Below are positions 1-64,000 of a stretch of 64,000 bases of DNA, piece after piece. Below the pieces are notes generated by a model, which was given only the letters and a program-made list of their open reading frames with translations, searched no databases and had not been told where the DNA came from. The stretch lies in assembly GCA_045401115.1 (NCBI GenBank), contig CP174359.1, positions 547,247-611,246 on the forward strand, in the 5' to 3' direction. How positions within the stretch are numbered: position 1 is the stretch's first letter; the number at the start of each line of letters is the position of its first letter. This stretch comes from Candidatus Phycocordibacter aenigmaticus (GTDB taxonomy: Bacteria > Patescibacteriota > Minisyncoccia > Phycocordibacterales > Phycocordibacteraceae). The position numbers were made by a program, and so were the translations under genes.

Positions 1-18
1 ATGCATCTTAAACACATT

Positions 19-459
19 CTATGCCTTAACCACGTTTACCGTAAACGTGGTTTTTTTGTTTCCACCGGTTACCTCAATAGTGTAATCGCCTATATGTTTT
101 ATAGATTCAAATACTAAGGCGGATTCAGGTAGTGTCACTTTCAGTTCTTTTTCAAGAGCGTTAACAATGTCTTTAGTATGAATTGCTTTAAATAACTTCC
201 CCGCATCATTTGCAGACACTGCCATACTAATTTGTGAACCGGAAACCGCTTCTATATTCTTTAATAGTAACGATTTGTTAAAAGCTTTTTTTTCAGCAAC
301 ACTCCCCTGTTCTTTTTGAAATCGTGCCTTATTTTGCGGCGTTGCGGGTATCGCACTTTTTTGAGGTAAAAGAACGTTTTGCGCGTATCCCGCAGAAACA
401 GAAACAATCTCATGTTTACGTCCAACTTTTTTGATATCTTTCAATAAAATAACCTCCAT
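19..459 (-). CDS. rplI: 50S ribosomal protein L9
   Basis: 146 aa; N-terminus MEVILLKDIKKVGRKHEIVSVSAGYAQNVLLP is typical of L9; size fits. Confidence 0.88.
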   Translation of the reverse strand: MEVILLKDIKKVGRKHEIVSVSAGYAQNVLLPQKSAIPATPQNKARFQKEQGSVAEKKAFNKSLLLKNIEAVSGSQISMAVSANDAGKLFKAIHTKDIVNALEKELKVTLPESALVFESIKHIGDYTIEVTGGNKKTTFTVNVVKA

Positions 460-462
460 ATG

Positions 463-1695
463 CTACTCATTCCCTGAAAGTAAAAACTCAACAGCTCGTT
501 CAAGTTGTGGATCTCGTCCAGCTTCACGGTCCTCAAGTGTCATGGAAACTTCAATATCAGGATCAACTCCACCAGCTGAAATTGAATTACCGTTCGGAGT
601 AAGCCAATGCGCGACGGTAATTTTAATTGATGAATCATCGGTCACATCAAAAACTTGTTGCACGGAACCTTTACCAAATGAGGTTTCCCCAATAATGGTT
701 GCAATGCCATGCTCACGGAGCGCACCAGCAAGAATCTCAGATGCTGAAGCCGATCCTTTGTCGAGTAAAATAACCAATTTTAACTCATCAGTAAAGACAT
801 CGTACCCACGACTACGATGTACATTGTTTCGAGTAGCATCACCATAATCTTCCGTAACAATAACCTTACCTGCCGGTAGGAACCAGCTCGCAATATCTAC
901 TGCAACTTCAAGGAAACCACCTGGATTGCCACGTAAATCTATAATCATCTTATTAGTTCGTGCGTCAGCAAATTCGGCAATCGCATCACGGAAACGCTGT
1001 GGCGCAAATGCATTGAAACTATAGAGCTGTAGTACAAATACACCGTCTTCACGTACCGTAGTGTCAACAGTCGGTAATTGGATAGTGTCACGAATCACTT
1101 CGATCTCTAATGGAGCTGCTACATCATCTCGAACGATAGTAAAGGCTACTGGGGTTCCTTTTTCCCCACGAATTCGCTTTACTGCCTCCTCAATAGTCAT
1201 ATCGGCCGTACTCTCACCATCAATAGCAACAATTTTATCGGCACTTTGAATTCCTGCATTCCATGCTGGAGTTCCTTGAATTGGCGAAACGACCGTCAAC
1301 ACATCATCACGGATACTGATTTCCATACCAACTCCTTCAAAATCGCCCCGGACTGAACTCTCAAAAATTTCCTTTTCTTCAGGAGGAAGGAAAGTAGTAT
1401 GAGGATCACCGTATGACTTCGTAAGCCCTTCTGTTGCACCCCAAACACGTTCTTCTATTGTTGTAGACGCAGTGGTTGTTGCAGCAGGTGTATAGTGTTC
1501 TTCTAAAAGCCGCCACGCACTATACAGTGGTCCAAAATCAACATCTTCAGGTGGTAATGTTGAAACAGTGTTTGCACCAGCGAAAGAGGTGGTTTGTGAA
1601 GCACCGACATATATCCCGAAACCAAACACCACCACAATCAATGCTGCGCCGGCAAGTAAAAAACGAGTTTTTTTCTCTGTGGAGTCTTTTATCAT
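463..1695 (-). CDS. carboxyl-terminal processing protease (S41 family, PDZ-containing)
   Basis: 410 aa; N-terminal TM anchor; PDZ-like GDFEGVGMEI segment; S41 catalytic region LVILLDKGSASASEILAGAL (Ser) with downstream K; tail-specific protease architecture. Confidence 0.82.
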   Translation of the reverse strand: MIKDSTEKKTRFLLAGAALIVVVFGFGIYVGASQTTSFAGANTVSTLPPEDVDFGPLYSAWRLLEEHYTPAATTTASTTIEERVWGATEGLTKSYGDPHTTFLPPEEKEIFESSVRGDFEGVGMEISIRDDVLTVVSPIQGTPAWNAGIQSADKIVAIDGESTADMTIEEAVKRIRGEKGTPVAFTIVRDDVAAPLEIEVIRDTIQLPTVDTTVREDGVFVLQLYSFNAFAPQRFRDAIAEFADARTNKMIIDLRGNPGGFLEVAVDIASWFLPAGKVIVTEDYGDATRNNVHRSRGYDVFTDELKLVILLDKGSASASEILAGALREHGIATIIGETSFGKGSVQQVFDVTDDSSIKITVAHWLTPNGNSISAGGVDPDIEVSMTLEDREAGRDPQLERAVEFLLSGNE

Positions 1696-1816
1696 TTACC
1701 ATATTGTGCCATAGAAAAAGAGACACTGCATGCTTTATTGTAAACCTTATCCCTACCCACATAATATAGCTTGGCACTACTGTAGGTAAAAATCTTCTAA
1801 GGTATACTGAAACTAA

Positions 1817-2731
1817 ATGATAAACCGATACCAATATAATGAACTCGTTTGGATTGATATTGAAAGTCCAACCGCAGGAGATATTGAAGAAATTGCTAAC
1901 GAGTTTGACCTTGGGCCACTTCTTATCGAAGAATTACTCACTCCTACAGCAAAACCACGTACCGATATGTATCCAGACTTTGTATACACGGTTTTGCATT
2001 TCCCAGCCATGCGCTATACACACGGCCTTGAGACTGATCATGAAATTGACATCATCCTTGGGTCGAAATTTATGATTACCGCACATTACTCAACAGCAAG
2101 TGCTACGTATGACCTTGCACGGACATTTGAAGCAACCACACTCTTGCACCGGACATCAAAGAAAATAAACGTTGGACATATTTTTCTTGAACTTGCACAA
2201 CGTCTCTATCAGGCAGCAGATAACGAACTTGATGCCCTTGAGGGAGTAACTGCAGATATTGAAGATAATATTTTTGACGGCAAAGAACGAGAAATGGTCA
2301 CCGCCATCTCATATACCCATCGAGAGCTTCTTACTCATAAACGCCTTATCAGCACGCACCATGACAGTCTCCAAGTGCTTGAAAAAGCTACCCGTACCCT
2401 CTTTGGTGAGACCTATGCACATCAAATACGTGCTGCTGTAGCATTGCATTATCGAGTATATAATCGCGTACTGACTATGCACGACATTCTCAATGAACTT
2501 CGTGAGACAAATATGGCGCTTCTTTATACAAGACAGAATGAGATTATGAAAAATCTCACGATTATTGCATTTATTACCTTTCCGCTTACTCTCCTCGCGG
2601 CTGTCTTTGGTATGAACACAGTCGGTACTCCTCTTGTTGACCACCCACAAGGGTTCTGGATCATCGTCACCGGTATGGCGATACTCACATTTCTCTTCTT
2701 TGCATACTTTAAAGCCAAAAAATGGTTCTAA
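1817..2731 (+). CDS. corA: CorA-family Mg2+/Co2+ transporter
   Basis: 304 aa; C-terminal two TM helices flanking the signature GMN motif (AVFGMNTVG); cytoplasmic N-domain. Confidence 0.8.
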   Translation: MINRYQYNELVWIDIESPTAGDIEEIANEFDLGPLLIEELLTPTAKPRTDMYPDFVYTVLHFPAMRYTHGLETDHEIDIILGSKFMITAHYSTASATYDLARTFEATTLLHRTSKKINVGHIFLELAQRLYQAADNELDALEGVTADIEDNIFDGKEREMVTAISYTHRELLTHKRLISTHHDSLQVLEKATRTLFGETYAHQIRAAVALHYRVYNRVLTMHDILNELRETNMALLYTRQNEIMKNLTIIAFITFPLTLLAAVFGMNTVGTPLVDHPQGFWIIVTGMAILTFLFFAYFKAKKWF

Positions 2732-2859
2732 ACGAACAAAAATAGTAAAAACATTGAGATAGTATCGTATTAAGAACAGGGGAAAACAGGTGGAAAAGTT
2801 GTTGTAAAAACGGCTTTTAGAGATGAGTAAAAAAGAGACTAAAGTGCTAAAATGCTGCT

Positions 2860-4251
2860 ATGACAGGTAAATCTATTTCGAGTCGCGTACCACCACAAAA
2901 CCTTGACGCAGAACGTGCCTTACTTGGTTCGATCATGCTCAAGTCTGATTCAATTCATGATGCGACCGAAACTATTACACCGGAATCTTTTTATGTAGAA
3001 AAACATCGGGCAATTTTCCGTGCCATGCTCGACTTAATGAATGGAGGAAACCCTATTGACCTCCTTTCAATAGCAAACCGCCTTAAAGAAACAAACGATC
3101 TTGACCGTGTAGGTGGAAACGCATATTTAGCTGATCTTGTTGGCACCGTACCATCTTCAGCTAACCTTAAATATTATGCGGAGATTGTACAAAAAAAGGC
3201 GCTCATGCGTAACCTGATAGACGCAGCTACTGAGGTTATCGAGCTTGGGTACGATGAATCACAAGGAATTGAAGACTTACTTGATACCGCCGATAAACGT
3301 ATGGGTGAGGTTACCTCATCCCCTACTATGCGTAAATTCGTCCCCATGAAAGACATGTTGGGAAATGCGTGGGAACGTATTGAAAAGCTTCACAGCTCAG
3401 ACGGTGGAATGCGTGGTGTCCCCAGCGGTTTCCCATCTCTTGATACCCTCCTTGCTGGTTTTCAGCCCTCTGACCTGATTATTCTCGCTGCCCGCCCTTC
3501 TATGGGTAAAACTGCCTTTGCGCTTGATATCGCGCGCCAGAGCGCCGTTAAACACGGAACTCCTGTAGGTATATTCTCTCTTGAAATGAGCTCAGAACAG
3601 TTAGTTGACCGTATGCTTTCTGCTGAGGCACGAGTTAATGCATGGAAACTTCGTACAGGGAAAATTGACTCCGATGAAGAATTCCAAAAAGTGCGTGATG
3701 CTATGGAGACGCTTTCAAAAGCTCCTATTTTTATTGATGATCAACCAGCAACGAATGCCGTCGTTATGCGCTCAGTAGCGCGTCGACTTAAACGTGAACA
3801 TGGTATTGGTCTTTTGATTGTTGATTACCTCCAGCTTATGACACCGACTTCAACACGAGCCTCTGATTCATTAGTTCAGCAAGTGACTGAACTTTCCCGT
3901 TCGCTTAAAACCCTTGCTCGTGAGCTCGAAGTTCCTGTTATTGCGCTCTCACAGCTTTCACGTGCTGTTGAACAACGTCGCGGCAAACCACGCCTCTCTG
4001 ACCTTCGTGATTCGGGTTCTATTGAGCAAGATGCCGACGTAGTAATGTTTATTCATCGAGAAGACAAAATGAGCGATGACCAAAACCGAGAAAACGATAA
4101 CATTGCTGAAATTATGGTTGAAAAACATCGTAATGGTCCTGTAGGGAAAGTTGATCTTTACTTTGATGAAAGACGGGCAACCTTCCTCTCACTTGAAAAG
4201 AGTGATTTTGGATCCTCTCCTGCCCCAACAGAACACGCAACCGACTTTTAG
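2860..4251 (+). CDS. dnaB: replicative DNA helicase DnaB
   Basis: 463 aa; N-terminal LPPQNLDAERALLGSIML; Walker A PSMGKTAF; Walker B LLIVDYLQLM; RecA-like C-domain. Confidence 0.9.
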   Translation: MTGKSISSRVPPQNLDAERALLGSIMLKSDSIHDATETITPESFYVEKHRAIFRAMLDLMNGGNPIDLLSIANRLKETNDLDRVGGNAYLADLVGTVPSSANLKYYAEIVQKKALMRNLIDAATEVIELGYDESQGIEDLLDTADKRMGEVTSSPTMRKFVPMKDMLGNAWERIEKLHSSDGGMRGVPSGFPSLDTLLAGFQPSDLIILAARPSMGKTAFALDIARQSAVKHGTPVGIFSLEMSSEQLVDRMLSAEARVNAWKLRTGKIDSDEEFQKVRDAMETLSKAPIFIDDQPATNAVVMRSVARRLKREHGIGLLIVDYLQLMTPTSTRASDSLVQQVTELSRSLKTLARELEVPVIALSQLSRAVEQRRGKPRLSDLRDSGSIEQDADVVMFIHREDKMSDDQNRENDNIAEIMVEKHRNGPVGKVDLYFDERRATFLSLEKSDFGSSPAPTEHATDF

Positions 4252-4253
4252 TT

Positions 4254-4856
4254 ATGTCACACCCTATTGATGAAATTACTGAGCTCATAGCACGTATGCC
4301 GGGTATTGGTCCCCGACAAGCACGACGTATTGTGCAATTTTTATTACGTTCTGATGCTTCCTATAAACAGAAATTGACCAGTGCTATTTCTCGTATTGCT
4401 GACCACATTTCACAATGTAAGCAGTGTTTTCGCTTTGATGAAGTAGACACTGATCAAGTGTGTACACTCTGTGCTGATACTCAACGAGACCCAACTCTTC
4501 TTATGGTAGTAGAGAAAGATGTCGACATTGAAAGTATTGAACAAGCAGGCATCTACAATGGTTACTATTTTGTGCTTGGCAGTCTTATTCCTCTAGCAAA
4601 GCAACGAAAAAATATTATTGAACCACGCACACATCTTCTCGAAAAACGTCTTGGGAATTCTCAGATAAATGAAGTTATTCTTGCTTTTGCAACTACCCCT
4701 GAGGGAGATTTTACTGCACGTGAATTAAGTACCTTACTCAAAGAAAGGACCCCGCACATACATACCTCTATGCTTGGTCGCGGCCTCTCACTTGGCGCAG
4801 AGATTGAGTACGCCGACCAAGATACACTCCGCAACGCTTTTGATGGTAGACATTAA
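4254..4856 (+). CDS. recR: recombination protein RecR
   Basis: 200 aa; HhH N-terminus (PGIGPRQARRI); C4 zinc finger CKQC..CTLC; Toprim region; 2-nt spacing after dnaB. Confidence 0.9.
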   Translation: MSHPIDEITELIARMPGIGPRQARRIVQFLLRSDASYKQKLTSAISRIADHISQCKQCFRFDEVDTDQVCTLCADTQRDPTLLMVVEKDVDIESIEQAGIYNGYYFVLGSLIPLAKQRKNIIEPRTHLLEKRLGNSQINEVILAFATTPEGDFTARELSTLLKERTPHIHTSMLGRGLSLGAEIEYADQDTLRNAFDGRH

Positions 4857-4883
4857 AAAAACGCCCTAATGGGCGTTTTTTTA
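4855..4883. terminator. bidirectional intrinsic terminator hairpin (ACGCCC-TAAT-GGGCGT flanked by A-run and T-run)
   Basis: Perfect 6-bp GC-rich stem with A7 upstream and T7 downstream; sits between convergent recR (+) and rplU (-). Confidence 0.7.
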
Positions 4884-4893
4884 ATTACTATTT

Positions 4894-5208
4894 TTATACT
4901 GAAGTAATCTTCACTTTTGTAAATGGCTGGCGGTGACCTTTTAACTTAGTACGGTTACTCTTTGGTTTATAGCGAAAGACAATTTTCTTTGGAGCTTTGC
5001 CAGCACCAATTACTTCACCTTCTACTTTAGCGCCTGAAACCGTTGGAGTTCCAATCTCAGTCTTCGTACCATCATCGGTCATCAATACTTCATCAAAAAC
5101 AACCTTATCACCTTTTTGAGGATCTCCAGGAAGTTTCTCTATCGTCAAAAGCGCGTCTTCGTGCGCGATGTACTGCTTCCCGCCTGTTTTAATAACTGCG
5201 ATTTTCAT
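4894..5208 (-). CDS. rplU: 50S ribosomal protein L21
   Basis: 104 aa; MKIAVIKTGGKQYIAHEDALLTIEKL... matches L21; basic C-terminus. Confidence 0.88.
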   Translation of the reverse strand: MKIAVIKTGGKQYIAHEDALLTIEKLPGDPQKGDKVVFDEVLMTDDGTKTEIGTPTVSGAKVEGEVIGAGKAPKKIVFRYKPKSNRTKLKGHRQPFTKVKITSV

Positions 5209-5389
5209 ATGTATATAATTCTATTCTGCTTATTCATCGTCTACCGGACCTTCTGGTTCCGGAACACTAAAAGGGTTCCAATTACGAGGATCTGGCTCGC
5301 TTTGAGGCTGGTCAGCTGGTGTTGGTGCTTGTTCTCTACTCATGGCAGGAATAATACCCGAAAAGCGTGTTTTTAGCAACCCTAAAATA

Positions 5390-6454
5390 CTATTCTCGGT
5401 CCGGCTTTTCAAGCAATTCTGGGCTGATACCTGGTGATGTTTCAGTAATACGCAACACGTCTTTATCGATTTTGCCTAGTTCTTTATATGCTGCATTATA
5501 GTGATTGACAGTAGTGCCTAACGTATTGCCTAATTTTTGCATAAATCCTTCATACGTTTGAAGATGTTTACCCAACTCCCCCACTCGCTTCTGAATTTCT
5601 TCAGCTTTCTTTTCAATGCTGAGCGCCTTAAGGCCTTGTAGCACCGTCTGTAAATATGCCAAGAAGCTTGTGGGTGAGACAATAATTACTTTATATTTAC
5701 TCGAAGCACGTTGAATAAGATTCTCCTCCTCTTGAGCACCCACTTGGTTAGTAAGCAAATCATAATAGATACCTTCTGATGGAATAAACATAAATGCAAA
5801 ATCCATTGTCCCAAGTTCCGGACGAATATACTTTGCCGTTTCTTGAATGCGCATTTTAAGATCATTCACAAAAAGCTTTTCCAATGCTGGTTTTTCTTCA
5901 GGTGCTGCTTGTACTAAACGGTTATAGTTTTCAAGAGAAAACTTTGAATCAACTGGTACTATTTGTTCATTAATAAACACGACGGCGTCAGGAACCAATT
6001 CTTTCCCATCATCATCCTGTCCCAGGCGGTATTGTGTCTGATACATATTAGGTGGTAACACATTCTTCAGTACTGTTTCTAAGTAGTACTCACCGAGTAC
6101 ACCACGTTGTTTTGGATTCTTAAGAATGTCCTGGAGACCTTTTAATTGCTCGGCAAATGATTGTGTTTGAAGACCAATTTCTTTTACACTCGTTACTTCT
6201 TGGGTAATTTCCTTAATGAGACGAGATGACTCTGTAAATTGCCGATGGGCATTCTCTTGCATCGTCTTTGCAGATTCTGATACACGCGCGTCTATTGTTT
6301 TAGTAAGTTCATGCATTTGTTGTTGTAAAAGCGAGAGTCCTTCACTGGGTGTATCATTCTTTTTACTCAAACGAGAAAGAACAAACCATAAAAGTCCACC
6401 GTTGAAAACAACAAGTAACACAATGACAACTACTAAAACTGCTATTGAACTCAT
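5390..6454 (-). CDS. rmuC: DNA recombination protein RmuC
   Basis: 354 aa; N-terminal TM followed by long coiled coil and a C-terminal RmuC-like nuclease-fold region (FMFIPSEGIYY...). Confidence 0.7.
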   Translation of the reverse strand: MSSIAVLVVVIVLLVVFNGGLLWFVLSRLSKKNDTPSEGLSLLQQQMHELTKTIDARVSESAKTMQENAHRQFTESSRLIKEITQEVTSVKEIGLQTQSFAEQLKGLQDILKNPKQRGVLGEYYLETVLKNVLPPNMYQTQYRLGQDDDGKELVPDAVVFINEQIVPVDSKFSLENYNRLVQAAPEEKPALEKLFVNDLKMRIQETAKYIRPELGTMDFAFMFIPSEGIYYDLLTNQVGAQEEENLIQRASSKYKVIIVSPTSFLAYLQTVLQGLKALSIEKKAEEIQKRVGELGKHLQTYEGFMQKLGNTLGTTVNHYNAAYKELGKIDKDVLRITETSPGISPELLEKPDRE

Positions 6455-9138
6455 GCTGTTATCTTACCATTTTTACGAAACGCAACGACCTTAGCGAACT
6501 CAATAGTAATAATATTTGCAATTGCCACACCAATAAGAACTATTATATCGAATGGATTTGGCATAGTGAGTGAAAGCAATGAGCGCAACGGTTCAACAAC
6601 AAGGGAGGCAACAATGCCGAGTGTCGCCACAGCTAAGGCAAACAGGAGATAATGGTTGGTGAATGGATTAATTTCCCAAATTGGTCGATGAAGATTTTTC
6701 AACGATATACCAAAGAATATTGCATCAAGCGAAAGGACTACAAACATGATAGTGCGTACCTCTTCGATTGGAATACCGCGGTTGAGCAGCCACACAAACA
6801 AAGCAATACTAAACAACCCTGAAATAGTACCTGCGATAATAATCAATTTTTTGACTGCCGGAGTTAGTGCCGTTTGTGCGCGAACTTCGTGTGGGCTACG
6901 TTGCATGGCATTTTTTTCATGCGGTTCAAACGCATACCCAAATGTCAGTAAACCTTCTTCAAAGATATTGACCCACAGAATTTGCACCGGAAGCAACGGA
7001 AGGGGCAACCCCGTGATCAATGCCGCACTAATAAGAAATACTTCGTGAAAACTAGTACTAATAAGGTGTGTGATGGCTTTCTTAATATTATCGAGAATGC
7101 GTCGCCCTTCACGTATCGCAGCAACAATGATGCTAAAACTGTCATCTAATAAAATTAAGTCAGATGCTTCACGGGCAACTTCGGTGCCACTACCAACAGC
7201 AATACCGATTTGCGCGCTCTGAAGTGCCGGCGCGTCATTCACACCATCACCCGTCATTGCCACTACCTCGTCATGCGCTTGAAGTACACGTACGAGACGT
7301 TGTTTTTGTTTTGGTAACACCCGTGCAAATACTGGAATAGTGCGTAATGCAGTATAGAGCTCTTCATCGGTCATAGTGTCAATATCAGAGCCCATCACAT
7401 ACCTAGAGCCGACATCAGCAATACCTACCTGTTGAGCTACATTGAGTGCTGTTTCTGGTTTATCGCCCGTTACCATAACCACCCGCACACCGGCACCGTG
7501 AACCTCGGTAATCGCTGCGGGAACCTCTGCTCGTATCGGATCGGCAAAAGCGATAAAACCAATAAACACGGTATCTTGCAACAGCGCTTTTTCATTATCG
7601 CGATCAATCACCTCTCCTTTGTATGGAGTATATGCCACACCGACAATGCGCTTTCCTGCCGTAGCGAGCACCTGTAACTCCTCTCGCAGCGCTTCACGTC
7701 GCTCATTTGAGAGCGCCTCAGGACCCTCCGACCCCTGTATGCGACTCGCCCCCTCTAACACCACCTCTGGTGCGCCTGAAATATAAAGATGTGCCACTTC
7801 ATCTTCATCGGCATATAACGCCGCAGCAAACTGTCTATCGGAATTGAACTTCAGTGTATCAATTTTCTGTTGTCCCGGTGTAAGCATCTTTTCAGTGAGT
7901 CCATTTTTTCGGGCAGCCGTAAGTATTGCCCGCTCAAGCGGATCACCGCCATATACCTCGTTAGTGTCGTTAATATAGTACGACTCTGAAACATACATAG
8001 CGGCAGTAAGCAGCCTCTCTTGTGTTGAAGAAAGTTCTCCTGGGATATATACTCCCTTGTCTTCGTGCGTTATAAGACCCGCAACACTCATACTTGCCTG
8101 CGTCAGAGTACCCGTCTTATCGGTAATAATAATGGTAGTTGATCCAAGTGTTTCGGCAGCAAGTAAATTACGTACTAACCCTTTCTTCTTTAATATCTCC
8201 TCCATCCCCACTGCGAGAATAACAGTCACCGCAGCTGGAAGACCTTCGGGAACCAATGAGACGGCGAGCGCAATAGCGAGGATGATGATCTCTGAAAATG
8301 GCATACCACGAAGGAAGCCAAGTACGATAAGACCAGTGATTACAATAACCACCATAATACTCAAAAAATGCGCCAGACGACTTACACTCTTTTCAATAGG
8401 TGTTTCAGCTGCCTTGTAGTTGTTTAAGCTTTCAGCAATAGTGCCAATCTCCGCATCCTCTCCTGTTTTGATTACCACCCCTTGCGCTGATCCTGTTAAT
8501 ACAGGCGATCCGGAAAAGAGTATATTCGTTCGCTCATAGATCATTGCTTCATGAGAAAGGGTCCCGGATGTTTTATGTACTGAACTAGATTCTCCAGTTA
8601 AATGCGCCTCAGATACACTGAGATCGCGCTCACTAATAAGATATGCGTCAGCAGGTATGATTCCCCCAGCCTCAACAAAAAATATATCACCCGGTACCAA
8701 GTTCCGCGCTGAAACAACGGCTCGCTCCCCGTCACGTAATACGGTAACTTCATGTTCTTCTGAGGTAAGGAGTGCAAGGAATGAACGTTGTGCACGATAT
8801 TCCTGTACAAAGCCAATAATCACATTTACCAACAACGCCAACATAATCACTATCGCATCAACCTTTTCACCTAAATAGAGCGCACCAAGTCCGGCAAGAA
8901 TTAAAATCACCACCAAAGGACTTTTAAATTGCAGCAAAAAAGTTTTTATAGGAGAAGAACTTTGTTTCTCTTCGAGTGTGTTATAGCCGCATTCTTTGTG
9001 GCGTTTTTCTACTTCATCAAAAGAAAGGCCGGATGATTCTGATGTAGCAAGCTGTTCAAGAACCACTTCTTTAGAAAGCGTATGCCAAGAATCTTTTTTT
9101 TCAGAAAGGAAATCTTTCTTAGCGGTATTATTTTTCAT
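6451..9138 (-). CDS. cation-transporting P-type ATPase (P2-type, Ca2+/Mg2+-like)
   Basis: 895 aa; phosphorylation motif DKTGTLT; hinge MTGDGVNDAPAL; TGES actuator motif; 8-10 TM helices; 4-nt overlap with rmuC. Confidence 0.9.
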   Translation of the reverse strand: MKNNTAKKDFLSEKKDSWHTLSKEVVLEQLATSESSGLSFDEVEKRHKECGYNTLEEKQSSSPIKTFLLQFKSPLVVILILAGLGALYLGEKVDAIVIMLALLVNVIIGFVQEYRAQRSFLALLTSEEHEVTVLRDGERAVVSARNLVPGDIFFVEAGGIIPADAYLISERDLSVSEAHLTGESSSVHKTSGTLSHEAMIYERTNILFSGSPVLTGSAQGVVIKTGEDAEIGTIAESLNNYKAAETPIEKSVSRLAHFLSIMVVIVITGLIVLGFLRGMPFSEIIILAIALAVSLVPEGLPAAVTVILAVGMEEILKKKGLVRNLLAAETLGSTTIIITDKTGTLTQASMSVAGLITHEDKGVYIPGELSSTQERLLTAAMYVSESYYINDTNEVYGGDPLERAILTAARKNGLTEKMLTPGQQKIDTLKFNSDRQFAAALYADEDEVAHLYISGAPEVVLEGASRIQGSEGPEALSNERREALREELQVLATAGKRIVGVAYTPYKGEVIDRDNEKALLQDTVFIGFIAFADPIRAEVPAAITEVHGAGVRVVMVTGDKPETALNVAQQVGIADVGSRYVMGSDIDTMTDEELYTALRTIPVFARVLPKQKQRLVRVLQAHDEVVAMTGDGVNDAPALQSAQIGIAVGSGTEVAREASDLILLDDSFSIIVAAIREGRRILDNIKKAITHLISTSFHEVFLISAALITGLPLPLLPVQILWVNIFEEGLLTFGYAFEPHEKNAMQRSPHEVRAQTALTPAVKKLIIIAGTISGLFSIALFVWLLNRGIPIEEVRTIMFVVLSLDAIFFGISLKNLHRPIWEINPFTNHYLLFALAVATLGIVASLVVEPLRSLLSLTMPNPFDIIVLIGVAIANIITIEFAKVVAFRKNGKITA

Positions 9139-9250
9139 AGTAAATAGATATATCTAAAAATTCTTTTGATGGTTATTAATATGGTTATTTTTTACATCAC
9201 ACATGTTCACCCACTCTTACTATACCGCGCTCAATGCTATACTTATCCCT

Positions 9251-9700
9251 ATGATACAAAATGATGTGAAAGAAGCAGCTACCGCCGCTATGCGAGCGCG
9301 AGACCAGCAAACACTCACCACGCTTCGTGGCCTTTCGGCGGCATTTACTAATGAGTTGGTCACTCAACACAGGAAACCTGACGAAGCACTTTCAGACGAA
9401 GACGCTATTACTATTATTCGTCGCGAAGTAAAAAAACGCAAAGAAGCCGCTGAAGCGTTTGAAAATGCCGGTCGCACTGAGTCTGCAGAAAAAGAGCGTG
9501 CCGAACAAGCTATTCTTGAAACGTACCTCCCTGCTCAGATGAGCGAAGAAGATATTGCTGTTGTGGTAAAGAAAAAACAAGAAGAGCTTGGTATTACCGA
9601 TAAAAAAGATATGGGTCGTCTTATGGGAGCAATTATGCAAGAACTTAAAGGAAAAGCTGATGGCGATCTCGTTAAAAAGGTGGTAGAAAGTGTTCTATAG
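9251..9700 (+). CDS. yqeY: GatB/YqeY domain protein
   Basis: About 150 aa from the internal Met (MIQNDVKEAATAAMRARDQ...); YqeY-like helical protein with RREVKKRKEAAEAFENAGR...YLP segment; the ORF-track start at 9203 is probably too long. Confidence 0.7.
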   Translation: MIQNDVKEAATAAMRARDQQTLTTLRGLSAAFTNELVTQHRKPDEALSDEDAITIIRREVKKRKEAAEAFENAGRTESAEKERAEQAILETYLPAQMSEEDIAVVVKKKQEELGITDKKDMGRLMGAIMQELKGKADGDLVKKVVESVL

Positions 9701-9753
9701 TAACAAATACAGCATCTTGACAAGATATATATAAATGGTATATTACCACTTAT

Positions 9754-9954
9754 ATGGAAGGAAAAAATCTTGAATTTGATTTTCAAAATACAACTTTTCA
9801 GTCTCAACGACGCCGAATAAAACCCGGTATAGATACTGAACCACCAATGACAAGACAAGAAAATCCTGATGAATGTCCAAACTGTGGGTGTATTTGTCCT
9901 GGCTGTAACTGTAAACATTACTGCCCTAAATGTTTTTGCAATCACGAAAACTAA
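9754..9954 (+). CDS. small cysteine-rich protein (40-aa N-terminal region plus 26-aa core with 9 Cys: CPNCGCICPGCNCKHYCPKCFC)
   Basis: 66-aa ORF in its own intergenic unit; sigma70-like promoter upstream (TTGACA ... TATATT around 9716-9745); strong terminator immediately downstream; no homolog recognised. Confidence 0.45.
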   Translation: MEGKNLEFDFQNTTFQSQRRRIKPGIDTEPPMTRQENPDECPNCGCICPGCNCKHYCPKCFCNHEN

Positions 9955-9966
9955 TATCTCTAGTTA

Positions 9967-9998
9967 TAAAAAATGGCTCACCTTAGTGAGCCATTTTT
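9967..9998. terminator. bidirectional intrinsic terminator (AAAAAATGGCTCACC-TTAG-GTGAGCCATTTTTT)
   Basis: Perfect palindrome with A-run and T-run; lies between convergent genes. Confidence 0.75.
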
Positions 9999-10019
9999 TA
10001 TGTAGCTGATTTTTATTTG

Positions 10020-10526
10020 TTACGGAATTATCCGCTCATACACAAATTGTTCACCATCTTGGTTACCAATAGTAAACGTATTTGTCGTTACCTCAAATAC
10101 TGCAAATTCTCGTTTTCCGTTTTTATTGCCATCAAAACGCATGAATACAATTGTTGCTGCGCCATCTGGTGATTCTTCTGTGTACAGGTCCCATGCGCCA
10201 CGATCATTTCCTTGTTCAAAAGTACCGTCCGAATTCAAAGTAAGGTTTGAAGCGTCACCGTTGATATGTTCCCACGCAAAACCAGAGATATGAGCGCCCA
10301 TACGATCAAGATCAACCTCTGACTGCTGTCCATCAGCGTTTTCTGTTGCAGCCTGATCGTTGCGTTGAACATTTTGTTGTGGCGTATTATTTAAATTACC
10401 CGCGGTATTTCCTTTAAAAAAATCAATATCATTCTTACTTAGAGCCTGTCCACCAAACCAAAGTCCCACGCCAAGAAAAACGCTTAAAACGCCACCAACG
10501 ATATATGTTATATACTCTTTGTTCAT
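10020..10526 (-). CDS. hypothetical membrane-anchored or secreted protein
   Basis: 168 aa; N-terminal TM (YIVGGVLSVFLGVGLWFGG) then Asn/Gln/Asp-rich extracytoplasmic region; no recognised domain. Confidence 0.5.
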   Translation of the reverse strand: MNKEYITYIVGGVLSVFLGVGLWFGGQALSKNDIDFFKGNTAGNLNNTPQQNVQRNDQAATENADGQQSEVDLDRMGAHISGFAWEHINGDASNLTLNSDGTFEQGNDRGAWDLYTEESPDGAATIVFMRFDGNKNGKREFAVFEVTTNTFTIGNQDGEQFVYERIIP

Positions 10527-10660
10527 ATGTATATATTAGTATATCAATAAAAGAGATAATATGGGAGTATATCCACCGTCTTAAATAATACGGGGACGCT
10601 TCGCTATCTCACTGCTCGACGTATTCTCGTCTGCGCACATAGAACCCACGGTTCTATGTC

Positions 10661-10736
10661 GGCCTCGCTTAACTCCTCCACGGGAAAACAACATGTTTTC
10701 CCGACCCCTTTCCGGTTCGATTCTCCACACAAAGCA
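10661..10736 (+). repeat. tRNA-Glu-derived degenerate repeat (copy A; GGCCTCG ... CCGGTTCGATTCTCCACACAAAGCA)
   Basis: Shares start GGCCTCG and end CCGG(CCG)TTCGATTCYCCACRCAAAGCA with the copy at 11097-11194; GC-rich, no credible ORF. Confidence 0.4.
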
Positions 10737-11096
10737 ATTTTTTGTGGGAATCGGCGTCAGGTTCGTAAACAAGTTTTCTTTCTGCTCTCCTTCAAAAATA
10801 CAATATTCTAATAGTATATTGTATTTTATTCACTCGTTTGAAAGTAATTCGTTTTGCCTACCTATCGGCATGAAAACTCATAACGACCTCCTGCCCGGAC
10901 TCGCCGCCCCATTGTGCATAGAACTCAGCACAATGGGGACCCGCAGCTTCGACATTGTTTTGTTACGACTGAAAGGAATTAGAAAACAAGAAGTGCCCTT
11001 GTGGTGCGTCTTTCGATTCCCCGGGGATCGTCCCGGAATAGCGGACTTTTTGCTGCACCCTGCGGGTACAGAAAAAGCTCTCGCTTTCCTGGACGC

Positions 11097-11194
11097 GGCC
11101 TCGAATGTTTTGCTCCGTGAATTCTCCGCAAAACATATACTCCGGCCGTTCGATTCCCCACGCAAAGCACGCAGGTGCTTTGCTGTAGGGTCAC
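11097..11194 (+). pseudogene. degenerate inverted copy of tRNA-Glu (tRNA pseudogene or fragment with a 25-nt hairpin insertion before the acceptor 3' strand)
   Basis: Aligns to the functional tRNA-Glu of the opposite strand: CGTGA..TTCTC..CAAAA..CGG..GTTCGATTCCCC then insertion ACGCAAAGCACGCAGGTGCTTTGCT then GTAGGGTCAC; no acceptor pairing, so it is non-functional. Confidence 0.45.
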
Positions 11195-11210
11195 AGCGAC
11201 ATGTTCTATC

Positions 11211-11240
11211 AACAAAACCGCCATTCAGGCGGTTTTGTTG
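11211..11240. terminator. bidirectional terminator hairpin (AAAACCGCC-ATTCA-GGCGGTTTT)
   Basis: 9-bp stem with flanking A/T runs immediately 3' of the minus-strand tRNA-Glu. Confidence 0.7.
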
Positions 11241-11255
11241 AGAACATCTATGTTG

Positions 11256-11327
11256 TGACCCTACGGGGAATCGAACCCCGATTTTGAGCTTGAGAAGCTC
11301 ACGTCCTAACCGTTAGACGATAGGGCC
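11256..11327 (-). tRNA. tRNA-Glu (anticodon CUC)
   Basis: Hand-folded cloverleaf: 7-bp acceptor GGCCCTA/TAGGGTC; D-stem GTCT/GGAC; anticodon stem TGAGC/GCTCA with loop TTCTCAA (U33, anticodon CTC, A37); T-arm CGGGG-TTCGATT-CCCCG; discriminator A; CCA not encoded. Confidence 0.85.
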
Positions 11328-11451
11328 GAAGAATCTGAGGAAAGTACGAAGAAAAAGAAGATGAGGACGACGGAGAAATTGACGACCTTTAGCTTAAGCT
11401 AAAGGGAGAAGATTTCTCCAAGTCCTCGCTGGTTTTTCAAAGTAATTTTCC

Positions 11452-11610
11452 AGAGTCTGAGGCCCTATCGTCGTTTTGCACGATAGGGCCAAAGAATGTT
11501 CTGCGTACACAACGCAGATTTTAAAAGAACGAGGCCCTATCGTCGTCAAAGACGATTCTAAGGCCGAGAAGTCTGAGGCCCGTATTATCGTCAAAGACAA
11601 TCCTAGAGCC
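11452..11610. repeat. cluster of palindromic/direct repeats derived from the tRNA-Glu 5' end (GGCCCTATCGTCG), each preceded by GA(R)TCTGAGG
   Basis: GGCCCTATCGTCG-TTTTGCA-CGATAGGGCC perfect palindrome at 11461-11490; further copies at 11533-11545 and a degenerate one at 11577-11592; each followed by an ATCGTC..GACGAT mini-hairpin; TCTGAGG recurs at 11334, 11454, 11571, 11633. Confidence 0.5.
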
Positions 11611-11688
11611 GTTCAAAGAATATAGCATTTTGCCTCTGAGGAATAAAGCCTCCTATATAAGACCTGCTGTATGATAGGATTTAATTAT

Positions 11689-11781
11689 ATGAAAAAGAAC
11701 ACTGCCATCGCGGTGCTCGTTACTCTTTCTCTTGGTGCCGGATTATGGGTGCATTTTTTAAATCAGAGACATACCAATTAA
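11689..11781 (+). CDS. possible 30-aa single-TM peptide (MKKNTAIAVLVTLSLGAGLWVHFLNQRHTN)
   Basis: Short ORF with a hydrophobic core; the downstream 99-aa ORF is in another frame, so this could also be the remnant of a frameshifted gene. Confidence 0.2.
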   Translation: MKKNTAIAVLVTLSLGAGLWVHFLNQRHTN

Positions 11782-11866
11782 AACAAAGACACCTCCAACA
11801 CCGCGTTTAGCGTGGATAGCGCACACCACACAAGAACCTGATGTACATCAAGCAGGTAATGGTTTA

Positions 11867-12166
11867 GTGGGTTTCTGGCAGAGTCTTGATGATACGCATC
11901 TTACTATTGAATACCTTCCTGATGGCACACTCTATGAATACTATCGAGGAGCGCTTCACCAAAAAACTTCATGGAAATTTGTAACTCGTAGAAAGGGCGA
12001 TAACCACGCCATACTCTATTTAAAAACATCAAAAAAACTGTACGGGACCAAGCAAGACGCCTCTGAATACTTACTTATAAAACTTACTGACACAGAGCTA
12101 GTGCTCGATTTTTTTGATCGAAGTAATAAATTACGGTACAAACGCCCTAACACAATAGAAAACTAA
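11867..12166 (+). CDS. hypothetical protein
   Basis: 99-aa ORF with a GTG start; the frame is open upstream back to 11762 with no ATG; no recognised domain. Confidence 0.35.
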   Translation: MGFWQSLDDTHLTIEYLPDGTLYEYYRGALHQKTSWKFVTRRKGDNHAILYLKTSKKLYGTKQDASEYLLIKLTDTELVLDFFDRSNKLRYKRPNTIEN

Positions 12167-13458
12167 CGAATAAGCCACTCAGGGTCTTGGCGCGCTAATA
12201 ACTCTTCTGCCATAGCGGGATTTTTCATTAATTTCTTAGTCACATGCTCCATGCGCATACTTTGTGACCCTTTAATAAGTACAGTATCGCCTGAACTTAA
12301 TTCTTTACGAAGAAAAGCAATTGCTTCGCTTCTTTTTTCAAACATATGGATACAGGAATCGGGCATACCTGCCTGCGCCGCACCTTCAGCAATATGGCGC
12401 GCGCGGACACCCACAACTACAAGCATATCGCTTAAGTCATGTGCCAATATACCGATTTTTTTATGTTCTTCTTTTGAGTATGAACCGAGTTCAAGCATGT
12501 CACTGAGTACCGCAATGCGCTTCCCTTCTGTGGGCACGCTCTGGAGAGTATGCAGAGCCTTCTCAGTAGCTGTTGGAGACGCATTATAGGTATCATCAAT
12601 AATTAAACCTCCATACGAACCGTCAATTAACCGTAAACGCCCTGGCGGTGGGTTATATGCCTCTTTCACGCTTTCAAGCACGCTAAAAGGTGCACCAGCA
12701 GCCATAGCCCCAGCAATACCGGCAAGTATTGCATACACGTGTGTCTCCCCAATTATTCCATCAACAGAAATAGGAAGTGTCTCTTCTTTATAGTGTACGG
12801 AAAAAGAAATACCCGCGGCAGTGCCTTGTGAGGTGCGGACACGATACCGGGTTGCACGTATATCAGCATCTTTTGAAAACCCATAACTGATACGACGAAT
12901 CCCTTCTTTAAGAGGATACACACGTGAACGCTCATCATCACTATTTATGACCGCAACCCCTCCTTCAGTGAGTTGCGTCAATGGAAAAATTTCCTCTTCA
13001 AACACTGCTTCGGGAGAAGTATAGAACTCAACATGTACCGGCATTTCTGGAAAACGCGTAGTTACTACAATATCTGGTTTAAGCCAAGAAAGTGATTTTG
13101 AAATATCACCTGGACGATCTGCTCCAACCTCAAGGACCAACCACTGTGGGTATGGCATACGAATGATTAACAACAAAAAACCATCAATAATATTTTGCAT
13201 CCACTGTATCGGATTGGTCCATCCATTTGGAACACCTAATACTGTCAGTGGGACCCCAATGTCAGCGTTAAAACTTTTTTCACTTTTACGTACAAAAGCA
13301 TGCTGAGAGAGTGTTGAATAAATCGCGTCTTTTGACGACGTCTTCCCTACTGAACCAGTTACTACAATAATCTTTGGCCGGTATCGTTTTAATACGGCAC
13401 GTGCTTCAAGAGCTAAAATAAACACGACTATATCTCTAATGGTTTCTTTAATATTCAT
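12163..13458 (-). CDS. Mur ligase family protein (MurF/MurE-like UDP-MurNAc-peptide ligase)
   Basis: 431 aa; Mur ligase P-loop VVTGSVGKTSSKD; central and C-terminal Mur ligase domains; downstream of ftsI in dcw order. Confidence 0.8.
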   Translation of the reverse strand: MNIKETIRDIVVFILALEARAVLKRYRPKIIVVTGSVGKTSSKDAIYSTLSQHAFVRKSEKSFNADIGVPLTVLGVPNGWTNPIQWMQNIIDGFLLLIIRMPYPQWLVLEVGADRPGDISKSLSWLKPDIVVTTRFPEMPVHVEFYTSPEAVFEEEIFPLTQLTEGGVAVINSDDERSRVYPLKEGIRRISYGFSKDADIRATRYRVRTSQGTAAGISFSVHYKEETLPISVDGIIGETHVYAILAGIAGAMAAGAPFSVLESVKEAYNPPPGRLRLIDGSYGGLIIDDTYNASPTATEKALHTLQSVPTEGKRIAVLSDMLELGSYSKEEHKKIGILAHDLSDMLVVVGVRARHIAEGAAQAGMPDSCIHMFEKRSEAIAFLRKELSSGDTVLIKGSQSMRMEHVTKKLMKNPAMAEELLARQDPEWLIR

Positions 13459-13459
13459 A

Positions 13460-15214
13460 TCACTCAGATGTTGTTGATAGTGGGGTTACTCCTTGGGCAG
13501 GTAATCGGTCTGGTTGAATACTGTAATACGAAGTAAGGAAATGCACACCTTCCATAAACGGAGTAGTCCACGTTTCTGATGCATACCGTGCTCCTTGTGG
13601 TTCTACTGCGTAAAAGAAAAGAAAGAATTGCGGGTCATACGCCGGGAAGTACCCGAAAAAAGAATGCAGGTACCGATCATCATAGTAACCACGCTCACCT
13701 TTTTGTGCAATTTGAGCTGTCCCCGTTTTTGCTGCAATAGACATTTCTGGAATCTTTACTGTTCCATCACGCAGTGCTGTATCTACCACTTCGACAAGCA
13801 TACGCGTTATGGTTTCATTTGTCTCTTCTGAAATAGCGCTTGTTCCTGGTTTTGGAATATTTTTTTTATTTAACAATCCAGGATATTCAAATTCAACAGC
13901 AATATGCGGAGTAGGAACAATCCCGTTATTAGCAAGTGTCGCCAGTGAACGCGCCATGGCAATTGGAGTAACCGCAATACCTTGTCCAAATGAAGCAGTT
14001 ACATATTCGATAGTTCGTGGACTTCCTAGATTGGCAACAAGTGGTGTTGCTTCGTTTGGTAAATCAATACCGGTTTTCTTATCAATGGCAAATGCATCAA
14101 AATAATCGCTAAACTGTTTAGTGCCTAATTCTTCAACAATAAAAGCAACACCGGTATTCAGCGACTGGTTCAACACTTCTTGCATCGACACCACCCCTCG
14201 CGCTTTTCCATCATAGTTTGCAATACGTGCAGTGTCATAAACTGCTGAACCTTTGTCGTTATACGTTGTTTCTGGAGTAATGACTCCTGCGTCAAGTCCT
14301 GCCGCAACAGTAAGTGGCTTCACGATAGAACCAAACTCATATACATTTTCCACTAACGGGTTTGCAAACGTACTAGGATCAGCCTCAGCGATCTTGTTCG
14401 GATCAAATACAGGAAGTGCTGATAAGGCAACTACTTCACCAGTTGATGGATCAAGTATAATTGCGCCCACTTCACGTGGATTCCATTCTTCTTTGTATCG
14501 CGTTACTAAATCTTCTAAAAAGAATTGCACTGTCGGTTCAATACCGGTTACGACATTAGCACCTGGTTGCGTTGTGTCATTTAAAATACTTGTTCGAATC
14601 CCTGCAAAAACATCAGCAAAAAAATTAATATAAAGTCCAGTATTTGGTTTTGTAAGTATATCGTCATAGAAACGTTCTAATCCATATTGCCCAGAGAGTT
14701 CATTACTTGAACCGTAACCAATAAATCCTACTGTGTGCGCTGCTGCTTTTCCCGCCGGATATGTTCGCCACTGCTGACGATATAATCGCACTCCGGGGAT
14801 TTCTTGTGCGATAAGTTCTCGACCCACCTCAAGTGGCACACGGTGTTTTATCTCTTCATATGGGTCGTCTTTTTTAGCCGTTTTTATAAAAAATTCCTCT
14901 GAATCAATATCAATATATTCACTGAGCGATGCATATACTTCGGCGGGATAATCTATCTCTCCTGGTATGATTGCTAAAATAAATCCTGAATCAAGCGTTG
15001 CGGCACCAAACGGCACTCCGTGACGAGGTGAGAAAAAGATAGAGCCTCGGTCAAAATAATTAGCACTTGGTGTACTGTACTGCCCTTCCGCTCTTAAACG
15101 AAAGGAGTCTCCGTGTACCACCTGAAGCGTATAAAGCCGAACTAATAAGATAATTGAAAGTATGATTAAAACCGCCGCAATAATACGTATACGTCCAACA
15201 AATTGTTTTCTCAT
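13460..15214 (-). CDS. ftsI: penicillin-binding protein (FtsI-type transpeptidase)
   Basis: 584 aa; N-terminal TM; SxxK (GSIVKP), SxN (SLNTG) and KTG(T) motifs; sits in the dcw cluster. Confidence 0.85.
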   Translation of the reverse strand: MRKQFVGRIRIIAAVLIILSIILLVRLYTLQVVHGDSFRLRAEGQYSTPSANYFDRGSIFFSPRHGVPFGAATLDSGFILAIIPGEIDYPAEVYASLSEYIDIDSEEFFIKTAKKDDPYEEIKHRVPLEVGRELIAQEIPGVRLYRQQWRTYPAGKAAAHTVGFIGYGSSNELSGQYGLERFYDDILTKPNTGLYINFFADVFAGIRTSILNDTTQPGANVVTGIEPTVQFFLEDLVTRYKEEWNPREVGAIILDPSTGEVVALSALPVFDPNKIAEADPSTFANPLVENVYEFGSIVKPLTVAAGLDAGVITPETTYNDKGSAVYDTARIANYDGKARGVVSMQEVLNQSLNTGVAFIVEELGTKQFSDYFDAFAIDKKTGIDLPNEATPLVANLGSPRTIEYVTASFGQGIAVTPIAMARSLATLANNGIVPTPHIAVEFEYPGLLNKKNIPKPGTSAISEETNETITRMLVEVVDTALRDGTVKIPEMSIAAKTGTAQIAQKGERGYYDDRYLHSFFGYFPAYDPQFFLFFYAVEPQGARYASETWTTPFMEGVHFLTSYYSIQPDRLPAQGVTPLSTTSE

Positions 15215-15230
15215 GCCCTCCTATTGTACG

Positions 15231-15545
15231 CTATCTACTGTCACGAAACGTAAACGTACGGCGTTCTACAAAAGTACTTGAGTATGTAGGGACAAGTCCA
15301 AAAGCAATAGCATTTTGTTGCGTGATGGCAATAGAGCGGGTCATATATTCACGTTCAAGTTGTGCTACATTCTCAGTTAGGTTTATTGTTTTATATGCAA
15401 ATTCTTCACGAGTTACCACATGTGCCACTGATGCGGTAATAAAATACGTATACAAAAGAGCGATACCAATAAGTAACGCGCCAACCGCTAAACACACCTT
15501 CTTTTCAAGATCAAAATCTATTTCATGTGTACGTGTGTGTGTCAT
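15231..15545 (-). CDS. FtsL-like cell division protein (single TM plus coiled coil)
   Basis: 104 aa; TM LAVGALLIGIALLYTYFI followed by a coiled coil; sits between rsmH and ftsI as in canonical dcw clusters. Confidence 0.5.
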   Translation of the reverse strand: MTHTRTHEIDFDLEKKVCLAVGALLIGIALLYTYFITASVAHVVTREEFAYKTINLTENVAQLEREYMTRSIAITQQNAIAFGLVPTYSSTFVERRTFTFRDSR

Positions 15546-16453
15546 AGTTTTTCAATAATTCTAAGTTTTGCACTACGGGCGCGGGGGTTATTTTTTATCT
15601 CCTCTGCCTGTGGTGTAATTGGTTTTTTAGTAATACGAACGGCAACGCCGTTATCTTCGAATGTTCGAAACTGTCTTTTTACTAACCCGTCTTCAAGACT
15701 ATGGAACGTAATAACTGCGATACGTCCTCCTGAGCGAACCATATCAAGTGCCTTTGGTAATACCTCGACAATACTTGAGAGCTCATCGTTTACCATCATA
15801 CGGAGTGCTTGAAATGTTTTTGTCGCCGGATTGATTTTCCCTTTGCGATAAAACATAGGCACAGATTCGGTGATGATATCGGCAAGTTGTACTGAATGCG
15901 TAATCGGAGCTGTTCTTCGTGCAGTAATAATTGCTTGAGCAATACGTCCTGCAAATCGCTCTTCTCCAAGTGTATGGATCATCTCTTTTAGATCATCCTC
16001 ACTCCATTCATTAACAATAGTTTCTGCAGTAACCTGCTCATCGTCAGTATCAACCGCGTAGGTCATGCGGAGCGGTTCGTCGGCTTTAAAGCTAAATCCC
16101 CTTCCTGAAATAAGTTGAGTGCTATTCCACCCAAGATCAAAGAGGATGCCATCAACAGTCTTTATGCCGGCCTTGTCTGCATGCTGATCAATATCTCGAA
16201 AATTACCGAGTGCAAAACACATCTGAGGTAAATCGGCGAGATGTCGCTGTGCGTTCATAAGCGCACCTTTATCAGCATCAATACCAAGTACTTTTCCTTG
16301 TGGTCCTACATGCTCAGCAAGAAGCGCGCTATGTCCACCAAGACCGAGTGTTGCGTCAATGATGGTGTCGCCTTGAGATATATTAAGACCAAGAACAGAT
16401 TCGTGTAAAAGAACAGTAGTGTGCGTATCGTTTTTCATGGAATTAGATGACAC
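15542..16453 (-). CDS. rsmH: 16S rRNA (cytosine1402-N4)-methyltransferase RsmH (MraW)
   Basis: 303 aa; N-terminal HxxVL (LLHESVL) and SAM-binding DATLGLGGHS motifs. Confidence 0.9.
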   Translation of the reverse strand: MSSNSMKNDTHTTVLLHESVLGLNISQGDTIIDATLGLGGHSALLAEHVGPQGKVLGIDADKGALMNAQRHLADLPQMCFALGNFRDIDQHADKAGIKTVDGILFDLGWNSTQLISGRGFSFKADEPLRMTYAVDTDDEQVTAETIVNEWSEDDLKEMIHTLGEERFAGRIAQAIITARRTAPITHSVQLADIITESVPMFYRKGKINPATKTFQALRMMVNDELSSIVEVLPKALDMVRSGGRIAVITFHSLEDGLVKRQFRTFEDNGVAVRITKKPITPQAEEIKNNPRARSAKLRIIEKL

Positions 16454-16886
16454 CTATTTCGCCAAGTTTTTGGGCGATGGCATCTCCTTGAGATTCAATA
16501 GTTGTTTTATATTCTTCCCAACGTTTTTCATCCCAAATCTCAATACGATCGTTGACACCGGCGAGAACCACTTTACTTTCGAGACCCGCAAACCCCTTGA
16601 GGAACTCAGGAAGTAAAATACGTCCCGCCGAATCAACGTCGACTTCAACAGCGCCAGAGAGCATAAAACGATTAAAGCTCCTTGATTCCGCTGAGCCAAA
16701 TGAGAGCTCGCTAAACTTATTGACGAGCTTTTTCCATGAAGCAGGTGAAAAGACAAAGAGACATTGGTCAAGGCCACGTGTAACAATTACCGTCCCCCCA
16801 AGTTCTTTACGAAACTTAACAGGAAGCGACAAGCGCTTTTTCGGATCGATAGTATGTACATATTCGCCAATTAACATATTTCCCAC
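16443..16886 (-). CDS. mraZ: transcriptional regulator MraZ
   Basis: 147 aa; two SpoVT/AbrB-like MraZ repeats (IDPKKRLSLPVKFRKEL ... DSAGRILLPEFLK); first gene of the dcw cluster; true start may be the Met at 16877. Confidence 0.88.
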   Translation of the reverse strand: MGNMLIGEYVHTIDPKKRLSLPVKFRKELGGTVIVTRGLDQCLFVFSPASWKKLVNKFSELSFGSAESRSFNRFMLSGAVEVDVDSAGRILLPEFLKGFAGLESKVVLAGVNDRIEIWDEKRWEEYKTTIESQGDAIAQKLGEIGVI

Positions 16887-16954
16887 TTTGTCCCACCTAC
16901 TTACAATTATATGACACTATCCCCCACTTCATAGTTTCTTATCCACACAACATT

Positions 16955-16978
16955 AAAACCACTCATTAGAGTGGTTTT
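16955..16978 (-). terminator. intrinsic terminator (AAAACCACTC-ATTA-GAGTGGTTTT)
   Basis: 10-bp palindrome followed on the minus strand by a T-rich tract; downstream of the small minus-strand ORF and upstream of mraZ. Confidence 0.6.
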
Positions 16979-17009
16979 AAGAAAAGTAGCTCTACCCCTA
17001 TATAAAAGG

Positions 17010-17219
17010 TTATTTCTTGGGAGTCATTGCCCAATACACTAACGGAAGAGCGAGAATCAAAAAAGAAACAAAGAGTCCCGCCTCATCAAAACCAAAACCA
17101 TCATCAACGCCATCTTCAACGCGTCGTTTAAAGAAATCAGCAGACAGTATACCGCCGCCAAAATACGCTGCTATCGCAAGGTTTCTATAAAAATTATTCT
17201 GTGGCGGACGTTCACTCAT
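17010..17219 (-). CDS. small hypothetical membrane protein
   Basis: 69 aa; two hydrophobic segments; between lysS and mraZ with flanking intergenic space. Confidence 0.35.
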   Translation of the reverse strand: MSERPPQNNFYRNLAIAAYFGGGILSADFFKRRVEDGVDDGFGFDEAGLFVSFLILALPLVYWAMTPKK

Positions 17220-17266
17220 GACAATATTATGTAATATTTATATAATATTGTCAAATATCTGATTGA

Positions 17267-18736
17267 TTACCCCTCTTCAGAACGAGGGCGCATAAGGGGA
17301 AAGATTTGCGTCTCACGAATTGGTTTATCAGCAAGAAAACTGAAGAGTCGCTCCGATACACCAAAACCAAATGTTGGCGGCATACCATACTCCAAAGCCT
17401 CTACATAGTCGTAGTCGGCCATCTGTGCTTCTTCATCCCCCGCGTCACGTAATGCCTGTTGCGCTTTAAAGCGCTCTAACTGATCCTGCGGATCATTAAG
17501 TTCATTAAACCCTTTACCAAGTTCACTGCCACCAATTAATATTTGAAATCGGTCAACAACACGCGGATCATCTGCATTTTTCTTAGCAAGTGGTTCAAGA
17601 TAGACCGGCATACCAGTAAGCACCGCTGGGCCGGCAATGGTTTTACGAATAGTCTTCCAAAGCATATCAACCCCACGTCCCACATCGAGTGTATCGTCGT
17701 ATGCGATACCTTCAGTATCAAGATGTTTTTTTATTTCTTCTAATGAGACATCACGCGGGTCAAAGCCATATTTATTTTGTAAGAGCTCATTAAAATCAAG
17801 TCGGTCCCACTCACGGCCAAGGTCAACCTCGTGACCATGGATAGTGAATTGGAGGGTACCAAATGTTTCCTGCGCTACTGTGCGGTAAAGTTCAATAAGC
17901 ATCGGTACACCGGTGCGCCCATCTTGATACGACTCATAAAATTCAAACGACGTATAATCTTGCGCATGTTCATAGCTCATCCCTTCGTTGCGGAAAATGC
18001 GCCCAATCTCAAATGTCTTAGGAAGACCACCAAGCATAAGCTTTTTTTGCCATAACTCTCCTACCGAAATACGTAGGAACACATCAATATCAAGCGCGTT
18101 GTGGTGGGTAATAAATGGTCTTGCTTCTGCTCCCCCAGTTTTTGTTTCAAGTATCGGTGTTTCAACCTCAATGAAATCTCTGTTTAACATAAATGAACGA
18201 ATAGTGTTCCAAAAGATGGAGCGTTTTTTAATAAGGTCAGCAACCTCCGGATTCAAAAGCATGTCTAAGTAACGCTTACGATATCGTTCATCCTCGTCTT
18301 TCAGTCCAAACCATTCATCAGGCACTGGGCGGATACTTTTTGCAAGCATGCGCCACGTATCTACCGCAAGTGATTCAACTCCCCGTTTGGTGGTAAATGG
18401 TTTACCTGTTACTTCTATAAAGTCACTCGTATCAACTACTTCGAGGAAGAAATTGAAATGAGCCTCGTCCATATCATCCTTTTTCAGAACTGCCTGAGCG
18501 CGCGTGGTGCCATCAAATATATCAAGAAAGATAATACCGCCTTGGTCACGAAATGACATGATTCTCCCGGCAAGGGTAAGTGTCTCTCCCGCGCTGTTGA
18601 GTGATTCGAATGAATCTAGAAACTCGGCGTTAGTGTGTGTGCGGTATGACTCCGCTGGATAAGGGTCCATTCCCTGCTCTTTTAAGAGCTCAATTTTCTT
18701 CAATCGTTCGTTTCGAATGTCATCAAGACTGGACAT
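17267..18736 (-). CDS. lysS: lysine--tRNA ligase (class II)
   Basis: 489 aa; N-terminal OB anticodon-binding domain; class II motifs 1-3 (e.g. FRNEG, GGLPKTFEIGRIFRNEG, terminal GFGVSERL). Confidence 0.9.
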   Translation of the reverse strand: MSSLDDIRNERLKKIELLKEQGMDPYPAESYRTHTNAEFLDSFESLNSAGETLTLAGRIMSFRDQGGIIFLDIFDGTTRAQAVLKKDDMDEAHFNFFLEVVDTSDFIEVTGKPFTTKRGVESLAVDTWRMLAKSIRPVPDEWFGLKDEDERYRKRYLDMLLNPEVADLIKKRSIFWNTIRSFMLNRDFIEVETPILETKTGGAEARPFITHHNALDIDVFLRISVGELWQKKLMLGGLPKTFEIGRIFRNEGMSYEHAQDYTSFEFYESYQDGRTGVPMLIELYRTVAQETFGTLQFTIHGHEVDLGREWDRLDFNELLQNKYGFDPRDVSLEEIKKHLDTEGIAYDDTLDVGRGVDMLWKTIRKTIAGPAVLTGMPVYLEPLAKKNADDPRVVDRFQILIGGSELGKGFNELNDPQDQLERFKAQQALRDAGDEEAQMADYDYVEALEYGMPPTFGFGVSERLFSFLADKPIRETQIFPLMRPRSEEG

Positions 18737-18788
18737 AGTATTTAGAAATATACCACAGCATTACGTATTTCTTAAAAAGACAATTTGC

Positions 18789-18826
18789 AAAAAAAAATGA
18801 CATACAAGACACCACAGAGTAGTCAT
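18789..18826 (-). terminator. intrinsic terminator in the greA-lysS intergenic region (ATGACTAC-loop-GTATGTCAT then T8 on the minus strand)
   Basis: 8-9 bp stem with a one-base bulge and a 13-nt loop, followed by eight T on the transcribed (minus) strand; lies about 55 nt upstream of the lysS start. Confidence 0.55.
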
Positions 18827-18844
18827 CCAAGGTGTACCACAAAC

Positions 18845-18969
18845 GCAACTGCTCAGAATTGATGCAGTACGAGGCACTGAGGAACGAAAATCCGAGGCGT
18901 ACTTCATACGGTACGACGAGGGTTTGAGTGACGAGGGTAACGAAGTAATGCGCAATTCTGAGCAGTTGC
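18845..18969 (-). promoter_or_regulatory. large structured element: perfect 17-bp inverted repeat (GCAACTGCTCAGAATTG / CAATTCTGAGCAGTTGC) enclosing 91 nt with internal sub-hairpins
   Basis: Starts 4 nt after the greA stop; followed by a T-box-like GTGGTAC heptamer and then the terminator at 18789-18826; candidate leader or attenuator for lysS. Confidence 0.4.
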
Positions 18970-18972
18970 CGC

Positions 18973-19491
18973 CTATTTGATGTCTATGACTGTGTACTCC
19001 TGCATACCACTTGGAGTACTAAAACCAAACGTCTCGCCCTTTTTACGACCCATCAACGCTTCACCAAGCGGTGAAAGGTGAGATATCTTTTTATTACGCA
19101 TATCAGCCTCTTCAGAGCCAACAATGGTATATACGTGTTTTTCTTTATCCCCTTTTTTACAAATGCTCACTTCTGACCCAAAACTCACCACACCCTTTTT
19201 TTGTTTTGAAATAATAGTGGCAGATTTGATAATAGACTCAAGTCTGCGGATTCGCTCTTCAGTTGCTGCCTGTAGTTCTCGTGCAGCTTGGTATTCAGCA
19301 TTTTCAGAAAGGTCCCCTAATGAACGCGCGTACTCAAGACTTTCAGCGATCTCTTTTCGAGCAATGGTTGTAAGGTGTTCAAGTTCTGCTTTTAATTCAT
19401 CGAATTTTTCCTGAGTGAGCACATTATTCTCAGCAGGTTCATTTGACTGTGACTCAGAAATCTTTTTTTGTGGCATACGCTTTAAGGACAT
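18973..19491 (-). CDS. greA: transcription elongation factor GreA
   Basis: 172 aa; N-terminal coiled coil with conserved acidic tip; C-terminal FKBP-like domain. Confidence 0.88.
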   Translation of the reverse strand: MSLKRMPQKKISESQSNEPAENNVLTQEKFDELKAELEHLTTIARKEIAESLEYARSLGDLSENAEYQAARELQAATEERIRRLESIIKSATIISKQKKGVVSFGSEVSICKKGDKEKHVYTIVGSEEADMRNKKISHLSPLGEALMGRKKGETFGFSTPSGMQEYTVIDIK

Positions 19492-19513
19492 TCTATAGGT
19501 TCTTTTCGCTACG

Positions 19514-21190
19514 TCAATCCTGTATCATCTGTGGACGTTCAGTGATAATCCACTCTAATACATTACGCATCACTAACGGAGCACCAGAAGTAGTACCGGC
19601 GTCTGCTCGTTCCATGATAATAGCAAAAGCAAATTGCGGCTTTTCATAAGGGAAAAATCCAATAATCAACGAGTTAATAAATGCTTTTCCTTGACCAACT
19701 TCAGCTGTACCGGTTTTTCCGGCCACTGCAACATCTGGAAGTGCTAATGCCGCAGCGGTACCATCAGTAACCGCTTGCCGCATACCCTCATTTATTATAT
19801 GCAGGTTTTCAGGGGCAATATTTAATTGTTGACCATAGGTCGGTGTGTTTTTTTCAAGCGTTGGTTTCAGTAATATACCGCCATTCGCAAGAGCCGCAGT
19901 AGCACGAGCAAGTTGTAGCGCGGTTACTTGAAAACCGTATTGCCCGATAGAGGTATGATACGTATTACCAAGAAACCATCGCTCTCCATCAAATTGCTCC
20001 GCTTTCCAGTCCGGATCAGGCACTACTCCCCTCGCCTCACCGTCAAGATTAATCCCTGCGACTGCACCAAATCCAAATAAATTCATATAGTGTTGTATGG
20101 TGCTAATACCGAGACCCCGCTGATCTTCATAACCGCCACCGATAGCGTAAAAATACACGTCTGAAGACACCGCGAGCGCCTCGCGCATATCAACCCAACC
20201 ATGCGCTTTCCAGTCGCGAAAAATTGTTGGGAGCTCAGGGTTATACGGGTTAGGAATACTAATAGACCCCGTTGAAAGTATTTCCTTTTCAGGAGCAATT
20301 ATTTCTTCTTCAAGAGCAGCAAGAGCAACGAACGGTTTCACTACTGACCCAGGTGCATACACACCGGCGATTGCACGGTCAAGAAATGGAGCTCGTGTAT
20401 CCGATACGTATTGCGACACCGTTTCTGAATCACTTCCATCAGCAAGTACATTAGGGTCAAATGATGGATAGCTGGCAAGTGCGTGAATTTCACCTGTATG
20501 CACATTCATAATAACGCCGGAACCACCGTTAAAAGATGAGTTATCTGCGCGTTCTTTTATCGCATTAAAAAGTTCCTTCTGAAGTTCTGCATCAATAGCG
20601 ACAACTATCTCTTCCCCGTCACGCGGCACTTGAATAATACTTCCTGAAATCACTTCACCGGTCGCACTTGTTTCTTTCAACTCAAACCCATTATCACCAC
20701 CAAGACGGTCTTGCCATCTTGATTCCAGTCCAGAGAGCCCATTAACTGTTTCTTGAAACCAAAACCCGTTTGAGTCACGTTTAGGATAGGATACATATCC
20801 AACGATGTGCGCCGCTGCTTCACCAAGTGGGTAAAAACGTTTTGAAAAACCAGATTCTGGCTGCGAATTATTAAGCGCCAATGAATCACCATAACGATCA
20901 ACAATACGGCCACGTTCAGCAATGATTAATGTTTGGTTTAGTCGATTCGCTTCGGCGCGCTCTTTAAGTGTTGCAGCATCCAATACTTGTAGTTTTAAAA
21001 GTTGTCCCAAAAACACTAGACCAATCAGAAGTGCTAAAATCAGAAAAATGCGATATGCGCGACGTTCAATCGGACGTTCAATACGACCTTCAAGGCGATT
21101 TGCATCAAATCCTGGCAGATTTTGTGCATCAATAAGAATCTCATCAGGATCAATGGTTTCGTAACGTTTTTTTCTTCGAATACGAGACAT
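19514..21190 (-). CDS. mrdA: penicillin-binding protein 2 (elongasome transpeptidase)
   Basis: 558 aa; N-terminal TM; SxxK (GSVVKP), SxD/N, KTGT motifs; immediately downstream of mreBCD. Confidence 0.85.
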   Translation of the reverse strand: MSRIRRKKRYETIDPDEILIDAQNLPGFDANRLEGRIERPIERRAYRIFLILALLIGLVFLGQLLKLQVLDAATLKERAEANRLNQTLIIAERGRIVDRYGDSLALNNSQPESGFSKRFYPLGEAAAHIVGYVSYPKRDSNGFWFQETVNGLSGLESRWQDRLGGDNGFELKETSATGEVISGSIIQVPRDGEEIVVAIDAELQKELFNAIKERADNSSFNGGSGVIMNVHTGEIHALASYPSFDPNVLADGSDSETVSQYVSDTRAPFLDRAIAGVYAPGSVVKPFVALAALEEEIIAPEKEILSTGSISIPNPYNPELPTIFRDWKAHGWVDMREALAVSSDVYFYAIGGGYEDQRGLGISTIQHYMNLFGFGAVAGINLDGEARGVVPDPDWKAEQFDGERWFLGNTYHTSIGQYGFQVTALQLARATAALANGGILLKPTLEKNTPTYGQQLNIAPENLHIINEGMRQAVTDGTAAALALPDVAVAGKTGTAEVGQGKAFINSLIIGFFPYEKPQFAFAIIMERADAGTTSGAPLVMRNVLEWIITERPQMIQD

Positions 21191-21207
21191 ATTCCTCTTA
21201 TTGTACG

Positions 21208-21465
21208 CTATTCCACAATACTTTTTTGCAGGGCTATACGAATAATAATAAGTATGATGAAAATACCAGTATACAGATACGCAAATCCACCAAACATATG
21301 TATTGGTGCGCTATGGAGCACATCAAGCAATAACCCACCAATAAGAACTGAGGGCACAGCATCAAAATATGCAATCAAAAGAATACCGAGTGCAATTGAA
21401 ACCCACCATGGTGCCAAAGCGATAATACTTGCGATAAAAACAGTGATGCAGAGTGCGCGAATCAT
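21208..21465 (-). CDS. mreD: rod shape-determining protein MreD-like
   Basis: 85-aa polytopic membrane protein in the canonical position between mreC and mrdA; 4-nt overlap with mreC. Confidence 0.5.
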   Translation of the reverse strand: MIRALCITVFIASIIALAPWWVSIALGILLIAYFDAVPSVLIGGLLLDVLHSAPIHMFGGFAYLYTGIFIILIIIRIALQKSIVE

Positions 21466-22256
21466 AAAGCATCAGGAAGTTGTGGTGCCGGTTCAAGAAA
21501 ATGTATAAAACGGATGTCAGAAAGTGGCGCCGGTAAATGTGCGTAGACACGTTTCGTAGTGCGATCAGGGTCTTCACTAATGGTACTTACCACACCGAAT
21601 GTATGCGTGCCATAACGCGCGCTGATAAGGACATCCCCTGGTTCAAGTGCTACGTCATCTGAGACATCGAACACATACGAACCACCACCGAGTCCATGAA
21701 TCACAACAATTGCGCTTGGCTCACCAACACGAACATCGTTCGTCACGCCAGGTGCACTGAAAAGTTGCACCACTGCAGCTGCACTGTTGGTACGTAATAC
21801 TTCACCAAGTACTGCGCCCTCAAATACTGCGATGTCTCCACGAGATACCGAATGTCCTTCAGTAAGTGATACGAGTAATGTATCGTAATGTGTGCGCGGT
21901 GGACGACTAATGACACGTCCAATGCCTGTTTCTCGTGCTTCACGTAACCCGAGTTCTTTCTTGAGCTGTTGATTTTCTTCTTGCAATGTTTCAAGCATAA
22001 CTGACTGAAATGCAACACGAGAGAGTTTTTCTTCTGCGTCAGCAAGACGTTCAGCAAGTACTGGGCGCGGTATATTATTATAAAGTTCAGTTGGATTTAC
22101 AGAAAAAACACTTACTGCTGAGCCCGCAACGCGAAAGAGTGTTCCTGAAAGAGTAATACCAACACCGACCAAAATGACCACCAATAATCCAAAGATTAGT
22201 GGCAGTGCCCGACGACGTGTATTTTTATTTAAGCGGGAGCGCATGGTCATCATCAC
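21462..22256 (-). CDS. mreC: rod shape-determining protein MreC
   Basis: 264 aa; N-terminal TM, coiled coil, C-terminal beta-rich MreC domain. Confidence 0.85.
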   Translation of the reverse strand: MMMTMRSRLNKNTRRRALPLIFGLLVVILVGVGITLSGTLFRVAGSAVSVFSVNPTELYNNIPRPVLAERLADAEEKLSRVAFQSVMLETLQEENQQLKKELGLREARETGIGRVISRPPRTHYDTLLVSLTEGHSVSRGDIAVFEGAVLGEVLRTNSAAAVVQLFSAPGVTNDVRVGEPSAIVVIHGLGGGSYVFDVSDDVALEPGDVLISARYGTHTFGVVSTISEDPDRTTKRVYAHLPAPLSDIRFIHFLEPAPQLPDAL

Positions 22257-23289
22257 TTAAAAGTACAGCTCGATATTTTTCAATATCTTCAAGAACCATT
22301 CCTGTGCCACGTGCGACAGTAGTAAGTGGGTCATCAACTACATGAATTGGCACTTTAAGTTCTTCAGCAAAAAGCTTAGGGACACCGCGGAGCAATGCGC
22401 CGCCACCAGTCATATAGATACCGCTTCGCATGACATCTGACACTACTTCAGGTGGTGCAGATTCAATAACTTCTTTAACTGCTTCAATTATTGATGCAAT
22501 AGAACCAGCGATCGCTTCACGAACATCAGCATCAGTTACGACGATTTCACGAGGAAGTCCGGTAACCAAATCCCTCCCGCGGATAGTTGTCTGTAAGGGT
22601 TCTTCTTGTTTTAATACAGCACCGACGGCGAGTTTAACGTCCTCGGCTGTTTTCTCTCCTACTAAAATTTTAAATTCATTACGAATATAACTTGAAATAT
22701 CTTGGTTAAGAGTATCGCCAGCAATGCGTACATTTTTTGAGCGCACAATACCACCCAACGAAATAAGTGCCACATCTGTGTTACCGCCGCCGATATCAAT
22801 AATCATCGTGCCAACCGGATCATGCACTGGAAGACGTGCGCCTACTGCTGCCGCCATTGGTTCTTCAAGAATATGTACCTTACGCGCACCAGCATTCTTT
22901 GCCGCATCGCGCACCGCGCGAATTTCAACATTGGTTATACCACTAGGCACACCGACCACCACTTCAGGACCAAGCAGTGGTTTGTTTGGTTCCTGTGCTT
23001 TCTGAATTAGATACACCAACATTTCTTCGGTCACTTCAAAGTCTGAAATCACACCCTCGACCAACGGGCGGACCGCAGTAATATGACTTGGTGTACGGCC
23101 AAGCATTGCCTTAGCTTCTTGCCCAACTGCAACCACTTGTCCTGTTTTTTGGTTAACCGCCACTACTGACGGCTCACTAAGAATTACCCCCTTACCGCGC
23201 ACATATACCAACGTGTTAGCAGTTCCAAGGTCAATACCAATTGAACGAGAAAAACGATCAATTATTTTTTTAGGGATAAAAAAGTCCAT
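22225..23289 (-). CDS. mreB: rod shape-determining protein MreB (actin homolog)
   Basis: 354 aa; phosphate-1 IGIDLGTANTLVY, phosphate-2 DIGGGNTD, adenosine motif GIYMTGGGALL. Confidence 0.9.
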   Translation of the reverse strand: MDFFIPKKIIDRFSRSIGIDLGTANTLVYVRGKGVILSEPSVVAVNQKTGQVVAVGQEAKAMLGRTPSHITAVRPLVEGVISDFEVTEEMLVYLIQKAQEPNKPLLGPEVVVGVPSGITNVEIRAVRDAAKNAGARKVHILEEPMAAAVGARLPVHDPVGTMIIDIGGGNTDVALISLGGIVRSKNVRIAGDTLNQDISSYIRNEFKILVGEKTAEDVKLAVGAVLKQEEPLQTTIRGRDLVTGLPREIVVTDADVREAIAGSIASIIEAVKEVIESAPPEVVSDVMRSGIYMTGGGALLRGVPKLFAEELKVPIHVVDDPLTTVARGTGMVLEDIEKYRAVLLSDDDHALPLK

Positions 23290-23300
23290 ACAATAGCATA

Positions 23301-24569
23301 TTAGCGACGCAGTAACTCGTCACGTGACATCATAAGTGTTTCGCCTGTTGCGCGCCTGACTACTTCAAGCATATCGGGCGTGCTCTTTTTACCATATACA
23401 ATACGATACGGAATACCGAGTAATTCGCTGTCGGTAAATTTCTCACCGGCGCTTACAGAGCGGTCATCATATAACACATCAATACCATGAGAGATCAATG
23501 CCTCATAGAGTGAATCAGCTTCGTCGCGTGCACTTTCATCATCACTTAATACCACTAAATGATACGTAAACGGAGCGACACTTTCAGGCCACACCAATCC
23601 CTTTTCATCAGCACATTTCTCAGCAAGCACCCCCATAAGACGAGTGATACCGATACCATAAGAACCCATCCACACCGGAGTAATCTCACCTTTCTCGTTT
23701 TTAAAGGTAAGGTCGAGTTGTTCAGATTTTTTCGTACCGAAATTAAAAATGTTTCCCACCTCAGCCGTCGCTACCTCTTCAAGAGAATCACGAGTAATAC
23801 CAAGTTCAGTTAAAGTCTCATCTGTAAGAACTTCTTCATTTATCGCAATATTCTTCTCGCGGTTTATATAGATGATATCTTCACCAGCCTCAGTGATGGT
23901 CTGAAACTCATGACTAAATTCAGTAAATGCACCACCTGAGGCAAAAGTGACATACGTATCACCGCCAACACCAACACGATCAAAAATTCGTTTATATGCT
24001 TCGATAGTCTTGTTATAAAACTGTCGATGACTTTCCTCGTCTACATCAAACGAGTACATATCATTCATAATAAATTCCCTGCCGCGCATAATGCCACTCT
24101 TGGCGCGCAACTCATTGCGAAGCTTGTTTTGAAACTGGTGTACGTTAACTGGTAAATCACGAAAACTATGCACGTGGTCGCGCAACATGGCAGCAATAGG
24201 TTCTTCATGCGACCACCCAAAACCAACCTCACCACCGGCGTGCAGTTCCGATTTAAACCATACATCCACATTTTCATCACTCCATCGATCAGTTTGTTCC
24301 CATAATTCTTTACGCTGCAACGTGGTCATACGGATTTCTTGAGCGCCAAGGGCGTTTAACTCTTCACGCACAATATGCTGTATTTTTTCAATCACACGGA
24401 GTCCTAGCGGAAGGAGCGCATACACCCCGGCAAGTTCTTTATGAATATACCCAGCACGAATTAACAGTTGAGCATTTTTTGAAATTTCACCTTTCGGCGC
24501 TTCACGACGGGTTTTTGTAAAAAGTTCTGACTGGCGCATTCCGTGAGTAGTGTGTGTATGTGTGTTCAT
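23301..24569 (-). CDS. proS: proline--tRNA ligase (short form lacking the bacterial INS editing domain)
   Basis: 422 aa; class II core plus anticodon-binding domain; MRQSELFTKTRREAPKGE resembles the ProRS N-terminus; true start may be the internal Met at 24539. Confidence 0.85.
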   Translation of the reverse strand: MNTHTHTTHGMRQSELFTKTRREAPKGEISKNAQLLIRAGYIHKELAGVYALLPLGLRVIEKIQHIVREELNALGAQEIRMTTLQRKELWEQTDRWSDENVDVWFKSELHAGGEVGFGWSHEEPIAAMLRDHVHSFRDLPVNVHQFQNKLRNELRAKSGIMRGREFIMNDMYSFDVDEESHRQFYNKTIEAYKRIFDRVGVGGDTYVTFASGGAFTEFSHEFQTITEAGEDIIYINREKNIAINEEVLTDETLTELGITRDSLEEVATAEVGNIFNFGTKKSEQLDLTFKNEKGEITPVWMGSYGIGITRLMGVLAEKCADEKGLVWPESVAPFTYHLVVLSDDESARDEADSLYEALISHGIDVLYDDRSVSAGEKFTDSELLGIPYRIVYGKKSTPDMLEVVRRATGETLMMSRDELLRR

Positions 24570-24630
24570 AAACGTAATATCGCTATTGTACCGCGTATAC
24601 CAACTTTTAGCATTATGGATTTTTACCCTT

Positions 24631-24657
24631 TTGAATAAAGGGTAAAACGTCCTACTT
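24631..24657. terminator. palindromic hairpin (TTTTACCCTT-TTGAATA-AAGGGTAAAA)
   Basis: Perfect 10-bp stem between rseP and proS; flanking tracts only weakly T-rich. Confidence 0.45.
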
Positions 24658-24700
24658 CGACAAAAGAAATGGCATTAACTGCGACCCTCTTATCAGTACA

Positions 24701-25792
24701 CTAGCCAATCAGACGGGATATATCACCCACTGTGACCGCAACCATAAGTAAGATAAGAATAAGGAATCCGATTGTATTTACTATCTGAGAAATTTTATTA
24801 GGAACAGGGCGACGAGTTATGCTTTCAATGGCAACAAACACAAGTCTCCCGCCATCAAGTGCTGGGAATGGGAGTAGATTAATAATGGCAAGATTCACCG
24901 AAAGCAGCGCTGCAAATGAAAGTAGTGACCCAAAACCAAACGCTGCGGCGTCTCCAGTGAGCGACGCGATACCCACCGGACCAGCAAGATTAGATACATC
25001 AGCAGAAAACGTTATTGCACCCGCAATTAAACCAACCAAAGAAACTAATACAAAAACAAAATCACGTGCTGTATCCACAATTCCTTGCCAGAGCGCTTCA
25101 TGAAGCGGATATGAAACTGTACCAACCTGTGCCGTAGCAATACCCACACCATAACGTTCTGGCTCACCATCAATAACCCCTTGTTGAGGAATTACTGAAA
25201 CCATCTGTTCTTCCCCTGATCGACGTATCGTAAAAACAACAGCACTGTCGAGCGCAGCGCTGATGTGTTCGGTGACTGTTTGAGGATCTGTAATAGACGT
25301 TACATTATCCTTTTCACCAACTGCCACAATACGATCCCCAGACATCAGTCCTGCTTCAGCAGCGGGACTTTCAGGAGACACTTGTACGACTACTACTGAT
25401 ACGTCACGTGCATGTTCTTTATTAACCTCACTGTCAATCAATGCAGGAGTGCCCACCATAAACGCAACACTTGAAAGCACAAAAGCAATGACAATGTTTG
25501 CGAACGGACCGGCAAAAAGTACTGCCGCTTGATGGAGCGCCGGACGGCTCGCAAATGCGCGAGGGTCTTTCTTTTCACTACTGTCTTCACCGAAAATTTT
25601 GACAAAACCACCAAACGGTAACCAGTTCACGGTATATTCAGTTTCTCCTATTTTTTTCCCAAAAATCTTTGGAGGAAATCCAACTCCAAACTCGTCCACG
25701 CGCATACCGCTTTTTTTGGCTACCAAAAAATGTCCAAGCTCATGCCCGACAATAAGGAGAAGTAAAATGCCTATAAAAAGTAGTATGGTCAT
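24701..25792 (-). CDS. rseP: RIP zinc metalloprotease RseP (site-2 protease, M50)
   Basis: 363 aa; HEXXH (HELGHF) in the first TM region; PDZ domain; LDGG motif in the C-terminal TM region. Confidence 0.85.
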   Translation of the reverse strand: MTILLFIGILLLLIVGHELGHFLVAKKSGMRVDEFGVGFPPKIFGKKIGETEYTVNWLPFGGFVKIFGEDSSEKKDPRAFASRPALHQAAVLFAGPFANIVIAFVLSSVAFMVGTPALIDSEVNKEHARDVSVVVVQVSPESPAAEAGLMSGDRIVAVGEKDNVTSITDPQTVTEHISAALDSAVVFTIRRSGEEQMVSVIPQQGVIDGEPERYGVGIATAQVGTVSYPLHEALWQGIVDTARDFVFVLVSLVGLIAGAITFSADVSNLAGPVGIASLTGDAAAFGFGSLLSFAALLSVNLAIINLLPFPALDGGRLVFVAIESITRRPVPNKISQIVNTIGFLILILLMVAVTVGDISRLIG

Positions 25793-25812
25793 GGATATTA
25801 GAGAAAAGACGA

Positions 25813-26364
25813 TTAGCCTTTTAGTTCAGTTTCTTTTTTCTCAGCAATTTTTTCAAGTTCTTTGTTGCCCTCATCTACTAATTTCTGCGCTTCTTCTTTT
25901 GCGTCATGCGCCTCGTCTTCTGAAAGTTCATTATTTTTTTGTGATTTATCAATAACGCTCATCGTTTCAGTACGCTTCTGTTTAATCGCAATACGCGCTT
26001 CCTCTAGCTTACTCTTAAGAACTTTAATAAGCTGTTCGCGACGCTCAGTAGTTAGTTCAGGAAATGATACACGTACTCCCCTTTCATCAGCGCCTGCCGT
26101 AACACCAAGGTCAGCAACTGCAATTGCTTTTTCAATTGGTTTGACTTGTTCAGTGTCCCACGGAGTCACATACAACGTGCGCGCATCTTCAACAGAAACA
26201 GATGCCACCTGATTCAATTTCATGCGGCTTCCGTATACATCAATTGATACCGCATCAAGTAATGCGGGAGTTGCCCTACCGGTACGAAGCGTTGAAAGCT
26301 CCTGAGTAAGCCATGTTTTAGTATCAGAGATACCGTCTTTTAATTCATCGAATTTATATGCCAT
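25813..26364 (-). CDS. frr: ribosome recycling factor
   Basis: About 184 aa from the internal Met MAYKFDE...; RRF signature segments (LRTGRATPALLD, VSFPELTTERREQL); the ORF-track start at 26415 is likely too far upstream. Confidence 0.85.
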   Translation of the reverse strand: MAYKFDELKDGISDTKTWLTQELSTLRTGRATPALLDAVSIDVYGSRMKLNQVASVSVEDARTLYVTPWDTEQVKPIEKAIAVADLGVTAGADERGVRVSFPELTTERREQLIKVLKSKLEEARIAIKQKRTETMSVIDKSQKNNELSEDEAHDAKEEAQKLVDEGNKELEKIAEKKETELKG

Positions 26365-26389
26365 ATAGGCGTAGTATAAAGGATAATTG

Positions 26390-27055
26390 CTAGAGTACCA
26401 ATGCGAGATGTCCAATAACTCCTTTTGGCGATGAACCGGTTAACTGAAGGTATTGATCTGCATTAAGTAAGTCGCGCATACGCGACGCATCAAACTGTTT
26501 TGTATGAGCCAGCACGAGCAGCGAACGTACTAACGCTCGCGCACCCTCACGGTCTTGTTTTTTACCAAACGCCTCGGCTTGTGCGATACGTTCACCATAC
26601 GAAAGATTTAAAAAAGTTTCGCCGATATCACTTGAGTAGGTGTCATTACCTTGAAGTGTAATACATCGTGATGCAAGCGTCGGCACTATACCAACACCAG
26701 GCGGCACTATAAAGAAAAAGACTGAGTTACCAATCCCCTCCTCAACTGCCTTAAGGAGTGCATTCTGTGCACCAGTTGTAATGGTCTGCGCGTGGATAAC
26801 AATATATTTATTCTCACCCACCGGACGTAATTGTGTGAATTGCATGACTGATCGCGCAGCGTCAATATCAAACTGCTCTTCATGACGCATCATACAGTCG
26901 GGATTTCCAGTAAACACGATTCCCCGTTCTTTCAGAGCGTGCTGAACCATGTCTCCCGCTGTTACATCACCTCGTATCAAATACGCATGAGAAAGTGAGG
27001 TAGCGTTTTTAATATGATTACGTGCGTCAGAGAGTGATGTTTCCCGATCAGGCAT
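26390..27055 (-). CDS. holB: DNA polymerase III delta-prime subunit-like AAA+ protein (HolB-like, short)
   Basis: 221 aa; degenerate P-loop region HAYLIRGD; sensor-1-like IVIHAQTIT; AQNALLKAVEEG clamp-loader motif. Confidence 0.65.
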   Translation of the reverse strand: MPDRETSLSDARNHIKNATSLSHAYLIRGDVTAGDMVQHALKERGIVFTGNPDCMMRHEEQFDIDAARSVMQFTQLRPVGENKYIVIHAQTITTGAQNALLKAVEEGIGNSVFFFIVPPGVGIVPTLASRCITLQGNDTYSSDIGETFLNLSYGERIAQAEAFGKKQDREGARALVRSLLVLAHTKQFDASRMRDLLNADQYLQLTGSSPKGVIGHLALVL

Positions 27056-27069
27056 GGTGTATTAAAGGG

Positions 27070-28080
27070 TTATTTACTCGTCATAGTTTTCTTATAGGTA
27101 TTGAGATGATTCAAGGTAACACCTGTACCTTTCACCACACAAAATGCGGCTTCGTCAGCAAGGGTTGCTTGCACGCCCGTTCGACGAAACACCAACTCAG
27201 GCAGATGACGTAACTGACTCGTTCCACCGGTCATAATAATGCCCTGATCAATAATGTCAGCAGCAAGCTCAGGTGGTGTCTCTTGTAGTGCATTACGTAT
27301 TGCCTTCATCATCTCTCGTAATTCACGAGAGATGGCGCGTACAATTTCATTTGTACCGATATCTGCAGTACGTGGTAAACCAGAAAGAATATCTCTTCCT
27401 TTAATCGTCATAGTAAGTTCCTCTTCGAGAGGCACTGCTGATCCAATTTGGATTTTAATATCTTCAGCCGTTTTATCACCAATAGCAAGGTTATAGGTTT
27501 TTTTAATATAATCAGCAATCGCTACATCAATACGGTTTCCTGCACATTTCACACTCGTTGACGCTACAATACCTCCAAGCGAAATAACAGCAGAATCGGT
27601 CGTACCACCACCAATATCAACAATCATGTGTCCACGTGGTTCATGAATGGGAATACCTGCGCCAATAGCAGCGAGGATGGGTTCTTTAATAACAAAAGCA
27701 TTCTTTGCGCCACCACGCAGCGCTGCTTCAACAACTGCGCGACGTTCTGTTGACGTGACGCCTGCCGGCACCGAAACAATGACATCAGGTTTAAAAAGAT
27801 TCCACCGACCAAGTGCTTTTTTTATATAGTATCTGAGCATTGCTTCAGTAACGCGATAATCAGCAATAACACCGTCTTTCATGGGGCGGTACGCAATAAT
27901 AGACTCCGGTGTACGACCGATCATCTCTTTGGCTTCAGAACCGATTGCAAGAATAGAATTGTCGTTCTGTGATACCGCAACCACTGATGGCTCATTTAAT
28001 ACCACACCCTGACCTGGGACATACACTAATGTCGTAGTAGTACCAAGATCAATACCGAGTGCCGGAGAGAAAAATGACAT
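27070..28080 (-). CDS. second MreB/Mbl-like actin homolog
   Basis: About 336 aa from MSFFSPALGIDLGTTTT; all actin-fold motifs present (DIGGGTTD, GIIMTGGTSQL). Confidence 0.8.
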   Translation of the reverse strand: MSFFSPALGIDLGTTTTLVYVPGQGVVLNEPSVVAVSQNDNSILAIGSEAKEMIGRTPESIIAYRPMKDGVIADYRVTEAMLRYYIKKALGRWNLFKPDVIVSVPAGVTSTERRAVVEAALRGGAKNAFVIKEPILAAIGAGIPIHEPRGHMIVDIGGGTTDSAVISLGGIVASTSVKCAGNRIDVAIADYIKKTYNLAIGDKTAEDIKIQIGSAVPLEEELTMTIKGRDILSGLPRTADIGTNEIVRAISRELREMMKAIRNALQETPPELAADIIDQGIIMTGGTSQLRHLPELVFRRTGVQATLADEAAFCVVKGTGVTLNHLNTYKKTMTSK

Positions 28081-28134
28081 ATAAAGACAGTATAGCAAGC
28101 CGCAGGCTCAGGCTCCTAATTTCTACAAATAGGA

Positions 28135-29424
28135 CTATGTGCGCTCAATCGTAGCGCCTAATGACTGGAATTTTTGTTCAATCTGTTGATAGCCGCGGTC
28201 AATCAAGTGTGCATTACCGATACGTGACGTTCCACTGGCAACAGCACCTGCAAGCAGGAATGCGAGACCGGCACGAATATCCGGACCATCAATATCACGG
28301 GCCTTGAGTGGCGTCGGGCCTTTGACCGTTGCTTTGTGTGGGTTCCAGATACGAATGTCCGCTCCCATTGTTACTAAGTCATCAATATAATTAAGACGAC
28401 CATCAAAAATAGTTTCCACCACAGCGCTTTCTCCCTCTGCCTGTGTTAAGAGCGTCGTCATGGGCGCCTGAAGATCGGTAGGAAATCCCGGATGTTCGTG
28501 GGTACGGATATCAGTCGCGCGAAGCGTATCTGGACGCGATACAGTAATCGTATCTTCAGTAGCATGGATAGGGACTCCCATAACACGCAGTGCTTCAATA
28601 ACCGCATCCAGATCACTGGGACGCACATTAGTAATGGTCACATCTTTACCCAATAACGCACCAAGAATCAAAAAGCTCCCCGCCTCAATACGATCAGGGA
28701 TGACAGCAAACGGTTCTTGTGGTGGTTCAACATGTGCAGGATGAATAATTATTGTCGGTGTTCCGGCTCCTTCAATACGCGCACCACATTTTTTCAAAAA
28801 ATCTGCAGTTGCAACCACTTCCGGCTCCATTGCACAGTTTTTAAGTGTGACCGGAGCCTGTGCGCGTACCGCAGCCATCATAAATGTTTCCGTTGCCGTT
28901 ACCGACATAACGCGGAAAAAGATCGTACCACCGGAAAGACCTTCGGGAGGTGCAGTAAGGGTGCTACTTTCTTCGTCTCCCGTAAAGGAACATCCAAGCG
29001 TCTGAAACCCTTCAATAAATAAATCAATGGGACGGGAACCAAGTACACATCCACCAGGGTGAGGAAATGTGACACTTCCAAGCCGAGCAAGTGTTGCGCC
29101 AATAAGTAAAACACTTGCCCGTAATCGTTTTGCTAGTGTCTGGTCTAAAATAGTATTTTTTGCATCTTGTGTACGAATTGAACAAACCCCGTCCCGGTAG
29201 CTTCCATACGCTCCAATCCCTTCAAGTAAAGAAATCATCGAGTGCACATCCGCAATATTAGGTACATTCGTTAATTGTGTCTCACCATCCACAATAAGCG
29301 ATGCTGCCATAATAGGTAACACCGCATTTTTAGCCCCCTCAATAGCGACACTTCCTGAGAGTGTTGGTTCCCCCGCTGAACCGGTAATAATAAAAGCCTG
29401 GTTTTCGTTGATATTCATAGGCAT
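28135..29424 (-). CDS. murA: UDP-N-acetylglucosamine 1-carboxyvinyltransferase
   Basis: 429 aa; EPSP-synthase-like fold; active-site Cys region HPGGCVLGSRPID; start MPMNINENQAFIITGSAG. Confidence 0.9.
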   Translation of the reverse strand: MPMNINENQAFIITGSAGEPTLSGSVAIEGAKNAVLPIMAASLIVDGETQLTNVPNIADVHSMISLLEGIGAYGSYRDGVCSIRTQDAKNTILDQTLAKRLRASVLLIGATLARLGSVTFPHPGGCVLGSRPIDLFIEGFQTLGCSFTGDEESSTLTAPPEGLSGGTIFFRVMSVTATETFMMAAVRAQAPVTLKNCAMEPEVVATADFLKKCGARIEGAGTPTIIIHPAHVEPPQEPFAVIPDRIEAGSFLILGALLGKDVTITNVRPSDLDAVIEALRVMGVPIHATEDTITVSRPDTLRATDIRTHEHPGFPTDLQAPMTTLLTQAEGESAVVETIFDGRLNYIDDLVTMGADIRIWNPHKATVKGPTPLKARDIDGPDIRAGLAFLLAGAVASGTSRIGNAHLIDRGYQQIEQKFQSLGATIERT

Positions 29425-29493
29425 ATTCTAACAGCTTTTCCCGCAGCACCCCACAGGACAACAGGGCTGAAATAAAATCAGAAAAAGCGTATC

Positions 29494-31431
29494 ATGGATG
29501 AAATGCATGTCATCAAAGTTATACCAATAAGCCGCCGTGGCCTCAAAGGACATCTTTCCTTCTTTTCAAAAAAAGATATCCCTGAAGGAGCAGTTATTGA
29601 TGTACCTGTCCGTGGTAAACCTACACCCGCACTGGTTATTGCCAGTGTTGATGCGCGTGATGAAAAATTATTACTTCGCGGTAGTTCTTTTTCACTTAAA
29701 AAAATAGCACCGAAAAGTATCCGCACTATTTTTCCTGCACATATTATTGCAGCATTTCGTAAGACAGCTGAGTGGCACGCAGTTGGTCTCGGTGAAGTGC
29801 TTGCTCATTTTTCACCAAAAGCTGTACTTACTGCTCCCGTAAAAACTCCAGTTGAAGAAGTAGACCTTACTGACGCACATGCTCCTGCATCAGAAACATT
29901 AGTGCTCCAAGCAAACCTTGACGAGCGTATGCGGATGTATCGCTCATTGGCACGTGAAGCCTTTGCGCGTAACGAGTCTTTGATGATTATTACACCCACT
30001 ATTGCCGAAACTGAAATACTCTACGAGAAACTGCACCGCGGCATCGAAGAATCAGTAATTATCCTCACGAGTGCACTGACTAAAAAGAAATTAATCACAA
30101 CATGGGAGCGTGCAATAAATAGCACGCAACCAGTACTCATCATCGCTACGTATTCATTTGTAGCGCTGCCACGTAATGATTTTAATGCAATTATTATTGA
30201 ACATGAAAATGCCCGTAGCTATACGGCACGTGAACACCCACGTATCGATACACGCGTTGCCGCAGAATATATTGCTCAAGCAAGTAATACTCGTATTATT
30301 TTTGCCGACTTTCCGGTACGTGTTGAAACACGCGCACGACTTGAGTCAGGTGAATTAGAAGAACTAACACGTCTTCAAGTATCGTCACAAAGCACCGGAC
30401 AAATACAGATAATTGACGCAAAAGAAAAGAAAAATATCCCAGCAGACGTAGAAGCGGTTAAAAAGGAAATGCGTCGCCGAAAACAATTCTCTGTATTTAC
30501 CGATGCCGCACGTGAAGCGATTACTCAAGAACTTGCACGCGGTGGGCGCGTCTTTCTCTATGCAACCCGACGCGGCCTGGCGCCGGTAACTGTATGTAAT
30601 GATTGTGGCACTCCAGTGACTGACCCTGCCACCGGCAGTCCAATGACCCTTCATAAAACAAATGAAGGCAATGTATTTCTCTCTTTTTACTCAGGTGCGA
30701 TAATGCCGTCAAATATTTCTTGTAGAGATTGCGGGAGTTGGAACCTTGTGTCTCTTGGTATTGGTGTGCAGCGCGTTATTGAAGAGGTAGAGAAACTGTT
30801 TGAAAATGCGCCATTGTTTTCACTTACTGCTGATACAGCACCAACACACGCGAAAGCAAAAAAAATACAAAGCTACTTCTTTAATACACCCGGTGCAATA
30901 TTAGTAGGCACCGAACGAGCTCTTCCTTATCTCAACGAACCCACTGAACTCTCTGTAGTGACCTCTATTGATTCTCTTCTCTCAATTTCTGCATGGCGGG
31001 CACATGAATATGCGCTTGCAACTCTTTTTTATATTAGCGATCGTACACAAGACCGTCTTCTCATACAAACCCGACTTCCCGATCATCCAGTAATGCATGC
31101 CATGGTAAACGGAAATCCTACTGATTTTATCCGCACTGAACTCGCAGAGAGAAAAAAATTTGGCTATCCACCATTCTCCCTCTTTATTGGCCTCACGTGG
31201 ACCGGTACTGAAAAAACAGTCACGACGATCGGAGAAGAATTAAAAGAACCTTTAGCTCAATGGGATGTGGTTGGTCCTCTTCCTCCCCGTGCCATCAAAA
31301 AAAATCAGTATCTCGCACGTGCGGTAATTCGTGTACCAAAAGACTCATGGCCTCATCCTGAATTAGTTCGGATTATTAAAAACCTACCACGCACCATCAC
31401 CGTTACCGTCAATCCTGACGATATTATTTAG
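29494..31431 (+). CDS. priA: primosomal protein N' (PriA)-like protein with degenerate ATPase motifs
   Basis: 645 aa; N-terminal 3'-DNA-binding-like domain; helicase-core topology; CxxC...CxxC zinc-binding insertion (CNDCGTP...CRDCGS); the Walker A position reads QANLDERM instead of GxTGSGKT and the DExH position reads IIEHEN. Confidence 0.7.
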   Translation: MDEMHVIKVIPISRRGLKGHLSFFSKKDIPEGAVIDVPVRGKPTPALVIASVDARDEKLLLRGSSFSLKKIAPKSIRTIFPAHIIAAFRKTAEWHAVGLGEVLAHFSPKAVLTAPVKTPVEEVDLTDAHAPASETLVLQANLDERMRMYRSLAREAFARNESLMIITPTIAETEILYEKLHRGIEESVIILTSALTKKKLITTWERAINSTQPVLIIATYSFVALPRNDFNAIIIEHENARSYTAREHPRIDTRVAAEYIAQASNTRIIFADFPVRVETRARLESGELEELTRLQVSSQSTGQIQIIDAKEKKNIPADVEAVKKEMRRRKQFSVFTDAAREAITQELARGGRVFLYATRRGLAPVTVCNDCGTPVTDPATGSPMTLHKTNEGNVFLSFYSGAIMPSNISCRDCGSWNLVSLGIGVQRVIEEVEKLFENAPLFSLTADTAPTHAKAKKIQSYFFNTPGAILVGTERALPYLNEPTELSVVTSIDSLLSISAWRAHEYALATLFYISDRTQDRLLIQTRLPDHPVMHAMVNGNPTDFIRTELAERKKFGYPPFSLFIGLTWTGTEKTVTTIGEELKEPLAQWDVVGPLPPRAIKKNQYLARAVIRVPKDSWPHPELVRIIKNLPRTITVTVNPDDII

Positions 31432-31478
31432 AACATACCTAAAAGCATAGAATACTGTTTTCAGTTATACTGCACATT

Positions 31479-32039
31479 ATGGAAAAGGAGATTGTTTTCG
31501 AAGGTGATCCGGTGCTCAGAGCTATAGCTAAAGAGGTCCCCCGTGACCTTTTTGGCAGCAAAAAACTCTATGACATCATTGCTAATATGCAACGTGCACT
31601 GCGTAATACCGAATACGGAGTTGCTATTGCCGCACCACAAATTGGCGTATCGTACCGTATATTTTTGGTCCGTGGTTTCGTTATGCAGAATAATGAAAAA
31701 AATGATGAAGATGAAGATGTTGTATTCATTAATCCAACTATTGTTCGCACTTCAAAAGCAACTATTGAAATTGACGGGGAAGGATGTCTCTCGGTGCCTC
31801 ATATTTATGGCACCGTCGTAAGACATGAAAAAGTAGCTGTACAAGCTTACGATGCACAAGGGAAAAAATTTGAGCGTGGCGGTAGTGGTTTAATCGCGGA
31901 AATCTATGAACATGAAATTGAGCACCTTGATGGTATTTTATTTATTGATAAGGCAGTTAATTTACGTGAAGAAATAAAAAAACCCACTGATAATGATGAA
32001 GAAGAAGATAATGAATCAACTCTAAAAACACATGAATAA
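31479..32039 (+). CDS. def: peptide deformylase
   Basis: 186 aa; the three PDF motifs present (EGCLSVP, HEIEHLDG); acidic C-terminal tail. Confidence 0.9.
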   Translation: MEKEIVFEGDPVLRAIAKEVPRDLFGSKKLYDIIANMQRALRNTEYGVAIAAPQIGVSYRIFLVRGFVMQNNEKNDEDEDVVFINPTIVRTSKATIEIDGEGCLSVPHIYGTVVRHEKVAVQAYDAQGKKFERGGSGLIAEIYEHEIEHLDGILFIDKAVNLREEIKKPTDNDEEEDNESTLKTHE

Positions 32040-32907
32040 CAAACCTACTATCGTATTTTTTGGTACCCCTCACTTTGCAGTGCAGACACTTGAAGCGCTA
32101 GAAGCAGCGCAGCTACTCCCCGACATCGTTATCACCGCCCCTGATAAACCTGCTGGGCGCGGTCTTCTTTTAAAACCTTCACCTGTTAAAGAGTGGGCGG
32201 AAGATCGGGAGATTCCTGTATTGGAACCAGAAAGCTTAAAAAAAGACAGCGAAACGCTTGATTTACTTTATAACTCAGAGTGGGACCTCTTTATCGTATC
32301 GGCATACGGTAAAATTCTACCAAAAGCTATTATTGACCTACCAGCTCATGGCACATTAAATGTACATCCTTCACTACTTCCCCGTTTTCGTGGCGCCTCT
32401 CCTATTGAAAGTCAGATATTAGAAAACGAGCAGAACACTGGAGTTACTATCATGCTTATGGATGAGGAACTTGATCATGGTCCTGTACTTGCTCAAGCAT
32501 CGGTTACTCCTGAAGAGTGGCCACTTACTGCCCCGCTTCTTGATGAGCTTCTTGGCCATGTTGGCGGTGAACTTCTCACTGAAACTATCCCTACATGGAT
32601 TGCTGGCGAAATAACTCCTGAAGCGCAAAATCATGACAAAGCAACATATACACGTAAAATAGAAAAAGCAGATGGAGAAATTGATCTTACTGACGACGGG
32701 TATCAAAACTATCTAAAGTATTGTGCCTACTCCGGCTGGCCAGGAACCTTTTTTAGGCATATAAAAAATGACGGGGACATGATACGTGTAAAAATCACCG
32801 ACGCCACGTTTGAAGATGGCGCATTCATACCACGCTTGGTAGTTCCTGAAGGTAAAAAAGAAACGGAATATACAACGTTTCTTAATAATGTCGGTAGTAG
32901 TGCCTAA
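32032..32907 (+). CDS. fmt: methionyl-tRNA formyltransferase
   Basis: 291 aa; formyltransferase N-domain (IVFFGTPHFAV; HxSLLPRFRG) plus C-terminal domain; overlaps def by 8 nt (def-fmt operon). Confidence 0.9.
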   Translation: MNNKPTIVFFGTPHFAVQTLEALEAAQLLPDIVITAPDKPAGRGLLLKPSPVKEWAEDREIPVLEPESLKKDSETLDLLYNSEWDLFIVSAYGKILPKAIIDLPAHGTLNVHPSLLPRFRGASPIESQILENEQNTGVTIMLMDEELDHGPVLAQASVTPEEWPLTAPLLDELLGHVGGELLTETIPTWIAGEITPEAQNHDKATYTRKIEKADGEIDLTDDGYQNYLKYCAYSGWPGTFFRHIKNDGDMIRVKITDATFEDGAFIPRLVVPEGKKETEYTTFLNNVGSSA

Positions 32908-33275
32908 CCTTTCCGTCCAAAGTTTCTAAAGAAATCTTTAATTTGTTTTCCACCACGACGTGCAAGATCACGTTTTTTCTCGCGTGTCTTTTTTAATTCC
33001 CGCCGCATCTCTTTCACTGTCTCGTCAATAGCATTACGGAGTGTCTCATTCACCGCATCAGCATACAAATCGCCGCCGGCGAATGTAAGATGAATTTCAC
33101 CACGAAATACATCACCTGACTTCTGCCCTTCAGTGGTGGTGCCTACCTCAACCTGTGCGAGTGCTGAATCATCACCTTTTACAAACACCTCAAGTTTGCT
33201 GACTTTCTTTTCAATAAGTGTAGTAAGTTCCTCATTAAGCGTGACTGAACCGGTCGTTTTTATTTTTATTTGCAT
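32904..33275 (-). CDS. hpf: ribosome hibernation promoting factor (S30AE/RaiA family)
   Basis: 123 aa; beta-alpha-beta-beta-beta-alpha sigma-54 modulation protein fold residues; basic C-terminal tail. Confidence 0.8.
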   Translation of the reverse strand: MQIKIKTTGSVTLNEELTTLIEKKVSKLEVFVKGDDSALAQVEVGTTTEGQKSGDVFRGEIHLTFAGGDLYADAVNETLRNAIDETVKEMRRELKKTREKKRDLARRGGKQIKDFFRNFGRKG

Positions 33276-33280
33276 TATTC

Positions 33281-33544
33281 TTATGATACCGCACTATCAT
33301 TTTCCTGCCCATTATTTGGGGTGTTTATAGATACCGAAAAGACCTTTTTTCGTGACCGGTGGCCACTAACCAGACGCACATCGCCTAAGGAAACCTTATA
33401 ATGCAAAGCAATAACTTCTCGTACTCGTTTATTTGCCGCGTTGGCAACAGGTGGTTCACGTACCGAAATACTGAGCATTGTTTCATCCTCAACAATAATG
33501 TGCTCTTTTTTAGCACCCGGGGTGACTTTCACTGCAATATACAT
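33281..33544 (-). CDS. DUF167/YggU-family protein
   Basis: 87 aa; YggU-like segments (AANKRVREVIALHYKVSLGDVRLVSG). Confidence 0.55.
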   Translation of the reverse strand: MYIAVKVTPGAKKEHIIVEDETMLSISVREPPVANAANKRVREVIALHYKVSLGDVRLVSGHRSRKKVFSVSINTPNNGQENDSAVS

Positions 33545-33548
33545 TCCA

Positions 33549-33830
33549 CTATAGATCGCAGATATGAGTTGTTGTGTCCTTAAAGCGAGAAGAGTCGCCG
33601 GTAAACTTTTTACATAAATATTCTACAATAGCGTCAGATTCATAGGTGGAAAAATCATTTTCATCGTCCACTAAAAATGGCACTTGGCGCACGCCTCCGA
33701 GGTGTAGTAGTTCATCAAGATTCGCTTCCTCAGAAATTTCTTTAATTGTTGCCTCAACACCGAGCTCTTCTACGGCACGAAGTACTTTTCGTGAATAAGG
33801 ACAATGTGGTTTTACATAAAGTGTAATCAT
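33549..33830 (-). CDS. glutaredoxin/NrdH-like thiol-disulfide oxidoreductase
   Basis: About 93 aa from MITLYVKPHCPYS; CPYS active site; thioredoxin fold. Confidence 0.7.
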   Translation of the reverse strand: MITLYVKPHCPYSRKVLRAVEELGVEATIKEISEEANLDELLHLGGVRQVPFLVDDENDFSTYESDAIVEYLCKKFTGDSSRFKDTTTHICDL

Positions 33831-33928
33831 ACGGAGCATAGTGTATCACATCGCCTCACTTGCTTTCTCATTTACTTTCTCGTTATACTAAGGGACACAC
33901 ATATATTACTCACTAACAAAAAAACAAT

Positions 33929-34465
33929 ATGAAAGAAGGAAATCGCATCCCCGATGTAGTGTTTAAAACCCGTGTTCGTGATGAATCAGTACCAGGTGAA
34001 AACCCATATCGTTGGGAAGATAAAACCAGTGCTGATATCTTTGGCGACAAAAAGGTAGTTGTATTTGCACTTCCAGGAGCATTTACTCCAACATGTTCAT
34101 CAACACACGCACCGGGCTACGAAGCAAAGTATGACGAATTTAAGCAGCTAGGCATTGATGAAGTTATCTGTCTTTCAGTAAACGATGCGTTCGTTATGAA
34201 AAAGTGGGCTGACGACCTTGGTATTAAAAAGGTATACATGCTTCCTGATGGAAATGCAGACTTTACCCGTGGCATGGATATGCTTGTTAAGAAAGAGAAT
34301 CTCGGCTTTGGCGATCGTTCATGGCGTTACGCTATGTATGTTGAAGATGGAGAAATTAAAAAGATGTTCATTGAGCCAGGTAAAAATGATAACCATCCTG
34401 ACGATCCGTTTGAGACATCAGACGCAGATACAATGCTTGAATATCTTAAGGAAAACGCGAGTTAG
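33929..34465 (+). CDS. peroxiredoxin (Prx5 / glutaredoxin-dependent type)
   Basis: 178 aa; PGAFTPTCS peroxidatic-Cys motif characteristic of Prx5-type 1-Cys/atypical 2-Cys peroxiredoxins. Confidence 0.85.
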   Translation: MKEGNRIPDVVFKTRVRDESVPGENPYRWEDKTSADIFGDKKVVVFALPGAFTPTCSSTHAPGYEAKYDEFKQLGIDEVICLSVNDAFVMKKWADDLGIKKVYMLPDGNADFTRGMDMLVKKENLGFGDRSWRYAMYVEDGEIKKMFIEPGKNDNHPDDPFETSDADTMLEYLKENAS

Positions 34466-34484
34466 GTGATACAACACGTTATTC

Positions 34485-34515
34485 AAAAAACGGACATTAC
34501 GATGTCCGTTTTTTT
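34485..34515. terminator. bidirectional intrinsic terminator (A6-CGGACAT-TACG-ATGTCCG-T7)
   Basis: 7-bp stem with A-run and T-run; sits between convergent genes. Confidence 0.75.
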
Positions 34516-34846
34516 AATATATAAGAATACCTAACACAATAAACGCGTCGATGAAAATTAAGAACGAGGAACCAAATAAAATTGGATATTCTTTATGCAC
34601 CAGCGCATACACAAAGTACACCATTGCATTAAGAGTGAATATACTCCATGTCACCAGCGATAGATTACTTGCATCCTGTGTACTCCAAATAATCCATGCT
34701 TGCGGGATAGTGCCAAACGCAATAATAAATCCGAAAAGCATCATCAAGTAATCCAGTCCACGAATAAGTGGGTTTGGGTGTGGATATGGTTCACAATGTA
34801 CTTTTACCCGTTTTCGTTTTCCTTGGTGCTGTGGGGCATGTGTCAT
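34514..34846 (-). CDS. small PQ-loop/SemiSWEET-like membrane protein
   Basis: 110 aa; three predicted TM helices with a PQ motif (GTIPQAWIIW) in TM1; basic N-terminal extension. Confidence 0.4.
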   Translation of the reverse strand: MTHAPQHQGKRKRVKVHCEPYPHPNPLIRGLDYLMMLFGFIIAFGTIPQAWIIWSTQDASNLSLVTWSIFTLNAMVYFVYALVHKEYPILFGSSFLIFIDAFIVLGILIY

Positions 34847-34901
34847 ATCGTGTAGATTTTTAAAATTAAATTAATCGTCATTAAATATAAAGTATACTAC
34901 C

Positions 34902-35399
34902 CTATCCGATGAGTTTACGGTGCACCGCGCCGGTGGAAATCAGCAACACGATACCCACTAACAGCGCAACAGATGGATTCTGTAGAAACGGCACTGTACC
35001 AATAATTCCCCAAGCACCATACCAAGTAAGCCAACCACCTAATACTACCGCAACGCCCCAGAACAATGTCTTCAGTTGAATGTATGACGTAACTTTCTTT
35101 AATTCTTCTTTTAATTTCTTTTTACTCAACTTTTCCTGTTCAGCAAAATGTTCGTCAATGCGTTCTTCAAGTTTTTCTGTTACTTCATCGGCAATATATT
35201 CTTCGATATCATCAGAGACAATACTCGCGATATCTTCTGTAAGATTTTCAACTTCGCTCGTACCACCCTTTCCTATATCTTCAGCAATAGAATCAAGTTG
35301 GGATTCTATACTGGTAATACGAGAATCAAGCTCTGTATAAATATCAGAACGTAATTGATTGAGCAACTGTCGTAGCTCTGATGTTTTTTTGTCAGTCAA
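34902..35399 (-). CDS. hypothetical protein (acidic coiled-coil N-region, two C-terminal TM helices)
   Basis: 165 aa; no recognised domain. Confidence 0.4.
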   Translation of the reverse strand: MTDKKTSELRQLLNQLRSDIYTELDSRITSIESQLDSIAEDIGKGGTSEVENLTEDIASIVSDDIEEYIADEVTEKLEERIDEHFAEQEKLSKKKLKEELKKVTSYIQLKTLFWGVAVVLGGWLTWYGAWGIIGTVPFLQNPSVALLVGIVLLISTGAVHRKLIG

Positions 35400-35519
35400 A
35401 TCTTGATTCGTTTATTGTAATCTGCGGATTTTATACTCCGCAACACCACATTGTCAATCAGTTGTATCTGTCTATATCTTTTTTGCTTTTACCGCCATCG
35501 TTACGTACAGTAGAGGAAT

Positions 35520-37001
35520 ATGCAACTCACCAAAACTGACTTTAAAGAGTTCCTCCTCTGCAGTAAATGTTTGTGGTTCAAAAAGAAAAAACCGGACGAA
35601 TATGTCCCTGGTGAGTTTTCACTCTTTTTACAAAAACTTATCAAAGACGGTTATGAAGCGGAACGTTACGTGCAAACACTCTTCCCAGACGGTGTAGCGC
35701 TTAACGGCGATAAAGAAACACTCCTTGAAAAAACCCAACAACATTTGACGAAGAAACAAACCATGTTTCAAGCAACGTTCGCACTCCCTGACGGCCGTTT
35801 TGCCAAAGTTGACATCCTTGCCTATAACGAAGGTACTAAGAAGTGGGACCTCTACGAGATCAAAGCCTCCTCTGAAATAAAAACTGATATTAAACATAAC
35901 CATATTAAAGACGCTGTATTTCAAACTATGTTGGTGGAAGAAGCAGGGGTGCCGATAGATAAAACATACATGGTATATATCAACCGTGATTATCGACGCG
36001 ATGGCGAAGTAAACCCGCACAGTCTTTTTATAGTAGAAGATATAACCGAAACAGTAGTCGAACAGAAACCACAGGTAGCGCAAGAAATTAAGGTCGCCCT
36101 CGAGATGCTTACACGAGACGAAGTGTCACTGAAAGGGTGTGACTGTTTGTATAAGAGTCACGGCCAACGATGCGATATGTTTAGTGAATTCAATCCTCAA
36201 GTGCCCGAATATTCGGTTCATCACATCCTCACCGGTAAAAAATTAATGCAACTGTTAGACGACGGAGTTCTGGAAGTGACCGATATACCTGAAGATTTCC
36301 CTCTCACTGATATACAACAAAACAAAGTGGTCTTACAAAAAACCGGCAAGCCGCAGATAGACACGGAGCGTATTCGCAAAACTCTCAACGATCTCCAGTT
36401 CCCACTTTATTTCCTTGATTATGAAACCTACGGTTCACCTATCCCCCTCCTTGATGGATACAAACCAAACCAACAAGTAGTGTTCCAAGTATCTATACAT
36501 ACACTGCATGAAGATGGCATCCTTGAACACGCTGAATATCTTGCTGATACTCTTGAATATGCCACTAAGGAACTTATGCAAACACTCAAAAAAACTATCG
36601 GCGCTACTGGAAACATAGTTGTCTGGTATGAGTCGTTTGAAAAAGGACGCAATCTTGAGCTCGCAGAACTTCACCCTGAATATAAAGATTTTCTTCTCGA
36701 CATGAATAGTCGAGTGTTTGATCTTATGAAAGTATTTAAAAAAGACTACTTACACCCTGAATTTCGCGGCAGCGCGTCTATTAAAAATGTTTTGCCAGTG
36801 TTATTGCCGGAACTCTCCTATAAATCTCTTGAAATTCAAAACGGCACTATGGCGCTAAGTGAATGGGAGAAAATGATTAAAGGGGCGCTGGATGATGAAC
36901 AAAAAGGCAGTACTCGGGAAAATCTTCTTAAGTACTGTGCGCTCGACACACTCGCTATGGTGGAGATATATAAAAAGCTAAAAAAAGAAGTAACGAACTA
37001 G
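35520..37001 (+). CDS. two-domain nuclease: N-terminal PD-(D/E)xK (DUF2779/Cas4-like, Cys-containing) plus C-terminal DnaQ-like DEDDy 3'-5' exonuclease
   Basis: 493 aa; N-terminal CSKCLWF then D-ILAY...DLYEIKAS (D, E-x-K); C-terminal Exo I YFLDYETYG, Exo III YCALDTLAMVEIY. Confidence 0.6.
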   Translation: MQLTKTDFKEFLLCSKCLWFKKKKPDEYVPGEFSLFLQKLIKDGYEAERYVQTLFPDGVALNGDKETLLEKTQQHLTKKQTMFQATFALPDGRFAKVDILAYNEGTKKWDLYEIKASSEIKTDIKHNHIKDAVFQTMLVEEAGVPIDKTYMVYINRDYRRDGEVNPHSLFIVEDITETVVEQKPQVAQEIKVALEMLTRDEVSLKGCDCLYKSHGQRCDMFSEFNPQVPEYSVHHILTGKKLMQLLDDGVLEVTDIPEDFPLTDIQQNKVVLQKTGKPQIDTERIRKTLNDLQFPLYFLDYETYGSPIPLLDGYKPNQQVVFQVSIHTLHEDGILEHAEYLADTLEYATKELMQTLKKTIGATGNIVVWYESFEKGRNLELAELHPEYKDFLLDMNSRVFDLMKVFKKDYLHPEFRGSASIKNVLPVLLPELSYKSLEIQNGTMALSEWEKMIKGALDDEQKGSTRENLLKYCALDTLAMVEIYKKLKKEVTN

Positions 37002-37017
37002 AATATAATAGAACGGT

Positions 37018-37773
37018 ATGCGTATCACCTCTTGGAATATTTTTTATAAAAATAAACGCTTGGACGATGTAATTATACACTTGGCGCGCAGTACCAATGA
37101 CATTATCTGTCTACAAGAGGTACCTGAACACGCATTACCTCATCTCGATACATTGCCATATCATATGGCACACCAACACACTTTTACTACCAATACCGGC
37201 GAACATATATACTTAGTAACGCTCTCGCGGCATAAAATTACATCACAAAAAAGTATTGCATTTCCAAGCGAGTGGTACAAACGCCCGTCGCTATTCGCAC
37301 GCCTACTTGGTAGCTGTATCGGATGGCATCAGCCGTATCAAGATAGAGCGGCGCTTTTAGTAACAACCACCATTAATGATGCGCCACTGCAAATATTGAA
37401 CATGCATTTAAGTGTCGTGTTCGTGCATGAAAATGTCCGCATCAATGAATTTACAAAAAGTATCGCAACAATTGATGCCACACAACCGCATATTATTTGC
37501 GGTGATTTAAATATTCTTGAGCAACCACATGTAAAAATCATTAACTGGATTATGGGTGGTAGTTTATTTAAAAATGAACGTGCTCTGTTTGAAGACGTAT
37601 TTAGTACACATCACCTCAGTAACCCACTGCGTGGATGTATGACACACTGGTTCACTCGCTCACAGCTCGATCATATATTAGTAAGCGAACACACCACTAT
37701 AGAACAGGCATGGGTAGAGAAAAATACGACTGGCTCTGACCATAATCCTGTACACGTTCATCTAAATACATAG
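37018..37773 (+). CDS. endonuclease/exonuclease/phosphatase (EEP) family protein
   Basis: 251 aa; N-terminal SWNI...CLQEV; downstream GDLN and SDH motifs of the EEP fold. Confidence 0.75.
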   Translation: MRITSWNIFYKNKRLDDVIIHLARSTNDIICLQEVPEHALPHLDTLPYHMAHQHTFTTNTGEHIYLVTLSRHKITSQKSIAFPSEWYKRPSLFARLLGSCIGWHQPYQDRAALLVTTTINDAPLQILNMHLSVVFVHENVRINEFTKSIATIDATQPHIICGDLNILEQPHVKIINWIMGGSLFKNERALFEDVFSTHHLSNPLRGCMTHWFTRSQLDHILVSEHTTIEQAWVEKNTTGSDHNPVHVHLNT

Positions 37774-37784
37774 CTACAAAATTA

Positions 37785-38201
37785 TTACGAAGCGCATTTT
37801 AACAACTTGATCACTCGTAAAAAAATTTCTTGATGTTTACCTCTAATTAAAGGATTATTTACAATATCGTGCTCAGACACAAACGCACCATACTCTCCTT
37901 CTTGTACGTTTACCAACGACTCAAAGTCTTCATCTACTTCTTTACCAAATAAAGATACTACTGAAACATATTCCTCAAATTCACCAAAATACCTACACTG
38001 AGCAGGCTCAATAGTAATAGACAGTTCTTCTTGTATCTCGCGCACCAATGCATCCTCAGCCGATTCCCCTCTCTCACAAGAACCGCCAAAAAGACCATAC
38101 ATACCAGGGTTATGTGGTGCGTCCTGTGTACGCATCTGTAAATACAAAAAGTGCTCCCCGTCTATTTCTTTATAAGGAAGGAAGCCGGCGGTTTTGTTCA
38201 T
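37785..38201 (-). CDS. NUDIX hydrolase
   Basis: 138 aa; Nudix box GGSCERGESAEDALVREIQEELS. Confidence 0.8.
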   Translation of the reverse strand: MNKTAGFLPYKEIDGEHFLYLQMRTQDAPHNPGMYGLFGGSCERGESAEDALVREIQEELSITIEPAQCRYFGEFEEYVSVVSLFGKEVDEDFESLVNVQEGEYGAFVSEHDIVNNPLIRGKHQEIFLRVIKLLKCAS

Positions 38202-38209
38202 AGATATTA

Positions 38210-38779
38210 TTACTCTATCATCTGGTTTTCACTATCTCTATCGATATTAGAGCGTTCATTATATGTATTATGCACGCGACGTTCTGCTTCTTCTTCACTC
38301 AAACGCTCTCCTGAAACTGTTTCCGCATACTCCGCAGCTTGCTCAACCACCTCAGCTGAAGGCGTACACTTATACTCGTCATCATTCACGTCATACGCAT
38401 CTCTACATTCACGTATACAAACCCACTCACCATAGGACATATCATTTACCCGCGTCACACCAGATTCATATGCATCCTTAAAGTCTAACCGTGTTTGTTT
38501 GTATGGCGCATACCAATAACCGGCTTTAAATTCAGAACCATCTGCAGCAACAAAATCATGTGTGCAAAGCGCTGCCATGCGTCCCTCAAATTTAAGTACT
38601 AAACAATCATCAACAATAATTGTGAATCCTTCTCTCATTGAAGTGAAGAGTCGTGATTCTGCAGAACTACAAAGTGTATATTCATGATCGCTTTCTGGAA
38701 TAACCCGCGCCTCAGTCATAGGAAATTGAGGCCTCAGAAAACTTATTGGTTTTTCATAATTACCATTCCGCATACACAA
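38210..38779 (-). CDS. hypothetical protein
   Basis: 189 aa; acidic C-terminus; no recognised domain. Confidence 0.4.
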   Translation of the reverse strand: MCMRNGNYEKPISFLRPQFPMTEARVIPESDHEYTLCSSAESRLFTSMREGFTIIVDDCLVLKFEGRMAALCTHDFVAADGSEFKAGYWYAPYKQTRLDFKDAYESGVTRVNDMSYGEWVCIRECRDAYDVNDDEYKCTPSAEVVEQAAEYAETVSGERLSEEEAERRVHNTYNERSNIDRDSENQMIE

Positions 38780-38854
38780 TGTTGCAACATTAAGAGTATA
38801 TAACTATGACATATATAATATATATGTCAATTTTCACTATAATAAAGTACGAAT

Positions 38855-38880
38855 AAACAGCTCACCTAGGTGAGCTGTTT
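38855..38880. terminator. palindromic terminator (AAACAGCTCACC-TA-GGTGAGCTGTTT)
   Basis: 12-bp perfect stem; A/T-rich flanks; sits between convergent genes. Confidence 0.6.
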
Positions 38881-38914
38881 ATGTGAGGTCAATAGTATGT
38901 AATTTTAGAATCAC

Positions 38915-39400
38915 TTATTCTACAACCGGTACAATTTCCTTTATTACCACTGGGTCCACAGGACGATCTTGTGCTTCTGTTGGTACTACTTGAATCGCTT
39001 CTACAATATCCATACCTTCTGTCACCTTTCCAAACACCGTATGTTTATCATCAAGGAAATTATTATCGGCAACATTAATAAAGAACTGACTTCCGTTCGT
39101 ATCAGGCCCGGCGTTTGCCATAGCAATAGTGCCCACTTCATTTCTGTTGTGTTCATGAATCTCGTCGGCAAAACTATAGCCAGGACCACCAGTTCCCCAC
39201 ATTTCCTGCGCAGTATCATCTTTAGTTAATGGGTCCCCTCCTTGAATCATAAACCCAGGAATAATACGGTGAAATTTCACCCCATTATAGAAACCTTCTG
39301 TAGCAAGTTTTATAAAATTCTCAACTGTATGTGGTGCATCTGTATCATTAAGTTCAATGGTAATGTCCCCCATTGATGTTTTCATTATTACTGTTTTCAT
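38915..39400 (-). CDS. ppiB: peptidyl-prolyl cis-trans isomerase (cyclophilin type)
   Basis: 161 aa; cyclophilin signature FHRIIPGFMIQGGDP and downstream conserved residues. Confidence 0.9.
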   Translation of the reverse strand: MKTVIMKTSMGDITIELNDTDAPHTVENFIKLATEGFYNGVKFHRIIPGFMIQGGDPLTKDDTAQEMWGTGGPGYSFADEIHEHNRNEVGTIAMANAGPDTNGSQFFINVADNNFLDDKHTVFGKVTEGMDIVEAIQVVPTEAQDRPVDPVVIKEIVPVVE

Positions 39401-39473
39401 ATTACGTTTTTCTTTTTATTTATTTTTGAGCAGTATACCATTCTCTATAGAAGTCGTACTGTTGCCATAATAT

Positions 39474-39734
39474 TTATTTATGCGGATCAGTCACCTCAAT
39501 GATGTGTTGGAGTGATTTCGGCAGACGTTTGTATAAGGCACGGATGGTGCTTTCAAAGCCTGGGCGCGCAAGACGTTGTGTCTTAATAAGACGCTGCATC
39601 CAAGGCTCTGAAATAGCAAGCACCAACGCACCCAACGCGATAAGTAATAGCCCAACTGGGACTGGAAGTGGAAATAAGAGCAACCCAATAGCAACTAAGG
39701 TGAGTCCAAAAACATCAAGAGAAAAACGCTTCAT
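39474..39734 (-). CDS. small hypothetical membrane protein
   Basis: 86 aa; one or two TM helices. Confidence 0.35.
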   Translation of the reverse strand: MKRFSLDVFGLTLVAIGLLLFPLPVPVGLLLIALGALVLAISEPWMQRLIKTQRLARPGFESTIRALYKRLPKSLQHIIEVTDPHK

Positions 39735-39800
39735 CTCTGTTCAGTATACCAACCCCTATTACACATCAAAAAACCCTTATTGGGTTGGCGGTACTAATAT

Positions 39801-40523
39801 TTAGTGGTGTATCTTTCCAAAAAGTAAGCGCTGCACACCACTACCCACAATACTAATCAGTAGCCCAAAAAGAAGGAGACCGGTAAACCGAGCGCTGATG
39901 GTAATCAACTCTCCCCATATCGTCACTGGTACCGTTTGCGGTATACCGCCGAGGATTATCTTTGCTGACCAAATCATTGCCTGAGGAATGCTTGAAAAAG
40001 CTTCCCGTGTACCTTCTGTGATGTACATAAGACTGGCAAAAATTATCACAGAAGAAAAAAGCGTCAGTACGTAGATACGCAATTTATAGCTATGTAGAAG
40101 ATCTTCCTCTTCTTCGGAAGGAGCATCTTTATTTTCCTTCACCGCACGCGTCAGTTTTGCCAATCGCAGTACACGTAAAAAGCGAAGAATACGGACCATA
40201 CGCGCTGTTTTAAGAAAGGTAAGGTTCGTGAGTCCTGTGTAGGTAGGTATAATGGCAAGTAAATCAATAATGCCAAAAAAACTAATCATATAACGCAGTG
40301 GGTTTTTATGGGCAAGTACGCGACCAATGTATTCTAGAGAAAAGAAAAATACAGTGAAGTATTCAACTGCGGTAAAAAACGGTTGATATGATGCTAACGA
40401 TTGTACTGTTTCAAGCACAATGCCAGCAACAGACAAAAGTGTGATTGCTGCAAGAAAATTATTGGTAGGTGTAAAATAACGAGCTGTTGGCTCATAAAAT
40501 ACCTTCTGCAAAAAACTTCTCAT
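39801..40523 (-). CDS. ion-transport (voltage-sensor-containing cation channel family) protein
   Basis: 240 aa; S4-like segment with Arg at every third position (RILRFLRVLRLAKLTR); S5-pore-S6-like C-terminus; no TVGYG selectivity filter. Confidence 0.55.
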   Translation of the reverse strand: MRSFLQKVFYEPTARYFTPTNNFLAAITLLSVAGIVLETVQSLASYQPFFTAVEYFTVFFFSLEYIGRVLAHKNPLRYMISFFGIIDLLAIIPTYTGLTNLTFLKTARMVRILRFLRVLRLAKLTRAVKENKDAPSEEEEDLLHSYKLRIYVLTLFSSVIIFASLMYITEGTREAFSSIPQAMIWSAKIILGGIPQTVPVTIWGELITISARFTGLLLFGLLISIVGSGVQRLLFGKIHH

Positions 40524-40665
40524 TACACGCAGTATACGGTAGAAGATGTTTTTTTTATGAACATATAAATAATTCTGTGAATTACAGACTCTCTCAAATG
40601 TAACCTCTGTTGTGTGTCAAGGACATCCCTTGACTGGGTCTTGTTTTAAGCCGCCAAATGTATCT

Positions 40666-40688
40666 GTAGCAAGGACCGACCTCGCTAC
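40666..40688 (-). repeat. hairpin of the GGTCGGTCC-loop family (GTAGCGAGG-TCGGTCC-TTGCTAC on the minus strand)
   Basis: First member of a six-member hairpin family between 40.6 and 44.9 kb. Confidence 0.5.
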
Positions 40689-40825
40689 AGAAAATTCAAA
40701 CATCGTGCGCCGTATCTTTATGCAGTAGCGCCTTTAGGTTTTTCCTTTTTAGGTTTCTTTTTTTCTTTTCGTCTATCTTGTCCTTTTGACATATACGTAT
40801 ATAAGTTCGAGCGTAGTATAGCACC

Positions 40826-41128
40826 CTACTGAGATGTATCTTTATCCTTTGGAAATCCCCACTGCCATTTTGGCGGCTCCCCTTTCCAATATCCAATGGC
40901 AATAATTATCGCTACCATAACAATAAGGATGGCGAAGTATTCAAGCACCTTCTCTTCGACAAGTAAAAACTGCGCGGCGAGTACCAACACCGCAACAGCA
41001 GCGAGCACTACCAACCACCCCTGCCAGGTCACCGGTGTCCAACCCCAACCGAACACCTTCCGTTTAAACCAATACTCTTCGGGATTGTCTTTATAATAGG
41101 CGACAAATTTTTTAATCCAGTTCATATA
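40826..41128 (-). CDS. hypothetical membrane protein
   Basis: About 100 aa from MNWIKKF...; two TM helices; Trp-rich; start moved to the internal Met to avoid a 59-nt overlap. Confidence 0.4.
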   Translation of the reverse strand, partial: YMNWIKKFVAYYKDNPEEYWFKRKVFGWGWTPVTWQGWLVVLAAVAVLVLAAQFLLVEEKVLEYFAILIVMVAIIIAIGYWKGEPPKWQWGFPKDKDTSQ

Positions 41129-41153
41129 TTTAATTATAATATTTATTAATGCG

Positions 41154-41759
41154 TTAGAGGGCACTCTCCCCTTCAAAATCAGGCACCACAATACCCCACT
41201 GCATGCGCTCAAGGTCGAGTTTCAGATACGCACTTTTTCCAATACTTGGTTGTGTTGTCATCGGTTCACCCGGCGCGCGATCGACATAATTCACTACCAC
41301 CACATTTACGTGACGCGGGTTGGGACTCTCCCCAATTGTTTGTGGAGCAACACGATCACCGAGTAAGTAGCCGTCTGAGCCGACATAGCCGTCTTCAGTG
41401 TTTAGTGCGGCAACTGCATAGTAGAATGTGCCACTTCCGCCGGTCTCCTGGGTAAGCAAGAACACCACATCATCACGGCCATCATCGTTAAGGTCAGTCA
41501 CAAATTCATTGCCAAAATAACGAGTGACTGTTTTTGATTCAGCATTGGAACCTGTGTCCGTTTCGGCAATACCGTTTTTAAGCATCACGTTCTGTCCATC
41601 AATACTGTATTCTATATTTTTATAATCAGAAGCAGTAACTACCGGTGCCTGAGCAGTATCGTCTTTTTGTAATCCGTATAGCATAAAAGCACCCCCAAGT
41701 AGCACTACTGCTGCGATAGCAAGGAGGATATTTTTGTGTTTTGAGTGGCGCATGAACAT
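41154..41759 (-). CDS. hypothetical secreted or membrane-anchored protein
   Basis: 201 aa; N-terminal signal/anchor (ILLAIAAVVLLGGAFMLYG). Confidence 0.45.
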   Translation of the reverse strand: MFMRHSKHKNILLAIAAVVLLGGAFMLYGLQKDDTAQAPVVTASDYKNIEYSIDGQNVMLKNGIAETDTGSNAESKTVTRYFGNEFVTDLNDDGRDDVVFLLTQETGGSGTFYYAVAALNTEDGYVGSDGYLLGDRVAPQTIGESPNPRHVNVVVVNYVDRAPGEPMTTQPSIGKSAYLKLDLERMQWGIVVPDFEGESAL

Positions 41760-41851
41760 AGTATGTAGGGGTTAGATTATAAGAACACTTCAGTGCTGAT
41801 TATAGCAAGGGTTTAGTGGCAAGGTCGGTCCTTGAAAAAATGTGTGGCGAG

Positions 41852-42043
41852 TTAAGATAGTTTTGCTAAGAAGCGGTATATCACGAGCGGTACCCAGATT
41901 AAAAAGCTGGCTAAGCCAATTATAAAAAAGGTTACGGGAATTTTCTCAAATGAAACCGGTTCCAGCCAAATCATAGCAAGCACAGAGACGGCACAAATGA
42001 GCATTGCGCTCCAAAACATCCATAAGCTTATTTTTTCAGTCAT
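41852..42043 (-). CDS. small hypothetical membrane protein
   Basis: 63 aa; two TM helices. Confidence 0.3.
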   Translation of the reverse strand: MTEKISLWMFWSAMLICAVSVLAMIWLEPVSFEKIPVTFFIIGLASFLIWVPLVIYRFLAKLS

Positions 42044-42106
42044 TACCTAACCATACCCCTCGCCTTGCCTATAGGTTACGTACCGTTTACAGATCCTTAG
42101 TTTGTT

Positions 42107-42553
42107 ATGATACATAACATGGATATATTCCACGCATGGCACACTATGCTCAATATGCCAAAACATGATGAGGCGTGGCACAGGAAAGATATGGCGGATG
42201 AGCTGGCTGAATATAAAGAAGCGCACGGCTTAATAGATACATGGAGTGAATTGTCTGATGTTGTGTATACCTATACTCGTGCAAAATGGTCTAACCATAC
42301 CAACATCATTTTTCCTTTTTCAAAATTATCCTTTTATATAGGCGCGCTGTACATGTTTCCAAAGTACACTTTGCGTTGGAAATTTTTTCAAAAACTCGGT
42401 TATCAATTTGATAAAAATTTAAACATTCGTGAAGTACGCAACCCAAAGAAAATAGAAAAACTAAAAACGATTGCTGAAGCATACGACTTAGACACTGAAG
42501 AATTCGTTAGTGCTGCAAAGAGACTCATGCGTTATTGGTTTTTTCTTAAATAA
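42107..42553 (+). CDS. hypothetical protein
   Basis: 148 aa; no recognised domain. Confidence 0.4.
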   Translation: MIHNMDIFHAWHTMLNMPKHDEAWHRKDMADELAEYKEAHGLIDTWSELSDVVYTYTRAKWSNHTNIIFPFSKLSFYIGALYMFPKYTLRWKFFQKLGYQFDKNLNIREVRNPKKIEKLKTIAEAYDLDTEEFVSAAKRLMRYWFFLK

Positions 42554-42655
42554 ATACCCTGTCTCACGGTCGGTCCTTGAGACAGGTGGGAAAGGGTGCG
42601 TTGTGATACGATACGTAGAGTTAGTAGTATTCTTTAATTCACTTGTTTTAAAATT

Positions 42656-43792
42656 ATGATACAGAAAATAAGCCTCTTTCTTACCCTTTGTTTACTTGTT
42701 GTGACCGCACTGCCAAGCACCGCCCTGGCAGCACAGTTTGAAGTAGGTGAACAACCATCGCTTCCCACTGGCGCCATTATTGATGACGTCTACATGGCAG
42801 GAGGCAATGTGCATTCTGCAGCGGATATAACCGGTGACCTGGTTGCCGGTGGCGGTAATGTACTTATCGATGGTTCCATTTCTGAGGACTTAATAACTTC
42901 TGGAGGTTCAGTGACCATCACTGGCGCTGTTGGCGACGACCTGCGTGTTGCCGGTGGTGCAGTAACTATTACCGGTGCTATTGGCGGTGATGTGGTGGCG
43001 GGTACCGGGCAACTACACATCAGCGGTGAAGGCATCGGCGGCGATCTTGTATGGGGCGGCGGTATGTTGCAACTCAACGCACCGGTTGCCGGTAATGTAC
43101 GCCTCGGTGGCGGTGAAGTAATTATTAATGCACCTATTGAAGGTAGCGTAGAGTTTTACGGTGACACACTTATTCTCGGCAGCGATGCGTCTATCACTGG
43201 CACCTTGACCTATCAATCACCAAACGAAGTGATTATGAAAGATGGCGCAGTAGTAAACGGAGAGATCTCCTACGAACAAACAACACCTAAAGACATGGTT
43301 GATGTTTCAACGGTTGCCACTATTTTCTCTGTGGTGACACTTATTGCCTTCTTAATGTGGTTAGTCGCCGGTCTGGTGATTGGTCTTGTGTTCCGTCGCT
43401 ACACCACCACTGTTGTGACACACGCCCTTACGCGTCCTCTCGCATCTCTTGGGTATGGATTGAGTGCCGCTATCGTGCTCCCTATTATCTCCATTATCCT
43501 CCTCTTCACTATCATTGGTTTACCGTTTGCAGGTTTAGGCTTGATTGCCTTTGCTGGACTCATGTTGATGGGCGCTATTCTGACTCCGATTGCACTTGGC
43601 AGTTTGCTAATGAAATGGACTGACCGCCAACCTGAATATGTGGTGAACTGGAAGAGTATTCTCCTTGGTGTTCTGGTGTATATGCTTCTTGGTTTTGTTC
43701 CATTCATTGGTGGATTAGTGCAGCTCATTCTTACCATCATGGTGATTGGTGGCATCGTGAAGCTCAAGCTTGATATTGCTAAGGAATGGTAA
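42656..43792 (+). CDS. beta-helical repeat protein (bactofilin/DUF4097-like Gly-rich repeats) with signal peptide and four C-terminal TM helices
   Basis: 378 aa; about ten tandem ~17-aa repeats of the form GGxVxIxGxIxGDLxxxGG; hydrophobic C-terminal third. Confidence 0.5.
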   Translation: MIQKISLFLTLCLLVVTALPSTALAAQFEVGEQPSLPTGAIIDDVYMAGGNVHSAADITGDLVAGGGNVLIDGSISEDLITSGGSVTITGAVGDDLRVAGGAVTITGAIGGDVVAGTGQLHISGEGIGGDLVWGGGMLQLNAPVAGNVRLGGGEVIINAPIEGSVEFYGDTLILGSDASITGTLTYQSPNEVIMKDGAVVNGEISYEQTTPKDMVDVSTVATIFSVVTLIAFLMWLVAGLVIGLVFRRYTTTVVTHALTRPLASLGYGLSAAIVLPIISIILLFTIIGLPFAGLGLIAFAGLMLMGAILTPIALGSLLMKWTDRQPEYVVNWKSILLGVLVYMLLGFVPFIGGLVQLILTIMVIGGIVKLKLDIAKEW

Positions 43793-43834
43793 TACAAGGG
43801 GTGTAAACGACATCACACTTCCCTATTTACACTA

Positions 43835-43865
43835 AAAATAGCGAGGTCGGTCCTCGCTATTTTTA
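43835..43865. terminator. intrinsic terminator hairpin of the GGTCGGTCC-loop family (AAAATAGCGAGG-TCGGT-CCTCGCTATTTT)
   Basis: Stem of 10 bp or more with A-run and T-run; 3' of the 42656-43792 gene. Confidence 0.65.
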
Positions 43866-43884
43866 GTGGTTATGTATAAAAATT

Positions 43885-43913
43885 TCTCAAGACCAGTCCT
43901 TGAGATTTTTTTT
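43885..43913. terminator. bidirectional terminator (TCTCAAG-ACCAGTC-CTTGAGA-T8), loop variant of the same family
   Basis: 7-bp stem plus T8; 3' of the minus-strand gene 43925-44857. Confidence 0.65.
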
Positions 43914-43924
43914 GTTTTAAGGGG

Positions 43925-44857
43925 TTAGGTGTGTTTTTCTAAGAAGTGGTCAAAGGCCATCTTTCGAATGGTGTCTCCCTCAGCTGTAAGACTGTGACCG
44001 CTTGATTGGGCGATGACCAGCTCTGCATTATTCATTTTTCCGGCGAGTTCGTATGCTTTCTGCAGCGGGCAGAGTATGTCGTAGCGGCCATGCACTATCA
44101 CTGCCGGTATGTCTGCGATCTTATCGACGTTGTTGAGAATATAATTGTCCGGAATGAACTCATGATTCATTTCATAGTGAAGGAAAATGCGCACTGATGC
44201 GATATCGTCTTCAGTCACCTCTTCAGGGTCCTGGTATGATACGGCGGAAAGTGTTGAGAATAAGTTTCCTTCCCAGTCTTGCACCTCTGCGGCAAGTTCT
44301 CTTTGCTGTTCCGGAGTCGCCTCATCAAACGCTTTGAGTATGTCCTTGTTCTGCGATTCCACGTTAATGTTGAAGCGCTCAAAGAACTTCATGCGTTTCT
44401 CCCACACATCAGGCATAAGACGCGCGACACCCTTGGTGTCTTCCATACACCAAGCAATTGAATCGCGGTCTGCAAGGAATACTGCGGTAATCAAAATGCC
44501 ACGTACCTTCTCTGGGTGTTTAATGGCATACAGCAGTGCCAGTGTTGAACCCCAACTTCCACCTGAAACAAACCACTTTTCAATACCAAGCTGTTCTCTG
44601 ATTCTCTCGGCGTCATGAAGAAGGTGGTCGGTAGTATTGTGTTCCAACTCCCCGCTTGGCGTGCTTTTCCCACATCCGCGCTGGTCAAAGAGAATAACGC
44701 GGTAGGTATTCAAATCATATGATTTTGCATAGCGCGGCTTGCTGCGTGAACCTGGCCCGCCATGAAAGGACAGTATCGCCGGCCCCTCAGGGTTTCCGTA
44801 TTCAGAAAACGAAACAATATGTCCATCCTCCTCTGGTAGTTGGTGTTCTTTTTTCAT
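43925..44857 (-). CDS. pip: proline iminopeptidase (alpha/beta hydrolase, S33)
   Basis: 310 aa; HGGPGS oxyanion motif; nucleophile elbow GGSWGS; C-terminal His. Confidence 0.8.
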   Translation of the reverse strand: MKKEHQLPEEDGHIVSFSEYGNPEGPAILSFHGGPGSRSKPRYAKSYDLNTYRVILFDQRGCGKSTPSGELEHNTTDHLLHDAERIREQLGIEKWFVSGGSWGSTLALLYAIKHPEKVRGILITAVFLADRDSIAWCMEDTKGVARLMPDVWEKRMKFFERFNINVESQNKDILKAFDEATPEQQRELAAEVQDWEGNLFSTLSAVSYQDPEEVTEDDIASVRIFLHYEMNHEFIPDNYILNNVDKIADIPAVIVHGRYDILCPLQKAYELAGKMNNAELVIAQSSGHSLTAEGDTIRKMAFDHFLEKHT

Positions 44858-44890
44858 ATGTTTATGATACCAGATAACGAGGTCGGTCCT

Positions 44891-44926
44891 CGCTATTTTA
44901 AAAATAAACAGCTCAATGGGTTGAGC
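44891..44926. terminator. palindromic terminator (AAATAAACAGCTCAA-TGGG-TTGAGCTGTTTATTTTT), preceded at 44864-44889 by a GGTCGGTCC-loop hairpin
   Basis: 11-bp stem with A/T runs; 3' of the gene 44961-45911. Confidence 0.6.
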
Positions 44927-44960
44927 TGTTTATTTTTGTCTTATATTTATGAAATTTCTC

Positions 44961-45911
44961 CTATGACTCAGTACGGTTTTGCTTTTGTAGTGTGAACTGA
45001 ATTTTGTAAGTATAAAAGTCGATATTAGGGGCAACAGATAACGCTCGGTGTATTTTTACATCATCCTCAAATCCAATAATAGCGCCGCGCACTGTTTGTC
45101 CTGGCTCCGCAAGTTCTTCTTTTACATAGCCCATATAACGTTGAATCTGGCCCACCACGGTGTCAGTAACTCGACCACGTTTAAGTTCTACAACTAACAG
45201 GTTCCTTTTATCTTTACTGATTGCAAGAATGTCTATAGGGCCGGTATCACTGGGGTACTGCCTTCCAACCCTTTCGCCATCTACCTCATAGATATCATAT
45301 TTCTCACCAAGCTCCATGTGAGTCCAGTTATGTTCTAGGAAGTCTTCTAGATGCTTCTCTAAGGCAAATACGCTTGGGTCTTCAATTGTGGCATCGGCTG
45401 AAACGATAGTGGCTGGAGCCTTACCTTCTAGGAGTAATTTCAATTCTTCAGCATGAGCTGAAACGTTACTCACTGTTCCAATCGAACCTGCTGAATTACG
45501 TAATGATTCACTCATGTCTTCTCGAGCAATTGTTTGCTTATACCACTTAACAGGTCGACGATGCGGCAAAACCTTACCTGGGTGATATTCATAATCACCG
45601 ACCACTTCTGCAATGTGATATTTACCATCACCGCTCGGAGAAAGAACAACGTCACCAACACTAACACCTTTTATAATTGTATGGAGCATCCCGCACGCTA
45701 AACCAGCCGCTACTTTTGATTTTTCTGGATTCTGCTCAATGTAAACCGGTATAAATTCTTTATTAAAATCTCGCCATGCTTCCGGGATTTTGCCATTCAA
45801 ATCAATGTCTGGCAGCCAACCAGCACCAATAAAGCTCTCGTTTAGTGCGTCTTGTATGTGTGCACTTTTAGCACCCTGCATCACTCTGTAGTAGCTTTTC
45901 ATAATTCCCAT
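44961..45911 (-). CDS. nuclease with C-terminal NucS/DUF91-type PD-(D/E)xK domain and N-terminal unknown (possibly DNA-binding) domain
   Basis: 316 aa; C-terminal PIDILAISKDKRNLLVVELKRGRVTDTVVGQIQRYMGY (D...E-x-K...QxxxY) typical of the NucS C-domain; immediately downstream of hsdR. Confidence 0.55.
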   Translation of the reverse strand: MGIMKSYYRVMQGAKSAHIQDALNESFIGAGWLPDIDLNGKIPEAWRDFNKEFIPVYIEQNPEKSKVAAGLACGMLHTIIKGVSVGDVVLSPSGDGKYHIAEVVGDYEYHPGKVLPHRRPVKWYKQTIAREDMSESLRNSAGSIGTVSNVSAHAEELKLLLEGKAPATIVSADATIEDPSVFALEKHLEDFLEHNWTHMELGEKYDIYEVDGERVGRQYPSDTGPIDILAISKDKRNLLVVELKRGRVTDTVVGQIQRYMGYVKEELAEPGQTVRGAIIGFEDDVKIHRALSVAPNIDFYTYKIQFTLQKQNRTES

Positions 45912-45930
45912 TGTATCACTGGGTTATTTT

Positions 45931-48732
45931 CTACCACTCAAAAATATCTACAATATCTTTAATTGCTTCGCGGATGCGATTAACCACAGACTTATGCTCC
46001 ATGAGTCGAGGGCGTTCTGGCAAGCGCTCGACAATGTCTTCACCACTTGGAAGTCGGTCTGTGTATAGATACTCACCAATTAAAACCTCAACATCTTCCA
46101 TTGAGATGTTTTCAGTTTCTGTGAGGTGTCGCAATGTTGTAGAGCGTTCACTTGCCCAAAATTCAGAAAATGCAGCTTCAACATCTTCAGAGCGTGATAC
46201 TTGAGGAAGATTTTCTTCAATAAACTTCCTTACTAAGTCTTTCTTCTTACGAAGGTTTACGTCACGATCGAATACTTTCAAAATATCTTCTGTCTTCTTA
46301 GCTCGCGCTGCATCAGAAGTAATGTTCTTTAGGCCAGCAATGAGTTGGATGATGTAGTCGAAGTTAACAAGATCTCGAACGGTTAGCTCAAGCTCAAAAT
46401 CAATTTGATCAAGAATTGATTCTTTTTCCTTATCTATTGTTTTACTTTCAGCATATATATCAAGGTACTTACTCTGATAGTCATAGAACTCTTGTTCTGT
46501 AATACCAAGGTCATCAAAAGAGAATTCGGCAAAAGTTTCTAGCGACGATTTGATACGAAGCAGATCACGAAATGACTGAACAAAGTCCGCTTTCTCTTGC
46601 TCGCCTTGCAGAGAATCAACGGAGTCTGGATTCGTTACTTTTTCTCGAAGCTCATCTAACTTTTCTTTAAATTCTTTCTTCTGCTCCTCATAAGGCTTTT
46701 TAAACACTACCTCCTTCGCATTCTCATCACCGTAAAGGGCCAAGGCCTTGTCGGTCGCTTCCTTAAGGTTTCGGAATGAAACAATATTGCCGTGCGGCTT
46801 ATCGGAGTTCAAAAGACGATTGGTTCGAGAATAGGCCTGAATGAGTCCGTGATAGCGCAAGTTCTTGTCTACATAGAGCGTATTGAGCCGTTTGCTATCA
46901 AACCCGGTCAGGAACATATTCACTACTAGAACTAGATCTACTTGTTTGTTTTTAATTCGCTTCTGGATATCTTTATAGTAATCATAAAACTTATCCGTAC
47001 TGTAGTTCGTGCTATAGATAGCGTTGTAGTCTTTAATACAATTCTCTAGAAAATCACGAGAATGCTGATTCACGCTAACGCCTTCCGTTTCCAAAGGATC
47101 ATTATCTAAGTCTGCATTCTCATCATCAGACTCATTGGCATGATAGGTGAAAATAGTAGCAATCTTCATATCCTCAGGGGCCCTTTCTTTAAATAGTGTG
47201 TAGTAGCGCTTGAGAACATCAATGCTGGTTACTGCAAATAGAGCGTTGAATTTTCCAGCCTTTGTTTTCTTTTTCCAGTCGTGGAGTACGTAGTCGGTGA
47301 TTTTTTCAAGACGATCCTGGCTTTCAAGCACTTCCTTCGTATCAATTCCCTCCACCATTGCGTCTGAAAAAATGTCTGCATCAAGTACGTCGGGATCTTT
47401 TTGCTTATATTTACCAACATATTCTACTGAGAACCCGAGTACGTTGTTATCACTAATAGCGTTGGTGATGATGTATTTATGTAAACAATCAGTAAAGACA
47501 TCTTTAGTTGTAACCTTGCCAATATGATTCTCCGCAAAAATAGGTGTGCCAGTAAAACCAAACAGTTGTGCTTTATTAAAGAAACTTTTAATACGTGTGT
47601 GTGTTTTCCCAAATTGACTTCTGTGGCACTCATCAAAAATAATCACTACCTTTTCATCCTTTAGATATTCAAATTGCTTCAAATATGGCCCTCTCCCAAT
47701 CGCAATATCAAGCTTTTGGATAGTAGTAACAATGAGCTTGCGATTTGGATCGGCTAACTGCTTCACTAGAGCACTAGTATTATTTGTGCCATCAACTGAG
47801 CCATCAGAAAATGAATTAAACTCTTCAGTGGTCTTAATGTCTAAGTCCTTACGGTCTACCACGAACATTACTTTCTTAATATCAGGATTTCGGGCAAGAA
47901 TCTGGCTAGTCTTGAATGCTGTCAAGGTCTTCCCCGCCCCGGTTGTGTGCCAGATGTAGCCATTCTTATTTGATTCATTTACCTGCTTCTCCAAGGCTTT
48001 CACTGCGTAATACTGATATGGCCGGAGCACCATTGGTATTTGTTCTGCCTCTGCTAATACTGTATGCTCCGCTATCATTTCTGATACCGCACACTTCTCT
48101 AGGAAAATATCAGTGAAATCTTCAAGCTTGGTGATTTTCTTATTATCGACATCAGTCCAATAAAAGGTCTGCTCGAATGTTTGCTTTGGATTATTAGAAA
48201 AGTACTTAGTATTTACGCCATTGGAGATGACAAAGATCTGTACGTATTCAAAAAGCGTGCCCGTAAATGAATGTTTGTGGTATCGCTGTATTTGATTAAA
48301 CGCTTCCTTCATTTCAATACCGCGACGCTTTAGTTCGATCTGAACTAGAGGTAGTCCGTTAATTAATAGCGTTACGTCATAACGATTCTCATACTTGCCG
48401 ACTTGTGTGATTTGCTGGGTTACCTGATACTCGTTTTTGCACCACTGGTCCATGTTGAAGAACTGAATCCAGATAGTGGTTTCATCGTCACGCTTTAGGG
48501 AGAAACGGTCACGCAGGGTCTTGGCTTTATGGAAGCGGTCACCTTTCATGAGATAATTCATGATGCGAGACCACTCATCATCTGAGAATGTGGTGTTGTT
48601 AAATTTCTCTAGTTGGGAACGGAGGTTAGCTTCAAAAGCAGCAGATTCTTCGACTACAACCGGCTCAAACCCCAAGCGCGTTAATCGCTCGATCAGTGAT
48701 TTTTCTAGTTGTGCTTCGGATTGATGGGTCAT
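45931..48732 (-). CDS. hsdR: Type I restriction enzyme R subunit
   Basis: 933 aa; N-terminal HsdR_N nuclease region; SF2 motor with Walker A HTTGAGKTLTAF and DEAH-box FDECHRS; C-terminal helical domain. Confidence 0.9.
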   Translation of the reverse strand: MTHQSEAQLEKSLIERLTRLGFEPVVVEESAAFEANLRSQLEKFNNTTFSDDEWSRIMNYLMKGDRFHKAKTLRDRFSLKRDDETTIWIQFFNMDQWCKNEYQVTQQITQVGKYENRYDVTLLINGLPLVQIELKRRGIEMKEAFNQIQRYHKHSFTGTLFEYVQIFVISNGVNTKYFSNNPKQTFEQTFYWTDVDNKKITKLEDFTDIFLEKCAVSEMIAEHTVLAEAEQIPMVLRPYQYYAVKALEKQVNESNKNGYIWHTTGAGKTLTAFKTSQILARNPDIKKVMFVVDRKDLDIKTTEEFNSFSDGSVDGTNNTSALVKQLADPNRKLIVTTIQKLDIAIGRGPYLKQFEYLKDEKVVIIFDECHRSQFGKTHTRIKSFFNKAQLFGFTGTPIFAENHIGKVTTKDVFTDCLHKYIITNAISDNNVLGFSVEYVGKYKQKDPDVLDADIFSDAMVEGIDTKEVLESQDRLEKITDYVLHDWKKKTKAGKFNALFAVTSIDVLKRYYTLFKERAPEDMKIATIFTYHANESDDENADLDNDPLETEGVSVNQHSRDFLENCIKDYNAIYSTNYSTDKFYDYYKDIQKRIKNKQVDLVLVVNMFLTGFDSKRLNTLYVDKNLRYHGLIQAYSRTNRLLNSDKPHGNIVSFRNLKEATDKALALYGDENAKEVVFKKPYEEQKKEFKEKLDELREKVTNPDSVDSLQGEQEKADFVQSFRDLLRIKSSLETFAEFSFDDLGITEQEFYDYQSKYLDIYAESKTIDKEKESILDQIDFELELTVRDLVNFDYIIQLIAGLKNITSDAARAKKTEDILKVFDRDVNLRKKKDLVRKFIEENLPQVSRSEDVEAAFSEFWASERSTTLRHLTETENISMEDVEVLIGEYLYTDRLPSGEDIVERLPERPRLMEHKSVVNRIREAIKDIVDIFEW

Positions 48733-50588
48733 GTTGTTGTTGAAAGGTTATCGTCAATCCACTTGAAAATAACTTCAAAGCTTTGTACTGCCTCATTAGA
48801 CAAGTTTTCTTTCTTAATTTCTTCTCGCTCTACCTTAGAAGCAAACTCTCTAGCAAACAATATTTTTCTCCTACCAATGATTGTAGAAGGTTTTCGTTTA
48901 TCATCAGTTTTAATCTTTTTATCAACCAGAGAAAAGTCCTTAACTGTAAACAAATTTTCAATTTCGCTTTTAGATATCAGCTTAATTTTCTTGTTTGTCT
49001 CATTATCATCACCATTAAAAATTCGCTCCTTTAAATCTTCTTTTGTCATTTTTGGATTCTCACCATTGTCCATAACAAGCAACCAATCTAAGCCATAGCC
49101 TATACAAAAAGATATAAGGTGATAAATATGGTTTCCTTTAATGCCAATACCTGGAACAAACTTGTAGTCAATTTCTTTATCAAGGATTTTTGCCATTGAT
49201 TTGAAATACCAAAAATCAGACAGACCTTCTAGTAATACATTCTTTCTAGAAAGAACAGAGAAGTCCTTAAGTGGCTCTAAGCCCATTGCTTCTGCAATAG
49301 GTTGCAATGCCTCTTGTTTGTAGGTCGTATCTAACTTGGTGGTAGTCAATCCTTCAACAATGGTTCCATTGTCCTTGGTATTTATAACTAGTCCAATATT
49401 ATAAAGCAATTCTGTGTTAATTAGCGAAGGAGAATGAGTTGAGTAAATTACCTGGTGGTTCTTTTTAATCAATTCGTCGAACACGTTCAGTATGTCTTTA
49501 TGTGCTTTAACATGGAGGTGCAATCCAGGTTCGTCATACAAAATAACTCGCTTTCGGCCGTGTTCCATTGATTTAAGCTCCAACCACGCAGATAAAAACC
49601 AAATCATTCCTTTGCTTCTTTTTCTCGGCTCTAGAAGCACATTATCTTTTGTTTCTATATAGAAAAATACAGTTGGAACGGCCTGACTGTTTACACTTTC
49701 ATTGTTTATTTGAAATTTTATATACAAATCACCCTCTGAGTATATTCTTTGTTTCCATGCTTTTTGGAATTTAGTAGACAATTTCGTTACATTAGTGGAT
49801 GTCACAGATGTCTGGTGACTGTTCGACAATTTAGATATCGAAACAAAATCCTTATCTAGCAACTCTTCGAGATTTTTAACGGCATTGTATCCTTCTGCTT
49901 CCGTATTTCTTGATTCAAGGTCTGAGATTTTTATTTTATCTGGCAACAAATCGCTGAAAGCGTTAAACAAAACAATTTCAGGAGAGATACCAAAAAATAC
50001 TTCTGCAACTTCTTTTTCCTTTCCTTCTAAATCTATCCAGGGAGTTTTGTTCTTAACCTCCTTTCCATCGGTGTTCGTTTCAACAACCTCCTTATTTTTG
50101 ATAGCACCTCGAACGATACCGAAAACAGAGTCCGTTAACGACATCTCTAAAGTATTTGATTCAAGATTGAATTGTTTTGTAATTGTGTATTCTTTTACTG
50201 ATTTTAGTTTACCTTTATCAAAAAAATCATCCTCATCGCCAATTGAAAAAGTTTTGCGAAATTTCTTAATTAGAGAATTAGCCAAATCATCAGAATCATC
50301 CACTAAGTAAGTACACGAGATTTCCTGTGTAAAATTTTCTGCCTGCTCTTCTTCAAAATTTAATGAATCCCTTTCAAATTCTTCACTTTCGTAGGCATTA
50401 AGTGCTTCTAGTATTGAACTTTTCCCTGATTCATTTTGCCCAGCCAATACAAACATACTCTCAGAAAAGATAATATCTCCTGAATCTTTTATGCTCTTAT
50501 AATTTTTAATTGAAACTTTTTTTATCATAGTATTTCTACACAAACATTTTTTGAAGCAGCCCCTTTTTCCAAGCTTCTGCTTTTTCAA
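48729..50588 (-). CDS. OLD-family / PARIS(AriAB-fusion)-like ATP-dependent nuclease: N-terminal ABC-type ATPase (AAA_15/21) plus C-terminal TOPRIM/DUF4435-like domain
   Basis: Walker A GQNESGKSS; Walker B and signature ILYDEPGLHLH; H-loop STHSP; C-terminal Toprim-like LLEGLSD...LLVMDNGE; the start may be the internal Met at 50528; the stop overlaps the hsdR start (ATGA). Confidence 0.7.
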   Translation of the reverse strand: MKKQKLGKRGCFKKCLCRNTMIKKVSIKNYKSIKDSGDIIFSESMFVLAGQNESGKSSILEALNAYESEEFERDSLNFEEEQAENFTQEISCTYLVDDSDDLANSLIKKFRKTFSIGDEDDFFDKGKLKSVKEYTITKQFNLESNTLEMSLTDSVFGIVRGAIKNKEVVETNTDGKEVKNKTPWIDLEGKEKEVAEVFFGISPEIVLFNAFSDLLPDKIKISDLESRNTEAEGYNAVKNLEELLDKDFVSISKLSNSHQTSVTSTNVTKLSTKFQKAWKQRIYSEGDLYIKFQINNESVNSQAVPTVFFYIETKDNVLLEPRKRSKGMIWFLSAWLELKSMEHGRKRVILYDEPGLHLHVKAHKDILNVFDELIKKNHQVIYSTHSPSLINTELLYNIGLVINTKDNGTIVEGLTTTKLDTTYKQEALQPIAEAMGLEPLKDFSVLSRKNVLLEGLSDFWYFKSMAKILDKEIDYKFVPGIGIKGNHIYHLISFCIGYGLDWLLVMDNGENPKMTKEDLKERIFNGDDNETNKKIKLISKSEIENLFTVKDFSLVDKKIKTDDKRKPSTIIGRRKILFAREFASKVEREEIKKENLSNEAVQSFEVIFKWIDDNLSTTT

Positions 50589-51735
50589 TTTGCTTGGACT
50601 TTGCAGTGATTAACTCATCAATATCCGATAGAAAGTTAGCAATTCTTTTCTGCTCGTCAACACTTGGCATTGCAATTTCGACCCTTACAAAATCATCAGG
50701 CTTTACTGCCATTCTTTCGTAAACAGTTCCTTCTTCAAACCGTCTTGCTTTGTTAATAAAACTTGAATGAGTTAAGTAATATCCAACAAAATCAATATCC
50801 TGTTCGGTAATTTCATATGTTATGTAAATAGGAGAGAATATTCCGTCACCTAGTCTGTTAATATCTATTACATTGAATTTTAAATTGGCTGGGTTGTAAC
50901 ATAAATCATTTAGTCTAGTGATTTTGTATTTTTTTGATTTATCATCTTTTACTAAGAAATCCCTATGGTAACGTTCCGACTTTGGAACCACACCTGCTGT
51001 AGTTAATGAGATATGAGGATACCCGTTTCCTTTGGTTGAATATTCTTTCCTCTCTTTGAGAAAGTGACCGACAGGCATTTTTTGCCACTCAGGGAAGTAT
51101 TTCCCGTCTTCATCCTTAAATCGCACTTCTTGCGAGAAGATTTTTTGCATTATTCCGCGCTTGTATTCTTCAAGTTTTTCTTTTTGGGTTTTGAATGATT
51201 TGATTAGTTTATCTACACTCTCTAAGAAATTAGCGATTTGTGCTTGCTCATCTACTCCTTTTGGAAAGTGAATTGGAGATGCTGATACAAAGTCCCATTC
51301 AGCTCTTGGCATTTTTGAGCCAGCACTTACATTTGCAAAATAGTTAAATCTAGAGCCTTGTATAAAATAAAACAGAAATGAAGGCTCTACTTTTTTTGTT
51401 TTAAAAACCCATATTTCAGTAGTACATACACCATCAGATTTTGCATGTACGAATTTTCTTAGATAGGGTCGTAATTTTCCATACAACACATCGCCCAATT
51501 GGTATACATTTTTAATACTCTTTAGTTCTTGGGTTGGGATATATTTAATAACCTCGCCTGTATCCTTTTCGATGCTTTCTAGCTCTATTGAGTGAGGATA
51601 TTTTTTTGATTTCTGGGGGTCAAATTTCTCTTTACCAAGTTTAACTACATCGCCAAACTCGTATATACTCCACTCGCCTAAAAATCCAGGGAACCGCAGT
51701 TCGGGTGTATTCTTTTTTGTAGTCGCTGTATTCAT
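50536..51735 (-). CDS. hsdS: Type I restriction-modification specificity subunit
   Basis: 399 aa; two target-recognition domains separated by conserved coiled-coil repeats (e.g. LLQKIFSQE / GLLQKMF). Confidence 0.85.
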   Translation of the reverse strand: MNTATTKKNTPELRFPGFLGEWSIYEFGDVVKLGKEKFDPQKSKKYPHSIELESIEKDTGEVIKYIPTQELKSIKNVYQLGDVLYGKLRPYLRKFVHAKSDGVCTTEIWVFKTKKVEPSFLFYFIQGSRFNYFANVSAGSKMPRAEWDFVSASPIHFPKGVDEQAQIANFLESVDKLIKSFKTQKEKLEEYKRGIMQKIFSQEVRFKDEDGKYFPEWQKMPVGHFLKERKEYSTKGNGYPHISLTTAGVVPKSERYHRDFLVKDDKSKKYKITRLNDLCYNPANLKFNVIDINRLGDGIFSPIYITYEITEQDIDFVGYYLTHSSFINKARRFEEGTVYERMAVKPDDFVRVEIAMPSVDEQKRIANFLSDIDELITAKSKQIEKAEAWKKGLLQKMFV

Positions 51736-51742
51736 AGTTAAA

Positions 51743-53320
51743 TTAAAACGGTTTTTTTATACCCAACTCGTTACAGAATTCGACAATAGCTTTTTCAAGT
51801 TTCTCTTCACCTGCTTTTAATTTATTCAGCTCTTCTGCGATAGTATCAATATCGACAGGGTTTTCTTCCTCAAATGTATCTATGTAACGGGGGATGTTTA
51901 AATTGAAGTCGTTTTCTCTGATTTCATCCAGTGACGCGTTGTGAGAATATTTTTCAACCTCCTTACGATTTTTATAAGTGTCAAAAACCTTAACTATGTC
52001 TTTATCTTCTAAGTGGTTTTGATTTTTTCCTTTATAAAATTCTCTCGATGCTTCAATAAACAAAATGCTGTCATCTTTTTCACGGCACTTCTTGAATACG
52101 AGAATAGTCGCGGGAATTGTCGTTCCATAAAAAAGATTTTGCGGAAGACCAATAACCGCATCGAGATAATTTAATTTCTCAACGATGTACTGACGAATAG
52201 TTCCTTCTGCCCCCCCACGAAATAGTGCGCCATGCGGCAATACCACCGCCATGGTGCCGTTATCAGCCAAGTGATGAAGCATGTGGGTTACAAAAGCATA
52301 ATCCGCAGCGCTTTTTGGTGCCAGGCGGCCATATTGTGTAAAGCGATCATCTTGAGCGAGTATTGGGTCAGTATCACCTTTCCATTTAGCGGAGAATGGC
52401 GGGTTGGCCACAATAACCTCTGCTTGTAAGTCAGAGTGCTGATCATCTCTAAGCGTATCGCCTTGGCGAATATCAAAACGATCAAAGCGCACATCATGGA
52501 GAATCATGTTCATCCGAGCAAGGTTGTACGTAGTCTGATTAAGCTCTTGTCCGTAGTAGTGCTTGATTTCTGCGTAGTCAGAAAGACGCAAGAGTAATGA
52601 GCCAGAACCACAGGTGGGGTCATAGGCAGATTTAATAGTCTTCTTGCCTTCTGTGACAATCATAGAGAGCAAGCGCGATACCTGAGCTGGTGTATAAAAC
52701 TCACCACCTTTCTTTCCAGCACCAGCTGCAAATTCACCAATTAGATATTCGTATGCGTCACCGAGTAAATCGCTTTTGCTATCTGCTAGTTTAAAGTCGA
52801 TACCAGCCAAGTGAGAGAGAACTTCTACTACAGTGTCGTTCTTATCTTTTTCAGTTCGTCCAAGCTTACTTGAGGACAGGTCTACATCATCAAACAAGCC
52901 TTTGAAGTCGTCCTCACTATCGGTACCCATTGCAGTGCGTTCAATGGTGTCAAGAACGTTTTGAAGGTCTTCGAGAATAAAGGTATCATTCTCATTAATC
53001 TCACCCTTCCCTTTCGTTACGAGGTATGAAAACAGTTCCTGCGGGCGAAGGAAAAAACCAAGATGTTCAATGGCGAGATCTTTAATTGCACCAAGCTGCT
53101 CTTTACCTTCTTTGGTGCTTGGGTTGATATCAGCGTATGCAAAATCTTCACGAGCGAGAAGTTTTTCATTTACATACAGCTCTAGTTTTTCTGAAAGGTA
53201 TTTATAGAAAATAAACCCAAGAATATACACCTTATACTCATCCGCATTCATACGACCGCGGAGTGTATTAGCAACAGCCCACAACTGTTTTTCAAGAAGT
53301 TTCTTTTGCTCTTCCGTCAT
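51743..53320 (-). CDS. hsdM: Type I restriction-modification N6-adenine DNA methyltransferase subunit
   Basis: 525 aa; HsdM N-domain; motif I DPTCGSGSLLL; motif IV NPPF (VANPPFSAKW). Confidence 0.9.
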   Translation of the reverse strand: MTEEQKKLLEKQLWAVANTLRGRMNADEYKVYILGFIFYKYLSEKLELYVNEKLLAREDFAYADINPSTKEGKEQLGAIKDLAIEHLGFFLRPQELFSYLVTKGKGEINENDTFILEDLQNVLDTIERTAMGTDSEDDFKGLFDDVDLSSSKLGRTEKDKNDTVVEVLSHLAGIDFKLADSKSDLLGDAYEYLIGEFAAGAGKKGGEFYTPAQVSRLLSMIVTEGKKTIKSAYDPTCGSGSLLLRLSDYAEIKHYYGQELNQTTYNLARMNMILHDVRFDRFDIRQGDTLRDDQHSDLQAEVIVANPPFSAKWKGDTDPILAQDDRFTQYGRLAPKSAADYAFVTHMLHHLADNGTMAVVLPHGALFRGGAEGTIRQYIVEKLNYLDAVIGLPQNLFYGTTIPATILVFKKCREKDDSILFIEASREFYKGKNQNHLEDKDIVKVFDTYKNRKEVEKYSHNASLDEIRENDFNLNIPRYIDTFEEENPVDIDTIAEELNKLKAGEEKLEKAIVEFCNELGIKKPF

Positions 53321-53354
53321 TATTCTTCAGTATACCCCACATGAAAAACACGCT

Positions 53355-53858
53355 CTACTCCCCTGTTTCGCGCTGTATGAGCGCGACTGTTTCTTCTAAA
53401 GTGGAATCTTCGCCGATTATGATTTCGCCGGGTACATCCAGATAATTCTTCGGTTGGTACCACGATTTCATTTCTTCTTCGCCGAATTCATCTGCTACGG
53501 ATTTTGTCTTATGTCTTCTGATTGTTTCCTCTAAGGGAACATCGATATAGAACACCCTTACAGGACAGTGAGCGCGTTCCATCAGGCGCATTAATACTTC
53601 TTTGTATTTAGGTTTTGAGAGAATGCCCTCAAGAATGACTGTGTAGCCTTTCTCTAGGCAGTAGGTAACCGTTTGTTCTAATAGACCAATAATATCCGTA
53701 TTTTCCTGTGAATCTTTCTCCATTAAGATACCGCGGCGCAGGGCGTCCTGGCCGACAACCGCTACTTTTCCGTTGAGTTTTTCCCGTAGGCATTCTGCTA
53801 CGGCACTTTTCCCGGAGCCTGAGTTCCCGCGTATGATGATGAGTTTTTGGTTATTCAT
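53355..53858 (-). CDS. P-loop kinase-like NTPase (AAA_33/zeta-toxin/polynucleotide-kinase-like fold)
   Basis: 167 aa; Walker A GNSGSGKS at the N-terminus; Walker B-like VILEG; no further identifiable specificity. Confidence 0.55.
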   Translation of the reverse strand: MNNQKLIIIRGNSGSGKSAVAECLREKLNGKVAVVGQDALRRGILMEKDSQENTDIIGLLEQTVTYCLEKGYTVILEGILSKPKYKEVLMRLMERAHCPVRVFYIDVPLEETIRRHKTKSVADEFGEEEMKSWYQPKNYLDVPGEIIIGEDSTLEETVALIQRETGE

Positions 53859-53875
53859 AGTTAAAGACCTATCTT

Positions 53876-54403
53876 TTACTCTTTATCATCCTTTAAATCC
53901 AGTGCACTGCGAAACACTACCTTTTTAAAATCTTTGTCTTCAACGTGCGCTTCAGCCTCGTGCGGCGGAACCCACGCTATTTTTCTGACATGGCCGGCTG
54001 GGTCTTCGGTAAAATCTCCCTCGGGAACCACGTTACACCTATACACCAAACGATAGTGGCGGATATCTCCTGAAGGGCTCATGACCTTTTGATAGGCAAT
54101 CGGCGCGTAGTCTACTACGGCGCAGTTTGTTTCTTCCCGCACTTCCCTATGAAGCGTCTCCTCAATAGATTCCCCCGGCTCGCGCGTGCCGCCGGGGATG
54201 CTCCATATATTCCACTTAGTGAGATGTACTAGCACTATTTGACCGTTATGCAGGCACAAGGCGTGGGCTTTTATTTTTAACTCGTCCGGTATGTCGTCAA
54301 AATTGTTAGCAGCGACATGGTGAATATCGCACCGCTCTCCTCTATATGTGATTACTCCTTTGAAGACTTCTGGTTTCTCGTTGGGAATATCTGAGTTTTT
54401 CAT
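53876..54403 (-). CDS. NUDIX hydrolase
   Basis: Nudix box GGTREPGESIEETLHREVREETN; start taken at the internal Met (MKNSDIP...), giving a 6-nt gap to the upstream gene. Confidence 0.75.
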   Translation of the reverse strand: MKNSDIPNEKPEVFKGVITYRGERCDIHHVAANNFDDIPDELKIKAHALCLHNGQIVLVHLTKWNIWSIPGGTREPGESIEETLHREVREETNCAVVDYAPIAYQKVMSPSGDIRHYRLVYRCNVVPEGDFTEDPAGHVRKIAWVPPHEAEAHVEDKDFKKVVFRSALDLKDDKE

Positions 54404-54408
54404 GAACT

Positions 54409-55224
54409 TTATTTCCAGTACCCTAAGACGCACGCTTCTACTCCAACCGGTTTACCCTTCTTTGCAAACAAAATGACGGAATCCCTATCAACAATATATT
54501 TTTTAGTATTATCTTGTGCAAAACAAGTGCCTTTTTTCAGCTCTTCAAAATCATCAAAATTTTTAGTGAGCTCAAAGTCTTCAACATCTTTCATTACAAC
54601 ACGATAGACAAATAGGTGTTTTTGTTTTCTTTCTGTTCTCTCAGTTGAGACAGAAATAGCTCCGTTGTATTTGAGAAATTTATAGAGTGAATCTTTTGCA
54701 AGCCCAGTATACGATTCACTGTCCTCTGTATATCCACACTCCACACACACTCCCGGCTTGTTTTGGTGCAACATGTATCCTTCTGTTGCTCCTGGTTCAA
54801 TTTCATCCCAACCTGTTGAGATTATTTCAAAATCTAACTCTTTAACAAAATCTGAATCGAGGCCTCCGTGGATTACAAAAGGTGTCGTATTTTTTGTATT
54901 ACTCGCGTGAATATCTAAAAGAGTGTCTGACTTATCAAGAATAGGTAAAAGCTCCCTAGCAATACAATCTTCATAGGTTTGACCATTGTTACCTTCAATA
55001 AAACACCTGTTAAGGTTTTTTTCTATGAATCTAGTATTTTGTTTTATTGCTTTAGTATTAGCAAAAACAAAGTAGACGGTCCCATTTTTTATATCAACCT
55101 CTTCTAGTACTTCATTTACAGCATCTATCCCCACCCTTTCATTACCATGCACACCACAAAAAACAGCGAGTGTTTTCCCTGGATTCTTTCCTTGAATCAT
55201 TATAATTTTAGGACCATTTTCCAT
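54409..55224 (-). CDS. succinylglutamate desuccinylase/aspartoacylase (AstE/AspA) family zinc hydrolase
   Basis: 271 aa; N-terminal zinc-site motif CGVHGNER and downstream His typical of the AstE_AspA / M14-like deacylase family. Confidence 0.7.
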   Translation of the reverse strand: MENGPKIIMIQGKNPGKTLAVFCGVHGNERVGIDAVNEVLEEVDIKNGTVYFVFANTKAIKQNTRFIEKNLNRCFIEGNNGQTYEDCIARELLPILDKSDTLLDIHASNTKNTTPFVIHGGLDSDFVKELDFEIISTGWDEIEPGATEGYMLHQNKPGVCVECGYTEDSESYTGLAKDSLYKFLKYNGAISVSTERTERKQKHLFVYRVVMKDVEDFELTKNFDDFEELKKGTCFAQDNTKKYIVDRDSVILFAKKGKPVGVEACVLGYWK

Positions 55225-55292
55225 GCTCCAAAGTATACCAAAACCATACGAAATAAGGGCCGATTGTGTTTTTATAGTATTCTAATAGGGTT

Positions 55293-56288
55293 ATGCTTGG
55301 ACAGAAAATAGCCATGTACATAAACATCTTTTTGTTTATCGTATTGATACTTGTGCTTGTAAGTATATTTTTGCGTTGGAACGCAGTGCCTTTTTCGGTA
55401 AGTCCGCTCTCGCGGGAACATTTTGTTGCCACGGAATCAGAACAATTAGCATTATTTTATGAGCTTGAGCCGGGAGATGAGGTAGTGGATGAGTACCCGT
55501 GGCTGCCCAAGACGGCGCGGCAAACTATAACCAAAGATGGGTTTAATGAACGTTTCGAATACACAGTAAAAAAACCAAAAGATGTGTTCCGCATCATGAC
55601 GCTGGGCGATTCATTCACGTACGGTATGTATGTAAACACTGAAGAGAACTATTCTGAGCAACTTGAGGATATGCTTAATAACTCATGCCGAAGTGATGGA
55701 CAACGGTTTGAAGTAATAAACGCGGGAGTACCCGGCTATGACGTTGCGTATACAAGTGAACGTCTTAAAAACAGAGGAGCTCAGTATGAACCGGATCTTT
55801 TTGTGTGGTACTTAAACAATCCATTCCATAAATGGAACGAGATTGTTATACACCTAAACAACGAATGTGCTAACAACACCCCTGAGGAAGAATACAACAG
55901 TGTGCAGCCTGATGGGTCTGTAATACATACCTGCTCTATCCAGGTAGGACAGGAACTGGAAAAACGTAAAAGTTTTCAGGACATCATTGACTACCAGTCG
56001 GGTTATTTATTGACTACGATTGATGCGATAGCCGGCCAGTGGGTATTATTTGCCGATATTCAAACACATAGAGAAAACAATGAACTGCTTAACGAGGTTG
56101 CAGCACAGAACGATCGAGTTTATTTTCTTGAAGACCCGGTTGATATATACAGCGACACACGCTATCGAATCCCCGACGGACATCCGAGCCCTGCCGGCCA
56201 CGTAAAAATAGCTGAGGACATTTTCAACTATCTTACTGACAATAGACTTATTGCGTGTGATACGTCTGGTGCACAACGTTACGATTAA
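55293..56288 (+). CDS. SGNH/GDSL hydrolase with N-terminal TM anchor
   Basis: 331 aa; block I GDSFTYG (catalytic Ser); block III GVPG; C-terminal DGHP (Asp/His). Confidence 0.7.
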   Translation: MLGQKIAMYINIFLFIVLILVLVSIFLRWNAVPFSVSPLSREHFVATESEQLALFYELEPGDEVVDEYPWLPKTARQTITKDGFNERFEYTVKKPKDVFRIMTLGDSFTYGMYVNTEENYSEQLEDMLNNSCRSDGQRFEVINAGVPGYDVAYTSERLKNRGAQYEPDLFVWYLNNPFHKWNEIVIHLNNECANNTPEEEYNSVQPDGSVIHTCSIQVGQELEKRKSFQDIIDYQSGYLLTTIDAIAGQWVLFADIQTHRENNELLNEVAAQNDRVYFLEDPVDIYSDTRYRIPDGHPSPAGHVKIAEDIFNYLTDNRLIACDTSGAQRYD

Positions 56289-56414
56289 TTCTTCAACTCA
56301 ATGCATGTAACCGGTAATAGTACCTAACAGTGCGCAATAGCAATCTGCCGCCACCCTAGATCAAGCTGTATAAAAGAGCTCCAAAATACATAATACACAT
56401 GGCATACTGGTAAT

Positions 56415-57719
56415 ATGAAAAGCAATAAACATACACTATATATATCTACTGTGTTATTAGGTCTCTTTGTTTTTACTATTCCTTTTACTACACACGCACA
56501 AGAATACTACGAGTGCCAAGTTTCAGTTAAAGCATCAATGCGCGATGACGTTACGTGTCGTGATTATTTAAATTTTACACATCGTTGTCAGATTTATGAC
56601 AAAAAATACTCAGGCTCTGGTGTGCCTAACTTTTGTTCTAGCGAGTGTCTGAATAGAAGCGACATACCCCGTGTGTGTGCAGATGTTATTGTACAGCGCT
56701 CAAATAACCCAGAGGCACATGAAAAAAGAAATGCTATAGAAAAAGAAGGTAAGGATCAAATAGAGGACCAACTTGGTGTTGATATTGATCAGTTCATGGG
56801 CACCGATATTGAAAAAGAAGTTCGTAACAGATTAGAGGGAATAGAAAACGAAATCAATACTGAGGACGGTATTGATTCTGGCGAGATTCAATACATTACC
56901 AAAAGAATAGTAGCAGTTATAAGAGATATTTTGGGAGAAAAAGTAGGGGGTGTAATTACCGGAACAAAAGAAAAAATTGGAAATTTTGGAAATACAATAA
57001 AAAATAATATACCGATAATTGGAAACGCTGGAGACGATGAACTCACAGAGGAGGATTTTGAAGACCACAGCATAGAGGCAACTGGTTTTAATGAATTTCG
57101 TACAGAAAAGTGGCCGGATGACGATGGCACAAAAATAGCCAAAATAGTTGATCCATACGGCATTGAACGGTATACATCCGATGGAAAACATTTTTATGAT
57201 AACGCATATGATGCTGCGCATTCACAGGAAGGTTTCAGTAATATGGTGAACACCGTTGGCGACGCATGGGAAGGATTCACTGGTATATTCTCATTCCGCA
57301 CAAAATTGAAAGATGGAGATAAAGAACTTCAAAGAGAAATTGCTCGTGAAGTTTTAAACGATGCACAAAACCAACGAGAAAAAGATATTGAGAAGGCATA
57401 TGAAAAACTGAGTGGCCAAATAAAAACACCGACACTTGGCAACGTGCCTGCAAAGGCAGTTATTGAGGTTGCAAAAGAAGCAAGTGCAACTGATTTTGCC
57501 GGAGGAGCGCTACTTTATATTGAACAAAGAGAAGAAGGGAAATCTCCAGCAACTATAAAAACAAATCTCTCAGAAGAACTTTCTGAAGGGTACGGCACTT
57601 TTGGTAGAGGAGTCTCGCTTTCTACAACAAACAAAGATGCACCGGCAGTGTTGTTTGCGCGGTACGAAGAGACATATCAGCGCTACTTGCTCGCAAAAGA
57701 GTTTGGACGAAAAGAGTAA
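56415..57719 (+). CDS. hypothetical secreted protein
   Basis: 434 aa; signal peptide ending THAQE; Cys-rich first 80 aa; acidic, Glu/Lys-rich remainder; no recognised domain. Confidence 0.45.
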   Translation: MKSNKHTLYISTVLLGLFVFTIPFTTHAQEYYECQVSVKASMRDDVTCRDYLNFTHRCQIYDKKYSGSGVPNFCSSECLNRSDIPRVCADVIVQRSNNPEAHEKRNAIEKEGKDQIEDQLGVDIDQFMGTDIEKEVRNRLEGIENEINTEDGIDSGEIQYITKRIVAVIRDILGEKVGGVITGTKEKIGNFGNTIKNNIPIIGNAGDDELTEEDFEDHSIEATGFNEFRTEKWPDDDGTKIAKIVDPYGIERYTSDGKHFYDNAYDAAHSQEGFSNMVNTVGDAWEGFTGIFSFRTKLKDGDKELQREIAREVLNDAQNQREKDIEKAYEKLSGQIKTPTLGNVPAKAVIEVAKEASATDFAGGALLYIEQREEGKSPATIKTNLSEELSEGYGTFGRGVSLSTTNKDAPAVLFARYEETYQRYLLAKEFGRKE

Positions 57720-57746
57720 TATCCAACACCGCTAACGCGGCGATAC

Positions 57747-58154
57747 TTACGAGAGCAACCATGTTCCAATAAGGTAACTGATCGTAGCGACTGAACCACT
57801 GAGCACTGCGCCCCACGCCATATCAACCACTGTCACTAAAATAGGCCAATCTTTTACCACCGCTAAGTTTGTGAGGTCGTACGTTGCGTACGCAATAAAC
57901 CCAAAGAACGCCCCAAGCATCACGGCGCGCATCAGTGAACCAGATTCAAGCGCCGGGAGTACCGCAAATACCAAAATACCAACAATAAACAGTAGGTAGA
58001 ACACTATTGCTGCTACCCAATTCACCTCCCCCATTAAAAAACCAATTTGATTGCTATAGAAGTTTTTTGCAATCACTCCCAACCACACCATGTCGATAAG
58101 AAAAAATACCGGGATCGTGAGCGCGTAGAGTGAGATAATTTGTATGATAGTCAT
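57747..58154 (-). CDS. hypothetical polytopic membrane protein (DUF2177-like)
   Basis: 135 aa; four TM helices. Confidence 0.4.
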   Translation of the reverse strand: MTIIQIISLYALTIPVFFLIDMVWLGVIAKNFYSNQIGFLMGEVNWVAAIVFYLLFIVGILVFAVLPALESGSLMRAVMLGAFFGFIAYATYDLTNLAVVKDWPILVTVVDMAWGAVLSGSVATISYLIGTWLLS

Positions 58155-58231
58155 ATAAATACTATAGCAAACAAACCAAGCCGCTTTTATTTTTTAGATA
58201 CTACGTAAAAAATTAAGGCAATACTTATGCA

Positions 58232-58426
58232 TTACTCCTTATCTTTCTTCTTCTTTGCGCTTGTATACATAGCAACCCCGATAGCGACGCCGATGGCAAT
58301 ACCTACACCAACATTATCCATACCTACTCCCAACAGAACGCCGATAGCAATCCAAACACCGAGTAGTGATTCAGGTTTTTGCATCTGCTTTTTCTCCCAT
58401 ATGTAAAACTTTTTTAAAAAATTCAT
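58232..58426 (-). CDS. small membrane protein with GxxxG repeats
   Basis: 64 aa; GVGIAIGVAIGVA motif; Lys-rich tail. Confidence 0.3.
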   Translation of the reverse strand: MNFLKKFYIWEKKQMQKPESLLGVWIAIGVLLGVGMDNVGVGIAIGVAIGVAMYTSAKKKKDKE

Positions 58427-58539
58427 ACACTGAGTATAGCAAAGATTGAGGGTTGAAGTTGGCGATTAGGAATCTTACTACTGACTCGTTACATAATTAT
58501 TTAATTGCTTTTTGGTAAATTATAGTAAGATTAATTTAT

Positions 58540-59190
58540 ATGAATTCCGAAAGACCTGATGACCTTGAAGGCAGTAATGATGAAAGAACTCAATCTGGCC
58601 GACTCACTACGCATAAGAAGGTTATAGAAAAGAACCCCGGAGAAGATAAGGAGAAAGCGCCTGCTTCAATAGAAGAAGCACAACCTGAAGATGCCCGATC
58701 AATCACAACACTTCTGTATAAAACGTGGATGGATACTTATCCAAACGAAGAGTTAGGGATTACTGAAGAACAAATAGAGGAATATTTTGCTCATCGTCTT
58801 TCAGAGGAAGGGATACAGAGTATGGCAAGAGGTATTGAACGGATACCGCCAAATACAAAAATGTATGTAGTGAAAGTTGATAATGAAATAGTTGGTGTGG
58901 CTCGTGGTGCAACCTATGATGACAACAATACATTACACTCACTTTACATAGATCCTGACCATCAAGATAAATCTCTTGGGTATCTTTTGTTTTCAAAAAT
59001 ACAAACAAGCTTAGATAGCAGTAAAGATACATACCTTGGTGTCGCAACATATAATCAGAAAGCTATTGATTTCTATACACGACAAGGTTTTGTACCAACA
59101 GGAAAAGTAAAGGAATATAAAAAACCTCCACACATTCCAGAAATGGAAATGGTGCTGAAAGCTGACGCTAGTCAAGAGACTGAAGAGTGA
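58540..59190 (+). CDS. GNAT family N-acetyltransferase
   Basis: 216 aa; motif A HQDKSLGYLLF; C-terminal NQKAIDFYTRQGF. Confidence 0.65.
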   Translation: MNSERPDDLEGSNDERTQSGRLTTHKKVIEKNPGEDKEKAPASIEEAQPEDARSITTLLYKTWMDTYPNEELGITEEQIEEYFAHRLSEEGIQSMARGIERIPPNTKMYVVKVDNEIVGVARGATYDDNNTLHSLYIDPDHQDKSLGYLLFSKIQTSLDSSKDTYLGVATYNQKAIDFYTRQGFVPTGKVKEYKKPPHIPEMEMVLKADASQETEE

Positions 59191-59324
59191 GGTTTCCGCG
59201 ACCAAGAATCTTACTTAAGTACGAAAGTTGGCAGTGGATGTCTTGTGATAGGGAGTAAACAGTGTAAAATAATTTTCCACATTAGGGATAATTTGGGTAC
59301 TTATTTTTGATATAATACGTTTAT

Positions 59325-59627
59325 ATGGCAGATGCACGTACGTATCGTGATAGAGCTGAATATCTAAAGAAAGCAGTTACAGAACGAAGAAGAAAGTTGC
59401 GACGAATGGCTATTGAATATGGTGGCGGTAAATGTAATTTATGTGGGTATAAAAAATCCATCTATGCACTCACCTTTCATCACAGAGATCCAACTCAAAA
59501 AGATTTTGGGCTATCCGCTCGCGGCCTTACACGTTCCTGGGAGAAGATTAAGAAGGAAATTGATAAATGCACTTTGCTTTGCGCAAATTGCCATGCAGAG
59601 GTGCATGAAGGGCTTGTAGAGATGTAA
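59325..59627 (+). CDS. HNH endonuclease
   Basis: 100 aa; CxxC...HH...N...CxxCH pattern (CNLCGY..FHHRD..CANCHAEVH). Confidence 0.8.
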   Translation: MADARTYRDRAEYLKKAVTERRRKLRRMAIEYGGGKCNLCGYKKSIYALTFHHRDPTQKDFGLSARGLTRSWEKIKKEIDKCTLLCANCHAEVHEGLVEM

Positions 59628-59667
59628 AACCATCCCCACTACTCCCTACTAATTGGGTCGAAATTAA

Positions 59668-60513
59668 CTACCTTAATATGTTTAAGAATTCTTCCTGGGC
59701 TTGAGTTGCATCTCGAAGTATATTTTCTAGAAAATCACCATAGGCACTAAAAGATTTATTGAGGTAAGGTATTGGGTTTTGTGTTGGGTTTGGATACCTA
59801 TCTAGAAAATCTCCAACGGGGGCTTGGCTACCCGCATAAAGTATCGTCAAACCAACCTGCGAATACTTTTCTCGCAGGTTCATAAATTTTTGCATTTTAT
59901 TCTGATCTAATTGATCTAGTAGCCTACCAAGATTTACCCCCACAATCATCTCAGTGCAATCAAGTAAGAGTCTAAAATTATCATGTAAACTTTTAGTTTT
60001 AAACTTAAACCACCTATGGGCATAAGTTTGTTGGAACTGCTCCCATGTATACAAATAAATATTAGTATTTTGGGCAGAAGCTATGGCTCCTGGCTGAAAA
60101 CCTTGAGAAGAGATTATAATTCCAAAATTTACCCCGACATCATGTATAACTGTTCTTAAGTCAGCAACAACTGATCTTGAAACTGGGCGTTGCCAATTTT
60201 TGCATTCGCAAATATAAATTGTATTAGGTTCAGAAGATATATCTGTCGCACACACATCTACCTGCACAGGCCCTCGAACCGTTTGTAAATTTTTTGAATG
60301 TTCAGTTTCATATCCAATATCTAAAAATACTTGTGAAACTTTCATCTCTAAATCTAACCAATCTTTTATTGGCTCAAAGAAAATCATATAAAAATTGTAG
60401 CATTGCAATTTTAATTCTGTCTTTTGCACTATTTTTCTTTGCTCCGCGAGTAACTCAGGTTGCCCGCGGTCGCATCCTCGGAAATGAAAAAGCCCCCAGA
60501 AGGGGCTATTCAT
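59668..60513 (-). CDS. Mrr-like restriction endonuclease domain protein
   Basis: 281 aa; PD-(D/E)xK core VDVCATD...IYICECKNW followed by GIIISSQGFQPGAIASAQNTNIYL, typical of the Mrr_cat family. Confidence 0.65.
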   Translation of the reverse strand: MNSPFWGLFHFRGCDRGQPELLAEQRKIVQKTELKLQCYNFYMIFFEPIKDWLDLEMKVSQVFLDIGYETEHSKNLQTVRGPVQVDVCATDISSEPNTIYICECKNWQRPVSRSVVADLRTVIHDVGVNFGIIISSQGFQPGAIASAQNTNIYLYTWEQFQQTYAHRWFKFKTKSLHDNFRLLLDCTEMIVGVNLGRLLDQLDQNKMQKFMNLREKYSQVGLTILYAGSQAPVGDFLDRYPNPTQNPIPYLNKSFSAYGDFLENILRDATQAQEEFLNILR

Positions 60514-60615
60514 TTCACTCGTATGCTCCGCATGCTGAACGAAGTTAGAACCTGCATCTAGGGGTTAATTGACTCAGAAATCGATGTGATTGGAGTAATT
60601 TGGTAAGATATAGAT

Positions 60616-61527
60616 ATGAGTCAGGTAAATTCAATTCCGTTCACAAATGATTCTCAAGCCAGATGGAAATTGGCGGAGCATATAAATACAGAAATCAAAC
60701 CGCCCAAGCAACTTTTGAAATGGGTTGGAAATAAACAGAGATACGCAACACAAATAGTCTCTCAATTCCCACACGAATATAATCGATACATAGAACCATT
60801 TGTTGGATCTGGGGCTATTCTGGCAACTGTAGCGCCCAAAAAAGGTATTGCCGGAGATACAATGTCACCTCTAATCGAAATGTGGGATCTGTTGAAGAAC
60901 GACCCAGAGTCGATCTACAAGCACTATGAAGATTTGTGGCAACAATTCCAACAAGAAGACAGAAAAACTGTATATAAAAAACTACTTGATTCATACAACG
61001 ATAACCCGAACCCTTTGGATTTAGTGTTTATTACAAGAAGCTGTTATGGAGGAATTGTACGATTCACAAAACAAGGTCGGATGAGCACTCCTCTCGGACC
61101 CCATAATCCAATTTCACCAGAATCGTTCTACGAACGTATGTATCTATGGAGACAGAGAATCCAAAATACAGATTTCTACAATAAATCATTCGAAGAGCTT
61201 ATAGGCATGGCTAAAGAGAATGATGTTGTCTATTGTGATCCGCCATACGTAGATTCACAAAGTATCTTATATGGTGCTCAGGCATTTGATATTAAGAAAA
61301 TGTGGGAAGAAATTGCTAAAGCAAAAAAACGGGGAGCATTCGTTGCTGTTTCTATTGATGGGAAGAAAAAATCTGGAAATAAAACAATAGAACTCGATAT
61401 ACCTGAGGGACTATTTGAGAAAGAAGTCTTTATAGAACTTGGATCTTCAATGCTTCGTCGCTTCCAAAAGAAAGATCAAACAATGGAAGGAGAAGATGTG
61501 CACGATAGACTTCTAATCACAAGTTAG
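60616..61527 (+). CDS. Dam-like (D12 class) N6-adenine DNA methyltransferase
   Basis: 303 aa; N-terminal LKWVGNKQR and EPFVGSGAI (SAM binding); catalytic DPPY. Confidence 0.85.
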   Translation: MSQVNSIPFTNDSQARWKLAEHINTEIKPPKQLLKWVGNKQRYATQIVSQFPHEYNRYIEPFVGSGAILATVAPKKGIAGDTMSPLIEMWDLLKNDPESIYKHYEDLWQQFQQEDRKTVYKKLLDSYNDNPNPLDLVFITRSCYGGIVRFTKQGRMSTPLGPHNPISPESFYERMYLWRQRIQNTDFYNKSFEELIGMAKENDVVYCDPPYVDSQSILYGAQAFDIKKMWEEIAKAKKRGAFVAVSIDGKKKSGNKTIELDIPEGLFEKEVFIELGSSMLRRFQKKDQTMEGEDVHDRLLITS

Positions 61528-62349
61528 TTATTTCCAAGATCTTACAATTTTAGACCACCTATCTAAAATTTCTTTACCAAAAATAACTTCATCTACAAAA
61601 CCAGCATGCATCATGTCGACCATTCTACATAGATATGATTTACCGCAACTCCACCATGTGTAGTAGTCATCAACGATTAGATAATGTCCGACCTTGATGT
61701 CATCAGAAGATCGAAGATCATCAAGCTCGTAGCCATCAAGCAGAGTTTCATAAACACCATCAGCGACACGACTCCCAAACGTGGTTGTACCATAGTATTC
61801 CTTAATCTCCCATATTGCCCTTGGATTTGTAGTCGAGGGATATGCACCATCAACCCTCCTACTTAGCGTTTGTATAGGACTATCACCATTAGTAATTACT
61901 ATTAGACTTCTAGGGTCATGATCGAAATCTGCATTACCCAGAGCCTTGGCTGTGAGCATATTTACTATACCCGTTAAATAAGCATGGTGACGCTTTTCTC
62001 CTTTCTGCTTATTAAGAGGGAGAGGTACATCAATCTTTGATTCAGCTCTAAGCTTATCAAAAACTTCTTTCGCTTGATCTCTATTCATGAGGTTCTTTTC
62101 TGCATTCTTGGCAAGAAAATCTGACCTAAATTTAAAGTAATCAACCAGGTCCTGTCCCTCGTTGGTAACTTTTCCGTTTTTAATGATATGACTACCATCT
62201 AAACCAATAGTTTCTAGACATTTAACAATATCCTCAGCTGAATGCTTTTTGATTTCATCACCCTTTGAGTAGCCCAACTTCATTGAAATGAGTTTTACTT
62301 GTGCCCAGAACTTTTTAGGTTTATTAGAGAATTTCTCAGACTTTTGCAT
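61528..62349 (-). CDS. putative Type II restriction endonuclease cognate to the Dam-like MTase
   Basis: 273 aa; PD-(D/E)xK-like D...EIK segment (DGAYP...AIWEIKEY); convergent and abutting the MTase with zero gap; specificity unknown. Confidence 0.4.
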   Translation of the reverse strand: MQKSEKFSNKPKKFWAQVKLISMKLGYSKGDEIKKHSAEDIVKCLETIGLDGSHIIKNGKVTNEGQDLVDYFKFRSDFLAKNAEKNLMNRDQAKEVFDKLRAESKIDVPLPLNKQKGEKRHHAYLTGIVNMLTAKALGNADFDHDPRSLIVITNGDSPIQTLSRRVDGAYPSTTNPRAIWEIKEYYGTTTFGSRVADGVYETLLDGYELDDLRSSDDIKVGHYLIVDDYYTWWSCGKSYLCRMVDMMHAGFVDEVIFGKEILDRWSKIVRSWK

Positions 62350-62412
62350 TTACAAAGTATATCGAAAATGACCTTAAATGACCATGGAAACACAAAATGA
62401 TAAAATGGATAT

Positions 62413-63018
62413 ATGATCACAGATTTTCCTGAAGCAAAAAAACAAGCTCAAGAAGCTCTAAACAAGGTTCTTCAGAACGAGGTGCGACAAAAGACAGTGG
62501 TCGGAAACCTTGTTAACAACAGGGTTCTATATGAGGGCGACAAAATGGGAGTTGTGCAAGAAGACGGCAAACATGAAGTGAGTGATCTTCAACATGCTGA
62601 AAGTAGCTTTACTGTTGAACATAAGGAAATTCCTGAAATGACAGGAGGAAAGCTATTAGAAAAGGTTGATGCTGTTTCGGAAGAAATGGTAAGCCAGATG
62701 GAAAGAGGTCTGTTAAATACAATGTTTGAAGCAACAGAAAAAAGTGGAAATGTCATCAAGTCAGATGGCGAGTTTTCACAAGAAATGATGCTTGCCATGC
62801 TCGAAAAGTTACCAGCCGAGTTTGAAGATGATGATCGTAACAAACCTATCAGACCGTTCATGGTGGTTAGCCCTGAACAAAGTAAGAAAATAAAACAGCT
62901 TATGGAAGCAGAGACCGAAGAAGACAGACAAGCTTTTCACGAAAAAGAGAAAGTTATCCTTGATAGAAAATACAAGGAATATATGGATGACGTTAATTCA
63001 AGAAAGATTGTTGATTAG
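62413..63018 (+). CDS. hypothetical acidic protein
   Basis: 201 aa; no recognised domain. Confidence 0.4.
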   Translation: MITDFPEAKKQAQEALNKVLQNEVRQKTVVGNLVNNRVLYEGDKMGVVQEDGKHEVSDLQHAESSFTVEHKEIPEMTGGKLLEKVDAVSEEMVSQMERGLLNTMFEATEKSGNVIKSDGEFSQEMMLAMLEKLPAEFEDDDRNKPIRPFMVVSPEQSKKIKQLMEAETEEDRQAFHEKEKVILDRKYKEYMDDVNSRKIVD

Positions 63019-63021
63019 TAT

Positions 63022-64000
63022 ATGGAAAAAGAAACCCAAGAAATAAATAAGTATCGTGATCCTTTCCTCCAAAGAGCTGTTGAACACTGGCTGGATTTAT
63101 CAAACGAACTTGGATATCAACCCTTGTTTTGTGAATGGCTGACAACTCGTGGGTACGTTCTTAAATACTCCATAAAAGACACAAGTTTTGAGCAAGGTAA
63201 AGATGTTGTGGCTGTATCACCCGACGGCGTAGCACATGGATATCAACTTAAGGGTGGAAACATAAGTCTTAAACGATGGAGATCAGAAGTTAAACCAGAA
63301 ATTGAGGCGTTAATAGAAATCCCAATTAAACACCCAGATATTGATGCAACAAAACCGCATGTATCCTATTTGGTTACAAATGGAGAAATAGACGACAGTG
63401 TTCGAGAAGATATCGTTGGACTAAATCAAGGACGCTGGAAAGAAACACCGCTGAAAATATACACTCGTGGAGATCTTTTAACCGGATTCCAAGATATTGC
63501 TGAGGGTATTCTTCCCAAAGATGCTGTTGCGTACAAACGCTTAATGGATTTGATATTTGCCGATGGTTCTGGTTTGCCAAACATAGGAGAAATACAATCG
63601 TTTTTGTATGGGTTGCTGAATATAGAAAATGACAAGACGCCTAAAGCTCAAAGAGGTCGAGACATTGCCGCCTCGATGCTATATCTCCAGATGATAATTG
63701 GACCCTACCGACATCGCAAAAACCATGGATCTGTTGTAAGAATTCAGACTGCGTTTATTGCCCTTATGTTTCACTTGGTTGATAAATATCAACTGGAAGA
63801 CAAGTACTGGTTGAACTCGTACAAGATTATATGGGGTGACCTACTATTGGTTGCAAAACAGCTGGAAGAAGAGATCAACAGCGAGGGATTCGAAGCTTCG
63901 TTTGTTGATGTCTTTGATGCTGATCTTATTCCATACAGGAAGCATAGTGCTGTATCGATTGTGTACCCACTTAAGCTAGCTCAACATGTAAATGACGATG
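63022..64000 (+). CDS. hypothetical protein with an N-terminal Mrr-like/PD-(D/E)xK-like segment (3' partial, runs off the window)
   Basis: ORF of more than 326 aa open to the window end; DVVAVSPDGVAHGYQLKGG resembles a restriction-endonuclease-fold core; 3 nt after the preceding gene. Confidence 0.4.
   Translation, partial: MEKETQEINKYRDPFLQRAVEHWLDLSNELGYQPLFCEWLTTRGYVLKYSIKDTSFEQGKDVVAVSPDGVAHGYQLKGGNISLKRWRSEVKPEIEALIEIPIKHPDIDATKPHVSYLVTNGEIDDSVREDIVGLNQGRWKETPLKIYTRGDLLTGFQDIAEGILPKDAVAYKRLMDLIFADGSGLPNIGEIQSFLYGLLNIENDKTPKAQRGRDIAASMLYLQMIIGPYRHRKNHGSVVRIQTAFIALMFHLVDKYQLEDKYWLNSYKIIWGDLLLVAKQLEEEINSEGFEASFVDVFDADLIPYRKHSAVSIVYPLKLAQHVNDD

Follow-up and report, generated by a model that had tools for sequence, protein, structure and literature searches.

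The window, by which we mean the whole stretch of DNA that was analysed (64,000 nucleotides), comes from a Patescibacteria chromosome. As this chromosome is densely coding, the gap from 10527 to ~11690 is conspicuous; its sole gene is a tRNA-Glu(CUC) on the minus strand (11255-11327). A 168-aa ORF (10020-10526, minus strand) flanks the gap, and the flanking genes are ordinary chromosomal ones (RmuC, P-type ATPase, YqeY, MurF, PBP and RsmH). An earlier sequence-only reading had described the DNA beside the tRNA gene as GC-enriched and non-coding, with degenerate inverted copies of the tRNA, and had suggested the scar of repeated integration and excision, a decayed tRNA array or an unrecognised structured RNA. 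A repeat listing and string checks found every sequence feature that it cited in position. The enrichment is also real: GC content is 0.54-0.56 across 10900-11200, compared with 0.33-0.45 in the flanks.

The motif TTCGATTCYCC has four exact matches in the 64-kb window, where 0.07 would be expected and none of 100 shuffles reached four. All four lie within 10716-11275, and thus chance does not explain their clustering. GTTCGATTCYCCACRCAAAGCA is present at 10715-10736 and 11148-11169 (91% identity), GGCCTCG starts at 10661 and 11097, and a third TTCGATTCCCC lies at 11012-11022. At 11185-11195, GTAGGGTCACA repeats the tRNA 3' end (11254-11264) perfectly in inverted orientation. Between this acceptor copy and the T-loop copy is a hairpin, GCAAAGCAC-GCAG-GTGCTTTGC (11162-11183), which had been noticed before; its length is 22 nt rather than the 25 nt given then. 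Compared with dinucleotide shuffles, the whole region folds with a z of about -9 on both strands (about -9.5 on the plus strand).

Known RNAs and genes do not account for the gap. The recommended Rfam check, run over 10400-11750, reported the tRNA itself and no RNase P, tmRNA or other known RNA, whether at the gathering threshold or at E up to 10, and ARAGORN reported no further tRNA or tmRNA in the region. ARAGORN and Rfam RF00005 found no cloverleaf on either strand of 10400-11254, even with E allowed up to 10, and neither a standard nor a permuted tmRNA was detected by ARAGORN or the Rfam tmRNA models. The tmRNA, RNase P, SRP, 6S, Y RNA and T-box families, as well as GOLLD/ROOL/HEARO and the self-cleaving ribozymes, are in Rfam and gave no match. 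In seven relatives described below (L002, L003, L011, L013, L024, L025 and L039), Rfam 15 models likewise detected tRNA only. We also reject a protein-coding reading and agree that there is no credible ORF, as the 182-aa ORF at 10693-11241 on the plus strand matches nothing in Pfam, and a search of 5.8 billion proteins gave no homolog.

Relatives of the locus were reached by two routes. For the flanking 168-aa gene, the nearest relative (L001, 69% protein identity) has unrelated upstream DNA on a contig that ends after 397 nt, and the closest murF relatives (L005, L125-L128) have no tRNA-Glu after murF, hence no orthologous spacer. MurF homologs led to L002 and L003, where a hairpin comes after the tRNA-Glu(CUC) gene. 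Behind it, the T-loop, T-stem and acceptor 3' strand are repeated in inverted orientation, and then come ~100 nt of GC-rich DNA and a perfect direct copy of the last 16 nt of the tRNA. A MurF-profile scan of GTDB species representatives gave 80 loci, 48 of them with a tRNA-Glu(CTC) near murF. About a dozen of the 48 have the same downstream layout, which was seen in L002, L003, L008, L009, L012, L019, L021, L029, L040 and L073. A metagenome scan for the commonest tRNA-Glu 3' end with GGGGAATCGAA 40-70 nt downstream gave another 38 loci; in ~28 of these, tRNA nt 59-73 recur as a near-perfect direct copy a further 100-200 nt downstream. This copy was no part of the search pattern, and the MurF set is independent of that pattern.

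The element lies directly 3' of tRNA-Glu (CUC, UUC) and tRNA-Ser genes of Paceibacteria-type Patescibacteria, always on the tRNA strand. An intact unit measures ~110-190 nt. It starts with a spacer hairpin, which is terminator-like in ~60%, followed by an inverted copy of tRNA nt ~54-73 and by AA. Next come P2, of the form GAC-GGAG-[variable hairpin]-CGA-GUC, then GG, and then P3, of the form GGUCGCGG-[variable hairpin]-CCGUGACC with conserved G.U pairs. The unit ends with a direct copy (tRNA nt 56-73) and one further base. P1, formed by the inverted copy paired with the direct copy, closes a three-way junction. In the tRNA sense, the consensus is GGGGAAUCG-AA-P2-GG-P3-CGAUUCCCCGUAGGGUCAC. In one subclass, the inverted arm is split between its acceptor and T parts by an extra hairpin, P0, which has a conserved CUGC loop and a stem with compensatory changes between loci. 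The inverted copy matches the T-arm of the tRNA in its own genome: GAGTCGAA in L009 and L040, CCGGGAATCGAA in L021, and elsewhere AGAGAGTCGAA. At tRNA-Ser(CGA/GCU) genes, the same core is found with arms copied from tRNA-Ser; 6 of 13 tRNA-Ser genes sampled had it, compared with 0 of 8 tRNA-Val genes. Members of the family are tied to tRNA 3' ends and occur widely in Paceibacteria-type Patescibacteria.

The fold of the element is conserved. RNAalifold, applied to a MAFFT alignment of 13 members, returned the three-way junction with P1, P2 and P3, and single-sequence folds gave the same junction even in subfamilies with different cores. In this MAFFT-only alignment (A4), which involved no model fitting, 93.5% of cells pair, compared with 82.9% in shuffles, and the covariation score was 0.370 compared with 0.167 in shuffles (0/500 as high; slid controls 0.04-0.09). 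A covariance model built from it (R1) found members in both locus sets. Among 36 model-aligned members, 91% of cells pair compared with 75% when shuffled, 20 of the 25 pairs have changes on both sides, and the covariation score was 0.404 compared with 0.135 (0/500; slid controls 0.04-0.08); these model-aligned sets were fitted to the structure, and the metagenome loci among them were ascertained on part of P1. Most of the covariation lies in P2 and P3, outside the metagenome selection criterion. Thus, the covariation across related genomes for which the sequence-only reading had suggested a search exceeds that of shuffles.

The fold also has a preferred strand. The minimum free energy (MFE) of the sense strand was below that of the antisense strand in 32 of 34 elements, by a mean of 9.4 kcal/mol (Wilcoxon p ~1e-6). 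The modelled helices contain 53 G.U cells compared with 19 A.C cells, and two P3 positions are G.U in most members. These results suggest that the fold matters on the tRNA strand, either as RNA or as single-stranded DNA. In the window, the tRNA strand is the minus strand. The motifs had earlier been read on the plus strand, which fold energy and the balance of G.U over A.C do not favour, and GGCCTCG, listed then as shared by the tRNA-Glu-derived repeats, is no acceptor 5' strand but the 3' strand of P2 read on the other strand (CGAGGCC).

Set against this family, the region 10585-11200 is, on sequence comparison, very probably a tandem and partly decayed array of three copies of the element, which we call units A, B and C. 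The boundaries of the units are approximate. The features are as follows.

11255-11327, minus strand: tRNA-Glu(CUC), found by ARAGORN and by the Rfam tRNA model (64.4 bits); its nt 54-73 are the source of the element arms
11185-11264, no strand assigned: long palindrome (inverted repeats) made up of the tRNA 3' end, trailer, terminator hairpin and inverted 3'-end copy
11209-11241, both strands: bidirectional terminator hairpin, inside the palindrome that reaches the tRNA 3' end
11054-11200, minus strand: unit C, closest to the tRNA (model matches, L108 homology, fold)
11185-11195, minus strand: unit C, inverted acceptor copy
11162-11183, minus strand: unit C, inserted hairpin P0, with the loop CUGC on the minus strand
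11148-11161, minus strand: unit C, inverted T-loop/T-stem copy
11097-11147, minus strand: unit C, P2, including a hairpin at 11106-11135
11054-11069, minus strand: unit C, degenerate direct copy
continuing to ~11031, minus strand: unit C, long hairpin; a truncated GATCCCC lies beyond it at 11019-11030
10744-11030, minus strand: unit B, the most degenerate (R2 match, repeats)
11011-11022, minus strand: unit B, inverted T-loop copy
10950-11009, minus strand: unit B, 60-nt conserved piece
10907-10938, minus strand: unit B, hairpin
10795-10827, no strand assigned: AT-rich, near-perfect palindrome (inverted repeat) with divergent sigma-70-like hexamers, by consensus match only
10744-10758, minus strand: unit B, remnant 3' arm CCGATTCCCAC
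10585-10743, minus strand: unit A (homology to the complete L106 element)
10715-10728, minus strand: unit A, inverted T-loop copy
10681-10703 and 10637-10659, minus strand: unit A, hairpins
10661-10667, minus strand: unit A, CGAGGCC
10589-10617, minus strand: unit A, degenerate direct copy in the tail GAGATAGCGAAGCGTCCCCGTA

Unit C belongs to the P0 subclass. Its inverted arm is intact though split by P0, its P2 is clear, and 11149-11195 is 92% identical to L108. It matches the covariance model R1 weakly at 11013-11167 on the minus strand (23.2 bits, E 0.0099) and a second model, R2, weakly at 11054-11167 (E 0.025). It folds with a z of -5.8 on the minus strand, where its MFE is -85.8 compared with -78.1 on the plus strand. 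The arrangement in the palindrome (tRNA 3' end, trailer, terminator and inverted copy) recurs in relatives.

Unit A is homologous to the complete L106 element, which ends in TCCCCGTAGGGTCA (BLAST E 6e-8 and 9e-6), and the pairing of both hairpins is kept between the two via compensatory changes. They share the tail GAGATAGCG(A/T)AGCGTCCCCGTA, the end of which is TTATTT in unit A where L106 has GGGTCA. The fold z of unit A is -2.7. Unit B is the least certain of the three. Its match to R2 is weak (10744-11027, minus strand, 18.2 bits, E 0.0075) and its fold z of only -0.8 is no better than shuffles, which leaves its boundaries uncertain; the AT-rich palindrome at 10795-10827 has apparently been inserted into it. 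The two tRNA-Glu-derived repeats and the third motif reported earlier are present, but the organisation into three units had been missed, as had the degenerate direct copy TCCCCGTA at the far end of unit A. Since none of the three units has an intact direct copy, we read the copies in the window as probable relics.

Several features of the relatives resemble the products of insertion. In 18 elements, the block of identity in the direct copy starts at tRNA nt 56-62, either within the T-loop or where the T-stem begins, and in no case 5' of C56. Crossover in the T-loop by integrases leaves such a pattern, as in the Ms6 attB (PMC1762012) and the Islander catalogue (PMC4383910). The acceptor part is perfect in the direct copy of 18 of 33 elements, compared with 2 of 33 for the inverted arm. 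As the direct copy is perfect where its partner is not, pairing alone does not explain its preservation. Arrays of two units (L025 and L120) or three (L115 and the window) were found, and in all four of these arrays units with different cores stand side by side, in L025 and the window even unrelated ones. In L008, two 187-nt copies enclose a 5.3-kb island encoding two DNA methyltransferases, a PD-(D/E)XK nuclease and an AAA ATPase, with no integrase. In L021 and L104, small nested insertions share one GA|TTCCCC junction, with duplicates of the element's 3' junction on either side. We found no integrase, reverse transcriptase or transposase beside the elements, except for two DDE-transposase-like ORFs near L108 that were identified by reading the sequence without a family search. 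As judged by reading the translations, with no family search, the genes downstream of the elements are mostly housekeeping, and an intI was not seen among them.

Other kinds of mobile or tRNA-related sequence were considered and rejected. Searches of IMG/VR viral contigs, INPHARED phages and PLSDB plasmids gave no match to the element, which argues against a viral or plasmid origin. It is not a complement of mature tRNA of the primer-binding-site (PBS) type, because the inverted copy runs on into the trailer of the gene and is not a CCA complement; CCA follows the direct copy in only 2 of 18 elements, about chance level. A guide RNA of the omega-RNA or bridge-RNA type would have its guide sequestered in P1, and no TnpB, IscB or IS110 is adjacent. 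For a retron, which would have an a1/a2 stem and a downstream RT, no RT-sized ORF is adjacent. The arms, at 18 bp, resemble the inverted repeats of a MITE, but the model finds only this locus in the 64-kb window, and copies elsewhere are tied to tRNA 3' ends, against MITE-type dispersal.

The element also appears to be a long-term resident. In syntenic pairs, the tRNA-plus-element block is more conserved than the coding flanks (83% compared with 69% between L104 and L002; 77% compared with 70% between L118 and L003), which suggests long vertical residence and constraint, not recent mobility. In L107 and L090, an inverted arm that has drifted still pairs through G.U. Of 22 intact loci, 13 have a terminator-like hairpin standing between tRNA and element, with no promoter visible there, and thus transcription of the sense strand is not assured. 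At the P0-class loci L105, L108, L097 and L111, no terminator intervenes, and in two of these, L105 and L108, a terminator-like hairpin follows the direct copy. The position and strand of the element would suit an RNA from a tRNA 3' external transcribed spacer (3'ETS); the hairpin intervenes in those 13 of 22 loci.

Based on these results, we propose a model for the element. We suggest that it may be a small non-autonomous insertion module at the tRNA T-loop, with a fold that acts on the tRNA-sense strand, probably as RNA. Units would arise by insertion or recombination at the T-loop. An incoming unit would bring a replacement tRNA 3' end and a spacer, and the old 3' end would be displaced downstream, as in tRNA-integrating islands; the recombinase would act in trans. 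The tRNA-sense fold would act, most simply, as RNA through co-transcription or read-through from the tRNA gene, and the putative RNA would end in a tRNA-like 3' end. Taken whole, a decayed array in the window together with a T-loop insertion module folded on the tRNA-sense strand is the reading that we favour, with moderate confidence. The mechanism in particular, insertion combined with an RNA, is put forward tentatively. Two of the earlier suggestions each capture part of this picture. The arms are indeed copies of the tRNA 3' end, and the arrangement in relatives resembles att-type duplication at the T-loop, in line with an integration scar; a structured RNA would account for the conserved, covarying and strand-specific fold.

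A bolder version, which we consider rather unlikely, is that the element represents a new class of tRNA-coupled module, either a conformational switch or a mobile module without genes. As a switch, the inverted arm would pair with the upstream tRNA 3' half or with the downstream copy as a decoy, and the P2/P3 junction would decide tRNA maturation. As a mobile module, the folded strand or the RNA itself would specify insertion at the T-loop of a matching tRNA gene, which would explain why the same core can have tRNA-Glu and tRNA-Ser arms.

The features that suggest residence raise the alternative that the element is a vertically inherited RNA in the tRNA 3' trailer, with no mobility, the arms being kept by selection and the arrays made by local duplication. 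P1 might then mimic the acceptor/T helix for tRNA-processing enzymes, or the inverted arm might toggle between the tRNA 3' half and the direct copy. Such an RNA would fit the constant orientation with the tRNA, the covariation and conserved G.U pairs, the conservation above that of flanking genes and the synteny across diverged genomes. The G.U pairing of the drifted arms in L107 and L090, the P0-class loci with no terminator before the element, the terminator-like hairpins after the direct copy in L105 and L108 and the lack of a nearby recombinase point the same way. However, simple duplication does not give unrelated cores within one array (L025 and the window), and the direct copy keeps a perfect acceptor part even opposite an imperfect pairing partner. 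Nor does a resident RNA explain how tRNA-Ser genes came by the same core with arms to match, and a terminator-like hairpin precedes the element at most loci. We therefore regard a purely resident RNA as unlikely. The preference for one strand could instead reflect a folded single-stranded DNA recombination site of the attC or CTX attP(+) type, in which P1 recreates the duplex target of the tRNA gene, the recombinase is encoded elsewhere and genes can be captured between units. The inverted arms do form a stem identical to the target, strand bias is strong, and the arrays, the L008 island between two units and the small inserts at one junction (L021 and L104) would all be expected of such a site. 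CTX phage reportedly integrates by single-strand exchange in the folded attP(+) stem, and by analogy the order of tRNA, spacer, inverted arm, core and direct copy would be the product of such an exchange. Against this, P2 and P3 have conserved sequence and a tandem-GA-type internal loop, unlike the centre of attC, no intI-like or other recombinase gene is adjacent, and cargo is missing from most units. A free form, at ~200 nt, would encode nothing, and the viral and plasmid collections yielded no such form. A folded-DNA site thus seems quite improbable to us.

The remaining alternatives are very improbable. Recurring T-loop and acceptor strings, together with a weak local alignment to the anticodon region, would fit the decayed array of inverted tRNA-Glu genes or pseudogenes suggested at the outset. 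We discard that suggestion because copying is limited to nt ~54-73, no cloverleaf is detectable and both ARAGORN and the Rfam tRNA model are blank at E up to 10. Moreover, intact relatives form a three-way junction of non-tRNA helices, and the same core occurs with tRNA-Ser arms. In favour of a plus-strand product, either the 182-aa ORF or an RNA that converges on the tRNA and stops at a shared terminator, are a promoter-like site at 10791-10820 on the plus strand, the bidirectional nature of the terminator at 11209-11241 and the good fold of that strand (z about -9.5). Against it, the ORF has neither Pfam match nor homolog. Across the family, the antisense fold is the less stable one in 32 of 34 elements, and the G.U pairs would turn into A.C mismatches there. 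In L003 and L029, the terminator of the upstream gene abuts the element and leaves no room for a promoter.

In sum, the element explains a class of long intergenic regions that annotation leaves blank, and provides a covariance model and a sequence signature for finding them. The family is apparently undescribed, being absent from the databases and literature that we searched; literature searches found no description of the element. Patescibacteria genomes are very small, yet many of them retain a non-coding stretch of 150-700 nt behind their tRNA-Glu and tRNA-Ser genes, and this DNA is more conserved than the neighbouring genes. We found no other element with a conserved three-way junction closed by a stem that is rebuilt from the upstream tRNA. 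If it acts as RNA, the element would represent a new family of structured RNAs linked to tRNAs, in a phylum that is uncultivated. Should it be a recombination module, it would illustrate how gene capture at tRNA genes could do without a resident integrase.

Among known systems, E. coli 3'ETS-leuZ is a short, unstructured sponge RNA from a tRNA 3' external transcribed spacer. The element resembles it in lying in the tRNA 3' trailer on the same strand, from which tRNA-processing nucleases could release it. It differs in being structured, with tRNA-derived arms, and in often having a terminator-like hairpin between it and the tRNA. Like the tRNA-like domain of tmRNA, the Y RNA YrlA and mascRNA, it re-uses acceptor and T-arm sequence in a larger molecule. 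Unlike these, it has neither a T-arm hairpin nor a D-arm analogue, and its tRNA-derived strand pairs with an exact complement; their Rfam models do not match it.

Integron attC sites and the CTX-phage attP(+) are imperfect inverted repeats that fold one strand, and attC sites occur in arrays. The element is similar in that its inverted repeats fold one strand around a variable or branched centre, its units form arrays and its stem mimics a duplex recombination site. It differs from attC in having no integron integrase, attI, regular cassette ORFs or R''/R' motifs (RYYYAAC / GTTRRRY). It differs from both in that its arms are copies of tRNA genes and its centre has conserved motifs, and its recombination is putative.

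The islands and prophages that tyrosine integrases place in tRNA genes form a further comparison set, represented by the Islander catalogue (PMC4383910), the T-loop attB of Ms6 (PMC1762012) and the tandem islands at ssrA in Dehalococcoides (PMC3146451). As in these islands, the tRNA is regenerated in relatives of the window, with the displaced 3' fragment downstream as a direct repeat, although the window itself has only degenerate copies of that repeat (11054-11069 and 10589-10617). The block of identity begins in the T-loop and runs to the tRNA 3' end, units accumulate in tandem, and in L008 a 5.3-kb defence island lies between copies. Unlike the islands, the units are only ~110-190 nt long, with no integrase or other gene. 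They add an inverted copy of the tRNA 3' end and a covarying three-way-junction core, and they are more conserved than the neighbouring genes.

A widely conserved linkage joins tRNA-Glu(CTC) to the cell-wall gene cluster: in 48 of the 80 Patescibacteria loci taken from GTDB representatives (L007-L086), the tRNA gene lies no more than about 2 kb from murF. Between the array and yqeY, gene content varies among relatives: locus L002 has genes for an FAD oxidoreductase and EamA there, and L104 has none. In the window, the minus-strand gene directly downstream of the array (10020-10526) encodes a 168-aa protein, predicted to be membrane-bound or secreted, for which a single homolog (69% identity) was found among 5.8 billion proteins.

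The tRNA-Glu + element blocks of two relatives (L096 2208-2521 and L103 3974-4286) share 88.6% identity but lie in inverted orientation with respect to the neighbouring genes, whose identity is 71-78%. The tRNA and element have been relocated or flipped as a single block. In L008 (7770-13237), two 187-nt copies of the element flank a 5.3-kb island whose genes specify two methyltransferases (one Dam-type, one N6/N4), a PD-(D/E)XK nuclease and an AAA_15/AAA_21 ATPase; the island lacks an integrase. In L021 (7630-8070), two 30-nt duplicates of the element 3' end bracket a 420-nt insertion. A small ORF inside this insertion is zinc-ribbon-like, with two pairs of CxxC motifs (...CPACGYDW...CPECG...).

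The P2-P3 core is also found without tRNA-derived arms, at five loci of relatives:

L018, 194-314
L011, 7928-7990
L024, 11055-11152
L013, 11360-11462
L039, 9099-9181

The arms of the L018 copy derive from another sequence, CCACAAAG, and are arranged as in the tRNA-linked elements: a direct copy and a CUGC-loop hairpin are followed by an inverted copy, the core and a second direct copy. The sequence upstream of this element was not identified by Rfam.

On the 5' side of tRNA-Glu, window positions 11330-11620 contain hairpins composed of tRNA 5'-end sequence and the matching complement, which include:

11461 and 11533, GGCCCTATCGT
11480, ACGATAGGGCC

The tRNA-Glu 5' end is repeated together with its flank (ACGATAGGGCC[G/A]AAGAAT at 11317 and 11480), and relatives L012, L052, L104, L107 (at tRNA-Ser), L110 and L121 likewise carry copies of the tRNA 5' end upstream.

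Two features were seen inside degenerate unit B of the array:

10795-10827, AT-rich near-perfect palindrome, AAAATACAATATTCTA/TAGTATATTGTATTTT
10950-11009, 60 nt forming two hairpins

The palindrome bears divergent sigma-70-like hexamers; it may have been inserted later or may represent an operator-like site. The 60-nt stretch is 84% identical to the opposite strand of an intergenic segment of L096 (370-430), 1.9 kb away from the tRNA-Glu of that locus, and it may represent a separate small conserved motif.

Finally, many elements (L013, L091, L093, L107 and L123) have the heptamer GCGAAGC in their cores, and it is also present at window positions 10600-10610. This heptamer forms an unusually stable DNA mini-hairpin, and its presence in the cores is a weak hint on the question of whether the element acts as RNA or as single-stranded DNA.

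Follow-up and report, generated by a model that had tools for sequence, protein, structure and literature searches.

The genomes of Patescibacteria are tiny and streamlined, and repeated non-coding DNA in them needs explaining even when it amounts to a few dozen nucleotides. The window analysed here, a single 64-kb stretch of a 721-kb genome from the family UBA2163, contains six intergenic hairpins that carry a common tip and lie within 4.3 kb; what are they, and how did they come to be alike? The nonamer GGTCGGTCC occurs five times exactly (at 40673 on the minus strand, and at 41823, 42568, 43845 and 44881 on the plus strand) against 0.16 expected, and none of 100 shuffled sequences contained more than one. 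All five sites form the tip of an inverted repeat, whereas 28 incidental occurrences at unrelated loci, examined as a control, have at most four flanking complementary pairs each. Matches with up to two mismatches number 69, where 77 are expected, and thus show no surrounding population of degenerate copies. The sixth copy, H5, is diverged. The family, H5 included in the seed, was used to build a covariance model, which was run on the window with filters off; the six members score 32-43.5 bits and the next-best match 11 bits (E = 1.5), so that there is no further copy in the window and none in the 60 kb outside the cluster. The hairpins occupy five of seven consecutive spacers between 40.5 and 45.0 kb, and a Monte Carlo test of their span, with six elements placed among the 8.2 kb of intergenic DNA that the window contains, gave P = 7e-5. 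The first-pass annotation had proposed a hairpin family confined to this stretch, and had suggested a covariance model as a check; within the window the family survives that check and the other tests.

Hairpins with the same tip do occur elsewhere as single copies in the spacers of convergent genes (a Vibrio terminator, L072, and a phage hairpin, L191/L195), and same-tip terminators in unrelated organisms are expected by chance in databases so large. The six might be unrelated, ordinary terminators with a chance likeness, but the nonamer count, the covariance model and the clustering refute this reading, and with identities of 21-26 nt between copies and no U-tract in four of the six it is practically untenable. 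Scanning genome contigs with the 17-mer GCGAGGTCGGTCCTCGC returned singleton matches only, in high-GC genomes, many of which fall where HMG-CoA-lyase-like genes encode the motif EVGPRD; scans of viral contigs with two 15-mer cores gave counts roughly in the chance range and no multi-copy locus. A BLAST search with H4 found no match in the plasmid and phage collections, Rfam 15 has no family for the hairpins at gathering threshold (tRNA-Glu alone passes in the window), and in the literature the literal motif sequence was found only in primers.

The shared element had been described as a nonamer loop on compensating stems. Conservation of the tip holds, but the true loop is only the pentanucleotide TCGGT, closed by the paired GG and CC of the longer nonamer, and the conserved unit reads C-R-A-G-G-TCGGT-C-C-T-Y-G. 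In an alignment of 11 copies, which includes those on two metagenome contigs, L124 and L125, columns 14-24 vary little or not at all; the tip is kept much better than the lower stems and is invariant in five of the six window copies and three of the five from the contigs. Hairpin lengths range from 15 to 39 nt and stems from 5 to 17 bp. Double changes preserve pairing at seven of the ten stem pairs, as compensation would have it, but the six stems are not independent. H1, H4 and H6 make up one subfamily (TA[G/A]CGAGG...CCT[C/T]GCTA, with the arm TAGCGAGG) and H2, H3 and H5 another ((TCT)CA[A/C]G(G)...CCTTGAGA, with the arm TCTCA/CAAGG), and copies are nearly identical within each: H4 and H6 agree at 25 of 26 nt (ATA[G/A]CGAGGTCGGTCCTCGCTATTTT), H1 at 20 of 21, and H3 and H5 at 17 of 21. 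Because the stems form two paralogous subfamilies, much of the covariation reflects shared descent and not independent orthologous evolution. All six previously reported sites are real, although their extents are revised in Table 1; an earlier interval, 44864-44889, loses the right arm of H6.

Table 1. Members of the hairpin family (H1-H6) and two neighbouring hairpins, in window coordinates, with covariance model scores and predicted folding energies.
Feature	Coordinates	Strand	Arms and loop	Stem	Score (bits)	Folding (kcal/mol)
H1	40663-40691	minus	TCTGTAGCGAGG-TCGGT-CCTTGCTACAGA (minus strand)	12 bp, one G.U	36.9	-19.9 transcribed strand, -15.5 opposite strand
H2	41820-41834	plus	CAAGG-TCGGT-CCTTG (minimal copy, core alone)	5 bp	32.1	-4.3 to -5.6
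H3	42558-42586	plus	CCTGTCTCACGG-TCGGT-CCTTGAGACAGG	one C/T mismatch	34.4	-17.8
H4	43830-43868	plus	CACTAAAAATAGCGAGG-TCGGT-CCTCGCTATTTTTAGTG	17 bp, perfect	43.5	-26.9 and -25.8
H5	43885-43913 (hairpin 43885-43905)	plus	TCTCAAG-ACCAGTC-CTTGAGA, then T8		32.7 (model seed)	
H6	44874-44896	plus	ATAACGAGG-TCGGT-CCTCGCTAT	A/C mismatch on plus strand, G.U on minus strand	38.2	-11.3 transcribed (minus) strand, against -9.0
Bidirectional terminator, non-member	44900-44937		AAAAATAAACAGCTCAA-TGGG-TTGAGCTGTTTATTTTT	17 bp		
Hairpin 30 nt from H1	40616-40634		GTCAAGG-ACATC-CCTTGAC			

The non-member terminator is part of a second terminator family, with further copies at 9966-10001 and 38853-38882. The hairpin near H1 has the CAAGG/CCTTG closing stem of H2, H3 and H5 with another loop, and is missed by the covariance model; its kinship to the family is uncertain. 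Within the window the cluster falls in the variable half, beside a restriction/defence island.

With respect to genes, the six copies are placed in different ways. H4 and H5 share the spacer between the convergent DUF8173 (plus strand) and hydrolase (minus strand) genes; the GC core of H4 is preceded by an A5 run and followed by a T5 run, H5 has the form of a canonical terminator, and in combining GC-rich stems with A- and T-runs between convergent genes both resemble intrinsic bidirectional terminators. It had been claimed that most members sit at gene 3' ends with U-tracts, as terminators would, but only these two have a T-run on the transcribed strand and look canonical. H1 stands in a 302-nt spacer between the genes for a 99-aa membrane protein and an Ion_trans protein, both on the minus strand, and H3 begins 5 nt past the stop codon of a conserved 144-aa gene and 70 nt upstream of the DUF8173 gene; neither of them, nor H2, has a U-tract, and the T-run of H6 is on the non-transcribed strand only. 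H2, which is followed by an A-run on the plus strand, and H6, which occupies the positions 17-39 nt before the start codon of the hydrolase gene, are each flanked by two minus-strand genes, so that the motif is antisense to transcription. Ordinary terminators, moreover, do not have a loop and closing pairs in common. At its predicted folding energy H2 is probably too weak to do much as RNA. For the two copies with transition mismatches, H1 and H6, G.U pairs make the predicted fold of the transcribed strand the better one, whatever the orientation of the loop.

Since H1, H2, H3 and H6 are found 17-170 nt upstream of some gene start, and the sites are palindromic and independent of orientation, the imperfect palindrome CRAGG-N5-CCTYG might be a double-stranded operator for a dimeric transcription factor. 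This is very unlikely: conservation is highest in the 5-nt centre, which is not palindromic, and lower in the variable half-sites, H4 and H5 stand at convergent gene ends without a promoter, stems reach 12-17 bp, far past operator size, and the G.U-compatible mismatches point to pairing at the RNA level. A different identity is suggested for H6 by a match, below threshold and seen at permissive settings only, to YrlA, a tRNA-mimicking Y RNA (RF02553). The alignment is full-length (44851-44958, plus strand) and scores 34.9 bits (a whole-window E of 7e-4), second only to the true tRNA; it places H6 on a T-arm-like helix and AGCUCAAUGGGUUGAGCU, in the adjacent hairpin, on a D-arm-like helix, in a region that folds with z = -6.1, and it would make the family T-arm-like hairpins. 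We judged the match spurious, and the identity exceedingly unlikely. The gathering threshold, 69, is twice the score, a false match to OrzO-P of similar size (34.6 bits) comes from an ordinary terminator at 4855-4921, five non-canonical pairs interrupt the central helix, the opposite strand folds better (z = -8.0), and the other five copies have no such match. A T-loop has 7 nt, with the U54 and A58 positions, whereas the loop here has 5 nt and lacks those positions in the alignment; nor is there an Rsr/TROVE gene among the window ORFs of at least 120 aa and the cluster genes. H6 and the terminator at 44900-44937 jointly produce the match.

Outside the window, the hairpin unit was found on L124 and L125, unrelated contigs that share nothing else with the window. 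L125 carries a single match, AAATAGCGAGGTCGGTCCTCGCTATTT, which could be a chance convergence of a terminator, since a hairpin is only about half as informative as its length and the search covered a very large database. On L124 there are four to five copies in mixed orientation within about 330 nt, one of them (copy a) intragenic. These have been rearranged: 7 nt are duplicated symmetrically on both arms, 14 nt comprising arm plus loop are repeated in tandem, and a hybrid copy, with GTAGCGAGG as its left arm and CCTCTGGG as its right arm, adjoins both parental types. The membrane protein of L124 was compared with the 201-aa protein of the window as a test of orthologous position, and showed no similarity. 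Among closer relatives, about 134 kb of non-redundant Paceibacteria DNA, sampled via DUF8173, the L124 TPR protein and the 144-aa protein (L120-123, L184-186 and L200-207), contained no family member by pattern or covariance model, and these motif-free relatives carry the same conserved genes as the window. The closest relative, the Logan contig L119 (89% amino acid identity), is 1.2 kb long and ends before both flanking hairpin positions. Locally duplicated terminators recur in the clade, the second terminator family being duplicated locally in the window and the relative L204 having two near-identical 40-nt hairpins 1.3 kb apart.

A tip that is kept while the lower stems become wholly different, double changes that maintain pairing, and the presence of all copies in one gene neighbourhood would suit a sequence-specific protein- or RNA-binding site, GG-UCGGU-CC on a short stem, through which neighbouring genes are co-regulated post-transcriptionally. 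Read against the gene map, the motif is sense in H1, H3 and H4 but antisense in H2 and H6; transcripts therefore present UCGGU at the former and ACCGA at the latter, and this mixture disfavours a single-stranded RNA loop as the common determinant. The earlier suggestion that the loop is a protein- or RNA-binding determinant is weakened as far as a single-stranded RNA loop is meant; the tip may bind a protein. The best copy, H4, sits between convergent genes, the flanking genes are unrelated in function, no Rfam family fits, no candidate RNA-binding gene is linked to the motif in the window or on L124/L125, and the motif is missing from the sampled relatives despite their having the same conserved genes. 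Post-transcriptional co-regulation through the tip is, on this evidence, unlikely.

Successive copies bracket segments of 0.7-1.3 kb, with one or two genes each, and have inverted arms about a conserved asymmetric centre. They could accordingly be DNA sites of a tyrosine-recombinase or HUH-type enzyme, the centre being the point of crossover or nicking and the sites bounding small modules in the manner of pdif and attC. The hybrid copy beside both its parents on L124 is what exchange within a shared centre predicts, and the cluster's position next to defence genes in a variable region also favours such sites. The hybrid and the duplications are explained equally well, however, by slippage or by homologous exchange within the 13 nt of core that the copies share, and no recombinase, integrase or HUH gene was found in the 64-kb window. 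The variable part is the arms, normally what such enzymes read. attC sites measure 55-140 nt and have their conserved bases at the hairpin's foot, in pdif sites the 11-bp arms are conserved, and both need a linked or host recombinase; the imperfect palindromes here likewise bound one- or two-gene modules in a variable region, but are 15-39 nt long and have no R''/R' core sites (RYYYAAC / GTTRRRY), conserved 11-bp arms or conserved foot bases. One supposed module, moreover, contains the 144-aa gene, a conserved core gene with 522 homologues at 60-73% identity across Paceibacteria. A cassette or horizontal-transfer origin was rejected for this gene, GC content does not deviate, and, as to the suggested check of whether the hairpins mark the boundaries of horizontally acquired genes, the genes between them do not look acquired. 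We consider recombination sites of this kind distinctly improbable. Uptake sequences offer another parallel. In Neisseria and Pasteurellaceae the uptake word forms the arms of inverted repeats that act as terminators, at about 1 per kb genome-wide; the present family also places a short conserved word in terminator-like hairpins common to related organisms, but its conserved part is the tip, and outside the cluster GGTCGGTCC has no copies and TAGCGAGG one in 64 kb, which is chance level.

The known elements that these hairpins most invite comparison with are REPs and BIMEs. REPs are palindromic repeats of 20-40 bp that mostly follow ORFs, in spacers of unidirectional or convergent genes, often form clusters with opposed orientations and in some cases are intragenic (PMC3733652). 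Here, too, we find short GC-rich palindromes able to form stem-loops, which are extragenic, downstream of ORFs in unidirectional or convergent spacers, divided into subfamilies that differ in stem sequence and, on L124, arranged in mixed orientation with an intragenic copy; the presumed role, as a terminator or mRNA-stabilising RNA hairpin, would be the same (PMC3733652). Some copies start with GTAG and end with CTAC, but in H1 and L124 copies c and d these pair within the stem, whereas the REP tag GTAG/CGTC is unpaired at one end; H4, H6 and L125 have ATAG, and H2, H3 and H5 neither. REPs typically exceed 100 per genome (PMC2817692), against six here in the 64 kb scanned, all within 4.3 kb. 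No cognate RAYT (Y1 transposase, PF01797) was matched among the window ORFs of at least 120 aa and the cluster genes, and the window has no other candidate mobilising enzyme. Conservation of the tip above the stems is the opposite of typical REPs and is unpredicted by neutral copying alone. It may be that the tip is the recognition or strand-exchange site of a putative hairpin-specific DNA enzyme (HUH-type or recombinase) that copies palindromes or exchanges one- or two-gene modules, but this is rather unlikely.

We nevertheless favour, at a probability of about 0.5, the reading that one short, REP-like palindromic repeat has given rise to all six hairpins as paralogues, spread and remodelled at the DNA level and serving as hairpins at transcript ends. 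The family and its fold potential, the positions and clustering of its members, its presence in other organisms and the rearranged copies are observed; transcription, terminating or stabilising activity and the mechanism of copying are inferred, as follows. The repeat unit would be a conserved core of 11-15 nt, CRAGG-TCGGT-CCTYG, usually with arms such as TAGCGAGG/CCTCGCTA, and would be the functional counterpart, in this patescibacterial genome, of REP-type or terminator-type intergenic palindromes. Copied over short distances, it would be remodelled by slippage, by recombination at the core that copies share and by quasipalindrome correction, in which the template switches between arms; the tight clustering and the lower stems that differ yet stay complementary would both follow from this. 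Mutation through template switching at quasipalindromes is well established (PMC7202029). Each copy, transcribed either way, would fold into a stem-loop. H4 and H5, which share the A-run, GC-stem and T-run form of the window's other terminators, would together be a bidirectional intrinsic terminator for the convergent genes, while H1-H3 and H6 would most likely act from intercistronic or UTR positions, as REPs do in operons, by blocking exonucleases or by partly attenuating read-through.

On present evidence the finding is tidy but modest, and not surprising. The literature searched held no description of a short intergenic palindromic repeat in Patescibacteria. If the family is REP-like, it would offer a way into the origin and spread of terminators and mRNA-end hairpins in reduced genomes, and the rearranged copies on L124, with duplications mirrored on both arms and with hybrid arms, show such turnover directly. 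If an enzyme or a binding protein reads the tip, the hairpins would belong to a new small mobility or regulatory system; were that reader a hairpin-specific enzyme, distantly related CPR genomes would have in common a mobility system resembling REP, attC or pdif in miniature.

The six-hairpin family (H1 to H6) proposed in the first-pass annotation is genuine, is well supported statistically and was localised correctly; its description was over-read. The nonamer at the hairpin tips, GGTCGGTCC, has five exact matches in the window against 0.16 expected, never occurred more than once in any shuffle, and is centred on an inverted repeat in each exact copy. At up to two mismatches the window holds 69 matches against 77 by chance; hence decayed copies do not form a cloud around the exact ones. 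The sixth member (43885–43905), in which the nonamer is a variant, is identical to H3 at 17 of 21 nt. The family can be written as the pattern RAGGTCGGTCCTY, and a covariance model was built from an alignment of eleven copies, six from the window and five from elsewhere. Applied to the window with filters off, this model scores the six known members at 32–43.5 bits and the next match at 11 bits, and it recovers no further member, in agreement with the claim that the motif is absent elsewhere in the window. If six elements are scattered at random over the intergenic part of the window (8.2 kb in all), an equally small span arises with P = 7e-5. The nonamer is not intrinsically hairpin-associated, since none of 28 incidental occurrences in unrelated loci, serving as a control, is flanked by more than four complementary pairs.

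The first 34 kb of the window consist of housekeeping genes (dnaB, recR, a mur ligase, PBPs, mraZ/W, mreBC, aminoacyl-tRNA synthetases, frr and murA), and from approximately 35 kb onward gene content is more variable: nucleases, NUDIX proteins and small membrane proteins occur there, along with a Type I restriction system into which an AAA ATPase is inserted, Mrr and a Dam-like methylase. The hairpin cluster, at 40.6–44.9 kb, is immediately ahead of the restriction island; the Type I operon, the ATPase, the NucS-C-like gene and the Mrr/Dam/DUF7687/DUF7690 genes have the appearance of a defence island. The uncharacterised 144-aa protein is strongly conserved in the CPR, with 522 homologues at 60–73% identity across Paceibacteria/Parcubacteria. 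In a relative, a diversity-generating retroelement (bAvd and reverse transcriptase) is 2.4 kb away from the DUF8173 homologue (L120, 6214–7605).

Features of the window and of metagenome contig L124
Feature	Position	Strand	Remark
H1	40663-40691		
H2	41820-41834		
H3	42558-42586		
H4	43830-43868		
H5	43885-43905		variant copy
H6	44874-44896		
Polypyrimidine tract	40735-40790	+	~55 nt (tttttcctttttaggtttctttttttcttttcgtctatcttgtcctttt); same 302-nt spacer as H1
144-aa protein gene	42119-42553	+	without Pfam or NCBIfam family
DUF8173 protein gene	42656-43792		100% identical to ACJKTH_03250
NucS-C-like PD-(D/E)XK protein	44961-45911		adjoins Type I operon
Type I restriction-modification operon	45931-53320	-	hsdR, hsdS, hsdM
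AAA_15 / PtuA-like ATPase gene	48729-50588		insertion separating hsdR from hsdS
Mrr-type nuclease, Dam-like methylase, DUF7687/DUF7690 protein	59.6-62.3 kb		
Ordinary terminators	4852, 9966, 11209, 16953, 24621, 34485, 38853, 44900		with A-run/T-run
Second family, bidirectional terminators	9966-10001, 38853-38882, 44900-44937		AATAAACAGCTCA.../...TGAGCTGTTTAT; 74-84% identity
L124 intragenic copy	L124 80-106		CCCCAGAGG-TCGGT-CCTCTGGGG, then T5; within ORF of membrane-anchored protein
L124 mirrored copy			ATAGCGA-GTAGCGA-GG ... CC-TCGCTAT-TCGCTAT; 7-nt duplication mirrored on both arms; one loop substitution
L124 hybrid-arm copy			left arm GTAGCGAGG, right arm CCTCTGGG
L124 tandem-duplication copy			GTAGCGAGG-TCGGT-CCTCGCTAC; ahead of it, arm and loop duplicated in tandem (14 nt)

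Of the conserved loop described previously, the conserved tip stands; the nonamer as a whole is not the loop, because its GG and CC pair and leave the pentaloop TCGGT, and the conserved unit is C-R-A-G-G / TCGGT / C-C-T-Y-G. The arms fall into two subfamilies: H1, H4 and H6 have TA(G/A)CGAGG...CCT(C/T)GCTA in common, H4 and H6 being identical at 25 of 26 nt, and H2, H3 and H5 have (TCT)CA(A/C)G(G)...CCTTGAGA. Across the eleven-copy alignment 85.5% of cells are paired, with double changes at seven of the ten pairs, and none of 500 shuffles pairs equally well. The rows are, however, paralogous repeat copies rather than six independent solutions, so that this pairing indicates hairpins maintained across the subfamilies and not the independent compensatory evolution that had been read into the stems. 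Nor do most members carry U-tracts, as had been supposed: these are present on the transcribed strand at H4 and H5 only, the T-run of H6 being on the non-transcribed strand and H1–H3 having none. In every ordinary terminator of the window, an A-run precedes and a T-run follows a stem capped by a tetraloop or pentaloop.

By the gene map, H1, H3 and H4 carry the motif on the transcribed strand and H2 and H6 on the antisense strand; H5 is positioned between convergent genes. Hence a protein or other reader of a single-stranded RNA loop would meet UCGGU in some copies but ACCGA in the rest. H1 folds at −19.9 kcal/mol on the transcribed strand against −15.5 on the other, and H6 at −11.3 against −9.0, because a transition mismatch in the stem becomes G.U on the transcribed strand. 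This suggests, from two hairpins, that selection acts on the stem as RNA, whichever way round the copy landed, and that the loop sequence is passively carried. A DNA operator is an unlikely alternative, given that the best copy occurs between convergent gene ends and that the stems are much longer than an operator.

At permissive thresholds, H6 and the following terminator (44851–44958, plus strand) align end to end with the Rfam Y RNA-like model YrlA at 34.9 bits (E = 7e-4 for the window), with H6 on the T-arm-like helix and AGCUCAAUGGGUUGAGCU on the D-arm-like helix. We judge this match spurious: the score is half the gathering threshold (69 bits), a plain terminator at 4855–4921 reaches 34.6 bits with an unrelated model, most of the middle helix is mismatched, no Rsr gene was found in the window, and the opposite strand folds better still. 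A T-loop has seven nucleotides including U54/A58; the loop of H6 has five and lacks these.

At gathering thresholds, Rfam returned nothing for the hairpin family. Scanning a genome collection with the 17-mer GCGAGGTCGGTCCTCGC (loci L002–L118) recovered mostly the EVGPRD coding motif from high-GC genomes, where the 17-mer is common and encodes (I)REVGPRDG(F/L)Q of HMG-CoA-lyase-like enzymes; this motif is a trap for pattern searches with the hairpin. A metagenome scan with TARCGAGGTCGGTCCTYGCTA found two contigs, L124 and L125, that share nothing with the window besides the hairpins. L125 (GC 47%), on which an IS30-like transposase and a YcaO gene were also found, has AAATAGCGAGGTCGGTCCTCGCTATTT, identical to the H4 core; as a single hairpin from a very large database it could be coincidence. 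The copies in L124 (GC 53%) are not coincidence, and four to five of them occur within approximately 330 nt in mixed orientation. No member was found in about 134 kb of other Paceibacteria DNA, in loci reached via three proteins; the family thus has a patchy distribution among genomes and forms clusters in those that have it. The ORF around the intragenic L124 copy looks real; the copy encodes ...TPEDRPLG... in a linker after the transmembrane helix and may, by analogy, be an in-frame palindrome like some repetitive extragenic palindromes (REPs) and Rickettsia palindromic elements.

We put at roughly 0.5 the probability that the family is a very short REP-like palindromic repeat, remodelled locally as DNA, with H4/H5 forming a bidirectional terminator and the others intercistronic or UTR hairpins; transcription, termination and the copying mechanism are what we infer. 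The L124 variants would be signatures of slippage, of arm-to-arm template switching, known as quasipalindrome correction (PMC7202029), and of exchange within the 13 nt of core that the copies share. Such processes, operating on DNA over short distances, would yield tight clustering, perfectly complementary yet locally different lower stems, and hybrid copies. The hybrid-arm copy, together with the module-like spacing of the hairpins, could also be expected of a recombination or nicking site, which we consider improbable, as no recombinase or HUH gene was found in the 64-kb window and the 144-aa gene inside one 'module' is, with its 522 homologues, a conserved core gene. Under the REP-like reading, H4 and H5 are predicted to terminate the convergent DUF8173 and hydrolase genes, whereas H1–H3, between co-directional genes, and H6, in a 5' leader, would occupy positions that fit the role in mRNA stabilisation and partial termination proposed for REPs (PMC3733652). 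In REPs the loops vary, and conservation is confined to the stems and to a GTAG or CGTC tag that stays unpaired (PMC3733652); in the present family the tip is invariant and GTAG/CTAC, if present, is paired. All eleven tip nucleotides are kept in 8 of 11 copies, yet from one subfamily to the other the lower stems can no longer be recognised, for which neutral copying provides no explanation: either the copied unit is the core alone (H2 is exactly the core), or the tip is read by something. A tip-binding factor is nevertheless improbable in view of the mixed orientation of the motif and the lack of any linked candidate gene in the window or on L124 and L125.

Other hairpins are also repeated. 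Two copies of the second family (38853–38882 and 44900–44937) flank the entire 6-kb stretch containing the cluster, the former being a perfect 30-nt palindrome at which Logan contig L001 starts exactly. Three degenerate hairpin-forming repeats at 11440–11615 (plus strand), each beginning GAGGCCCTATCGTCGT, contain the 12 nt with which tRNA-Glu begins (GGCCCTATCGTC), in the orientation opposite to the tRNA gene (11255–11327, minus strand); they lie 130–290 nt upstream of that gene, within an 835-nt stretch without an ORF of 120 aa or more. In L204, a locus from a Paceibacteria relative, the terminator at 1157–1191 has the 9-nt arms of the hairpin family with their order swapped (AAAAACCTCGCTA-AAACA-TAGCGAGGTTTTT), and near-identical 40-nt terminator hairpins at 12035–12074 and 13361–13400 lie 1.3 kb apart in a restriction/defence-rich stretch. 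From this pair and the window's second family, these genomes seem prone to local repetition of terminator hairpins. In the literature we found no short intergenic palindromic repeats or terminator families described for Patescibacteria; it is with such families that the hairpins are best filed, their unusual trait being the conserved tip.

Follow-up and report, generated by a model that had tools for sequence, protein, structure and literature searches.

Do eight tightly packed genes, among them a complete Type I restriction-modification (R-M) set, form a single defense system? The question is raised by positions 44961 to 55224 of the window, that is, the whole 64,000-nucleotide stretch of DNA analyzed here. 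A sequence-only reading had suggested that all eight belong to a single transcription unit. The comparison with related genomes, chosen beforehand as the refuting test of the eight-gene array, found it absent as a unit in the relatives. The locus is quite likely a composite of a Type IC core, two independently nested accessory nucleases (an OLD-family protein and a DUF8426/NucS_C protein) and an unrelated upstream trio, with the stretch 53320-44961 probably carried on one transcript. This account is built on gene content, intact motifs, patterns of conservation and swapping, fold similarity and domain fusions, from which the biochemical activities are predicted.

Layout of the Array

All eight ORFs lie on the minus strand at the coordinates of the sequence-only reading, and each assignment is backed by Pfam, NCBIfam or PADLOC. 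The three upstream genes, assigned by their domain matches, encode an AstE/AspA-like hydrolase (54409-55224), a Nudix protein (53876-54403 after start correction, listed as 53876-54433) and an AAA_33/Zeta-like kinase of the AAA_33/PRK06762 type (53355-53858). They are followed by hsdM, hsdS, the OLD gene, hsdR and the DUF8426/NucS_C gene.

Two starts were reassigned. The Nudix gene begins at ATG 54403 (175 aa) in place of GTG 54433, and the OLD gene (48729-50528, listed as 48729-50588) at ATG 50528 (599 aa) in place of TTG 50588, so that both apparent overlaps vanish. A possible alternative start of the last gene is ATG 45902. The corrected gaps along the array are 5, 17, 34, 7, 7, -4 and 19 nt, the negative value denoting the ATGA in which the OLD stop overlaps the start of hsdR. 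The tight spacing of the eight minus-strand genes is thus borne out by the ORF check and the start correction, and the 19 nt previously given between hsdR and the downstream NucS-domain gene were measured again. However, such packing is not exceptional in this genome (another tight co-directional run of about 14 minus-strand genes occupies 12163-29424), and the arrangement alone is therefore no evidence of a functional unit. An Rfam scan of 43000-57000 gave no matches.

The Upstream Trio and the Borders of the Conserved Unit

One explanation is that all eight genes make up a single defense system, in which the hydrolase, the Nudix protein and the kinase serve the R-M enzymes and the nucleases by processing nucleotides or signals. 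The short gaps (5-34 nt) and a terminator found only beyond the last gene speak for it, as do PADLOC matches of the Nudix protein to PDC-S07 (E 6.5e-09) and of the kinase to VakA (E 8e-04). These matches are weak, however, and are read as generic Nudix and P-loop similarity. Homologues of the three upstream genes are found in 0 of 166 related loci, of which 80 carry a relative of the NucS_C protein and 86 a relative of the OLD protein. Kinase homologues in other CPR genomes (67-77% identity) have variable housekeeping neighbors, for instance ribosomal, GrpB or PfkB genes. No relatives of the kinase turned up in a metagenome scan, and the one exact match to its sequence was on a 1.8-kb contig that belongs to this organism.

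The DNA itself shows a border at the same place. Homology with the closest relatives (L084, L086, L088 and L163) starts at the hsdM ATG (53320-53323) and ends inside the last gene. The composition also differs: the flanking genes (kinase, Nudix and pip) have a GC3 of 0.48-0.51, which falls to 0.30-0.41 across the R-M block. Since the trio is absent from the 166 loci, the neighbors of the kinase vary, the composition is different and a promoter-like box of its own precedes the trio, the AstE-like, Nudix and kinase genes are judged from sequence to be unrelated host genes outside the defense unit. The same absence, the border at the hsdM ATG, the drop in GC3 and a promoter-like box before hsdM are where the claim of one eight-gene unit fails. 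The comparative data largely refute an eight-gene system, which we consider very improbable.

Within the border, the gene between hsdS and hsdR is exchanged among relatives. In L084, nucleotide homology is restricted to 53320-51682 and 48733-44995, and a Schlafen-like (SLFN/AlbA_2) ATPase takes the place of OLD. In L163, with hsdM 81% and hsdR 89% identical, the slot is occupied by an OLD of 34% identity, and in L086 and L097 by one of 87% identity. L088 carries an OLD, a DUF8370/8371 gene and a 247-aa gene in the slot, and its hsdR is followed by no NucS_C gene. The two accessories are also found apart from each other: none of the 80 loci with a relative of the NucS_C protein carries an OLD relative, and none of the 86 with an OLD relative carries a relative of the NucS_C protein. 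The real unit, as read from these comparisons, is hsdM-hsdS-[OLD]-hsdR-[DUF8426/NucS_C], a Type IC operon with two optional accessories, into which the OLD and DUF8426/NucS_C genes would have been nested independently. The earlier proposal of a Type I system coupled to three extra nucleases or enzymes on either side holds in part. A complete R-M set does stand in a tight block with OLD and NucS_C nucleases, but the two accessories are placed inside and after the operon and the upstream neighbors are unrelated to it.

Transcription Units

The array is closed by a bidirectional intrinsic terminator at 44900-44937, which has a perfect 17-bp stem with T-runs on both strands. Its RNA fold reaches -31.2 kcal/mol, and together with the next hairpin (44874-44899) it gives z = -6.8. 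That terminators appear only after the last gene had been noted before at 44891-44926, which is approximately right, the strong one being 44900-44937. A consensus terminator scan of the minus strand gave nothing convincing within the array; a hairpin within the 3' end of the kinase gene was rejected, as no U-tract adjoins it. The hairpin at 44874-44899 is a copy of a short palindromic repeat, with another copy at 43838-43863 (96% identity) and a third relative at 40666-40684.

Promoters were approached by an in-genome motif analysis in place of the sigma-70 consensus, a scan for which showed no enrichment (26 sites against 30 expected). A strict -10-like hexamer placed 11-16 nt upstream of the ATG was found for 13 of 52 long ORFs, compared with an expectation of 2.3% (P ~1e-10). 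Among closely spaced internal genes the box is present in only 2 of 19, and the contrast between initial and internal genes is weak (Fisher P = 0.10). Such a hexamer lies 14 nt upstream of the hsdM ATG, in the minus-strand box GGTATACT (53329-53336), a putative internal promoter for a leaderless-type transcript. This 8-mer occurs only six times in the 64 kb, once upstream of the AstE-like gene. A further promoter-like box on the minus strand, TGGTATACT (55232-55240), would serve the AstE-like, Nudix and kinase genes.

We infer the transcription units of the locus as follows. Judged by the motif, hsdM has a putative leaderless-type promoter of its own, and the five genes from hsdM to DUF8426/NucS_C (53320-44961) are probably transcribed together from it to the terminator at 44900-44937. 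The AstE-like, Nudix and kinase genes would form a separate upstream unit with their own promoter. Read-through from this unit into hsdM is possible, because no terminator separates the kinase from hsdM.

The Type I Core

The first gene of the conserved block, hsdM (51743-53320), encodes a Type I m6A methyltransferase subunit of 525 aa. It matches N6_Mtase (E 1e-108), HsdM_N and the hsdM model TIGR00497 (E 1e-143, 479 bits with a cut-off of 243), and it is 70-81% identical to hsdM of L084, L086, L088 and L163. The specificity subunit hsdS (50536-51735, 399 aa) has two target-recognition domains; Methylase_S matches it in two stretches and PADLOC Specificity_I over its full length. Compared with hsdS in operons that are nearly the same elsewhere, its identity is just 24-38%, and its GC content is 35%.

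The restriction and translocase subunit hsdR (45931-48732, 933 aa) is of Type IC and contains HSDR_N, SWI2_SNF2, T1R_D3-like and EcoR124_C domains, the last with E 8e-57. It scores 478 bits against TIGR00348 (cut-off 285) and E 4e-301 against PADLOC REase_I. In a phmmer comparison with HsdR of EcoR124I (E 3e-167), the D...ELK and QxxxY nuclease motif is aligned and intact. The features of family IC are all present, that is, full-length hsdM, hsdS and hsdR and an HsdR with a PD-(D/E)XK motif, an SF2 motor and the IC C-terminal domain. By these features the core is an EcoR124I-like (Type IC) R-M operon of predicted activity. It would methylate the host DNA at a bipartite site and cut unmethylated incoming DNA after ATP-driven translocation. 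That the NucS_C protein substitutes in trans for a defective HsdR nuclease was considered and rejected on account of the intact HsdR motif.

The OLD Protein in the hsdS-hsdR Slot

The protein encoded in the slot matches AAA_15 (E 9e-26), OLD-like_TOPRIM (23.8 bits, just above the cut-off of 23.2) and PADLOC Old (E 3.5e-25), and among solved structures the nearest is a Class 1 OLD, that of Thermus scotoductus (TsOLD, 6p74). [quoted passage not shown] Walker A (GxxxxGKS), Walker B (DE), the H-loop (H365) and TOPRIM residues E434, D438 and D487 are conserved across 23 OLD homologues. Where TsOLD has D-E-D, the family has D487-N-G489, in a part of the alignment that is of low confidence; nuclease activity is therefore not assured.

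The match of the PADLOC AriA model (residues 21-390) coincides with that of Pfam AAA_15, the AriAB fusion model covers residues 22-91 only, and the 25 best PADLOC matches listed for the protein include no AriB model. A specific PARIS relationship was rejected, the matching AriA model spanning generic AAA_15 residues. The array contains no UvrD-type gene (the GajB partner of Gabija, Class 2 OLD), the neighbors of OLD being hsdS and hsdR.

Orthologues are nested within Type I operons in L086, L088, L090 and L097, and near-orthologues sit in both Type IC and Type IB operons. Among OLD-family metagenome loci with flanks, hsd genes are present in 12 of 32, and most of the distant OLD loci lack Type I neighbors. 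P2 Old, PARIS and PrrC serve as analogies for the tentative suggestion, of rather low probability, that this OLD is a second-line nuclease which may be triggered by the inhibition of restriction or of RecBCD.

The DUF8426/NucS_C Protein

The last gene (44961-45911, 316 aa) encodes DUF8426 (PF28530), an assignment taken from precomputed Pfam, joined to a NucS_C-like PD-(D/E)XK nuclease, and it equals the PADLOC candidate PDC-S02. Profile PDLC04824 matches residues 4-310 over positions 1-307 of its 308 (E 4e-148), and NucS_C matches the C-domain only (residues 206-305, E 2e-07). D227, E242-x-K244 and Q255xxxY259 are invariant across 42 homologues.

It could be supposed that this is a mismatch-repair endonuclease of the NucS/EndoMS type, a housekeeping gene that stands beside hsdR by chance. 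NucS_C matches are found in Pfam and NCBIfam, and the C-domain is matched best, in sequence and in fold, by NucS of P. abyssi and by EndoMS. On the contrary, the protein scores 41 bits where the NucS equivalog cut-off is 216, its N-domain is DUF8426, and the NucS N-domain is not among the top PDB matches of the model. The family is moreover patchy in bacteria and archaea, with 56-68% identity across phyla, and is tied to R-M operons. A repair enzyme is accordingly regarded as extremely improbable.

The N-domain (AF2 model with pLDDT 89 and pTM 0.83) finds YTHDF1/2/3, YTHDC2 and the EVE-HNH enzyme VcaM4I as its best PDB matches in Foldseek, at probabilities of 0.93-1.0 and of moderate quality, and the full-length model also matches MspJI. 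In sequence, DUF8426 has no detectable similarity to the EVE, YTH, SRA and ASCH Pfam models. In other proteins it is fused to AAA_5 (McrB-type), GmrSD_N/C, Mrr_cat, HSDR_N_2, RAMA and DUF4357. The fold matches and fusions point to a modification-dependent (Type IV-like) nuclease, in which DUF8426 would act as a nucleic-acid reader of PUA-like (YTH/EVE-like) type and bring the nuclease to modified DNA. The earlier suggestion that the N-terminal domain could read modified or damaged DNA gains support for modified bases from the YTH/EVE fold matches and the fusions to Type IV modules. There is somewhat less than an even chance, by analogy with TgvAB of Vibrio, that the reader guides a Type IV-like enzyme which would act against phages protected from the Type I system by their modifications. 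Were DUF8426 to read m6A in the manner of YTH, it would be at odds with the neighboring Type I enzyme, which produces m6A itself.

Thousands of copies of the DUF8426-NucS_C protein exist across bacteria and archaea. Co-directional hsd genes lie within four genes in 38 of 80 genome loci of the family (28 of 48 when both flanks had to span 5 kb or more). The gene stands between hsdM/S and hsdR in 22 loci and after hsdR in 8, typically -4 to 30 nt from the adjacent hsd gene, and members are associated with two or more distinct Type I families. In the other 42 of the 80 loci no hsd genes are nearby, and among 76 neighbors scanned in loci lacking Type I genes no conserved family stood out. The family is rare on viral contigs (4 matches), which leaves a phage origin unsupported. 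Literature searches on DUF8426, and on DUF91 together with Type I restriction, turned up no relevant work.

These distributions also bear on the explanation that OLD, DUF8426-NucS_C or both serve the Type I enzyme as physical cofactors and are not autonomous defenses; they might, for example, degrade DNA after HsdR cleavage, or stay latent under control of the R-M complex, as PrrC does with EcoprrI. The strictly co-directional nesting with overlapping or nearly abutting stop and start codons is in line with it, as are the recurrence of the NucS_C family in more than one Type I family and its unusually high conservation across phyla. It also fits that for one representative of PDC-S02, produced on its own in E. 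coli B, no protection against T4, T5 or T7 was reported. However, the 42 loci and most of the distant OLD loci are free of nearby hsd genes, sister operons function with other cargo or without the NucS_C gene, and the HsdR nuclease motif is intact. Cofactors in this sense are considered unlikely, and independently nested accessory nucleases are preferred.

It is a doubtful proposition that DUF8426 is an unrecognized PUA-superfamily reader, DUF8426-NucS_C a dedicated Type I partner that reads the modification state of DNA and cuts phage DNA whose modified bases let it evade Type I restriction, and the OLD clade a set of Type I-embedded sentinels. If true, DUF8426-NucS_C would define a widespread Type IV family dependent on Type I enzymes or cooperating with them, and the embedded OLD sentinels would contradict the "stand-alone" definition of Class 1.

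Comparison with Known Systems

The core shares the hsdM/hsdS/hsdR trio with EcoR124I and other Type IC systems and keeps the nuclease and motor motifs and EcoR124_C. It differs from them in two extra nuclease genes inside and after the operon and in the order hsdM-hsdS-X-hsdR within one block. PrrC, too, is nested in a Type IC operon. PrrC of EcoprrI and PARIS (AriA/AriB), the latter triggered by the anti-restriction protein Ocr, act as a second line of defense that is built on an ABC ATPase and tied to Type I restriction, the role suggested above for OLD, but OLD shares with them only generic AAA_15 ATPase similarity.

Similarly to the Class 1 OLDs (P2 Old and that of Thermus scotoductus), the OLD protein is a single polypeptide of about 600 aa with ABC ATPase and TOPRIM domains and is found without GajB, a retron or a separate AriB partner. 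Class 1 members have been described as single genes, not proximal to other defense genes (PMC10568477). In contrast, the present clade is nested in Type I operons, a genomic habit that departs from the published description, and its TOPRIM has DNG where TsOLD has DED.

For the last gene, the enzymes that combine a reader domain with a nuclease are comparable in architecture, namely the EVE-HNH (VcaM4I), SRA-nuclease (MspJI) and YTH-McrB enzymes. Unlike in VcaM4I and MspJI, the nuclease here is NucS_C/YhcG-like and not of the HNH or MspJI type. PADLOC PDC candidates are defined by embedding in BREX, DISARM or Type I R-M (bioRxiv 10.1101/2024.01.29.577857), and the gene is of the same kind as PDC-S02, including its place beside Type I R-M, 19 nt after hsdR. 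New with regard to that record are the domain reading (a PUA-like reader with a NucS_C nuclease) and the counts of operon positions. A function, that of a modification-reading nuclease, is thereby proposed for the abundant PDC-S02/DUF8426 family, which has no characterized member.

The closest parallel in arrangement is TgvAB, a GmrSD-like Type IV pair embedded in a Type I R-M operon of VPI-2 of Vibrio cholerae (PMC11411939). In both, a second restriction-type nuclease is nested co-directionally in a Type I operon, and a common logic is proposed, with one system acting on unmodified DNA and the other on modified DNA (PMC11411939). The sequences are unrelated, however, and in place of a two-protein GmrSD there is a single DUF8426 and PD-(D/E)XK protein of predicted activity.

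Type I R-M operons appear in this light as docking sites for swappable second-line defenses, even in the small genomes of the CPR (Patescibacteria). On a common hsdM/hsdR backbone (80-89% identical), the slot holds an OLD, a distant OLD or a Schlafen-like ATPase, and the end of the operon an optional DUF8426 nuclease. The arrangement is a known kind of defense-gene nesting and not a new eight-gene system; current concepts stay unchanged, and a known pattern is filled in.

Organization of the Array

The product of the last gene is 100% identical to a protein annotated from Patescibacteria group bacterium UBA2163, and OLD points to the same source, placing the window in a CPR (Patescibacteria) genome. 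Eight ORFs lie on the minus strand between 44961 and 55224, and domain searches concur with the labels given to them in the sequence-only reading. In order, they encode an AstE/AspA-like hydrolase (54409-55224), a Nudix protein (53876-54403), an AAA_33/Zeta-like P-loop kinase of the NCBIfam PRK06762 family (53355-53858), hsdM, hsdS, an OLD protein (AAA_15 and OLD-TOPRIM), hsdR and a NucS_C protein (44961-45911). The ORF rule over-extended two starts, that is, OLD begins at ATG 50528, with the hsdS stop 7 nt before, and Nudix at ATG 54403, with the hydrolase stop 5 nt before. With these corrections the intergenic gaps are 5, 17, 34, 7, 7, -4, and 19 nt.

A bidirectional terminator with a perfect 17-bp stem is located at 44900-44937, with a second hairpin beyond it (RNA fold z = -6.8). 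The scan of the array showed no convincing minus-strand terminator within it, and the earlier placement of termination only after the last gene is borne out. The gene arrangement alone is weak evidence of a unit, because same-strand runs of great length are common across the window.

A short palindromic hairpin repeat, ATAGCGAGGTCGGTCCTCGCTATTTT, is found at 43838-43863 and 44874-44899, on either side of the downstream pip gene, with a third relative 3 kb off (40666-40684); four matches were seen where 0.01 would be expected. The repeat could belong to a family of REP-like or terminator elements, or else record a rearrangement at the edge of an island.

The Conserved Block Has Five Genes

All eight genes had been read as one transcription unit, coupling a Type I R-M system to extra nucleases and enzymes. 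The nine window proteins were searched in 80 genome loci with relatives of the NucS_C gene and 86 loci with OLD relatives. Homologues of the hydrolase, Nudix and kinase genes were found in none of these 166 loci, and the eight-gene unit is not upheld. The OLD loci lacked a NucS_C gene, and the NucS_C loci lacked OLD. Kinase homologues (67-77% identity) on other CPR contigs neighbor ribosomal-protein, GrpB or PfkB genes.

DNA of L084, the nearest of the sister operons, aligns with the window only at 53320-51682 (hsdM) and 48733-44995 (hsdR and the last gene), therefore homology starts at the hsdM ATG. Kinase, Nudix and pip have GC3 values of 0.48-0.51, compared with 0.30-0.41 in the R-M block. 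Since the homologues of the upstream trio are absent, homology begins at hsdM and GC3 shifts, the conserved block runs from hsdM through the NucS_C gene (53320-44961) and is an insertion among host genes. The five-gene unit is supported.

The hydrolase gene has a GC3 of 0.28, against 0.48-0.51 in the adjoining Nudix and kinase genes; the trio is therefore itself uneven in composition, and the hydrolase may have been acquired separately.

Putative Promoters

A generic sigma-70 scan of the window was uninformative, and a promoter motif was derived from the genome's own starts (52 long ORFs). A strict -10-like hexamer starts 11-16 nt 5′ of the ATG in 13 of the 52, against 2.3% expected (P ~1e-10), a geometry which suggests leaderless or near-leaderless mRNAs. 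This leaderless-type signature is genome-wide, the hexamer is often gGTATACT, and few starts have a Shine-Dalgarno-like sequence. Examples of the box are located at 1801-1808(+), 39750-39743(-), 53336-53329(-), 55239-55232(-), and 44871-44863(-).

The box is present at the hydrolase (tTGGTATACT), hsdM (GGGGTATACT) and pip (cTGGTATCAT), and absent at Nudix, kinase, hsdS, OLD, hsdR and the last gene. Two of the six copies of the 8-mer GGTATACT in the 64 kb are 5′ of the hydrolase and hsdM. Of 19 internal genes with close spacing just two have a box, although the contrast between initial and internal genes is not significant (P = 0.10). The array would be served by two putative promoters and a single terminator, and transcription may continue from kinase into hsdM.

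A Variable Slot between hsdS and hsdR

Sister operons share the hsdM/hsdR backbone and differ in the cargo between hsdS and hsdR. For instance, L084 (2853-10936; hsdM 79%, hsdR 88% identical to the window) carries an SLFN/AlbA_2 ATPase, with a NucS_C gene (80%) after hsdR. In L163 (245-5483; hsdM 81%, hsdR 89%) the cargo is an OLD of only 34% identity, and in L086 (hsdM 74%, hsdR 74%) and L097 (hsdR 74%, hsdM off the contig) an OLD of 87%; all three contigs end within hsdR. L088 (5151-14863; hsdM 70%, hsdR 77%) carries OLD (69%), DUF8370/8371 and a 247-aa gene, with no NucS_C gene after hsdR. The hsdS genes share just 24-38% identity between these operons. Differing cargo on near-identical Type IC backbones (hsdM/hsdR 70-89%) indicates that cassettes are exchanged at fixed junctions.

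In Sulfurimonas, an OLD orthologue (55%) is part of a Type IB operon, adjoining YhcG and Fic genes. Further recurrent cargo, inside or just 5′ of related Type I operons, is an HTH and SocA_Panacea antitoxin-like gene with a 131-aa gene after it (L082:4293-6566, L088:3320-4412).

The NucS_C Gene

The last gene is a full-length match to PADLOC candidate PDC-S02 (E 4e-148), and precomputed Pfam domains are DUF8426 (PF28530) and NucS_C. What defines PDC candidates is that they are embedded in systems of the BREX, DISARM or Type I R-M kind (bioRxiv 10.1101/2024.01.29.577857). When tested by itself in E. coli B, one PDC-S02 representative was outside the set protective against T4, T5 or T7. The family (7568 matches among scored candidates) is rare on viral contigs and unusually conserved, with 56-68% identity over many bacterial phyla and some archaea.

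Co-directional hsd genes are found at most four genes away in 38 of the 80 loci, and in 28 of the 48 whose flanks reach 5 kb or more in both directions. The family member is placed between hsdM/S and hsdR in 22 loci and after hsdR, as in the window, in eight, mostly with gaps of -4 to 30 nt to its hsd neighbors. Loci without Type I genes showed no dominant neighbor family. The commonest host operon belongs to a different Type I lineage (e.g., L031, L042, L064, and L081; ~6300-13100), in which hsdM is unusually long (~805-820 aa), hsdR measures ~1010-1057 aa, and a conserved gene (~235-250 aa) stands directly 3′ of hsdR.

The C-domain has the invariant residues D227, E242-x-K244 and Q255xxxY259. 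The best PDB matches of the N-domain model (pLDDT 89, pTM 0.83) are to YTH domains and to VcaM4I, a restriction enzyme of the EVE-HNH type (probability 0.93-1.0, TM 0.40-0.56); viral matches to ASCH proteins are weak, and MspJI is among the matches of the full-length model. An N-domain-only search gave 988 relatives among 1.84 billion representative proteins. In 68 diverse relatives the partner domains are NucS_C/YhcG_C/PDDEXK_4 (31), HSDR_N_2 (8), McrB-type AAA_5 (5) and GmrSD (2), and also Mrr_cat, RAMA, DUF4357 and MrcB_N. DUF8426 is also seen in large multi-reader proteins (P0201, P0203, P0162, P0146, P0198, and P0136), such as DUF4357, DUF8426, MrcB_N and McrB-type AAA_5 in 1096 aa, or GmrSD_N/C, RAMA, MGMT-like DNA_binding_1 and DUF8426 in 979 aa.

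On fusions and predicted fold, DUF8426 appears to behave like the part of a Type IV restriction enzyme that reads DNA. Because both fit such a module, the earlier suggestion that the N-domain could read modified or damaged DNA is plausible. The DUF8426-NucS_C protein would be Type IV-like.

The OLD Gene

In OLD, conservation extends to the ATPase motifs and to E434/D438/D487 of TOPRIM, and among solved structures the Class 1 TsOLD comes closest. The canonical DxD reads DNG, in a stretch of low-confidence alignment. At 49060-49074 (residues 486-490), M-D-N-G aligns to D-E-D of Thermus scotoductus OLD; within the clade G489 is invariant and D487 nearly so. This clade may have a metal site unlike that of characterised OLD nucleases. 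No GajB, retron or AriB partner of OLD was found. The protein may act as a second-line sentinel.

Comparison with Known Systems

The R-M core is an ordinary Type IC system, with full-length profile matches for hsdM and hsdS. HsdR resembles that of EcoR124I (E 3e-167), with the nuclease motifs D...ELK and QxxxY and the EcoR124_C domain all present. The last gene resembles NucS/EndoMS in the C-domain only, with a score far below the NucS cut-offs.

Class 1 OLD genes are described in a review as single genes, with other defence genes not nearby (PMC10568477). The clade of the window departs from this in part, as hsd genes are present at 12 of the 32 metagenome loci that have flanking sequence.

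Accessory defences nested in Type I operons are already established, PrrC being one precedent. Others are TgvAB in VPI-2 (PMC11411939) and the guilt-by-embedding survey (bioRxiv 10.1101/2024.01.29.577857). The window adds a new instance, in which a Type IC system is combined with both an OLD nuclease and PDC-S02; 0/166 related loci showed this combination.
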